Part shown: in pieces, positions 1 through 64,000 of the stretch
How positions within the stretch are numbered: the stretch's first letter is position 1
How the letters are laid out: each line of letters begins with the position of its first letter
Source: Octopus bimaculoides
Lineage: Eukaryota
Length of the DNA stretch: 64,000 bases
Direction of reading: 5' to 3'
NCBI RefSeq assembly: GCF_001194135.2
Contig: NC_068983.1
Location: forward strand, 44,638,963 to 44,702,962
Translations under genes and position numbers: made by a program
The notes under the pieces: generated by a model
Seen by the model: only the letters and a program-made list of their open reading frames with translations
What the model was told of the DNA's origin: nothing
Databases searched by the model: none

Positions 1-128
1 CATGAGTGCCAGTCAGGTGGCACTGTCATTGGCCACAACTACGATTTCACTTAACTCAACAGGTCATCTGCTGAGTCAAGTGAAACCGTAGTTTTGGCCA
101 ATGCCAGTGCTATGACTATTATTATTAT

Positions 129-190
<62 letters not shown>

Positions 191-1039
191 TATGTGTGTG
201 TGTGTGTGTGTGTGTCTTTGTGTCTGTTTGTCCAGCCACCCTCATTTGACAACCTATGTTGGTGTGGTTATGTCCCTGTACCTAGCAGTTTGGCAAAAGA
301 GACCAACAGAATTAATACCAAGCTTACAAAGAAGTCCTGGAGTCAATTTCTTCAACTAAAAAAAAACCTCTAAGGCGGTACTCCAGCATGGCCACAGTCA
401 AATGACTGAAACAAGCAAAAGAAAAAAAAGAGTATATAAATGCATAATTTGAAAGATTGAATAGAAATAAAATACAAACCATATTATAATTTTTTGACAA
501 ATTTGTGCCATCATTATGAAACGTTTGGCAAAGGGAAGTTTTTCCAACTGCTGAACTACCTATAAAATGGAAATGATAATAATTACTTCTACTGTAGGCA
601 CAAGGTCTTGAAAATTTTTGTAGGGAAGTGGGGCTAGTTGATTACTTCAACCCCAGTGTGTAACTGGTACTTATTTCATCAACCCTGGAAGGTTGAAAGG
701 CAAAGTTGATCTTGGCAGAATTTGAACTCAAAATGTAGCAGCTGATGAAATACTGCTAAGCATTTCGCCCAGTGTGCTAATGATTCTTATTTCTTTATTG
801 CCCACAAGGGGCTAAACATAGAGGGGACAAACAAGGACAGACAAAGGTATTAAGTCGATTACATCGTCCCCAGTGCGCAACTTGTACTTAATTTATTGAC
901 CCCGAAAGGATGAAAGGCAAAGTTGATCTCGGCGGAATTTGAACTCAGAACGTAACGGCAGATGAAATACCGCTAAGCATTTCGCCCGGCATGCTAACAA
1001 GTCTGCCAGCTCACCACCTTAACAGAAACAATAATAATG

Positions 1040-1318
1040 AGGATGATCACTAATTACCATTGTGGTGATAGTGATATTAATGCTGTTAATAATGATGAAC
1101 ATGATCATGATGATGATGATGGAAGTGGCGATGATGATGGAGGTGGTAGTGGTGATGATTATGGCGGTGGTGGTAGTAATGATGATGACGATGATGATAT
1201 GTCGATATGACGATGGTGGTAGTAACGACAGCAAGGGTGATGATAAAGATGGTGGTGATACTAACGATGGTGATGATGACAGTGGTGGCAGTAATGGTGA
1301 TGATGGTAGTGGTGGTCA

Positions 1319-1357
<39 letters not shown>

Positions 1358-1442
1358 TGGTGGTGATGGAAACAAATTTAAATATTTAATATTCAGGCAA
1401 GAAAGCAAAAACAACAAAGACGATCACTTTAACAGACGTTAA

Positions 1443-1474
<32 letters not shown>

Positions 1475-1505
1475 AATGATGATGATAATGATGATGATGA
1501 TGATA
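1040..1505. repeat. (GAT/GGT)n low-complexity tract
   Basis: Direct inspection. Confidence 0.95.
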
Positions 1506-2339
1506 TATAGGGGTTGTAGTGTTGCACTGACGATCACTTGATTCATCATCATCATCATCGTATAACGTCCACTTTCCATGCTAGTATGGGTTGGACGATT
1601 TGACTGAGGACTGGCGAACCAGACTCCAATAAAACCAGTTTACGTATTTCTTTTGCATTCTCTTTTTTATAATTGTCATTTTGTAACTATACCTTTTCTG
1701 TTTTAAAACCCATAAAAAATTATTTTGAAGTGGTTGGGGGGAGGGGTGCTGGAACAGATTAAATTATATTTTAGTTAATTGCAATGGGGAAAATTGATTT
1801 GTAAAATGAGTAAATCATAAGACAAGTTCAGTCATGGAACAAATTAAACTTATACTGCGAGGTATCACTGTCATCATATTCATCATCATCGTCGTCGTTT
1901 AACGTCCACTTTCCATGCTAGCATGGGTTGGACGATTTGACTGAGGACTGGTGAAACCGGATGGCAACACCAGGCTCCAATCTGATTTGGCAGAGTTTCT
2001 ACAGCTGGATGCCCTTCCTAACACCAACTACTACTCTGAGAGTGTAGTGGGTGCTTTTACGTGCCACTGGCAAGAAGGCCAATTGGGCGGGTACTGGCGA
2101 TGACCACGCTCAAAATGGTGTATCTTACGTGCCACCTGCACAGGAGCCAGTCCAGCGGCACTGGCAACGATCTCGCTCGAATGTCTTTTCATGTGCCACT
2201 GGCACAAGTGCCAGGAAGGCGACGTTGGTAATATCATCTGTTTATTTAATACCCAGTGTGAAAGTAATTGGTAAAATTGATTGAAATGAATCAATAACAC
2301 TATACTTTGATTAATATATGCACCTACTGTTTGAAAGCC

Positions 2340-2690
2340 TGAAACACGACTCTCTATTTAACAGTGAACTGGCAGAGGGTAAGTACACACAAAGTGAACA
2401 GAAAAAGCACTTCAAGGATACACTCAAAGCTTCACTGAAGAGTTTTGAGATCAAACCCTCCTCCACCCCAAAACCTGGGAAACACAAGCACAAGCCAGCC
2501 CTTACTGGCAAAGCTGCACCAACAGAGGTGCCACCTCCTACAAGCAGAATGGGATTGCAGGGGTGCAAAGAAAACGCGAAGTGTGCATGTCTAGAGTCAA
2601 CTCCTTGTCGTCAGTTTCAACAAACCACCAGTGCCCGACTTGTATCAGAGCCTTCCAAATACACATTGGACTGGTTAACCATAGCCAGAC
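2340..2690 (+). mobile_element. RTE-clade LINE 3' coding fragment
   Basis: LFNSELAEGKYTQSEQKKHFKDTLKASLKSFEI matches the RTE post-RT motif (LYGEL..GKR..GGQKKRFKDTLKASLK); degenerate C-terminal RAFQIHIGLVNH. Confidence 0.85.
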
Positions 2691-2714
2691 ATGGCGTGCC
2701 CTGCCTTCTTCTCC

Positions 2715-2925
2715 CATGTGATGTCATTGGTCGTCTTCAACAATGACAAATGAATTTGAGGACAGCTGCTTAAAGAAGTGCTGATCTCTAATTGTGGAGG
2801 GAACCAGTAGAAGATGTGAGAAGTGGTGAGAAAGAATCTTCAGACACTGGGTCTCACTAAGGAGATGACAAGGGACTGGAACTTGTGGCAATTTGCTGCA
2901 TTTGAGAAGACATGTCAAGCTAAGT
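2715..2925 (+). mobile_element. Second degraded RTE 3' fragment
   Basis: Same subfamily as 47895-48117 and 51586-51745 (...GEVVRKNLQTLGLTKEMTRDWNLWQFAAFEKT). Confidence 0.7.
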
Positions 2926-3085
2926 AAAATCATGGCCATCCATATATACAAGCATGTCCCTTTTTAGCCATGACCCTGCTCCCTCTCCTAGCTGAGAGGT
3001 CTTTGTCTTGCAGGTGCTAGTGCCACATAAGATGCACCTGTGCCGGTGACATTTAAAGAACACCCAGTGTGAAACCAATAGGTAT

Positions 3086-3704
3086 CATCATTATCATCAT
3101 CATCATCGTTTAACGTCCGTTTTCCATGCTAGCATGGGTTGGACGATTTGACTGAGGACTGGTGAACCAGATGGCTACACCAGGCTCCAATCTGATTTGG
3201 CAGAGCTTCTACAGCTGGATGCCCTTCCTAATGCCAAGCACTCCAAGAGTGTAGTGGGTGCTTTTACATGCCACCGGCACGAAGGCCAGTCAGCTGGTAC
3301 TGGCAATGGCCACGCTCAAAATGGTGTATTTTACGTGACACCTGCACAGGAGCCAGTCCAGCGGCACTGGCAACGATCTCACTCAAATGTCTTTACACGT
3401 GCCAGGAAGGTGACGCTGGGCACAGGTGCCATCCCGATTTCACTTTCCCTTGCCCCAACAGGTCTTCGCAAGCCGAGTTTAGTGTCCAGTGAAGGAGACG
3501 AAGTTGGCATGGGAGCCAGTCGTCGAATTTAGTTCGATTTTGATTTCACTTGCTTCAACAGGTCTTCACAAGCGGAGTTTAGTGTCCGATGAAGGAAGGT
3601 ACACATAAGTGGGCTGGCTACATCCCTGGCAGAGGCCTTGGATTTAGGTCTCACTTGGCTTGCCGGGTCTTCTCACGCACAGCATATTTCCAAAGGTCTC
3701 TGTC
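3086..3704 (-). mobile_element. SINE family D (GGAAGGGCATCCAGCTGTAGAAA core resembling the Meta domain; RTE-like tail ending in (GAT)n); representative long copy
   Basis: 6-bp TSD AGGTAT at 3080-3085 and 3705-3710. Related copies at about 1880-2220, 15905-16104, 22480-22795, 44340-44575, 55145-55586 and 59715-60070. Confidence 0.8.
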
Positions 3705-4905
3705 AGGTATGATTGACAGAAATTAATCTATAACACTATACTTTGATTAATATACGCACCTACTGTTCGAGTGCCCGACACGCTGGTGACATGTAAAGAG
3801 CACTCAGCACACTCTGTAAAGTGGTTAGTGTTCCGAAGAGCATCCAGCAGTAGATCCCTTGCCGAAACAGACAACTGGAGCCTGGACAGCTTGCCAGCTC
3901 CTGTGAAACTGTCTAACTCAGTGATTCCCAAACTTTTTGGGGCTGCCGCCCTCTTGACACCCAGGCTACATTCCTAGTTCCCCCACTCCAAGTAACCATA
4001 AAAAACGTAGACCTCTTTCTGAAGCAAATTCAAAGCAACTGGATTTCACCAATAAAACAACCTAATAAACCCATTATTTTGTTTTTTAACATGAATCATT
4101 ACCCCCACATTTTACATAAATTGCTACCCCATTATCGCCCCCTTGGAACTTTCCACTGCCCCCAGAGGGGCAATACCGCCCACTTTGAGAACCACTGGTC
4201 TAACCCATGCCAACGTGGAAAACGGACGTTAAATGGTGATGATGATTCTAGTGACAAATATATGAGTGCGTATTTTTTGAAAAGAATATAAGTTTATCAC
4301 AAGTGAAAAAATGGTTGAGGAGCACTGATATAGATAGAAAAGTAGATAGACACAAACACAGTTAATCTATTAATACAGACATCTAACGAGGAGATGTGTA
4401 TCTGCTAGAAATAACAGTCAAAAATTCGCTCAGATCACACTCTACCGCTGTTGAAAAGGATACATCGGATAATGTATCTTTTAATGAATATTTGTTATTA
4501 CCAGCGAATATTAACTACTATTCCACCCCAACCCACCAGTGGCGATAGGTCTACAAGGAAGCTTGTCCCTTTAGAAATAATAGCTATATATCCTTTTAAC
4601 CACATCATATCACCATAGAAGTAAAGAAAATGTTCGATAATGGCATTCTAGAGAGATAGTCACACTACATTTATAAAGATAAAGGGATGGTAGCAGCTTG
4701 AATGTTTTCGATCTTAGGTATGGTTTATCAGACGTGATACTACAAACCTAGGGTTAAACAGTAATAATGTCAGAGCACAAACACACATGTACATACAGGC
4801 GTACAAATGCACACATACATACCAGCTCGCACGTTCATGCATTACGATGCATGTGCCTGTACTTAGATGCTTTTGACATACACAAAATATAAACAACTAA
4901 CTCAC

Positions 4906-4942
4906 CAAGAAGAAAGCATTTAGCGTGGAGAACCGTCGTCAT
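4906..4942 (-). CDS. Candidate first exon (MTTVLHAKCFLL...) of a minus-strand gene; could be 5' UTR
   Basis: accATG start at 4942, strong donor CTTG|GTGAGT at 4906/4905, X-box-like GTTGCTAAGGAATA at 4944-4957. No homology recognised. Confidence 0.3.
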
Positions 4943-5653
4943 GGTTGCTAAGGAATAAAACGGATGTAATCAACAGATTCTAATAACGCAGTTAATCAGT
5001 TTTAGCATGCATGAAATTTCTTGTTTATATATCTGTGAAATAATATCGTCTCCTCCGGGATACCCAATATTTATTAAAGAATCAAATAATTAAGATTTAA
5101 AATATTTTTTATCAACAAATGCTACATTTTCTTTTTATTTTAAACTACTTAAATTTCATACAGTGTCGATACACACGAGTGAACAATAGATAAATCAATT
5201 CACCAAAATTTCTTCAACCACTTGAAGTTTTTCAAATTTTCATCATATTACATTTTAAAAAAATGTAGTTCTCATGCTGATGATGAAAATTGCATTCACA
5301 TTTTCTGGGCTTATGCAGTTTCGCACCTCTCCTTGAAAAATGCATTAAAAAAAAAATTTTTAGATATCGGAGATTACGAATATGCAAAAAAAGTAATTTT
5401 TTAATTTCACCCCCACCTCTTCCCCACCACAATTTAAATTTTGGTTTTGTTTACATAGAACGTGCTGATGTGTATACAAATTGCTGTCAATTACACGAAG
5501 GGAAGAAACAGGGTTATTCGAGATTCCAATTACGTCCCTTGCATCGGAAAAGAAACCAAAAGAACGAAATAAAAAAACTTCTAAACTTTAGAAAAATAAA
5601 AGAAATACATTATTTACATTTGACGGATATTTGTCCTCATCTTGTGTGTTGTT

Positions 5654-5699
5654 AACACAACGTTTCGGTTGATATACCCACCAGCCTTCATCAGGAGTC
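5654..5699 (-). ncRNA. Second (antisense) copy of the minimal hammerhead motif
   Basis: GACTC-CTGATGA-A-GGCTG(gtgggtatat)CAACC-GAAA-CGTT-GTGTT; one mismatch in each of stems I and II. Confidence 0.55.
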
Positions 5700-5765
5700 T
5701 TGGTGAAATTTCGAACTTGGGTTCTCATTCCTAAGGTTCGAAACCCAGGTTCGAAATTTTCCCAA

Positions 5766-5811
5766 GACACCTGATGAAAGCTGGAGGGTATATCACCCGA
5801 AACGTTGTGTT
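5766..5811 (+). ncRNA. Type I minimal hammerhead ribozyme motif, stem II mutated
   Basis: GACAC-CTGATGA-A-AGCTG(gagggtatat)CACCC-GAAA-CG-T-T-GTGTT. Stem I GACAC/GTGTT pairs; stem III is the palindrome ACGT. Confidence 0.55.
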
Positions 5812-7997
5812 AACAGCAAACAAGATGAAAATAAATATCCATCAAATGTAAATAATGTACATAATTCCTCATCTCTTAAATATTGAAATGAATAAAGGAG
5901 ATTTTACCCTTGACGTAAATCGTTATGGTTTCTTCTAATTTAATTTGAATGCTTTAAAAACAACGATTTTTATAATGTTTTTCCACTCAATAAACGTCAA
6001 ATTTATGAGGCCTGTCATTATTTTCGTCACACACACACACACAACGCACAAATTCCCATGTGTACGTGTACACAAGCCTATACATAAATGCATGCATGCA
6101 TGCATATTTGATTTATGCGATTGTAAATCATTAACTGTTAAATAAGAAATGTATGAATTCAGTTAAATATATATTTATATATATAACTGTGTTTGTGTGT
6201 GTTCTTTTATTTATAGATTTTTTTTACCAATGTAAAAAGAGCCAGTTGCTAACCTAGATCCAAGTGTCCTTCACTGAAATTTCAACATCAATGAGGTATT
6301 TGTACATGTTTGTATGTGTGCAAGAATTTGGAATCAATGCACACAAATACACACATGGATCTGTCTTGTTTTTTTGTAGCTATTCTTTTTCTTTTACTTG
6401 TTTCAGTCATTTGACTGCGGCCATGCTGGAGCACCGCCTTTAGTCGAGCAAATCGACCCCAGAGATTAATTCCGATTCTTTAATTCAAGATATTTGGAAT
6501 TGTGTAAATGTATGAATTTTAAACATACACACACACGCACACAGAAAATCTGCCTTTTATAGATTAGATAAGATATATATATATGCATGTATGTGTGTGT
6601 GTATATATTTGTGTGTCTGTGCTTGTTCCTCCAACATCACTTGACAACCGATGCTGGTGTATTCATGTCCCCGTAACTTAGCGGTTCGGCAATAAGAGAC
6701 TATTATCATCATCATCATCATCATCACTATTGTTATTTAAAAGGGTTTTTTTCTCTCAATTTATTGAATTTATATATTTTTAAAAATTTTTGTGGGAGGC
6801 AGTATTTTGGCCTGAAATGAAAATGTATTTGTTAATAATAATCTTTGAATGTACTTTTCATTCTGGAATTTTGTTTTCTTTCCTTTGTCTTGTTTTTTTT
6901 TGGGGGGGGGGATATTTTACTTTGTAAAGCAACAACAACTTAAACATTAACAAAAGTGACAAATTCTAAATCTGATGCAATCACTCTACCTAGAAAATTC
7001 AGGAGTAAATTAAATGTCATTCAACAACATATTAAAAAAGTGTATCATAATAGCAACACGTTTTTATATTTGAAACCAAAACAATCAATATCAATATTAT
7101 TATTAACATGTGTGTGTGCGTGTGTGTGTGTGTGTGTATTATAATACAGTTTGACTCAGATTCACGTGTCATAAAGTTTAGTGGGTAAAGTACATAATGT
7201 ATAACTTTAAATCAAAAACGTCATCAAATAATATATGTAACCCTTACAAAATGTACAGCATGCTACTATGTCTTGTTTGTCCTTTTACGTGTGTGTGTGT
7301 GTGTGCGTATGTGCATGTGTGCGTATGTGTGTGTGTGTGTAAAGCATAGTTATGTGGGATGAAGTTTGTTTTCTGGTTTTAGTTCCACTGTTATAGCAGC
7401 TTTGGGTGCTATAACAATAAGCTCTGGGACAATTAAAGCCTTGTGAGTAGATTTAGTAGATGGAAACTGAAAGAAGCCCATTGTATATANNNNNNNNNNN
7501 NNNNNNNNNNNNNNNNNNNNNNNNNNNNNNNNNNNNNNNNNNNNNNNNNNNNNNNNNNNNNNNNNNNNNNNNNNNNNNNNNNNNNNNNNNNNNNNNNNNN
7601 NNNNNNNNNNNNNNNNNNNNNNNNNNNNNNNNNNNNNNNNNNNNNNNNNNNNNNNNNNNNNNNNNNNNNNNNNNNNNNNNNNNNNNNNNNNNNNNNNNNN
7701 NNNNNNNNNNNNNNNNNNNNNNNNNNNNNNNNNNNNNNNNNNNNNNNNNNNNNNNNNNNNNNNNNNNNNNNNNNNNNNNNNNNNNNNNNNNNNNNNNNNN
7801 NNNNNNNNNNNNNNNNNNNNNNNNNNNNNNNNNNNNNNNNNNNNNNNNNNNNNNNNNNNNNNNNNNNNNNNNNNNNNNNNNNNNNNNNNNNNNNNNNNNN
7901 NNNNNNNNNNNNNNNNNNNNNNNNNNNNNNNNNNNNNNNNNGTGAGTGCGACACCCTAGCTGTTACCCATCACGCCCTCGGTATTGACAGTAGACGT

Positions 7998-8326
7998 TGT
8001 TGTTCTCGGCACTCCGTCGCAACAGCCTGCTCGTGAAATTAACGTGCAAGTGACTGAGCACTCCACAGACACGTGTACCCTTAACGTAGTTCTCGGGGAT
8101 ATTCAGCGTGACACAGTGTGACAAGACTGACCCTTTGAATTACAGGCACAGCAGAAACAGGAAGTAAGAGTGAGAGAAAGTTGTGGTGAAAGAGTACAGC
8201 CGGAGCCTTGTGAAACTGTAGGTGTTTTCGCTCAATAAACACTCACAATGCCCGGTCTGGGAAACGAAACCGCGATCCTATGACCGCGAGTCCGCTGCCC
8301 TAACCATTGGGCCATTGCGCCTCCAC
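7998..8326 (-). mobile_element. tRNA-headed SINE, family A (CAA tail), with a short internal deletion
   Basis: Head GTGGAGGCGCAATGGCCCA.TGGTTAGGGCAGCGG with A/B-box-like motifs; perfect 12-bp TSD GACAGTAGACGT at 7986-7997 and 8327-8338. Confidence 0.9.
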
Positions 8327-8349
8327 GACAGTAGACGTATATAAGAAAC

Positions 8350-8400
8350 GACACCGGTAGGAAGTGACGTAAATTGTCTCTCTCGAAGTAAACTTCCGCT
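8350..8400 (+). promoter_or_regulatory. Candidate promoter with ETS/CRE-type motifs
   Basis: GGAAGTGACGT at 8360-8370 (adjacent ETS core and CRE half-site) and ACTTCCGC at 8392-8399, in locally CpG-retaining sequence about 350 bp upstream of the 8741 ORF. Confidence 0.5.
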
Positions 8401-8649
8401 TTCATTGTTATGTTTCCACAAATTATCGGGAGACGTTAATTAATATTGTCAAAATAAATTGAAAATATATATATAAATACTAATAACAATAAGATGGAAA
8501 GGATAAAAGTTCAAAAACTTATTCAATCTCATTTGACTGAAAAGGATTTACATGTATAAGCTTTACCGAGCAGTTTTTTCTGAACGGAATCTTAAACGCT
8601 ATTTGAAAGATTGTGTCTTAAAAGTTTTGCTCATTTTAGGATCATTTTA

Positions 8650-8746
8650 TTTACCAGCTGAATTTAGGATTATTTACCACCTGAATTTAGGATAATTGCT
8701 TTACCACCTGAATTTAGGATCATTAATTTACTACCTGAATATGGAT
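8650..8746 (+). repeat. Four copies of a 20-21 bp unit TTTACCACCTGAATTTAGGAT; the last overlaps the ORF start codon
   Basis: Copies at 8650-8670, 8673-8693, 8700-8720 and a degenerate one at 8727-8746 (TTTACTACCTGAATATGGAT). Confidence 0.9.
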
Positions 8747-9001
8747 CAGCTACTTGTGACAGAACAAATGCGAGAAGCGCAGTCAAAGTTTGAAAAAGCT
8801 TGTCATCAAATTGTATTGCTTGATCAGAAGATACGGGACTTGGAGGTGCGTTATAAAAGAGCTGTAAAAAATAAGAAAAATTCTTTTCGGTATAATCTAA
8901 GATTACGTTTGTCTGTTGTAACGGGTGTAAAGATGATGTATCACCATTATGCCAGTACCAAAGCTGAGGAATTGGACTTACTCCGGCGCCAGATAGTCTG
9001 A
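8741..9001 (+). CDS. Intronless 86-aa basic, helical protein of unknown function (MDQLLVTEQMREAQSKFEKACHQIVLLDQKIRDLEVRYKRAVKNKKNSFRYNLRLRLSVVTGVKMMYHHYASTKAEELDLLRRQIV)
   Basis: Non-repetitive open frame with strong start context (gaatATGg), TGA at 8999-9001 and AATAAA about 40 nt downstream. Coiled-coil-like periodicity in the N-terminal half. Promoter-like motifs at 8360-8399. Confidence 0.7.
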   Translation: MDQLLVTEQMREAQSKFEKACHQIVLLDQKIRDLEVRYKRAVKNKKNSFRYNLRLRLSVVTGVKMMYHHYASTKAEELDLLRRQIV

Positions 9002-9918
9002 GACTCGACGACAAACAAACAACCACGGGAATCTTAAGTTGAATAAATTGATTTATCTATCCATAATGACGAACTTCTAAAAATTTGTGAGGAAGTGAAA
9101 AAAAAAGCTAAGAAGAAATGTTTTAGAATGAAAAAAAAAAAAGATATAATATTTAAAAAAATTTTTTAAATGAAAAGAGAAAAAATTAAATTATAAATAT
9201 TTCATAGGAATTATAATTTTTTTTCGCTTGTTTTAATACCAAATGCTGCTATGATGAAAAAAGGAGGACCCCCCCCCCCAAAAAAAAAATAATAATTATC
9301 CCACCACACCTTCACACTCCTCATCTGGCAGCTGTTCTTTGTTCTTCCAACTAAACAGTGACCATGGCGATAATTCATAATAAAATGCCTTTCTGTTCTA
9401 CTCCATTCAAGAATACATACATACACACACACACACATATATATATATTCTGGAACATCTATCTATGCATGAACACCAATTTCTCACCCGGCTGATAAGT
9501 TTGTAGTTTACAAATATACAACTGTCTTGTGTCTAAGAGAAAGCCATACTCGCAACATGTTCTTCAACTCAAAATGTATATGTATATATATACAAAAGCT
9601 CTGAAAAAAAAATTAATGCTCCCCTGTCATATTTTTTCCAACAACCCAACTGGATCCTTCAACACAAATCATACTGATTCTCTTAGAACCCATAAATACA
9701 TGCAATTTCGTTGTCATGACATTGTGTACTAAATCACTCTCCCCTCTGGCGAAGAACGATGTGCTTCGGACACGCATACATTTGTCGCCGTGTCATCTGT
9801 TCGATCTCAGAGACATTATCTTACATGGTCACCTATTCGTTCTTTCGATTGTCCGTATTACATTAAATGTTTTTCGATTAGTAATGACTGCCAACTAAGA
9901 TCATTATGTTTTTGTTTC

Positions 9919-9949
<31 letters not shown>

Positions 9950-10046
9950 CAAAAATAGTAGTGCTATTGTCAATTTCCATTTTAAGCGTTAAATCTTTTG
10001 ATTTCATTTTTTTCGTTTTTCTGCATTCATAATACACGAGTCCCTT

Positions 10047-10174
10047 ATATTTTATTTTGGCCGCGACGGTCTGTTCCTCCTCTGAGTTTCGCCTGTGGGA
10101 ATACAGGGAAGACCCTGTGCATCCACAGAAAAACCTCATAGTAGCAAGGGTCTGACTCGGCCAAAATAAAATAT
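10047..10174. other. 128-nt multi-stem hairpin
   Basis: Perfect 17-bp outer stem ATATTTTATTTTGGCCG/CGGCCAAAATAAAATAT; inner stems TGAGTTTC/AAAACCTCA, CTGTGG/CCACAG and ACAGGG/CCCTGT with a 4-nt loop. Confidence 0.85.
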
Positions 10175-12138
10175 TTTATTAATTTCTATGATATTCCGAC
10201 AGTCAACACTAAATGTGTGACACACAGACACACACTGATATGTATGTAAAATTGTTCACATGAAATCGAAATTTCGGGAATATTCTGTGGGGAGGCAAGA
10301 AGTTGTGAGATTTATGCCTTTCCTCATCTCCATTTATGAATCTATAGCATATCCTAATTTTTAGTTCGATTAGAATTTATTGTCTCACGTTGAATAACAT
10401 TTTTACAGTTTAGTTTCATCCCTGTACATCTGATTTCAAATCCCACTAGAGATGACTTTGTATTTAAGCCTTGCGTGGGGTTTATAAATAGTAGCAATTA
10501 TGAACTGAAATCTAGATGCTTAAAGCTGTCCCTCAGATATTAAACCTTGTATCTGATGAAAATAATTTGATCGTATCGATCTCAGTATTTAGTTTATGCT
10601 TACTCTTTCTCCTCTATATAACAGCTTATCGAACAACCAACCCCTAAACTTCTATGCTTGTTTCATACAGATATATAGCAATATTTTATGGAATGCGATG
10701 CTGTATGATGATCAAACATTTTCATTTTAATGTATAGAATCATACATAAATATGCTCCAAACTTTTTTTTATTTTACTTTGCATCAAAATTACCAATATT
10801 GGGTTCTAACTCCAGTGAGGGTGGATTATAGACCCAACCGTTTGTCATTTTGTTACAAGGATAAATATTTGAAGCTTATTTTATATTATCAACATCAAAT
10901 ATCAACTCATTCAGGGCTGAGATATCTGGAGTGTTGGACCAAAGCTGAAAGACATCATTTAGTTAGCATTTTAGCTGTATCAAATGTCCATGTATTTGTT
11001 GTGCATCCTCTGTTCAGCTCTTTTCAAGCATTTCAGCTATCACCATTCCATCGTTTTTTTTTTCTCTTCCTCCTCCAGACATGCTGTATCAAGGAATACG
11101 TCTTTCAATATGTCCTTTCATTTTTCTTTTTTTTTTATGAGTGGTTTGGTTTGACATAGATTTGGTTTCTAATCTACACAAGTTAACTCATTATTTTAGG
11201 TAGAGCTCACTATGTTCCTATTATGGGCTTGCTGTGATAAATAAGATTTTGTCTCTATTCTAAAACTAAAATGTTTGATGAGGTGCATAAGATTGATTGC
11301 AGAATAGAACAGGTTGTGTAACACGTTCTCTTGGTGGCTCATATTTCTTACATAGTTATTTTAATTTTAATACTGTCTCTGGAGTCATCAAATTACCAAT
11401 ATCATCAGTGTGGGCTTTTGGGTTTGCTTATTTCACATTTTTGGTTATAACTTCTGCTAATCCCTACTCTACAACCTTTTTAGTTATATTTAAGTGTGAG
11501 AGTAAAACACATGTATCAGACAATGAAGACATTCCATGCAAGAGAAGTGTCATTTTTATTTTCATGTTTTTTTTACCACACTTTGGATGGTTCCAGAAGC
11601 ATAGCAGTTTCTCTTTGAGGAGGGGTTACTTGCCCCTTGCTCAGTCCATCTGCATTCCTGGAGAGAGCAAAGCTGAGACAATTGGGTGCAGCTTTTTGGA
11701 TGCTGACGATTTGGTGTGGCTGACTGGATGTTCAACCTGTTTTGGTGATGGCATTCTTTTGGTGCTGGAGGCAAACACTCACATTTCTACATGTGCAGAA
11801 ATATATAAATAGAAAGAGTGAGCAGAGAGCGTTGATTCAGTGACACCAAAATGGATGTGTTGAAATGTCTCATACCCAGCTGAAGTGGTCTTGCACAATC
11901 CTTCTTTTGGTGCAACCTAGCCAATTCATGAACGAGTAGAATGAAATAAGTACTAGATTGGTAATTTTTTTATTGATTCCAGTGGGACAAAAAATAGCAA
12001 AGTTGGCATCAATGGGATTTGAACACAGAGCATAGAGATCTGGAATGAATACCTCAATAGAACTATAAATTAGAAATTTGCAGGAATAATTGTTCAGAGA
12101 TGTTGATGTTCATGTCTTTGAAATGTGTTTCATGTTAA

Positions 12139-12356
12139 CCCATTAAAGCCCATGGTCCTTTCTTTAGGACCAGAAAGATAATCCATCATATTTCTGCAAC
12201 ACCTGTATTTTTCTAAGGTATCTTCAATTAGTCATCAAGACCAGAGTGTCTTTCAAACATTGTAAAATAATTTTTTTATATATTTAGTATCAGATAAATT
12301 TGTATAAAAATAGATTTTTGGTAATAAACTAAATAAAAAATTTGGGCACTAATAGG
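12139..12356. mobile_element. piggyBac-type MITE
   Basis: TTAA|CCCATTAAAGCCCA...TGGGCACTAATAGG|TTAA. Confidence 0.7.
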
Positions 12357-13493
12357 TTAATTGAGCTTGTAGAATGAAATTTTAATATCTTAAGAAGTTC
12401 TAATATTCCAGTTATTATTTCTTGTAGAAAGGCACAAATACCCCCAATGTCTTATTTCCCTCCTTCCTTGTAAACAAGTGGTCAAATGTGTTCCACCTAC
12501 AGCAACTCTGACATTGTCCAATATTTTATTTTCCATTTTTTAAGCTTGCACAATGTGTTTTGAAGGAAAATTATTTGGCTGCTAGAAATAGCAGTTGAAG
12601 CAACCATGTAAGGACCTCTCTTATTGGCTCATTCTAGTCTAGTTCATCCCAGTGAAGAACTTTTTTAGTATATCTTCTTGGACAAGACCCTTTACTCCAC
12701 TTGCCGACAACTTAGTGCCTGATTATAAAATTTTTCTGTGTTATATTCAGTGGCAAGGGCAATATATGCAACTCTTAGCAATTTCATTCAGTAAGTTAGA
12801 CAAAAGAAAAATGAATGTAAAATTTTGATATCTTTACTTAATTGCACTATAGCCTCAGGCTGACTAAAGCCTTGTGAGTGGATTTGGTGGACAGAAACTG
12901 AAAGAAGGCTGTCATATATATGTATATATATATATGTTTATGTGTCTGTGTTTGTCCCCTCAACATCGCTTGACAACTGATGCTGGTGTGTTTACGTCCC
13001 CGTAACTTAGCAGTTCGGCAAAAGAGACCGATAGAATAAGTACTAGGCTTACAAAGAATAAGTCCTGGGGTCGATTTGCTTGACTAAAGGCGGTGCTCTA
13101 GCATGGCCGCAGTCAAATAACTGAAACAAGTAAAAGAGTATTATTATTAAGGCGATGAGTTGGACAAAATGCTTAGTGGCTTTCCTTCCAGTTCTTTACA
13201 TTCTGAGTTCAAATCCTGCTGAGGTCAACCATACCTTTCATCCCTTTGGGGTTGATAGAATAAGTATCAGTCAAGCACTGGGGTTGATGTAATTGACTAG
13301 CCCCCTCCTCCAAAATTTCAGGTCTTTGTAGCTATGGTAAAAATGATTATTATTATTGTTAGTGGGGCAAAATGCAGTGAGCCGGGTGAATTGTTAGCAC
13401 ACCAAACAAAATGCTAAGCAGCATTTGATCTCCCTTTACATTCTGAGTTCAAATTCCTCCAAAGATGACTTTGCCTTTCATCCTTACAGAGTC

Positions 13494-13853
13494 AATAAAT
13501 TAAGTACCAGTTGCATACTGGGTCGATTTAATCGACTGGCCCCCTCCCCAAAAATTTTGAGCCTTGTGTCTAGAGTAGAAAAGAATAAATTAAGTACCAG
13601 TTGCATGCTGGGGTTTGATCTAATGGACTGCCCCACTCCCCCAAAATTTCGGGCCTTGTGCCTAGAGTAGAAAAGAATAAATTAAGTACCAGTTGCATGC
13701 TGGGGTCGATCTAATCAACTGGCCCCCTCTCCAAAAATTTCAGGCCTTGTGCCTAGAGTAGAAAAGAATAAATTAAGTACCAGTCAAGCACTGGGGTCAA
13801 TGTAATCAACTAGCCCCCTACTCCCCAAATTTCAGGCCTTGTTCCTATAGTAA
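13494..13853 (+). repeat. Four head-to-tail copies of a 90-92 bp SINE-C tail unit
   Basis: TAAGTACCAG recurs at 13501, 13591, 13683 and 13774; units end GCCTTGTGCCTAGAGTAGAAAAG. Confidence 0.9.
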
Positions 13854-14684
13854 AGATTATTATTATTATTCAGGGATAAATTGATTGAATATTGGAGCGT
13901 TTAGCAAAATGCCTTGTGGTATTTCATTATGGCCCTTTAAGTTCTGAGTGCAGTCCTACCAAGGTTAACTTTGCATTTCACTCTTCTGAGCACTAATCAA
14001 GTATTGGAGTTGATATATGATTGGTCTCAACCTAAATTTTTGACCTCTTGCTTATGTAAGAAATTATTATTGTAAAGCGCAGTGAACTAGCAGAATTATT
14101 GAAGTGTCAGTCAAAATGCTTTGCAGTATTTCTTCTGACACATTATGCTCTGAGTTCAAATTCCGCAGAGGTCATCTTTACATTTCATCCCTCCAGGATC
14201 AATAAATTCTGTGTCTGAAATGCCTTTTAAATTTTATTTTCCATAAATAAGACAAATTATTATGCATATATTTTATAATGTTATTGTTTTGTTTTTAATT
14301 TGTTTTGCATTTATACCTTTTGTATTTTAAGAATTTTTCTTGTAATAATGAGAAAGTTAGCCAAAAATATTAATATTTGTTTGAAACTGTCAAAAACCAT
14401 ATCTTCGTTTTGTTTTGATGTCATTATTATGAAATTAACACAATTTCTTTGAGTGAAAAAAATTGATTTTCTGTTCTTTTTCTTTTCTAGAATTGATAAA
14501 ATAAGTACCAGCTATGTATTAGGGGTTGTTTTATTATAATTATATAAAGTGATGGATATGGTAGAATTCCTGACAAAAATGTCTTGAAATATTACTTAGA
14601 TTACATTTTTTTGCAGTTTGAATTCAGTTGTGTTTGATTTTGCCTTTAATTCTTTCAAAATTGCTAAAATGAAATACTAGTTTC

Positions 14685-14986
14685 CAGGGCTGTGGAATCG
14701 AAACAAAAAAACTTTGACTCTGATTCCGACTCCTGTACTTATTGGCACCTCCGACTCTCAACTCCTCTTTATGTAATTAAGTGATTATGGTCTACATATC
14801 TCACAAAGCATATGCATACGCTTGTACTTTGAATATGTCTATATGTTATAACTGGTTTATATTAAAGAATAAAGATATTGTGAGTCGAAATCAAAGTCGG
14901 TATAGTTTTACCGACTCCAACTCTGACTACCCCTTAATTGTTTCCGAATCCAACTCCAACTCCATGACTCCGACTCGACAGCCCTG
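14685..14986. mobile_element. hAT-type MITE
   Basis: TIR CAGGGCTGT...ACAGCCCTG; perfect 8-bp TSD CTAGTTTC (14677-14684, 14987-14994); internal (CCGACT)-like repeats. Confidence 0.9.
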
Positions 14987-16748
14987 CTAGTTTCTAGTTT
15001 CAGTTTCCATCACAAACTTAGAGCCAACCTAATTGGATCCCACTCCACAACAACTGTCATGCAATGAGGTTTATATCTAAATCCACTGCAGCAAACAACA
15101 ATTATATATTCACAGATTACATTGCAGATAGCTCAACTTGGGATTGATTTAATTCAACTGTAACCCTTCTCTTTAAAATCTGTGGCTTTGTGCATGTTAT
15201 TATTTTCAAGAGTAAGGCAGCTGAGCTGGCAGAATTGTTAGCATGCCAGGAAAAATGCTTAGCAGCATTTCATCTGTCTTTATGTTCTGTGTTCAAATTC
15301 CTCCAAGATTGACTCCATTCTTGGAGGAATTTCAGGGTTGATAAAATACTTTCAGGGTCAATAAATAAGTACTAGCTGGACACTGGGATCAATATAATTG
15401 GCTTACGCTTCTCCCGAAATTGCTAGCCTGGTGCTAAAATTTAAAACCATTATTATTTTTAAGGGCAGAAGATTGGCAGAATTGCTCAAATGTTCAAAAG
15501 TATTCCAGCCATGCCAATTCCATCAATTCCTTACGTGCATGGAACCTAGGACTACATTATTCAATGAGTCTTTTTCTAAGATGGTGAGTTTATCATTTGA
15601 GGGAAAGTTGATTGCTATTTCTGGCAGGCTGAATGAATACTTACAAATACCTTCAATAGTTTTTATTGTTCAGGTGTGCAATTTTTTCTGCAAATATTTT
15701 TTTGTGTTCCTCTGCAGAAATCTTTATTCTGCACCTGCCTCCCTAGAATGTTAGCTACCATTGCAAGTTCTTGTGTGGTGTCTTCCTACTAGTTCCCATT
15801 AGTACCTTGCTAATGTGGACTCAGTCATGTCGTTGCCTTGGAAATTTGTAATGATATAGGAGATAGTCAACTGCTTTTGAAAATTGGTTGGTCAGTGTTT
15901 AAGCGCTTGACTGGCCTTCATGCCGGTGGCACGTAAAAGCACCCACTACACTCTTGGAGTGGTTGGCGTTAGGAAGGGCATCCAGCTGTAGAAACTCTGC
16001 CAGATCAGATTGGAGTCTGGTGTAGCCATCCGGTTTCACCAGTCCTCAGTCAAATCGTCCAACCCATGCTAGCATGGAAAGCGGATGTTAAACGATGATG
16101 ATGAAGAATTTTTGCTTTGGTTATTGAAATCAATTAAATACTGCTATCTAATTTAGTCATAACTGTCTATTATTTGTATTTATAGTATTATGCAAAATCT
16201 TAAAGAAAAGAAAATTATTTTGTTAGATCTGAAGCAATCAATGACTTAGATGAGTTCTGATCTTCTAAGTGGAGAAAGGAATGCTTTCGTTTGAATTTTG
16301 TTAACATTGCTTTGAAACCAAATGGTTTCAGATTCATTCCCACTGCACAACACCTTAGGCAAGTGTCTTCCACTACAGTCATGGCTGTGTGGTATTCCCA
16401 ACCACATGGTTCCAGGGTCAGTCCTACGGCATGGTACCTTGGGCAAGTGTCTTCTACTATAGTCTCAGGCCAACCAAAGCCTTTGTGAGTGGATTTGGTA
16501 GACGGAAACTGTGTAGAAGCCCATTGTGTATATATATGTGCGTGTTTGCGTGTATTCCCATCACCCTTGACAACCATTGTTTGATTACGTTCCCATAACT
16601 TAATTCAGCAAGAGAGACTGATAGAGTAAGTACCAGACTTACAAAAAAAAAAAAAAGAACTGGTGTCATTTTGTTCAACCAGACCCCCCAAGATCATGCC
16701 CCATCATAGTCACAGTCCATTGAAATGAGTTAAAGATATGAATCTCTA

Positions 16749-17105
16749 CAGGGTGATCCAAAAGCTTGTCAGCCCCCTACTGAAAAGTAATAAGAGCAGT
16801 AGAGCAACAATATAATATCAAACACATGTAACTGGTTTTAATATATTCACATTCATTGACACTGACACTGTCATACATCGAGAAGGTCTGTACAAACACC
16901 ATCATTTTCGTGGCACAAAATGATGTGGCTCCGTGTCCTGTGTGATAATTTATGAAGCTGTGCTTTGGTGATTGTTGCAAAGGCTGCCGAAACAGCATCC
17001 TTTAACTGTTGGGTATTCTGGTATTGCTCTTGTGAAACTCTCTCCCTGATAATAGAAAATTAAAACAATATTTACAGGTGGTTACAAGACTTTCGGACCA
17101 CCCTG
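16749..17105. mobile_element. Tc1/mariner-type MITE
   Basis: TA|CAGGGTGATCCAAAAG...CTTTCGGACCACCCTG|TA. Confidence 0.85.
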
Positions 17106-17449
17106 TAGATTCCTCAGGCTCAAGTTTTTATTTTGGTGCCATATCATACCAGAATTCTAAAACGGAATGTGTTAAATATTATAACATGGTAAATGTCAAT
17201 AGGATTTCTTTAAACTGTTATGTTTAAAACCCTTTTAAATGCTAATCTTCCTGAAACTGTTGTTAGTTTCTAGACTTCAAAATCTTCCATTTTAGAGTGT
17301 TCATATTTAAATTAAAACTTTCTATTCTAATTTTATATAAAGAACTTTTTTTTATCAGTTATGTGCTAAACATTAGCTTAATAATGGAAAAGAAAAGTGT
17401 ATTACTTCTCGAAATTCTTCCAAATCCTTGATCCCCCTACCCATTCCAT

Positions 17450-17655
17450 CCATTTTGCTACTCACTCTTTCTGGAAGGGTCATGGGGGTAAAGTCTTCAG
17501 ACACATCTTCATTAAACTTTCCTACTGGATTCTCAAGCATGGTTAACTGAGATCATGGACATTATTGCACCATCTTCCTCTTTGTCTACCCCCAAGTTTC
17601 TTGCCAGTTGGCTCAGCTTGAAGAATCTTTCTTGCAATCTTTTCCTATGGTATTG
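17450..17655 (-). mobile_element. RTE 3' fragment with stop codons
   Basis: IP*EKIARKILQAEPTGKKLGGRQRGRWCNNVHDLS* resembles the RTE 'GKRPRGRPRTRW' region. Confidence 0.75.
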
Positions 17656-18737
17656 TAATCATGCCTGTTGTGCCAGAGCAGTAACCTTTCAATGCAAAGA
17701 AGTAGTGGATAATCTTCAAGAGACTCCCTGATCTTTGAGCTCTACACCCTATCAAGTAACATTACCCAGGGGATCCTTCAGAAGAACTCTATTTTGGCCC
17801 CTTGCATTTATGTTTGTCCTCTTTTGATCATTACCTAACATTCATAATCTTCTTCCGTGAAGATAGGCACAAAATCTGCCTTTTTACCAACTTCTTTCCT
17901 TGATTATTCTTATAATCGAAACAGTGTATTTTATTATAAATATCACAAAAGGATTAAGTAATAGATTGTTTTCTAAATTCACAAGTAATATAGAAATAGT
18001 TTAGAAATGTATTAGCGGCTAACACACACATTAACCATCATAGTAACAGAGAAAAGCAAAAAGCTCCAGCTGTAAACAAGGTTATCTCTTAATTCTCTTA
18101 AGTTCTACTTGTAGTACTATTAAATTACTTAATTATCTTTAATTACTGCATTTGATGGCATAAATGATGCACAAGCATATTAGATGCATCTCAATATCTG
18201 TTGAGCATATTCAAGTCAAAAAGTTTTTAGTACATTAAAGCATGTAATTATAGGACCCAGGATGAAATCTTGAGCTATTTTTGGGAAAAAAGAAAGTGCA
18301 TCTTATATGTCATGCCATCAAATATTATATTTCTTTTTTAGTATTAAATCATTAGATTTTTATTACAAAGCATACATTTATTTCACATTTTTCACACAGT
18401 TTCTAAGCATATATCAGTTAAGAGGATCTACACTTTATATTTGATAATTTTTTTCTTCATAATCTGAATATAAAGAAAACAAAACACTTCCATGAAATTA
18501 AATTGTATTTAAAGAGAAGCTAGAGAGGAATTAGTAGATGATTATGATGAAGATAATGATGGTAAGGACAATGATCATTTTTACCATCTTCATTATCATA
18601 TTTATCTATTGAGCAGTTTGTGTCAGCTTGTTGCTCCTGAACCAGTAAAGTTGCTTTATGTTTATGTATGTTATTGTTCCTTTTATAACCTAACAGATTT
18701 TTCATGAAATCTGTGGTTAAGTGTTGTCATAAGTTAC

Positions 18738-18826
18738 CTCCTTGGCCCCGGCAGACAAATAGAAAAGGTACATCTCCTTCACCAGCAAAGTCATGAATTC
18801 TTTTGAGTTTGCTGCCGTTAGTCCAC
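18738..18826 (-). CDS. Candidate 89-nt internal exon (WTNGSKLKRIHDFAGEGDVPFLFVCRGQG)
   Basis: Acceptor CTCTTTCAG| and donor GAG|GTAACT; open in two of three frames; GC-richer than flanks; family not recognised. Confidence 0.35.
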
Positions 18827-19162
18827 CTGAAAGAGGTTGCTTCACTATAATGGTGATCAAAGTTGGAATTTTGAACTCAGAATCTACAGCTTGGGAATAG
18901 ATGCTAAAAGGCATCTTGTCTGACTGGCAATTCCTCCAAACTCCTTCCCTGGTCTGTACTATATGAATGTGACTTAACCTGTCATCTTAATTGCATACTA
19001 CCTGGCATCTTAGGGGCTTTAAGTGGAGTTCACTCTGTTGCAATTATTTAAGCCAGATTCTCCACTTGATAGTACCACCTTCCTATCACTCTCAGAGGCC
19101 CTGTAACAGGTGATGAGCTCTGCCTTCCCTCCTGATTAGAAGATTAAAAAAAAAAAAAGAAA

Positions 19163-19350
19163 AAGGCGGCAAGCTGGACAAAATGCTTAGCAGTATTTCG
19201 TCTGTCTTTACGTTCTGAGTTCTAATTCCGCCTAGGTCGACTTTGCTTTTCATCCTTTCGGGGTTGATAAATTAAGTACCAGTTACGCACTGGGGGTCAA
19301 TGTAATCGACTTAATCCCTTTGTCTGTCCTTGTTTGTCCCCTCTATGGGC
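19163..19350 (+). mobile_element. SINE family C (core GAGGTCGACTTTGCCTTTCATCCTTTCGGGGTCGATAAATTAAGTACCAG, resembling the Nin/Deu central domain); representative copy
   Basis: Other copies at about 600-1020 (-), 13150-15480 (+), 19430-20830 (-), 34880-35055 (-) and 43740-43935 (-). The domain name is from recall. Confidence 0.8.
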
Positions 19351-20996
19351 AAAGATAAAAACAAAAAGCATAACAAATGCAAGGATTCAGTCTTTGGTGA
19401 TGCTGAAGTGCTAATAATAGCAATCCTTTCTACTTTAGGCACAAGGCCCGAAATTTTGAAGTGAAGGGCAAGTCAAGTATATTGACCCCAGTGTTCAGTT
19501 GGTACTCATTTTATCAGCCCTGAAAGGATGAAAGGCAAAGTCAACCTCAGTGGAATTTGAACTCAGAATGTAAAGTCATGGAATATTGCCAAGCATTTTG
19601 CACAGCATGCTAAGAGTTTTGCCAATGTACTGCCTAATAATGATAATAATTGTATCTGATTTAGGTACAAAACTGGAAGTTTTTAAGGGCAGGAATTAAT
19701 GGATAGTTGATCAGTACTTTGTTTTATCAAGTTATGATAAATTTTGAGTTCAAATCACACCTGGGTCAAGAGAAGTTGACCTTGGTGCAATGTGAACTCA
19801 ACACAAGGAGTTAGAAGTACTACAAGGTATTTTGTCTGACACTGATGATACTACTAACCTACTGTCCTTAGAGAATAGTTTCTTACACAAGCACAAGGCC
19901 TGAAATTGTGAGAAGTGGAACAGATGGTATCATTGGACTCTATTACTTAACTAGTACCTAATCTTATTGACCCATTATAGGTTGAAAGGCAAAGTTAATC
20001 TCAGAATATAGAAGGCTACCTAAATACCATAATGCATTTTATTAGAATCTCTAATAGATGTTACCAACCCATCCATTAGAAATTCTAGTATTCTTTCTAA
20101 TTTTGGTTCTTTACTCTGAAAGGATTAAAGGCAAAGTTTATTTCGGTGGGATTTGAACTCAACATAATAAGTTGAAATAAATGCCAATAAGCATTTGTCA
20201 GATATGTAAATGCTTTGCCACCTTTTACTGTTCTAATATTAATCTCAAATTTTGGCACAAGGCCAGCAATTTAGGGGAGGGGATAAATTGATTACTTCGA
20301 CCCCAGTCCTACCCTGAAAGGATGAAAGGCAAAATCGACCTTAGCAGAATTTGAACTCAGAATGTAATTTCTTCTGCTCTAATTTTAATGATAATCCTTT
20401 CTATAAGCACAAGGCCTGAAATTTTGGTGGAGAGGATTAGTTGATTACATTGATCCCAGTATTCAGCTGCTACTTAATTTGTTGACCCAGAAAGGATGAA
20501 AGGCAAAGTTGACCCCAGCGGAATTTGAACTCAGAATGTAAAAACAGGCGAAATGCGCCTAAGTATTTTACCTGGTCTGCTGATGATTCTGCTAGACTGG
20601 CACCTTCCAAATTCGTTTAATTGTTTTTTATACTATAGGCACAAGACCTGAAATTTTTTGGAGGGTAATGGCTGGTTGAGTACATTGTTCCCCAGCGCTT
20701 CACTGGTATTTATTTTGTTGACTCCTGAAAGGATGAAAGGCAAAGTTGACCTCAGCGGAATTTGAACTGTGAACATAAAGCTGAAAAATCTTTTGTCGAA
20801 CGTGTTAACAATACTGCCAGCATGCTGCCTTATTTCAAATACACAATAAAATCTTAAATACAACACACTTAAGAAAAATCGTGTGGTTTAGCTTAGGTAG
20901 TCAATATGGCATTTGAGCAATGGTCCCAAAATGTTCTAAGTTCATCTAATCATTATGTTAATCCCACCGTCTTTTGGTACTCAGAAGCTCACATCA

Positions 20997-21210
20997 CCCT
21001 TTAGCATTTAAACTGGCTATATCCGGCTAAAATATTCTACCTGTTTTATGTTCAAACCAGCCAAATCTGAGCTCTCACACCAACTCTCCAATGACATTCT
21101 AAACTTTAACAGTTACATCTTCAAAACCACAAAGCTAAGAGATAATGCGTTCTTAATACAAAACAATAAATAAGCATAAAATTTGGTAGAATAATCTGAA
21201 TGTTAAAGAG
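20997..21210. mobile_element. Degenerate piggyBac-type MITE
   Basis: CCCTTTAGCATT...AATGTTAAAGAG termini; TSD eroded. Confidence 0.6.
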
Positions 21211-21520
21211 TTTAAATATTAAGCTGTTGGCAAAAGCTGAAACCCTTCCCACAAACTATCTTTCTCCCCATTTTTTTCTCTTTTTCTTTTAGTTTTTAGG
21301 TTAGATATATTATTTCTATTTTCTATAATTCTGACTAGATGAAAATGATTTAAATTATCACTTGCTATTTCATAGTTAAGTGCTAAGCATTAAGAATATT
21401 AAAAACAACATTCTATTTAAAAATGTATTCTAACAATTCAACCAAACTGTTCAATCTTTGCTCCTATTAAACACCTTTTTGTTTTGTTTTTTTCTTCTTT
21501 TAATAAAGAAAACAGTGGTG

Positions 21521-21593
<73 letters not shown>

Positions 21594-21972
21594 GGTGAGT
21601 GAATTCTCTTCCATCTAACTATAATTATAATCTAAGCCTTGTGAATTCTTAAGGCTTTCTACTAAGCCTTCCTCATTTGATTAGGCTGTGCACCTTTCAT
21701 TCATTACCACTTTGAGCCTTTTATTGAATGAATGTATAGATTATTAAAAAACAAATTATTTATTTATTTATTTATTATTAGTAATTGTGTTTGTGTGGAG
21801 TTGAAAGGCTGGAAAAAAAAAATTAAATATCCACAGTTGGTACTAATTTAGTTTAACAGCAGGATATACATACATAGATACATACATACCCACAATNNNN
21901 NNNNNNNNNNNNNNNNNNNNNNNNNNNNNNNNNNNNNNNNNNNNNNNNNNNNNTATATATATATATATATAT

Positions 21973-22014
<42 letters not shown>

Positions 22015-22804
22015 TTAGACACATACATACACATACATATACACATATATGAACATATACACACACACACATATATACATATATAGACACACACACACGC
22101 ACATATATATATATATATACATATATAGACACATACATACATACACATACATATACATATATATGAATATATGTATATATAATCCGTTTGTTTTATATGA
22201 CTTGATTTTTGTGTCTGGTACTTTATACCTACAAAACTTTTTTTTAATTTTAATTTTTATTTTGATAAAGATCTGTTGTATTGATTGAATGATAATAAAA
22301 TGATATCACTTTGTTTATCAATTTTGTTTATTATTTTCATTGCAATATTTGTATTTATTTTTCCACATTTACATGGCTTAGATGTGTCCTAGCAACATTC
22401 CAATTAATTTAAATTTTGGTGATTTAACATTTAACATACATACCTATTAGATAAGTACCATTTGGGCACGATCATTTCCAGCTTCGCCTTACTGGCACTT
22501 GTGCCGGTGGCATGTGAACAAAACATTGGACTGACTCCAGTGCAGGTGGCACGTGAAAAACACCATTTGAGCGTGACCGTTGCCAGTACCGCCGGACTGA
22601 CCCCCATGCTGGTGGCACATTAAAAAGCACCCACTACACTCTTGGAGTGGTTGGCATTAGGAAGGGCATCCAGCTGTAGAAATTCTGCCAGATCAGATTG
22701 GAGTCTGGTGTAGCCATCTGGTTCGCCAGTCCCCGGTCAAATCGTCCAACCCATGCTAACATGGAAAGCAGACGTTAAATGATAATGATGAGGATGATAT
22801 TGTC

Positions 22805-22942
22805 TCAGATTGCACCATCACTATAGCAGTCAGAATAGCAAAAGCATGGACTGCACTGGACAAATTGAAAGTAATTTATAAGTCTATACTGCCCAAACAA
22901 CTGAAAAGGGAATTCTCCAGGGGTATAATAGAATCAGTTCTT
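22805..22942 (+). mobile_element. RTE-type LINE fragment
   Basis: RIAKAWTALDKLKVIYKSILPKQLKREFSRGIIESVLLY. Confidence 0.8.
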
Positions 22943-23415
22943 CTTTACAGTTTATCAGCATGATGAAAAGATAGATAGATAAATGGATGGACGGATGGAC
23001 AGACGGGCGGGCTCAGAATTAAGTGCTGCCAAGTTTTGGGATGAGCGGAATATATCATCTTTGTAATATCTACTCTTCTATGCTGGCATGTGTTCAACAG
23101 AGTTTACTGAGGCAGATTTTCTATGGCTGAATGCTCTCCCTGTCGCCAACCCTTACCTGTTACCAAGCAAGGTAATCTTTCCCCATGGTCAGACAAGTTT
23201 TACAGAATACTGGAAATGAGTGACATTTATGTACAACAATCATGTGATGTCAAGACAAGAAGACACACGTGCGTGTGCACACACACACACATACACACAC
23301 ACACATTAATATAGTTGTTGGTTATGGCCAGTCAACTAGTTATCATTTGTTTCACACCTCTAAAATTCTTAGCGATATAGCTGACTTGTCAGACTTGTTG
23401 CCTGGAGACACATAC

Positions 23416-23568
23416 CTTCTCTACAACTGGAGATAAAAGTACAGTCTTGGTCAGTGAGGATTGTGAAAAACACCCAGATACAAAAGTTCCTTTCACAACC
23501 CTGACTGACCAAGAACTGATATTAAGCTTTTCAAAATTTTGGGTAATTTTATTCATATTTAAAACCAC
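23416..23568 (-). CDS. Candidate internal exon (...MNKITQNFEKLNISSWSVRVVKGTFVSGCFSQSSLTKTVLLSPVVEK)
   Basis: Open frame of about 50 codons ending at a strong donor AAG|GTATGT. A (CT)n tract and CCATTAG acceptor lie upstream; the acceptor position is uncertain. Confidence 0.25.
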
Positions 23569-24212
23569 TAATGGATTAATGAATATATATATAGAGAGAG
23601 AGAGAGAGAGAAAGAGAACTATAAATGTTATAGAACTATAGAACTGTTGGTGCTAACTAGTACCCTTAATCACTTTAATGACATCTATAGTTCTGCCTTT
23701 CAGTTGTAAGTTGCAAATAAGCCACCTGTATGTATGTATGTATGTATGTATGACAGATTTCCATACAGTCCTCTTTCACCTTTCCTCAGCATGTGAACCC
23801 AGCACTGTCCAGTTCTCTTTACGACATCCATCACTGCTTCAAATCTCATCATTTTCTTCAATTCAATGTTTATCATTGTTTCTCTCAGTGACACTCCACT
23901 CATTCAATAAATCATTCTCCCTTCCATACTTCTTAGTCTGCCCTGTGTTTCACGACTCGGTGTCTCATTCTCCATACATGCAAAACATATACTTTTCTTT
24001 TCAAGTTCATTGATACTCCTCTATTTATTTACTCACTACTTTGTTTCTGGAACTTTTCCTATGCATTTAAATAAATAGTTAACTGTCTCATGCACTAGTA
24101 CAATGATTCTTAACCTGAGAGGCTGCACCTCCTGGAGGCTTTGGAACTTCACAAGAGGGTGGAAATGTCAAGGGATTATGGTGGTGCCATGAGGGATGCC
24201 AAATGTTCAGAG

Positions 24213-24465
24213 CAGTGGTTCTCAACCATTTATTTCCTATAGACCCCTTTGATTCCTGTTTCACTCAATTGGATTCACATAACCGTTTGATGTTTAAAAA
24301 ATCATGTTATATTTTTATAATTGGATATTATTAGGAATTGCATAAAAAATTGTTAAAATGATTTGTGTATTGTAGAAGCATAACAAAAATTATTGCACAT
24401 AAATTTTAACAACAAAATTTCTTATGGATCCCCAAAAGTCCCATGGCCTCATTTGATACCCACTG
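24213..24465. mobile_element. hAT (Charlie-like) MITE
   Basis: CAGTGGTTCTCAAC...TGATACCCACTG; 8-bp TSD GTTCAGAG/ATTCAGAG. Confidence 0.8.
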
Positions 24466-24738
24466 ATTCAGAGGGCTCATGATTTTACTTAGCAGTAAAA
24501 TATATAAACCAGATACAATGTTTCAACCTGGTTTCACCTCCTCAGTGACAAATACTCTATACATTCTGAGCTAAGTCAAAAAAATGTTGTTATATCATTA
24601 TCACTTGGTTGAGCTCAGACATTTTTAACCAGTACATACCATCCATTTATACTTTAAGCACATTTTCAAAAAAGACAAACAAAAAATATTGTTGGGATTA
24701 GAATATAAATTCTGATACCAACATTGTACTATCAGGGT

Positions 24739-25134
24739 GTGGAGGCGCAATGGCCCAGTGGTTAGGGCAGCGGACTCACGGTCATAGGATCGCGGTTTTG
24801 ATTCCCAGACCGGGCGTTGTGAGTGTTTATGGAGTGAAAACACCTAAAGCTCCACGAGGCTCCGGCAGGGGACGGTGGTGAACCCTGCTGTACTCTTTCA
24901 CCACAACTTTCTCTCACTCTTACTTCTTGTTTTTGTTGTGCCTGTAATTCAAAAGGTCAGCCTTGTCACACTGTGTCACGCTGAATATCCCCGAGAACTA
25001 CGTTAAGGGTACACGTGTCTGTGGAGTGCTCAGTCACTTGCACGTTAATTTCATGAGCAGGCTGTTCCGTTGATCGGATCAACTGGAACCCTCGACGTCG
25101 GAAGCGACGGAGTGCCAACAACAACAACAACAAC
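24739..25134 (+). mobile_element. tRNA-headed SINE, family A, full length
   Basis: Same head, (CAA)n tail; TSD ACTATCAG at 24728-24735 and 25135-25142. Confidence 0.9.
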
Positions 25135-25324
25135 ACTATCAGTGTTGAAATAGAGTATGACTCAGAAAGCCAGTGTATTACCAGATACAATGTTTCAACC
25201 TGATTTCACCTCCCCAGTAATAAATATTTTAGAGATTCTGAGCAAAGCCAAAAAATATTCTGATATCATTGTCATCCTGTTGAGCTTTCTCAGACATTTT
25301 TAACCTGTGCATGCCATCCATCTT

Positions 25325-25545
25325 GGTCCTGCATTAGTTGAGGAAGGTCTTCATGGAGGCATTCAGTGTCTCTGATGAGTTGATCTACATATGTTGTGTT
25401 CTGACTATTTGCTCAAGTATGGCCATGCTCCAGTATCCATAGCAGTATGTCACTTGCCAGCAGCTCTTGTTTAGCTTGCAACAATGTCCCACAAAGTGCA
25501 AGTGCCTTTCCCTTAATAGTGGAAACTGGCAGGAGATCTCCCTAC
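25325..25545 (-). mobile_element. RTE-type LINE C-terminal fragment
   Basis: LASDILLW...TYVDQLIRDTECLHEDLPQLMQDQDGW. Confidence 0.75.
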
Positions 25546-26120
25546 AGCTGTTTCTGTGAGAAACAGCTGTTCTGACTTAGTAATTAGTAAACAAAATAAT
25601 TACTGATTGTAATGGAAGCTAACCAGGCTAGAATTAAACGATAATGATGATACATGAAGGTCTGTTTAACATAGAAGGTACTCATCCACATTAATATCTA
25701 AAAAGAGGCTTGATGAGATAGTATAAGAAAATAGTGAAGCCTGGTGCAGTCTTCTGGTTTGCCAGCTCTTGTCAAACCATCCAGCCGATGTCAGCGTGGA
25801 TAATGGATGTTAAATGATGACAGTGACAATGACAACACTAATGAATCCACTGTTCAAGATCAGCTGTTTATAATAATCTGCCTTTTTATTTTATTTATTT
25901 ATTTATTGCAAGCCATAAGGAGCGAGAGTATTTGTAAAACGTTATTTGGTAGACACAGATGTTGAGCCGGCCCATCTAGAAACATTGCTACTCTGAACTG
26001 TTGCCCAGGGTCCCTACAGGCCTAGCAGTTCAATTCACACCTAAGTATGATGTGGTTTGCTGTCAATAAATAAATACTATAGTGCCCAGTGCATTGATTT
26101 GCCCAAGTGACTACAACATA

Positions 26121-26300
26121 TCAGGACAATTACCCCACTCCAGGACAATTACCCCGACAACAACTATGCCCTAGGATAATTACTGCTCTTGGTTAATTAA
26201 CCCCTCTCCAATATAATAAGAAGTTTTAAATCATCAGTTGTTGTCCTCGGGGGTAATTGTCCTTGGTGGTTTATTGTCCATGGGGGTTAAATGTCCTAGA
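26121..26300. mobile_element. MITE-like element with reiterated GGACAATTACCCC motifs in inverted orientation
   Basis: AGGACAATTACCCC twice on the left; GGGGTAATTGTCCT and degenerate copies on the right. Confidence 0.6.
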
Positions 26301-27390
26301 CTTGACTACAATGCTGCTAAAGTGACTCTGGTGTTGAACTGTAAAAGAAAATAAAAAGGCTGAGAACCACTGAGCTGTTGCAATAAATACAGTCATTTGC
26401 TCTAGCATTTGTTGTACATTGTATCTAAAATGGATAATCAGACCTATTGACATGAGAGGATGGAACAATGGGAGGTTATAATATTCATGCCTTTTTTAAC
26501 ATATTTTCCCGCATATTTTCATTCAGAGATGTCAAGTAAATATATATTTGAACAAAAATATACATTCATTGTACTCTGAAGTATCTATCACTTATTTCTA
26601 ACCAGAAAGACTTCGTTCATGATGTTATTCCTGTTTTCTATCATTAACTATCAGTGACTATCATTTCTATCAGTAACTTCTTAAAAATCATAACTGATCC
26701 AAAATAATTTGTGTAATTATTCATTCTTATATACAGATTCAAAATAAATAATAAAAAAATATGATATTTTTTACGTGGAATTTGAAAAAAATATGTGTAT
26801 GTTAAGAGGTTAATATAATGCATAAAATAGCTTCAAGTAAAAATCAAATCTGGTTCTCATAGACTTGTTAACAACAATTTAAAGTAGGAAGTGAAACCTG
26901 TTTTATGTTAGTAATAAAAGATTAAATAATGATGTAAAAGTATATTTTAAAGATTTTTGTTCACCAATTTGAAATTGAATATTTTTGAAAAACTTATGGC
27001 TGTGTCGGTAAGATGTTCTCTGTGTAGCCATGTAATTTCGAGTTTATTCCCACTGCTTGGCACTTTGGGCAAGTGTCCTCTGCTATAGCCCTAAGATGAC
27101 CAATGCTTTGTAAGTAAATTTGGTAGATGGAAACTGTGTGAAAGCCCATTGTGTGTATGTGTGTGTGCACACGCATGCATGTGTCTTCATTTGACAATTG
27201 AGGTTGATTTGTTCGATTAAACTCTTTAAGGCAGTGCCCCAACATGGCTGCAGTCCAATGACTAAAACGAATATACAGCTGTGACTTTCTTATACTGTCT
27301 ACAAGCTCAACCATCTCTCTTGTCTAAACAAGGTATGACTAAAACAATATCTTATTTCAGATTCTTTTATTAACAAATAAAATATATATA

Positions 27391-27561
27391 GGCACAGGAG
27401 TGGATGTGTGGTAAGTAGCTTGCTTACCAACCACATGGTTCCGGGTTCAGTTCCACTGCGTGGCATCTTGGGAAAATGTCTTCTGCTATAGCCTCGGGCT
27501 GACCAAAGCCTTGTGAGTGGATTTGGTAGACGGAAACTGAAAGAAGCCCGTCATATATATG

Positions 27562-27619
<58 letters not shown>

Positions 27620-27812
27620 TACCCCTAGCTTTGCTTGACAACTGATGCTGGTGTGCTTATGTCCCCGTAACTTAGCGGTTCGGCAAAAGAGACCGATAGA
27701 ATAAGTACTAGGCTTACAAAGAATAAGTCTCGGGTCGATTTGTTCAACTAAAAAGGCGGTGCTCCAGCATGGCCGCAGTCAAATGACTGAAACAACTAAA
27801 AGAATAAAAGAG
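27391..27812 (+). mobile_element. SINE family B (tRNA-like head, central TA/TG microsatellite, TAAAAGAG tail); representative copy
   Basis: Related copies or fragments near 190-430, 6390-6700, 12860-13140, 16215-16700, 38198-38354, 40740-40925, 49510-49640, 61307-61619, 61915-62330 and 62735-63117. Confidence 0.85.
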
Positions 27813-29084
27813 ATATGAATATAGCAAAATAGTTGCCACATCTACTATTGAAGTAAGGATTTTCTTTATCAGGAATTAATAAATTCTTCTTTGTTTTTAA
27901 CATAATTTTTGATAACAAGTAACCAGAGCTGAAGAATTGCTGGTTGAAGCCCTATCACCGATACTGTACTATGTCCATGGTTAAAATACTTAACTCCAGT
28001 TGACCTAATCAGTGTAGTTGTAAATAGATACCCTAATAAGATGCTCTTTAATCATTAAACAATAGGATATATCTTCTAAAATTTCTATGTAGAACATTAT
28101 CCAATGATCAATGCGCTTGACAAGAAGTCAAATGGATTAATTCTATTAACCAGAATTTATTGAGATGAACAAATATTGACTGAATAATATCTCTGAACTG
28201 TCTTCTATTGCCATTGTTAGCCAGAAAAAAAGAAAAAAGAAACAAGCAAAAATATCTGTGTATTGTGACATAATTAGATGTGTACCACCTGGTGCTCTGA
28301 TTTCTTCCCACCATTAATGCCTCACATAGTTGCTGCATAGTAATATTGGAGCCTGGTGTAGCCATCTGGTTTCATCAGTCCTCAGTCAAATCGTCCAACC
28401 CATGCTAGCATGGAAAGCGGACGTTAAACGACAATGATGATGATGATGATGGGTTGTTGTATGAAATGCAGTTTAATGCCTGATAATATAATGTCTTTTG
28501 ATTAGAAGTCAGGATGAATATCAATACGAAAATACAGAGGCAAGTTAAAATTTACCGCACTGCAACATTTATTTTCATCGCTAAAATGAATACATCAACT
28601 GGAATAACAAATGGAACTCTGTCAAAAACTTTGCATGGTTTCACAATGTTTCTCGAAGTTGAAGCTAAATGTTAGAAGAAACACAAAACACAGCATCAGA
28701 GGTTCTGGTTACAAATCTCTTCTTGTAGAAGCTGCAAAGTGGAACACACTGCTCTCATTGTCAAAGATCCAACTTGCTCATAGCCAACTCACCTCCCTCT
28801 GGAATTAGGGGAAAAATCGTCCCTTAAATAGCTGATGTAGAGATGCTAAGTTAGGTTATCATGTTAAGGAGTGGACAGTCCACGTAAAGCTAAATGGACT
28901 TGACCATCACATGATGAACCAAAAATAGGAAGTTAAAAGTAAGAAGCGACATTGTGGGTAGCTAAAAGTAAAGAGCGATCATGCTTCAGCTGCATGCTAT
29001 CAAGTTAATTTAGAGGACATCTCGTTACTTTGAGGACTGAGGTTTCTGCAGGATACAGCTGCACAGTGTTCTCAGTTCAATGTT

Positions 29085-29410
29085 TTGTCATGTCAACTCA
29101 TTTTGGAATTCAGACCTATCTGGGATTCGCAGATACTGTTGCAGACATTGTAATAGTGATCTTCAGTACTTGGAATTAGATGATTCTACATTTAGCTCTT
29201 CTCTCCTTCAGGGTATTGATCTTGGCTACCTCAAAGTCAGAGATGACTTAGTGGTTAGAGCATTTCCACTGGGAACTCTTCAGTACTTTTGATTTGCATG
29301 TATTCAGATTTATCTTGCAGGTTTTCAAGATCTTTAGAGTGTCCTTGTAACAGAGCTGTGAGCAGCCTTGGTGTCTGGAACCAGAGCATGCATACCGCAT
29401 GGCCAATCCA
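29085..29410 (-). mobile_element. RTE-type LINE C-terminal fragment
   Basis: GSRHQGCSQLCYKDTLK...VCNSICESQIGLNSKM (degenerate terminal zinc-finger-like motif). Confidence 0.7.
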
Positions 29411-30810
29411 CCTTAGTTGTGCTTTATTAAATTAATATACTCAAAACAGCCTTAGATTAGGACACTGGTGTGTATGCACTTATATAATACATAGCCTGGT
29501 GTTGCCATCCGGTTTCACCAGTCCTCAGTCAAATCGTCCAACCCGTGCTAGCATGGAAAGCAGACGTTAAACGATGATGATGATGATGATGATATACAAA
29601 TGTGGAATGGCACTAGATGTCATATTTCTGTAGTCTTAGGGATACTGACATTTGTGTTAAAAAACAGGCCTTCACTTAAAATACTGGTAGATTAACATAG
29701 TGTTTCAACTTCATTTGGCCTCCTCAGTGATGAATAACTGGAGGTTCTTAGTCAAGGTAAAAAAAAAAAAAAAAAAAAAGAAATGCTTGTTCTGATATAG
29801 AAATCAGTAAATAAGATATTTACTGATTTGTATGAAAGCTAGTCAGGCTGGAATGAAATAATATACATACTTGAAACAATCTTAGTTTAAAATGCTGTGT
29901 ATATACACACTTATAACACAAACACAGACAAGAACAAGCATGTACACACAGATAGAGAAACAAACAAACACACACACACACACACAGAGGAACAAGCACG
30001 CACGTACAATCCATTAGCTTTCTTCTCTCATTTCGTCAACTGGCAGTTGACAACTGCCACAGAAAGAGCCGAATTGAAGTGTTTTGGTCCATTGAGTCAT
30101 ATCGAAAGAATGCCATATATATATATATATATATATAACGTTCAAGACATACACACTTCACGTCTGGCTGTACAGCCTTTTTGTTTGTTTATTTCACCAT
30201 TTCGTTTTCCTGTCTTGTTTCCCGTCCGCCACTACCCTCCACGAAAACAATTTAATTTGTGTTCGTGGGAAGAACCATTTTAACAATGCGTACTGCCTTA
30301 ATTCTTCGAAACGCCGGAGTTTTAATGGTGGCAGCTGATGAACGGGATGTTTCTATGTGGCCTGCTTGTTTGTTGCACCTTGTTCACCATTTTGTCCTTG
30401 TTCTTTTGCCACGTCATGTACCCAGTTATGTATNNNNNNNNNNNNNNNNNNNNNNNNNNNNNNNNNNNNNNNNNNNNNNNNNNNNNNNNNNNNNNNNNNN
30501 NNNNNNNNNNNNNNNNNNNNNNNNNNNNNNNNNNNNNNNNNNNNNNNNNNNNNNNNNNNNNNNNNNNNNNNNNNNNNNNNNNNNNNNNNNNNNNNNNNNN
30601 NNNNNNNNNNNNNNNNNNNNNNNNNNNNNNNNNNNNNNNNNNNNNNNNNNNNNNNNNNNNNNNNNNNNNNNNNNNNNNNNNNNNNNNNNNNNNNNNNNNN
30701 NNNNNNNNNNNNNNNNNNNNNNNNNNNNNNNNNNTATATAGGTACTACTAAAGCAGCGCGGACCTAAACGCGCAGTCGCGCGTCCGCGCTAGCTAGTCTT
30801 GAGTGGTCGA

Positions 30811-30856
30811 TCCTAACCCTAACCCTGTCCCTAACCCTATCCCTAACCCTAACCCG
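30811..30856. repeat. Short interstitial (CCCTAA)n-like tract
   Basis: CCTAACCCTAACCCTGTCCCTAACCCTATCCCTAACCCTAACCC, next to CpG-rich repeat sequence. Confidence 0.85.
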
Positions 30857-31710
30857 CGTGTGCAAATGAATACGTTATATATATATATATTTACCCGGGC
30901 TGTAGTAGAAGACAGTAACGCAAGGTGTCATGCATTAGGGGATGAACCCAAAACCGTGTGATCGGGAAACAAGCTGTTTACCACACAGTTCTACACACAC
31001 ACACACAGAGTCATATGTATGCATGTATGTGTATAAAATTCAACAGGACAACATATATTTAATTAAACTCAAATCAGTGGTGTTTAGCTACATGTAACCG
31101 CTTAAAAGCGGAAGGAAAAAAGTTTTATTTCGACACACACACGCATATTTTATCTGCTGTATCTCCAGATATTCAATTTTGATGGTTCAATCTAACCAAC
31201 TAACGCTTAAACAGCAGAAATGTTTAAAAGTATTAAAATTATCATTTTCTTGTGTAGGTTGTGTGTGCGCGCGCTGTGTACGAAGACGTGATTACACGTA
31301 GGCAAGTTCATCAATTAAAAAAAGAACTTGCTTCAAAAGGATTTTCATCAAATAAATTTCAAATAAATATTTACTGGTAAGATTTACTACTTGAACTTTA
31401 AATTTAACCGAAGAAAACTTTTTTTCTTTTTAATAATAATTAAAAATAAATGTTGAATAGAGAATGTGCATCATAGAAATTGATACGTCATGTTTAACTG
31501 CCGCGTACACCAACCTAACATGTATATATACAACATAAACGACGTTTTCTTGCGGCGGAGTTTCAAAATAGCTGTTAGTATCTCACGGGGAAGGAAAACT
31601 TTAAATAAATAAATAAATGAAAATTAGGAGGTTTCCTTTTTTTCCATTCCACACAAAGGAAATTACAATTCTGAAAGTTTTTTTTCCCCCCAAATTTCAG
31701 CTTTTTGACG

Positions 31711-31875
31711 TTAATTCTTTTTTGGAACTGGATCTCGAAGCACGTATAAAGCATGTAAATATTGACTGCTTTCGACTTTTTCAATCTAAAGAAGTTTTTG
31801 AACCGAATATTACATGCTATAATTTACAGTTTATATATGCTTCGAGATCCAGTTCCAAAAACAGAACGATTAAAA
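31711..31875. mobile_element. Small palindromic MITE near the LysM promoter region
   Basis: Perfect 24-bp inverted repeat TTTTTGGAACTGGATCTCGAAGCA (31719-31742 / 31838-31861); TTAA at both outer ends. Confidence 0.65.
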
Positions 31876-31915
31876 ATATATATATTTATGTCCCCCCTCC
31901 CCCCCAATTCCGTAC

Positions 31916-31931
31916 TCTTTTCGCTCGCCAT
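31916..31931 (-). CDS. Candidate start exon (ATGGCGAGCGAAAAGA|gtacgg; MASEK) divergent from the LysM gene
   Basis: ATGGCG start and GT donor in the CpG-retaining region about 700 bp upstream of the LysM ATG. Confidence 0.25.
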
Positions 31932-32619
31932 GAGGTTAGAGATAGATATTGGGAAAGAGACACAGAAAGCATTTTTCCTCTGTTTCTGGAAAAATCAACG
32001 TAATTCTGAAGCTGAACATTTTGTAGATGTTTAAAAGAAATCCTTGACCGGTTCCAATAACGGTAACAACGGTTCCAAGTCGACGGACAGGAGCAACATA
32101 ACTGCTAGAGTTACCTGCCCCTGATAACATGAAAAGACAACTGCATGCCGGGAGAGAAGCCAGTGCTAAGTAGTTTCCTGCACATTAACTTTATCATGAA
32201 CGTCGTTGGAGTCGAACCCCTGTAACTCTACTCGATGTTTTATACCATCAGGAAGAAAATCTATCTCCATATTTCTGATTTTGATAATCCAGAATGATAA
32301 CCATGTCGACTAAGTTTCTTTATTTCGTTACAGCTGCTTCATGAAAAAAAAAATATATATATACATATCTACATATACACTGTGTATCTTTTCCACTCAT
32401 AACATATCAAGTCAACCATCAAAATAATTGGTCAACCCGTACTTGGCTTACTCTGCATGGATGGCTTTATTTCTATTTCTCCATATGAACGGTTTGACGG
32501 GAGGTATTTTGATAGTAGACTGTCATTTGTGGTGAATGTCCGGTTTACGTTGTCATTGCCACCAGTCTCAAACTTAATCTTGGCTAACTCACTTTCAGAG
32601 TTACTTTACAAAAGTTATT

Positions 32620-33015
32620 ATGAGTGCTGGTTTTCATGATAGATCGTTGTCACCCAGCCAAAATGCTAATTTACAAGCTAATTCATCAAAACCACAAAGG
32701 ACTTCTTTATTTCGGTCTTTTTTGTCGTCTTCCAGTTCACCGAAATATCACAAGCTGCAACAGAAGCATGGCACAAGTAATAACTTCCATCGAACATATG
32801 TACACGGACACGTGGACAATTCTTTGGAAGATGACGAGGATGAAGACAATATATTTGAACTTCCTGAGATCCGGTCTCGAAAGGGACCCGGTAATTCTAA
32901 AACTTCAGATCCCTCTACCTCAAAACCGTACGGGACATCGGAAATGGACTATCTGCAACATACAGTAACAGATGTTGATACTGTTCAGAGTTTATCAATC
33001 AAATACTCTTGTCCT
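32620..33015 (+). CDS. LYSMD3: First coding exon of a LysM and putative peptidoglycan-binding domain protein (LYSMD3/LYSMD4 type); gene continues downstream
   Basis: Translation MSAGFHDRSL...DDEDEDNIFELPEIRSRKG...YLQHTVTDVDTVQSLSIKYSCP. The acidic 'EDNIFEL..RSR' segment and 'HTV...DTVQSLSIKYSCP' parallel the LYSMD3 N-terminus and first half of the LysM domain (recalled human: EEDAEVYELRSRG...DIQEGDTLNAIALQYCCT). Acceptor ACTTTCAG ends at 32598; phase-0 donor CCT|GTAAGT at 33015/33016, mid-LysM. LYSMD3 versus LYSMD4 cannot be resolved. Confidence 0.85.
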
Positions 33016-34388
33016 GTAAGTGTGTAATTTAATTTGTTTTGTTGGTGTTTATAATTTTATTGCATTCACACTTATAAAAAGGTTTCTCCTGCCACACGTA
33101 TACATACACGAGAAAACCCGCTGCAATTGTTTGGGTTTGCTAGAAATAACAACTAAATTCCCTCAAATGCATCCACGCCTTTATAAGGAGGTACCCTGGA
33201 CCATTTAATATTTACAAAAAACAAACAGAAACGCAAACAACACCAAATGGGCAAGGCTGAAACACATCTTTGATCACCGGTCTGTTCGATGAGGGCTTAA
33301 CTTAATACAACGCATGCACACAGACACACACACACACACACACACGTTCTTACGCGCACTTGATTAGGAATCTATAAGATAAAAAAGTTATTTAATTTAA
33401 TGAGGTATCTGTATTGACCTTTTTTTTTTTGCCAAGGTGCTGAAGAAGTGTGGTTTTTTTCTTTTTCTGTCTGAACTTAGAATATTGTTTGTTCCTTTAA
33501 AGGAAGTAAGAAAAAAAAGGATGAGAAGTTTTAAGTTTTATAAAAACAGGGAAGTGCCCAGTCAGGGAATTTTCCTAACATACGTAAATTCCTGTTACCT
33601 TTGATATTAGCTCACGCTATCGTTTATAAACAGCACTAAAGATTATTTGCTAGAAGAAAAATATTTTCATAAATATCCAATGCGAATGATTAATGAACTG
33701 TCAGTTTTCAAAATGAATTGCTTTTTTCGTTCATTGTTGGAACAGATTCGAGTTGTGAGTAAGGAAAGAAACTATATTTAACTGACGGAAGTATTGACAG
33801 ACCGAGTTATTAAGTTCACAGAAGAAGCAGGGGTTCGATGTTAGTGTTTTGTTTAGCTCAGATCAACCTTGACAGAGCAGACGATATATGTATGATGATT
33901 GAGTCATTCCTGCCGTAAACACTTTTCTTCCACCCATAAGGTGTGTATAAGATTACATTATTCAGTGCCCTTTCACTTTTTAAAGACAATAAGGTGTGAT
34001 TTTAAGGAGATTTGGCTGACATTTCTAGCTGACTTCAACTCAACCCTGTTAGATATAGCAGCCTTACGGTCAAAGAATTTCCAGCCCTGAATATTTTGGT
34101 TACGTTGTTTAATGTGTCCCATCCTTATTAAAAAACAAAGGTAAGGTTGGGTGACCTGAAAGATTTGGTTGTTATTCCTAGCAGGTCGAGTAATCACGTA
34201 GCTGGGACCTCGTTGGTTACGAGCCATTTTCATGCTCCTAGATAAAACAACTGAAATTGTCTTCTGCTGTTTTCAGGCCTAATTTAGAAATGGGTATTAA
34301 CACTGAAAGTTTAGAGACGTGACTCCATGTGTGCACCTACCTACCTATCTATCTATCTATCTATCGTGTGTATGTATGTGATATATAT

Positions 34389-34420
<32 letters not shown>

Positions 34421-34662
34421 CATCAGAAGAGACGAGTTTCGTGCGTTGTAATTTGCTAATGTAAGAAATTCTAGGCTTTTGAGTCACTCTAGCTTCTGTC
34501 GATAAATAATAATAATAGTTTCAAAAAGTTGATAACATCGACTCCAGTGTTCAACTGGTACTTTTTTTTTTATCGACCTCGAAAGGATGAAAGGCAATGT
34601 CGACCTCGAACTTTGAAGACACGAAATGAGGCTAAACATTTTGTCCGGCGTACTATCAATTT

Positions 34663-34821
34663 GGTACTACTTAAATACAGGTGTTACATACAAAACATTT
34701 AAATGTTCGCTGTCTGGACCTGTAATGACACCGTAACCCTAACTAACCCTAACCCTGAAACTAACCCCCTCCTTCATGTCGTTACGTAGATGCATCGGGC
34801 CCTCCGTATTTAAGTAGTGCC
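34663..34821. mobile_element. MITE with 16-bp TIR and internal CCCTAA-like repeats, interrupting a SINE-C fragment
   Basis: GGTACTACTTAAATAC...GTATTTAAGTAGTGCC. Confidence 0.8.
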
Positions 34822-35156
34822 AAACAATTCTACCATCTCGCCGCCTTAATAATAATAATAATGGTTCCAAATTTGCCACAGGGGCAGCAATTTTGGGGGA
34901 GAGGATGAGTCGATTACGTCGACTCCACTTGTTTTATTGACCCTGAAAGAATGAAAGGCAAAGTCGACCTCGGCGGAATTTGAACTCAGAACGTAGCGAC
35001 GAGCGAAGCACCGCTAAGTATTTCGCCCGGCGTGCTAACGATTCTGCCAGCTTGCAATAACAATAAAAATCATTTGTGCGAAAATGAAGGGGAAAAAAAA
35101 CACGAGTGTAATAAGTTTTAATAAATGTATTAGTTTAATGCTTATGAGAAAGAGTT

Positions 35157-35235
<79 letters not shown>

Positions 35236-35495
35236 AAAGTCAATTCAAGAAATTACTTTGCCAGTCACAAACGAGTTTGATAGTCAATGAAATTTGGTTA
35301 CGTGTAGCTTTCTTTAGCTGAATGAAGGCATCAATCCACCTAGCTGATGTATCGCTCTTTTCCTTTTTGAAACAATCGATAGACTAGAAAAACCTGACCG
35401 GAAATATATAGATAACTAAATTACAACAAATACATAGTTCATTTTTTATATTATAGTACATTGTTGTACCATTCAAAACTTTTTATTCTTTACAT

Positions 35496-35546
<51 letters not shown>

Positions 35547-35651
35547 AGTTAAAAAAAAACAATAACAAAAAAACAACAAAGTGAGGACGTGATACGGATA
35601 GTGTTATTGGACGCTCGGGAAAGGAAAGAGAGAATATATATAGTGTGTGTG

Positions 35652-35717
<66 letters not shown>

Positions 35718-35900
35718 AAGTGAGTATATATATTTATAAGTATATATATATTTATATATAAAGTGAGTATATATATTTATAAGTATATACATATATATGT
35801 ATATAAAATGTGTATGTATATGTGTTTATGTATATATATATGTATATGCATGTATGTGTGTGTGTATGTGTTTGTATATATGTGTGTATATATGTGTGTG

Positions 35901-35953
<53 letters not shown>

Positions 35954-36423
35954 TTGTGCGCACATACAGACACGCATACAACGTGGAAGTCAACGCGTGA
36001 GTAAGGCCCCTTCCTAAATTCAAATAAGTCTGTGCAAGCGTTTGGAGAGTTCAAAGAAGTTCTTGTGCATGAGTTATTTTTTAGTGGTTAAAGTGTAGCA
36101 CAGCACCGAACTCATTCTTCAATGCAACCAGCTATAAAACTTTAAACCGCACACGATAGCGGGGCCTTGGTTATGAGACCTCCAGGGTTTTGAAGAGTGT
36201 GGAATCACCTCTTAGCCACTATTGTTTCCAGGTCTCAGGGTCCCAGCTATTGTGCAATTAGCATGTGAACGATTGAGTGTGAAGGGTCCCTAGTTATCAT
36301 TAGAACTTCTAGGAATAGGTGAACTCGTATAGGAAAAAGTGCAGTTGGTTTCTGCTCGTTCAACCTCTGTTGTGCACTCGTTTTCTTTCTCTCCTTCTTT
36401 CCAGCTGTTTTCTCTCTTCACTC

Positions 36424-36459
36424 CTTTTTGTAGAAGAGCGAAGGCTCGAAACGTCAAAG
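36424..36459 (+). ncRNA. Minimal hammerhead-like motif, family 2, in a Penelope-like terminal-repeat fragment
   Basis: CTTT-TTGTAGA-A-GAGC(gaag)GCTC-GAAA-CG-TC-AAAG; stems I and II pair; GUC triplet present; core variant. Confidence 0.5.
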
Positions 36460-36537
36460 ACTCTTCAATTTTTCTCGATTGTCAAACTAATTACACATTG
36501 TTTGTTGTTCCTTTACGTGTCTATCTTTTGTACAAGC

Positions 36538-36575
<38 letters not shown>

Positions 36576-48935: not shown

Positions 48936-50781
48936 GTAAATCACTATATCTGGCAGTCATGGACTTAGGGCATCAGAGTACATTTGAATAAGAGCTAGAA
49001 TGTGTGAGTGAGTGTGTGTATGTGTGTGCGTGCATGTGTGTACATGTGCATATGTGTACACATGAATATATATGTCCATCCTGATACCTCATCACTACTA
49101 TAGTTTTTTTCCAGTTCCACCCTAGTCACCCCTACTCTCTCTTGCTTCTATAATGTGAGGAGTCACTGTGTAGCTCCCCTGCAGCAAGAAACCTGTTCTA
49201 TTCTGGCGCTTTCTCATATTTTAACCCCTCATCTCCTAACATAAATCCACCTTTCTCTCTTTTGTAGCCATGTTCAGTCAAAGGGGATCAGGCAAGTCAC
49301 GCAACCTCTCTAGTACTGGTGCCTCTCCACCCCCAAAAAAGCATCTGGTGCATGTTGTTAAATGGTTAAGCATAAGGAAGGGCATTCAGCCATAGAAACC
49401 ATACCAAAGAAGACACTGGAGCATGATGCAGTCTTGGGTGAAGACCCCATTCAGTCATGAATGACATGGGAAGTTCCCCTCTGAAGCACAAGTCTGGGCA
49501 TGGCTCTTTTACTCTTTTACTTGTTTCAGTCATTTTGACTGCGGCCATGCTGGAGCACCGCCTTTAGTCGAGCAAAACAGCCCCGGGACTTTTTCTTTGA
49601 AAGCCTAGTACTTATTCTATCGGTCTCTTTTGCCGAACTGCTATGGAAGACTAATAGTTGCCCATATGTACCAGCCTTTCCTCTCCATGCCACTAATGTT
49701 ATCCAAGGGAAAGGAAAATTCTGATGCAGCTTGGCGCCAGTGACAATGCAACTCGTTTCTACGGCCAAGTGAACTGAAGCAACATGAAACAAAGTGTCTA
49801 GCTCAAGAACACAACACACAGCCCGTTCCGGGAATCAAACTCGCTACCTCATGGTTGCGAGAGTGACTCTCTAACCACTGAGCCATGCACCTTGTCTTGA
49901 CATCATGGTTGTAAATGAGCACCACTCTCATACAAGCAGTGCTGTTAGTTTCTAATATATGAAAAACATATCTGGCTATGGGGAAATATATACTTTGCTT
50001 GGAAACAAGTGGGGATTGGTGACAGGAAGGCACCCAATTATAGGAAATCTGCCCCAATAAATTCCATGTGACCCACACAAACATGAGAAGGTGGATGTTA
50101 AATGATGATGATGATATTTAATATGACAGACACCTGAAGAATGGCAGGGCTGGGATTATAATGGCTGAAACAAGGTAACAATAATAACGAAGGTGATGAC
50201 ATTTGTCTGAACACATCAGTTTATAATGAAGTATACTTATTTACAAGATGGTGCCAAATATACAGGTCTCCCTTCTATGTGAAATACATGTATGATGAGT
50301 GTCTATATACATGTGAGTTTGTTTGTATAAGTTTGTGTGAACATTTGTGTGTGGGTGGGTGGGGGAAAGTGAGACCTTACTAACCAATAGATTATGATTA
50401 CTCAATGTTGACTCAGCTGAAAAACAATTTGGTAGAAAGTACTTGCATTAAGGTCAAGTAGATATGAAACTCACCCCAATTTGCTGACTTGTTCAGCCCA
50501 TATTTCTCATATATGAATGTGTGTGTAAAATTTGACAGTGAAGTTTTGCTAGTCCTATAGCTTATTCACAGTTTGAATAAACCACAAACCCATTGAAGCT
50601 TTAAAGTTACTGTCAATTATAAGAAATAATAGACTCTACACACATTCTCTATTCAGTAAATGTTGTTTTTGTACATAAAAACAGTTGTTTTCAAAGTTTA
50701 CCGTTTGCTCTGCTTTCATCTCCTTGTTGTGTTCTGTCTGTTCAACCCTTGATACACACACACACACACACACATATATCA

Positions 50782-51050
50782 TACATATATAACAGGAATA
50801 ACCACTAAGGTGGATTCCATAATATGCTAGAAGACAATACCAGATTGCCTTACCACGAAGAATATGTTCTCAAGAAATTTCAGCAAAGCGCAATGAAAAG
50901 ATGTATCTTTTCATCTGTCTTGCTCATTTACATTCTGGCGTTTTGCTGAAATTTCTTGAGAACATATTCTTTGTGATAAGGCAATCTGGTGTCTTATTCA
51001 AGCATATTAGGAATCCACCTTGGTGGCTATTTCTCTTATTTATATATGTA
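50782..51050. mobile_element. Palindromic MITE with about 110-bp arms
   Basis: ...AGAATATGTTCTCAAGAAATTTCAGCAAA / TTTGCTGAAATTTCTTGAGAACATATTCT...; TA-rich ends. Confidence 0.85.
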
Positions 51051-51167
51051 ATATAATTCATAATCTTCAGATATTTTTAAGTATGCTAGGCCACTTGTTT
51101 AAATTGATATTAATTTATAGTATTAATTTCTACCCTCATTATTTAACTTTTATATATATATATATAT

Positions 51168-51202
<35 letters not shown>

Positions 51203-51585
51203 ATAAATGTCTGTTGTCCGTGCTGGCAAGGGTTGGACAGTTTGACTGGGCTGGCATGCTGGAGGGCTGCGCCAGCCTCCAGTCTGATTTGGCATGGTTT
51301 TCTATGGCTGAGAGTGTAATAGGGCTTATATGTGCCACTGGCACAGAAGCCATTTGTGTGACACTTGTATCTGTCACAAATGTGATTTTGCTTGACTTAA
51401 TGGGTCTTGTCAAGCATGACATAATGCCAAAGGTCTCAGTCATTGCCTCCGTGAGGCCCAACGTTCAAATGTTGATTTTTTTTTTTGTACATTCCACCAG
51501 CATGGGTGCACTTGGCTTGATAGGTCCTCTTAAGCAGAGCACATCGGCAAAGGTTTTGGTCACTAGTCATTGCCTCTGTAAGGTT

Positions 51586-51745
51586 CGAAGGTCATGCTTC
51601 ACTACCTCGTCCCATATCTTCCTGGGTCTACCTCTACCACAGGTTCCCTTCACAGTTAGAGATCAGTACTTCTTTACACAGCTGTCCTTATCCATACACA
51701 TCACATGACCATACCAGCGCAGTCGTCTCTCTTGCACACCACATT
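51586..51745 (-). mobile_element. RTE 3' fragment
   Basis: CGVQERRLRWYGHVMCMDKDSCVKKY*SLTVKGTCGRGRPRKIWDEVVKHDLR. Confidence 0.85.
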
Positions 51746-51960
51746 TGAGATTTGAACTCAGAACACTATAATTTGGATCAAATTCCACAAGACCGTCTAT
51801 TTAATTATCTAATGACTATTTACTATCTAAATAGTTGATACAGCCTCAGACATGGCTGTGTGGTCAAGAAGTTTGCTTATCCACTGCATTGTTTTGGATT
51901 CAGACCAACTGCATGGGTGCATGGCATCTTGGGCATGATGGAAACCAAAAGAAGTTTTAA

Positions 51961-52178
51961 CCCTTTCGTGACCAACCTGGCTGAAACCGGCTCTGGCTCT
52001 GAGTACAAATGTCTTGTTTTCATAAGTTTTGAATTAAAATCTGCCACCAAACTTTAATCACAATTTATGTTCCTAACACTAGCTTAATGATAACTAAGTT
52101 ATTTTACTAAATTCTTTGTTATATTTAAAGTAATTGAAAGAAATACAGCATCTTAAAATAAACACAGTAACGAAAGGG
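51961..52178. mobile_element. piggyBac-type MITE
   Basis: TTAA|CCCTTTCGT...ACGAAAGGG|TTAA. Confidence 0.9.
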
Positions 52179-53051
52179 TTAAACAATGATGGTGATGGTG
52201 ATGATGGTTGACAACATTTTAAACAGAAATTTATATTGATCTGCAATAATACAAAAGAAATTGTGTAAAGACTTACTCGAATATCTTTTATGCCAGATAT
52301 CTTATGAATGTAGGAAACTCATAAGTCTCTTGTTCAACAGTGCAGTTAGAATAGGATTTGGTTTTAGTATTTCTCAGTTGAAAAATAATACCCCAATATT
52401 TTTATCTACCACAAGCAAAGAAAGATTTACTGTCTTAGGAGTTAACTGAAACTTTCTATCAATGTTGTCATGAGCTGTCTATTGATCTCACTGTGTCTTG
52501 TAGTTTTAGATTATGCAACTGATTAAATTATTGGCAGTAACTTATATCCCAACGTCAACAGTGTTGAGTTATCAATAATGTCAAAAACCCATTGTTGTTT
52601 GTGTGGTGTGTAATTGTTACAGTGTTTTGGTTTATAGGAAAAACATGATTCATTGATTTGTACAACCATTCTAGATTTCTCAACCCTCTTTGGATTATAT
52701 ATGAATTTACACATACAAACATATATGTATATGGTCTTGTGGTCAAGATGTTTGCTTTGTATTCACATGGTTTCTGATTCAGTCTCACTGTGTGGTACCT
52801 TGGGCAATTGTCTTCTATTGTAGCTTGACCAATATCATGGAAGGGAAATTTACTTGACAGAAGCATGTTGTATGCATATAAAACAAAACGCACCACCCAG
52901 TCTAGGAATTGAAATCATGATCAATGAGTCGTGAATTTATATATATATATATGTATATGGGAGAATGTACGAAAAAAAACAACAACAGACGAGGACAGGT
53001 GGTGTAAACAACAAAAGGATGTATTAGTATGACGCTCGGGAATACGGGAAG

Positions 53052-53088
53052 TCTTCAGCGTTTCGAGCTACGCTCTTCAACAGAAAGA
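53052..53088 (-). ncRNA. Minimal hammerhead-like motif, family 2
   Basis: TCTTT-CTGTTGA-A-GAGC(gta)GCTC-GAAA-CG-CT-GAAGA. Confidence 0.45.
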
Positions 53089-53791
53089 ATACGGAGAAAA
53101 CAAGGAGAAAAGCACGGAGAAAAAAAATGAATGGTGTTTGGTCAACGATCTATCATTGCTTCTGCTGACCGGAAGTTTGGAAAATTTACACAGGAGAGCT
53201 AAGAAAAGGGGGAGATAACAAAGGGGGAGAAAGAACGGTGATCGAAGAACGAGGGGCTGTGTGTGTGAGAGAGAGAATGCTGGTGATCTTGAAGTATGCN
53301 NNNNNNNNNNNNNNNNNNNNNNNNNNNNNNNNNNNNNNNNNNNNNNNNNNNNNNNNNNNNNNNNNNNNNNNNNNNNNNNNNNNNNNNNNNNNNNNNNNNN
53401 NNNNNNNNNNNNNNNNNNNNNNNNNNNNNNNNNNNNNNNNNNNNNNNNNNNNNNNNNNNNNNNNNNNNNNNNNNNNNNNNNNNNNNNNNNNNNNNNNNNN
53501 NNNNNNNNNNNNNNNNNNNNNNNNNNNNNNNNNNNNNNNNNNNNNNNNNNNNNNNNNNNNNNNNNNNNNNNNNNNNNNNNNNNNNNNNNNNNNNNNNNNN
53601 NNNNNNNNNNNNNNNNNNNNNNNNNNNNNNNNNNNNNNNNNNNNNNNNNNNNNNNNNNNNNNNNNNNNNNNNNNNNNNNNNNNNNNNNNNNNNNNNNNNN
53701 NNNNNNNNNNNNNNNNNNNNNNNNNNNNNNNNNNNNNNNNNNNNNNNNNNNNNNNNNNNNNNNNNNNNNNNNNNNNNNNNNNNNNNNNNNN

Positions 53792-53850
<59 letters not shown>

Positions 53851-55847
53851 TACAAACATACATACATACATACATACATATGTATGTACGTGTACAGACT
53901 AAGTAGTACTTTTACCTCTTCAAAAGTAATTTGCTTTAGCCCACATCTGTAATGAAAGTTTTTTCTCTAAGTATGGGGGTGAAGACAAACAAACTATAAA
54001 CAGAACAAAAAGTCAAAATCTTTACAAATGATTTCATACTCTTTATATTTGGCACAGTTTTTCACATCCCATTTCTACTCATAACTTTTAATACAAAATG
54101 TTTTGTCCAGTTCATAGTTATCACATAAGCCCTTTACATAAATAAAAAAAAGTCATGCTGCTATAAAGTTAATTACCAAAATGTTATTTTATTTTGTGTT
54201 TTCATACATAAAGTGAGCAATCCATTTTCATGTATGTTACAATTTATTGGTCTTTCTGTTGATTGAAATTATTCAACTTAAACTGAATTTACTGGAAGGA
54301 AATAGTTTATATATTCAACTTGGGGAAAACTACCACCAAAGGAGAATTACTGTATTTGATGGCATAAAAGACATTAAATATTTCTTGAAAATGTGAAGGA
54401 GTTTGATCATACTCGTAGACCTTTATCAATAACATTCTTGCATTCTGTCAGTTATGACGACGAGTGTTCTAGTTGATCTGATGAACCAAATAGCCTATTT
54501 GTGAAATTCATGTGCAAGTGGCTGAGCACTCCACAGACATGCATGCATATCCTTAACATACTTCTCAGAGATTCAGCATGACACAGAATACGACAATGCT
54601 GGCCCATTGAGCTTCAGGTACATCTCATTTTTGCTAGCTGAGTGGATTGGAGCAATGTGAAATAAAGTGTCTTGCTCAAGGACACATTGTGCTGCTGGGT
54701 ATTGAACTCACAACCTCATGATTGTGAACTGAATCTGCTAACCACTAAATCGAGTAGTGCTACCTTAAGGCATAAGCACAGCAGGAGCACAGCAAAGGGC
54801 CCCCACAAGTATAGGAGCTTATTTCTGATCCATGTATTCTATGGCTTCTATACTTTAGGGCTCAGAGCATTGATTTGCCTGGGGGCCTACATTGCTACTA
54901 AGACAGCTCCAGCCTTCTTTTAAATCTTGGATTGGTAGTCTACTATCAGGTTGCACCATTACTGTGTGCTAGGGAAGCTCCTTCTGCCCATCATTGTATC
55001 AACCCTTGTATGCCCCAAGATTCAGTTTGTCTTCATCCTCTCCACTGTCTGCAATACTTCAGTTACTTATAAGTTGTTTCATCCAACAGCACCCACTCTT
55101 ACGCAATAACATTACCCTTCATTCCTCCCAAACATTCAATCGCTGGCATCCGTGCTAGTGGAGCACTAAGAGCACCATCTGAGCATGATTGTTGCCTGAG
55201 CAGCTGACTGGCTTCCATGCCAGTGGCACGAAAAAAGCACTATTCGAGCGTGATCGTTACCAGCGTTTCCTTACTGGCACGTGAAAAAACATTTGAGCGA
55301 GGTTGTTGCCAGTGCCACTAGACTGGCTTCTGTGCAGGTGGCATGTAAAAAACACCAATTGAGCATGGCCGTTGCCAGTACCACCTGACTGTCCCTTGTG
55401 CCAGTGGCACTTAAAAGCACCCGCTACACTCTCTGAGTGGTTGGCATTAGGGAGGGCATCCAGCTGTAGAAACTCTGCCAGATCAGATTGGAGCCTGGTG
55501 CAGCCATCTGGTTCACCAGTCCTCAGTCAAATCGTCCAACCCATGCCAGCATGGAAAGCGGATGTTAAACGATGATGATGATGATGAACTGTTACCGAAT
55601 GTCTCTCTTTGAGAGATTTAGTAATAATATTTCTGTTAGAATTTCAGTATGAAATGTAGAATGTATTTGATTTAACTAAAACCAACTATTCCATTAAAAA
55701 CTGGCAAATGGGTTTTTCAGAGCAGTTGAGTGTGAGTAAACTTTAAACAGCATCAAGATTAAATGCTAAATTGCCGGTCAACAACCGCCTTTGAAAAGAC
55801 AAAAACATTGTGAATAAAATGAACTTATTGTGAACTACGGACCTAAT

Positions 55848-55928
55848 GACGTTATGCACTAAACCTCTTAAATTTAGAATGATAGACTCATTATCATTCT
55901 AAATTTAAGAGGTTTAGTGCATAACGTC
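55848..55928. repeat. Perfect 37-bp inverted repeat with 7-nt loop
   Basis: GACGTTATGCACTAAACCTCTTAAATTTAGAATGATA-gactcat-TATCATTCTAAATTTAAGAGGTTTAGTGCATAACGTC. Confidence 0.95.
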
Positions 55929-56868
55929 TCATCTTAGAAATCCTTTTGAAGTTTTATCAATGTTTACATATTTCTAATATAAATTTTGTGAGTGATAAGT
56001 ACTTTATCATCATCATCATCATAATCATTATTTTAACATCCACTCTTCTATGCTTGCATGGGTCAAATAGAATTCATTGACGCAGATTTTTCTATGGTTG
56101 GATGCACTTCCTGTTACCAGTTTTCACTTGTTTCCAAGCATGGTAATTTTTGTCATGGCCTGACATGTTATCACAGAAGATTGGAAATGAATACACTGCC
56201 TGTATGAACATGTTACTCATTTACAAATACCATGTAATGTCAAGACAAGGAGATGCACACACACACACACGTGTGTGTGTGTGTGTGATGGTGAGTAGGG
56301 TGGTTTTTGGACACTGTGGTATGAAAAATGAAACCTGTCAAAGGGCAAATGAACTCAGGAGAGTCAAAAGTCTTCCAATTACATGATATATACATGTGTG
56401 TGTGTGTGTAGACCTAAAACTTTCTGGTTTGGTACTGAGGTATGCATTTAACTTACAAGGGTGAGTTGGGGGCTATAAATGAGAGAAAGAGAGTGAATTA
56501 GTGAGTGAGTGGAGAAAGTTAAGTTGAAAATTGAGTTGATGACCACGATACATATATCATCATTTCTGTGCTTGCATGAGTTGGATGGAATTTTTTGAGG
56601 CAGACTTTCTACGGCTGGATGCCCTTCCTGTCGTAAATCTCACCTGTTTCCGAGCAAGGTAATATTTCCACATAGCCAAATGTCTCAGAAAATCGGAAAT
56701 GGACACCACTTGTATGATGCTGACACTCACAACTATCATCCAGTGTCATGGCAAGAAGACAATAATATGCACACACTTATACACACACACACACACACAT
56801 ATATGAGCAAGTGGACAAATGAAAGTACACTCATCACATTCAGTAGGAGTTACATGTATTATTTAAAA

Positions 56869-57023
56869 CAGTTTGATTTGGTTCCATGTGACTCAAAGTT
56901 TCCCAGGCCTCCAACAGAAGCCCGTCTCCTTCAGGCTTAGATTATCGAATCTAATGGCTGAAAGAGATGGGCTTCTGTTAGGGGCTTGAGAAACTTTAAG
57001 TCACATGGAGCCAAATCAAACTG
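56869..57023. mobile_element. Fully palindromic MITE, about 155 bp
   Basis: CAGTTTGATTTGGTTCCATGTGAC...GTCACATGGAGCCAAATCAAACTG; apex TTAGATT-atcg-AATCTAA. Confidence 0.85.
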
Positions 57024-57530
57024 ATTTGAATAATGTATGTATGTATGTGTTTGTGTTTGTCTCCCACCACTGCTAGACAGCTGGTGTTGGTTTGTTTACA
57101 TCTCCGCAACTTAGCAGTATGAGAATAAGACAGCAAAAGAATAAGTACCAGGCTGAAAAAGAAATTCTTATGGAGGTTGAGTTGTTTGACTAAACCCTTG
57201 AAGGTGGTGCTACAGCATGGCCACAGTCTACCGACCGAAACAAATTTGATAAGAGATAAGATACACATAAGATAAACTATATACCTTGGTGATTTATATC
57301 GTTCATATTACAAAATGATCAGGTAGATGACCTGTTGATAGGGGAGGAAGACCTATGAATAATCCAAGATTATTTCTCATCCAACCTCTACGTGCTCATT
57401 CAACCTGCCAGAAATAACAATGATATTGCCTCATGATATTGAAACATAGGGTTTGTAGGACAAGATAGTTTCCTATATGTAAAAAAGATAGCATGATAAT
57501 GACTAGAATATGTTTGATCATAGACATAAT

Positions 57531-57826
57531 CAGTGGCGGACTGGGTCTAAAAATATTGGTTGTCAGGAGACTAAAGGGGCCCACCCGCAACTACGATGCT
57601 ATCATTTAATTTTTTTTGTTAGAAGTATTCTTTTCAACTTCCTACAAACACAGCTAGGCTGAAATAATTAATGCATTCTTCCAGGAGTAAATAAAAAAAT
57701 TCTCAAACTTAAGGGGATTGGCTCCTTAGATACTAACATTGCCCCCCCCCCCCCATATATGGATTCTAATGGTGCAGGGGCGTACTTGCCGTCGGGCAAG
57801 CTGGGAACCTAGCCAGTCTGCCACTG
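57531..57826. mobile_element. hAT-type MITE
   Basis: CAGTGGCGGACTGG...CCAGTCTGCCACTG; 8-bp TSD GACATAAT/GACCTAAT. Confidence 0.85.
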
Positions 57827-58108
57827 GACCTAATACACCTTGAAAAATAGGGCTTATAGGACAAGGTAGTTTCCTATATGTGAAAAAGATAAGCTGGTAG
57901 TGACTAGAATATATTTGATTATAAGCCTACATATTTAACATTCATTGCTGAGGCCAAAGCACAACTAGGTTATTTTCTGAGTGAGTGACTGTCTGTCTAT
58001 CGTTTCTCTTTCTCCATATGTTGAACTGTTAATCCTTACACATATTTTTTCTCTCTCTGTTTTGTTTCATTTTCTCAATCCTTTCTGTTGAGTTTCATTT
58101 TCTCAATC

Positions 58109-58144
58109 CTTTCTGTTGAAGAGTGTATGCTCGAAACATCAAAG
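58109..58144 (+). ncRNA. Minimal hammerhead-like motif, family 2
   Basis: CTTT-CTGTTGA-A-GAGT(gtat)GCTC-GAAA-CA-TC-AAAG; a 28-bp local tandem duplication lies immediately upstream. Confidence 0.45.
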
Positions 58145-58229
58145 ACTTTTCCATTCTTCCCGAGTGTCAAACTAACCTGTTATTGTTCCCTCACCTGTCT
58201 TTATCTTTTGTTTTCTGTAAATTTGAACT

Positions 58230-58260
<31 letters not shown>

Positions 58261-58261
<1 letters not shown>

Positions 58262-58722
58262 TAGTAAAGGTACCCGGCGTTGCCCGTGTTACATTGAATT
58301 GGAGAATTAGACTTTTCTTTTATATTTTCTCTAATGAACTGGAATACCTAGGATTTGAATTTCATCAAAATTGGATATTAAGAATTATAATGAGGGTTCT
58401 TTCCCTCTTTACACACACTAACAAAAATTCTAATCATGACATATCTATCCCATACTACTCATCTTTATGCCCAGATACCAAAATCCAAATCTTATGAAAC
58501 CTATTCAAAAGTTTTTGCTCCTGAAAAATGGAGCACATGGAGCTCTAAAATGTGAGAGTTAAGGCCCCTATTGGGTAGTGGGGTTAAAGTCAACCAGAGA
58601 AGTTGAATTGTTAGGAATCTTTATTAACTTTTGTCTTATATCTGTTGTTCTTTGAAATCAGAAATATATGAATATTCACTGGGTTTGTAAAAGAGAGCAA
58701 AGCTACAGGAAACCTATATATA
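58261..58722 (-). mobile_element. Helitron-like non-autonomous element, 3' end at 58261
   Basis: Minus strand ends CACGGGCAACGCCGGGTACCTTTA-CTAG (GC-rich subterminal segment then CTAG), inserted in a CA repeat; the other end is probably lost in the gap. Confidence 0.55.
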
Positions 58723-61700
58723 NNNNNNNNNNNNNNNNNNNNNNNNNNNNNNNNNNNNNNNNNNNNNNNNNNNNNNNNNNNNNNNNNNNNNNNNNNNNNN
58801 NNNNNNNNNNNNNNNNNNNNNNNNNNNNNNNNNNNNNNNNNNNNNNNNNNNNNNNNNNNNNNNNNNNNNNNNNNNNNNNNNNNNNNNNNNNNNNNNNNNN
58901 NNNNNNNNNNNNNNNNNNNNNNNNNNNNNNNNNNNNNNNNNNNNNNNNNNNNNNNNNNNNNNNNNNNNNNNNNNNNNNNNNNNNNNNNNNNNNNNNNNNN
59001 NNNNNNNNNNNNNNNNNNNNNNNNNNNNNNNNNNNNNNNNNNNNNNNNNNNNNNNNNNNNNNNNNNNNNNNNNNNNNNNNNNNNNNNNNNNNNNNNNNNN
59101 NNNNNNNNNNNNNNNNNNNNNNNNNNNNNNNNNNNNNNNNNNNNNNNNNNNNNNNNNNNNNNNNNNNNNNNNNNNNNNNNNNNNNNNNNNNNNNNNNNNN
59201 NNNNNNNNNNNNNNNNNNNNNNNNNNNNNNNNNNNNNNNNNNNNNNNNNNNNNNNNNNNNNNNNNNNNNNNNNNNNNNNNNNNNNNNNNNNNNNNNNNNN
59301 NNNNNNNNNNNNNNNNNNNNNNNNNNNNNNNNNNNNNNNNNNNNNNNNNNNNNNNNNNNNNNNNNNNNNNNNNNNNNNNNNNNNNNNNNNNNNNNNNNNN
59401 NNNNNNNNNNNNNNNNNNNNNNNNNNNNNNNNNNNNNNNNNNNNNNNNNNNNNNNNNNNNNNNNNNNNNNNNNNNNNNNNNNNNNNNNNNNNNNNNNNNN
59501 NNNNNNNNNNNNNNNNNNNNNNNNNNNNATATAAAGTCATAAATGACAGAGAAAAGAAAAATCTAATATCATGACAGATTGTTTTGTAACTTAAAAACAT
59601 GGAAATAATTTATATTGTGTTTAATAATAAATAAATTACTTACATGTCTGCATTAATGTAAGATGCAAAAAAAATCCTTCAAAATACAGCAGAATTTATA
59701 TATGTGCTAATCATCATCATCATCATTTAACATCTGTTTTCCATGCTGGCATGGGTTGGATGGTTTGACTGAGGTCTGGAAAGCCAGCAGCTGCACCAGG
59801 CTCCAGTCTGATCTGGCAATGCTTCTACAGCTGGATGCTCTTCCTAATGCCAACCACTCCGAGAGTGTAGTGAGTGCTTTTTATGTGCCACCGGTACAGT
59901 AGCCAGTCAGTCGGCCCTGGCATCGTTCACATTCGGCTGGTGCTTTTCACATGCCACCCGGAACAGGAGCCAGTCAGGAAGCACTGGCATCGGCCACGTT
60001 TGGATGGTGCTTTTTATGTGCCACTGGCACAGGAGCTGCTCAGGTGGGCCTGGCATCGATCACATTCGGATAGTGCGTCGATATATATTATATAACTAAC
60101 AAGAATATGAAACTGCTATAAACAAATGGAAATAACATCTCACTTACCTCAGTTGTCTTATCTGAGGTACACACACACACATGCATACACTTTTCAACCT
60201 TTTACTTGTTTTAGTCATTAGATAGCAGCCATGCTGGGGCCTTCAAGGATTTTAGTTGAATGAATCGACTCTGGGACTTATTCTGTTGGCCCCTTTTGCC
60301 AAACCACTAAGTTATGGGGACATTAACACACCAACACTGTGATGGAGGACAGACACACACACACACACACACACACACAATTATATGACAAACTTTCTGT
60401 TTCTGTCTAATAAATCTACTATTCACAATGCTCTGGTCAGCCCAAGATTGTCCATGGTGTCATGCAGTGAGACTGAACCTGGAATCTTGTGGTTGGGAAG
60501 CAAACTTCTTGCCTATATATATATATATATATATATATCATCATCATCATTTAACATCCTTTTTCCATGTTGGCATGGGTTGACTGCTTTGACAGGAGCT
60601 GGCTGACACAAGACTGCACCAGGCTTCACTGGCTGTTTTGGTATGTTTTTTTTATGGACGGATGCCCTTCCTAACACCAACCAAAATATGATCATTTAAA
60701 ATTTGAATATATTTTCTTGGCAGTTTGTGGATTTAAAATAATTCAGTATTATGTTCAGAGATGATAAAACATCCTTGATAATTCAAGAATAATAGACTTT
60801 CAAGTTCACACCATGTTCATCTAAGTGGATAATTAACCTTTTCAGGAACCTCACCCTGAGTGGGAACATGCAGTTATTAAGAATTGGTTTCTTGAACAAG
60901 CTTTTTCTTTCTTTGCCTGTTTGGCCTTGGTTGGTTGGTTGGTTTCTCCCTTGGGCAGTTTCAGCAGCATATAAGAGAAGACTCTTGCCAGCTCCCTTGC
61001 TTAACTCTTCACCATTTCTGAAGAAAGGCTAGTCATGAGTTGTCCTTTTTTTCCATTCCTTGCAGTAGAGATTCTGAGAGAGAGAGAAATTGATTCCAGT
61101 ACTTGGTCAGTATTTTATATATCAACCATAGAAAGATAAAAAATAAAGTTAACCAGATCCAGACTTGAATGCAGATAGCTAGAACAAACATAACGAGGCA
61201 TTTTATCTGGTGTCTAAATGACTGAATCTACTGCCCTTTTTAGAATCTTGTTTTAATATTCACTGGAATTATCTAATTCTTTACTTTTAAACTTTTATCA
61301 TTGTTTTGAGTGGCTGTGTTGTAAGTAGTTTGCTTACCAACCACATGGTTCCGGGTTCAGTCCCACTGCGTGACACCTTGGGCGAGTGTCTTCTACTAAA
61401 GTCTCGGGCTGACCAAAGCTTTGTGACTGGATTTGTTAGACGGAAACTGAAAGAAGCCTATCATATGTGTGTGTGTGTGTGTGTATGTGTTTATGCCCCC
61501 ACCATTGCTTGACAACCGATGTTGGTGTGTTTACCTCCTTGTAAACTTAGGAGCTCAGCAAAAGAGATGGATAGAATAAGTACTAGGCTTTCAAAGAATA
61601 AGTCCTGGGGTTGATTTGTNNNNNNNNNNNNNNNNNNNNNNNNNNNNNNNNNNNNNNNNNNNNNNNNNNNNNNNNNNNNNNNNNNNNNNNNNNNNNNNNN

Positions 61701-62067
61701 NNNNNNNNNNNNNNNNNNNTATATATATATATATATACACACACACAACAGGCTTCCACACAGTTTCCACCTATCAGATTCACTTATAAGGTATTGGTCA
61801 GCGAGGTACTATGCAATGGAACTGAACCCAGAACCATGTGATTGCAAAATGAGCTTAACTTCATGTCTATTCCTAATATATTACATCTTGTGAGGCTGAC
61901 ATATATGTAATAGATAGGTGCAGCTTGCTTCTCAACCACATGGTTCCAGGTTCAGTTTCATTTTGTGGTACTTTGGGCAAGTGTCTTCTATTATATCCTT
62001 GGGCTTGCAAGGCCTTATGAGTGGATTTGGTAGACAGAAACTGAAATAAGCCTGTCGAACATGCGCG

Positions 62068-62114
<47 letters not shown>

Positions 62115-63218
62115 TAATTTACCAATTTTTCTGCTATTTTAATGGCAATGCATCTTTGTGTCTGTGTTGGCCCAGCCAGCATCATTTGACAACTGATGCT
62201 GGTGTGTTTATGTATCTGTAACTTAGCAGTTTGGCAAAAGAGACCAATAAAATAAGTACTAGGCTAACAAAAAATAAGTCCTGGGGTTGGTTTCTTTGAC
62301 TAAAAACCCCTTTAATGTGGTGCTCCTGAATACACATCGTTGATTGGTTGAAATTACCCAAATACAACAACTTTAACACAAAATAACTTATAAAATACCA
62401 AATTTTGTCAAAATGTTCAGAGTAAACCGTGTTCTATGTGAGAAATTTTACCAGTATTCGAAATTTCAAACTGTTTAGTTAAAAAAATTTAATTAAAAAA
62501 TCTGTGATTGAGATGGAATAGATCCCAATTTTTTCTCCACAAATTCATACCTTCAAAGCAATGAGACTGGAAGCTGATTTTCAGATTTTTTTTACAGGTT
62601 TTTAAAAAATGCATATTTTGTGAATGAAAAAAAAACTAGATCCAAATTTAGAATGATTAATATTTCGTATAATTGTCGTTTTGAATAATTTTCATTCATA
62701 CAATNNNNNNNNNNATTTTTGAACAATGTTCACTGTGTGGGTAAGTAGCTTGCTTTCCAACCACATGGTTCCGGGTTCATTCCCACTGCGTGGCACCTTG
62801 GGCAAGTGTCTTCTACTATAGCCTCAGGCCAACCAAAGCCTTGTGAGTGGATTTGGTAGACAGAAACTGAAAGAAGCCCGTCGTATATATGTATATATAC
62901 GTATGTGTGTATATTTTTGTGTCTGTGTTTGTCCCCCCAGCATCGTTTGACAACCGATGGTGGTGTGTTTACGTCCCCGTAACTTAGCAGTTTGGCAAAA
63001 GAGACCGATAGAATAAGTACTAGGCTTTCAAAGAGTAAGTCCTGGGGTCGATTTGCTCGACTAAAAGGCGGTGCTCCAGTATGGCCGCAGTCAAATGACT
63101 GAAACAAGTAAAAGAGTATAATCTTTCTATTCACTTCATATCTTGAAATTCCATCCTGATACTATCAATTCTATCTCTTTCCAGTTCTGCCCTGTTCACT
63201 CTTGCTCTCTCATATGTA

Positions 63219-63250
<32 letters not shown>

Positions 63251-63928
63251 TTAGGTAGTAGCTCTCCTATGGTAAGAAACCAGTTCTGTTTCTGGTTCCT
63301 TCTCTCTCACTTTAACCCCTAGTCCCATAGCATAAAGCTGCTGCCTTCTCTACTATAGCCCTACTCGGTCAAAGAGGACCTTAGTATTGTAGGCTGCATG
63401 GTGACCTTACAAGTGCTGATGCTTTGAAAAAAAAAAAAAAACTGTCCAACCTGTGGAGTATGGACATTAAATGAGGTTGATTATCACACACACTCTCTCT
63501 CTCTCTCTCTCTCTCTCTGACTGAATTTGTTGATAAAAACGTTTAAAGCCAGCAGCAGGTCAAAAGGAAGGTAGATATTTTATCTGTCGACAAAATAGTA
63601 TAAAGGAAAGTATGTCTGTCTGAATGTATCTGTGTGTGAATATATATATGTGAAAGATGACACCCAAAAAGATAAGGCTCTAAACCTGACCTGTTTTCAG
63701 ATTTCCTTTTAAAGCGAGTAAAACAGAAGTAAATGTGAACTAAAAAAAAAGTATATAAACAACACAAAATTGTGAAGCAAAATAAAATTTTAAAAAATGC
63801 TTATAAAATAAATTATAATTAGAATATCAAACAAAAATGAATGAAAAGCAGAAGATAAGGGGAAATATTTAAAAAAATAAGTATTAAAAGGAAAGACAAG
63901 AAATTGAAGATTAAGTCTGTGTGTATGA

Positions 63929-64000
<72 letters not shown>

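What the first reader, a model, noticed from the sequence alone, without database searches (positions are those of the whole stretch)
8350..9050. Self-contained intronless micro-gene encoding an 86-aa basic coiled-coil-like protein, possibly a domesticated mobile-element or viral ORF
Seen in sequence: promoter motifs, strong Kozak context, an uninterrupted ORF and AATAAA, within otherwise decayed repeat DNA. From memory, the pattern 'A..KF.KAC.QIVLL..KI.DL..RY.RA......SFRY.LRLRL....GV..MY..YA..KA.EL' resembles unnamed small proteins in other mollusc and cnidarian genomes that I associate with Maverick/Polinton/adintovirus-like loci; this recall is unverified. No polB, integrase, capsid gene or long TIR is visible nearby. 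If the link holds, this would be a lone retained gene, i.e. a candidate domestication.
Basis: partly seen in the sequence, partly recalled or inferred. Interest (0 to 1): 0.8.

Follow-up and report, generated by a model that had tools for sequence, protein, structure and literature searches.

The report
Conserved small helical-hairpin host gene
The 86-codon reading frame is a real, very strongly conserved animal gene for a small two-helix protein of unknown function, inherited vertically in molluscs and other invertebrates, and nothing links it to a virus or mobile element.

Summary
The ORF is real: window 8741-9001 (+), 86 aa, pI 9.9, with A at -3 and G at +4, and AATAAA at 9044-9049. ORF length alone is not significant, but homology and selection are decisive. 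Annotated gastropod and bivalve proteins are 77-85% identical (E 1e-33 to 1e-37), and 19 residues are invariant across 30 homologues. A sister-species contig shows 9 synonymous and 0 non-synonymous changes. AlphaFold2 gives a confident two-helix hairpin (pLDDT 93.7). The family has no Pfam, PDB or literature match. It comprises 950 clusters, with named members in molluscs, an annelid, a nemertean, a priapulid and spiders. Every member whose genomic locus I checked has a single-exon CDS. The mobile-element reading is not supported. The homologue loci inspected carry ordinary host genes or nothing identifiable, and two IMG/VR scans and a viral fold search found nothing. The largest ORF in the 64-kb window is 193 aa. 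The flanking inverted repeats are dispersed repeat families. The gene tree follows the species tree. The 'TATA box' lies at the edge of a species-specific SINE insertion and is absent in the sister species. Best reading: an ancient host microprotein that works as a protein-binding hairpin; function untested.

The parts
8741..9001 (+). Complete single-exon CDS (86 codons plus TGA) of the conserved helical-hairpin microprotein
   Evidence: ORF. It is 77-85% identical to annotated gastropod and bivalve proteins. dN = 0 and dS = 0.19 against sister-species contig L001. Against the second cephalopod-like lineage (L011), 47 codons differ synonymously and 3 non-synonymously out of 79. The CDS is 96.6% identical with no indels, while the flanks are 70-92% identical with indels.
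8747..8869 (+). Helix 1 (residues 3-43); hydrophobic residues in a 3-4 heptad spacing (M10, A13, F17, A20, I24, L27, I31, L34, Y38, A41)
   Evidence: AlphaFold2 model, pLDDT 93.7. Conservation table.
8879..8995 (+). Helix 2 (residues 47-85), containing the most conserved stretch of the family, FRYNLRLRLSVVTGVKMMYHHYA (residues 49-71)
   Evidence: R50, Y51, L53, R54, G62, M66, Y70, A71 and A75 are at least 80% conserved across 138 representatives of the superfamily.
9044..9049 (+). AATAAA polyadenylation-signal motif, 43 nt after the stop codon
   Evidence: Read directly. Retained in sister-species contig L001 even though the surrounding 3' flank is only about 70% identical. Its use is not shown.
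8647..8740 (+). 27-bp tandem repeat (3.7 copies) ending at the start codon; it would lie in the 5' leader
   Evidence: Tandem Repeats Finder. L001 has one unit fewer. This stretch contains no upstream ATG.
8360..8398 (+). Candidate core-promoter block: GGAAGTGACGTAA (ETS-like plus CRE-like, 8360-8372) and an inverted ETS-like ACTTCCG (8392-8398)
   Evidence: Read directly. Retained in L001, but absent within 1.5 kb upstream of the gene in the squid-like, gastropod, bivalve and priapulid loci. Function is inferred, not shown.
8338..8345 (+).
   Evidence: Its first base is the last base of the SINE target-site duplication. The sister species has CATGTAAG here.
7998..8326 (-). Neighbour, not part of the gene: a tRNA-derived SINE inserted just upstream of the promoter block, flanked by a 12-bp target-site duplication (7986-7997 and 8327-8338)
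   Evidence: Empty site in L001. Two further full copies at about 88% identity and one partial copy elsewhere in the window.

Best explanation
This is an ancient, vertically inherited host gene. It is not a viral or transposon relic.

**What the gene is**
- A single exon encodes an 86-aa basic protein that folds into one antiparallel two-helix hairpin (helices 3-43 and 47-85).
- It belongs to the most conserved orthologue group ('KMMYHHYA' type) of a large, undescribed invertebrate family. A more divergent paralogue clade ('EGVRNMYYEYA' type) often carries acidic Ser/Asp/Glu-rich tails.

**Shown**
- Coding status, strong purifying selection, fold prediction, family breadth, single-exon CDS in every lineage examined, ordinary host neighbourhoods, and a gene tree congruent with the species tree.

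**Inferred mechanism (about 0.35 on its own)**
- The hairpin is an obligate protein-protein interaction module.
- In the orthologue group nearly every position from 13 to 77 is at least 90% conserved, on all faces of both helices. My reading is that helix 2 also carries a second hydrophobic stripe beyond the one facing helix 1.
- The hairpin therefore most likely pairs with a second hairpin or a partner's helices into a four-helix bundle.
- The Arg/Tyr/Lys-rich hairpin tip (R37, Y38, R40, K43, K45, K46, R50, Y51, R54) would contact an acidic ligand such as nucleic acid or an acidic protein segment, possibly in the nucleus.
For: **Homology**
- 63 relatives; 77-85% identity to annotated Batillaria, Elysia, Lymnaea, Biomphalaria, Nucella, Mytilus, Mizuhopecten, Pinctada, Sinanodonta and Mactra proteins, 72% to Dreissena.
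- 19 invariant and 26 nearly invariant columns among 30 sequences.

**Selection**
- 9 synonymous and 0 non-synonymous changes against the sister species, dS 0.19.
- 47 synonymous and 3 non-synonymous codon differences against a second cephalopod-like lineage.
- A Mytilus species pair shows 9 synonymous and 0 non-synonymous changes, with flanks only about 80% identical.
- The window CDS has no indels, while its flanks have many.

**Fold**
- AlphaFold2 pLDDT 93.7, pTM 0.77, two helices.

**Breadth**
- 950 clusters at 50% identity with E <= 1e-3, and 421 with E <= 1e-10.
- Named members come from molluscs, an annelid (Lamellibrachia), a nemertean (Tubulanus), Priapulus and spiders.

**Gene structure and context**
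- Contiguous single-exon CDS in Biomphalaria, Mytilus, Sinanodonta, Dreissena and Priapulus, with host-gene neighbours.

**Vertical descent**
- In the NJ tree the window sequence groups with the two cephalopod-like sequences. Heterobranch gastropods, caenogastropods, pteriomorph bivalves and the other bivalves each group together. All molluscs separate from the priapulid and annelid-like sequences and from the paralogue clade.

**Conservation map**
-.
Against: - No direct evidence of transcription or translation in the window's own species. The Logan contigs that carry the protein are colinear with the genome and may be genomic.
- Function is wholly inferred. The family has no Pfam family, no solved relative and no literature.
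- Fold matches are generic helical hairpins with E > 0.1.
- Oligomerisation and the basic-tip ligand are read from the conservation pattern only.
- The promoter is not established. The motifs are retained only in a close sister species whose neutral divergence is low.
- The paralogue clade shows copy-number expansion (tandem arrays) and one SWIM zinc-finger fusion. An element history for part of the superfamily is therefore not strictly excluded.
Confidence: 0.8

Rival explanations
1. One reading: a lone retained gene of a Maverick/Polinton/adintovirus-like element, that is, a domesticated viral or mobile-element ORF.
For: - The CDS is intronless and small, and it lies in repeat-rich DNA.
- The wider superfamily is large, with multi-copy paralogues, tandem arrays and one fusion to a SWIM zinc finger, a domain common in transposase-derived genes.
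Against: - No relative in IMG/VR in two scans with three peptide patterns.
- No viral fold match with E < 0.1.
- No polymerase, integrase, capsid or ATPase family in any neighbour of the homologue loci inspected.
- The largest ORF in the whole 64-kb window is 193 aa, and 20 tested window ORFs gave no match above a Pfam gathering threshold; the few weak hits were unrelated to element genes.
- The inverted repeats around the gene are dispersed repeat families with 16 to 19 blast matches each, not one pair of terminal repeats.
- A single orthologue locus per genome was found wherever looked up, and the tree is congruent with the species tree back to the mollusc-priapulid split.
- The tandem arrays contain only the gene itself plus non-coding spacer.
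Confidence: 0.03
2. A processed retrocopy (retrogene or pseudogene) of an intron-containing parent gene located elsewhere in the genome.
For: - The CDS is intronless.
- A-rich tracts follow the AATAAA at about 9100-9180.
- Active retroelements are nearby, as shown by the recent SINE insertion.
Against: - The CDS is a single exon in every lineage examined: gastropod, bivalves and priapulid. Intronlessness is therefore ancestral, not a recent retrocopy feature.
- Strong purifying selection (dN = 0) excludes a pseudogene.
- The locus is orthologous and colinear, flanks included, in the sister species.
- No second copy exists in the window.
Confidence: 0.04
3. A chance ORF in AT-rich non-coding DNA with fortuitous promoter-like and poly(A)-like motifs.
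For: - The window has 60 stop-to-stop ORFs of at least 90 codons.
- The TATA-like motif is not conserved.
- An overlapping antisense ORF of 118 aa exists.
Against: - E-values down to 1e-37 to annotated proteins of other molluscs.
- A 9:0 synonymous to non-synonymous ratio and no indels in the CDS.
- In tblastx the sense frame scores 81% identity against 47% for the best antisense frame.
Confidence: 0.01
4. The window gene is a host gene, but the divergent paralogue clade of the superfamily is, or was, carried by some repeat or mobile unit. The family as a whole would then have a mixed history.
For: - Tandem arrays of at least 7 near-identical copies, with periods of about 2.5 and 2.8 kb, in one assembly.
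- Clusters with 8 to 41 member sequences.
- A SWIM fusion in Ostrea.
Against: - The array units hold no other plausible gene.
- The paralogue loci in Dreissena and in the ERZ25072384 assembly show no element genes.
- Tandem gene amplification is an ordinary host process.
Confidence: 0.1

Closest known systems
Unnamed 'hypothetical protein' orthologues in molluscs (for example Biomphalaria glabrata BgiMline_020601, Lymnaea stagnalis unnamed product, Elysia EGW08_018747, Mytilus galloprovincialis, Mizuhopecten KP79_PYT04058)
   Same: They are 77-85% identical over the whole 86 aa. They share the Met-Asp start in several species, the same invariant core and a single-exon CDS.
   Different: The window protein is the shortest (86 aa) and lacks the 5-55-residue variable N- and C-terminal tails seen in bivalves. 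None of these proteins has a described function.
Divergent paralogue clade of the same superfamily (for example Lamellibrachia LSAT2_008627, Tubulanus LOC141898434, Littorina 'nucleolar transcription factor 1-B-like', Nucella ACOMHN_051719)
   Same: Same two-helix core and the same superfamily-conserved residues: F17, A20, C21, Q23, L27, R37, Y38, A41, R50, Y51, L53, R54, G62, M66, Y70, A71, A75.
   Different: They are 36-47% identical. Helix 2 reads EGVRNM(Y/F)YEYA instead of TGVKMMYHHYA. They carry long acidic Ser/Asp/Glu tails, are sometimes amplified in tandem arrays, and form a separate clade in the tree.
Generic antiparallel helical hairpins with solved structures (LSD1 tower, Rad50 zinc-hook coiled coil, Vipp1/PspA/ESCRT-III hairpin, sperm doublet-microtubule inner proteins)
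   Same: Overall shape: two helices of about 40 residues packed antiparallel; TM-score 0.8-0.9 normalised to the query.
   Different: Foldseek E-values are all above 0.3 and sequence identity is 11-19%, so there is no evidence of homology. This is a shape resemblance only.
BAP31 C-terminal coiled coil (vDED), PDB 4jzl and 8xwx
   Same: Weak profile match of helix 1 only (E 0.006-0.01, about 19 bits).
   Different: The match covers about 48 residues of a heptad-repeat region and omits the invariant helix 2. It is compatible with coiled-coil composition alone, so this is not membership.
Maverick/Polinton/adintovirus accessory ORFs
   Same: Only that both are small and intronless.
   Different: No sequence, fold or neighbourhood link was found (and the neighbourhood calls).

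Membership tests
Maverick/Polinton/adintovirus-derived gene | Homologues lie inside elements that encode protein-primed DNA polymerase B, rve integrase, capsid proteins, packaging ATPase or protease | tested here: not met
   Neighbours of homologues are PTPA, 7tm_1, Pyridoxal_deC, PhyH, ALS2CR8 and VWA, or have no match. No element family appears within 10-kb flanks of the loci inspected.
Maverick/Polinton/adintovirus-derived gene | Element genes or their remnants, and a pair of long terminal inverted repeats, near the window gene | tested here: not met
   The largest stop-to-stop ORF in 64 kb is 193 aa. Twenty ORFs gave no match above a Pfam gathering threshold, and none to an element gene family. 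The inverted repeats are dispersed repeat families with 16-19 blast matches each.
Maverick/Polinton/adintovirus-derived gene | Relatives present in viral sequence or structure collections | tested here: not met
   IMG/VR scans with patterns from alignments A3 and A1 found no relative. BFVD Foldseek gave no match with E < 0.1. These collections hold few animal Polinton-like viruses, so the test is not exhaustive.
Maverick/Polinton/adintovirus-derived gene | Patchy, multi-copy distribution discordant with host phylogeny | tested here: not met
   A single orthologue locus was found in each genome looked up, and the NJ tree is congruent with mollusc classes and subclasses.
Undescribed invertebrate helical-hairpin microprotein family (no Pfam accession); orthologue group with ...RYNLRL(R/K)LS..TG.KMMYHHYA | Signature motif and full-length alignment to the family profile | tested here: met
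   100% query coverage; 19 invariant columns shared. Family profile search: 950 clusters at E <= 1e-3.
Undescribed invertebrate helical-hairpin microprotein family (no Pfam accession); orthologue group with ...RYNLRL(R/K)LS..TG.KMMYHHYA | Two long helices joined by a short basic loop | tested here: met
   AlphaFold2 gives helices 3-43 and 47-85, pLDDT 93.7. This is a prediction, not a solved structure.
Undescribed invertebrate helical-hairpin microprotein family (no Pfam accession); orthologue group with ...RYNLRL(R/K)LS..TG.KMMYHHYA | Single-exon coding sequence | tested here: met
   The window CDS is uninterrupted. The CDS is also contiguous in Biomphalaria, Mytilus, Sinanodonta, Dreissena (paralogue) and Priapulus.
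Processed retrocopy or pseudogene | Intron-containing parent gene, relaxed selection or disablements, lineage-specific location | tested here: not met
   dN = 0 and no disablements. The locus is shared, flanks included, with the sister species. The intronless CDS is ancestral to the family. I could not search the whole genome of the species for a parent gene.
BAP31 vDED / BLOC-1 subunit 2 type coiled-coil proteins | Significant profile match over the conserved core | tested here: not met
   BAP31 matches helix 1 only, at E 0.006-0.01. BLOC1_2 matches 1 of 138 members at E 6.5e-4, and not the window protein.

The most novel reading that the evidence does not exclude
The gene may be the best-conserved representative of an undescribed family of intronless helical-hairpin microproteins.
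- The family is at least as old as the mollusc-priapulid-spider ancestor.
- Its 23-residue core has barely changed over that span.
- It was not seen among named hits from standard model animals.

Such constraint on every face of an 86-aa protein would point to an essential, still unidentified partner or complex. In that case a conserved piece of invertebrate cell biology has escaped description because the usual model organisms lack it.
Probability: 0.5. Interest if true: 0.45.

Novelty: new member of a known kind. Interest (0 to 1): 0.3.

Why it matters
For the scan, the main value is negative: this attractive 'domesticated viral gene' candidate is an ordinary, vertically inherited host gene.

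The gene also has some positive interest.
- It is a clean example of a very small, intronless, extremely constrained protein family with no Pfam entry, no structure and no literature.
- Genes like this are easily missed or left as 'hypothetical' in invertebrate genome annotation.
- Expression and structural data could give it a first functional description.

Tried and rejected
**Searches that found nothing useful**
- Pfam on the protein and on 138 family representatives: no family.
- PDB sequence and profile searches: only a weak BAP31 coiled-coil match to helix 1, rejected as compositional.
- Foldseek against PDB and BFVD: generic hairpins only, E > 0.1.
- Full-text search for five core peptide strings: no paper.
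- IMG/VR scans: nothing.
- Rfam and ARAGORN on the window: nothing; the SINE head is too diverged to be called a tRNA.

**Context and expression tests**
- Synteny by tblastx of five homologue loci against the window: only the micro-gene itself is shared.
- Conservation of promoter motifs beyond the sister species: none. I therefore do not endorse the TATA box or claim a proven promoter.
- SRA run accessions searched in the literature to learn whether the contigs are RNA or DNA: no information. The only hit identified the GHVU01 transcriptome as that of a gregarine, so that homologue is probably a transcript of its polychaete host (inference).
I replaced this with ORF-by-ORF scans.

**Not used or considered only**
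- The bacterial promoter and terminator scanner, because it is inappropriate for an animal gene.
- A possible 5'-UTR intron (GT at 8388, AG at 8639). It would remove the three upstream ATGs at 8411, 8495 and 8552. This is inference only, and L001 is unspliced or genomic across it.
Full report
**1. The observation**

The region holds an uninterrupted ORF from ATG 8741 to TGA 8999-9001, encoding 86 aa (MDQLLVTEQ...LLRRQIV). The product is basic: pI 9.9, with 18 Lys+Arg against 10 Asp+Glu. The start context is gaatATGG, with A at -3 and G at +4. AATAAA lies at 9044-9049.

ORF length proves nothing by itself, because the window has 60 stop-to-stop ORFs of at least 90 codons. The case rests on the evidence in section 2.

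**2. It is a real gene under strong constraint**

- *Homology.* A search of 5.8 billion proteins returned 63 relatives.
  - Annotated 'hypothetical' proteins of gastropods (Batillaria, Elysia, Lymnaea, Biomphalaria, Nucella, Arion) and bivalves (Mactra, Sinanodonta, Mizuhopecten, Pinctada, Mytilus) are 77-85% identical over the whole length, at E 1e-33 to 1e-37; the Dreissena protein is 72% identical at E 2e-30.
  - In an alignment of 30 sequences, 19 columns are invariant and 26 more nearly so. The most conserved stretch is FRYNLRLRLSVVTGVKMMYHHYA.
- *Sister species.* A 1.2-kb contig from a closely related species (L001) is colinear with window 8327-9442 and encodes the identical protein.
  - It carries 9 synonymous and 0 non-synonymous substitutions (dN 0, dS 0.19).
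  - The CDS is 96.6% identical with no indel. The flanks are 70-92% identical with many indels.
- *Second cephalopod-like lineage.* Against L010-L014, 47 codons differ synonymously and only 3 non-synonymously out of 79.
- *Mytilus.* Two Mytilus species give 9 synonymous and 0 non-synonymous changes, with flanks about 80% identical.
- *Start codon.* The Met-Asp start aligns with the annotated start in several gastropods and a bivalve. An 8-bp indel just upstream of the ATG separates the window from L001, so the upstream extension of the frame is non-coding.
- *Antisense ORF.* The overlapping antisense ORF (8670-9026) is a by-product. In tblastx the sense frame scores 81% identity and the best antisense frame 47%.

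**3. Fold**

AlphaFold2 run with the 30-sequence alignment gives a confident model: pLDDT 93.7, pTM 0.77. It is an antiparallel hairpin of two long helices, residues 3-43 and 47-85, joined by a short loop within the basic KNKKN segment.

Foldseek against the PDB and the viral BFVD library returned only generic helical hairpins, with no match below E = 0.1.

**4. The family**

- *Size.* A profile search of 1.84 billion representative proteins found 950 clusters at E <= 1e-3 and 421 at E <= 1e-10.
- *Taxa.* Named members come from molluscs, the annelid Lamellibrachia, the nemertean Tubulanus, Priapulus caudatus and spiders such as Stegodyphus, Oedothorax, Araneus and Trichonephila. All are 'hypothetical' or carry automatic names. 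No cnidarian, vertebrate or insect name appeared among the hits shown, but only the best 120-150 hits of each search were visible.
- *No description.* No member matches a Pfam family, apart from one SWIM fusion and two marginal hits. The profile has no solved relative beyond a weak coiled-coil match of helix 1 to BAP31. The core peptide strings occur in no paper of the library.
- *Two groups.* The window's orthologue group has helix 2 ending KMMYHHYA. A divergent paralogue clade has EGVRNM(Y/F)YEYA and usually a long acidic tail.
- *Superfamily-wide conserved positions:* F17, A20, C21, Q23, L27, R37, Y38, A41, R50, Y51, L53, R54, G62, M66, Y70, A71, A75.

**5. Test of the mobile-element or viral interpretation**

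- *Neighbourhoods of homologues*:
  - Biomphalaria: PTPA and a 7tm_1 receptor.
  - Mytilus: a pyridoxal-dependent decarboxylase.
  - Ostrea paralogue: PhyH and ALS2CR8.
  - Dreissena paralogue: a VWA-domain gene.
  - Sinanodonta, Priapulus, several metagenomic contigs and two unnamed assemblies: nothing recognisable.
  - Nowhere is there a polymerase, integrase, capsid, protease or packaging ATPase.
- *Gene structure.* In every genome assembly checked the CDS is one contiguous exon.
- *Viral collections.* Two IMG/VR scans with three peptide patterns found no relative.
- *The window itself.* The largest ORF is 193 aa, and 20 ORFs gave no match above a Pfam gathering threshold; the few weak hits were unrelated to element genes.
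- *Inverted repeats.* Those bracketing the gene at 12-18 kb belong to dispersed repeat families with 16-19 blast matches each across the window. They are not the termini of one element.
- *Phylogeny.* In a neighbour-joining tree the window sequence groups with the two cephalopod-like sequences. Heterobranch gastropods, caenogastropods, pteriomorph bivalves and the remaining bivalves each group together, and all molluscs are set apart from the priapulid and annelid-like sequences and from the paralogue clade. This is the pattern of vertical descent.

**6. Local anatomy**

- *SINE insertion.* A tRNA-derived SINE of about 329 bp lies on the minus strand at 7998-8326. It is flanked by a 12-bp target-site duplication (7986-7997 and 8327-8338). 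The sister species has the empty site. Two further full copies and one partial copy lie elsewhere in the window.
It is not a conserved promoter element.
- *Other promoter-like motifs.* Just downstream lie GGAAGTGACGTAA (8360-8372, ETS-like plus CRE-like) and an inverted ACTTCCG (8392-8398). Both are retained in the sister species, but neither is found upstream of the gene in more distant lineages. A promoter here is plausible but unproven.
- *Leader.* A 27-bp tandem repeat (8647-8740) abuts the start codon and differs by one unit between the two species.
- *Possible leader intron (inference only).* If transcription starts near 8370, the leader holds three upstream ATGs at 8411, 8495 and 8552. 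A GT at 8388 and a pyrimidine-rich AG at 8639, both retained in L001, could define a leader intron that removes all three.
- *Expression of relatives.* One relative sits in a transcriptome assembly of the gregarine Siedleckia nematoides (identified via PMC10304595) and is probably from its polychaete host. Another comes from a marine metatranscriptome catalogue. These attributions are my inference.

**7. How it most likely works**

Shown: a conserved, selected, single-exon gene for a predicted two-helix hairpin.

Inferred (about 0.35):
- Helix 1 has hydrophobic residues in a regular 3-4 heptad spacing: M10, A13, F17, A20, I24, L27, I31, L34, Y38, A41.
- My reading of helix 2 is that it carries two hydrophobic stripes.
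- In the orthologue group nearly every residue from 13 to 77 is at least 90% conserved, including residues that must face solvent in a lone hairpin. That is the signature of a protein buried in a larger assembly.
- The hairpin therefore most likely pairs with a second hairpin or with partner helices into a four-helix bundle.
- The hairpin tip concentrates Arg, Lys and Tyr (R37, Y38, R40, K43, K45, K46, R50, Y51, R54). The superfamily-invariant members of this cluster suggest contact with an acidic ligand such as nucleic acid or an acidic protein tail. The acidic tails of the paralogues would fit a chromatin or nuclear setting.

None of this has been tested.

**8. Comparison with what is known**

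The gene is a member of an uncharacterised invertebrate family that databases list only as hypothetical proteins. It resembles generic helical hairpins in shape only: the LSD1 tower, the Rad50 hook, Vipp1/ESCRT-III and microtubule inner proteins. It fails all four membership tests for a Maverick/Polinton-derived gene. It also fails those for a recent retrocopy or pseudogene.

**9. Verdict**

- The structural description is supported.
- The domestication hypothesis is not supported.

As a scan finding this is an ordinary host gene. Its residual interest is that such a constrained micro-protein family remains undescribed. Interest 0.3.

Noticed in passing
window 7998-8326 (-), duplications at 7986-7997 and 8327-8338: A species-specific insertion of a tRNA-derived SINE lies immediately upstream of the gene's candidate promoter, with a 12-bp target-site duplication. 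The sister-species contig L001 has the empty site. ARAGORN and Rfam do not call the tRNA-like head.
   Followed up: yes
window 24739-25069 (+), 45781-46110 (+), 54489-54622 (partial): Further copies of the same SINE family, about 88% identical to the copy next to the gene.
   Followed up: partly
L008 (ENA ERZ25071447 ctg79977) 78-17561; L009 (ctg87255) 1650-18641: A paralogue of the family (100-128 aa, acidic tail) is amplified in head-to-tail arrays of at least 7 near-identical copies, with periods of about 2.47 kb and 2.8 kb. The spacers hold only microsatellites and no other plausible gene. The organism is unknown.
   Followed up: partly
L015 (Ostrea edulis OX387705.1) 10001-12318: The predicted protein XP_048777949 joins an N-terminal SWIM zinc-finger region to a C-terminal copy of the hairpin domain, next to an ALS2CR8-domain gene. 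It could be a true fusion or a gene-model artefact.
   Followed up: partly
window 8647-8740: A 27-bp tandem repeat (3.7 units) ends exactly at the start codon. The sister species has one unit fewer.
   Followed up: partly
window 15900-16110 and 860-1015 (query copies): Two dispersed repeat families give 16 and 19 blast matches in the window, in both orientations. They account for the long-range inverted repeats around the gene.
   Followed up: yes
window 5606-5859: A near-perfect palindrome: two 118-nt arms, 89% complementary, separated by 18 nt.
   Followed up: no
window 32578-33024 (+): A 149-aa open frame rich in Ser, with an acidic patch. Its end reminded me of the start of a LysM domain (memory only). 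It has no Pfam or PDB match and may be an exon of a neighbouring host gene.
   Followed up: partly
window 7490-7942 and roughly 30430-30740, 36570-37060, 38330-39050, 40410-40730, 53300-53800, 58700-59530: Runs of N (assembly gaps) interrupt the window. One lies only about 800 bp upstream of the gene, so the upstream context is incomplete.
   Followed up: no
P0057 (EukProt GHVU01075074): A 67%-identical homologue sits in the transcriptome assembly of the gregarine Siedleckia nematoides. Given the family's animal distribution, it is probably a transcript of the polychaete host, that is, contamination.
   Followed up: partly
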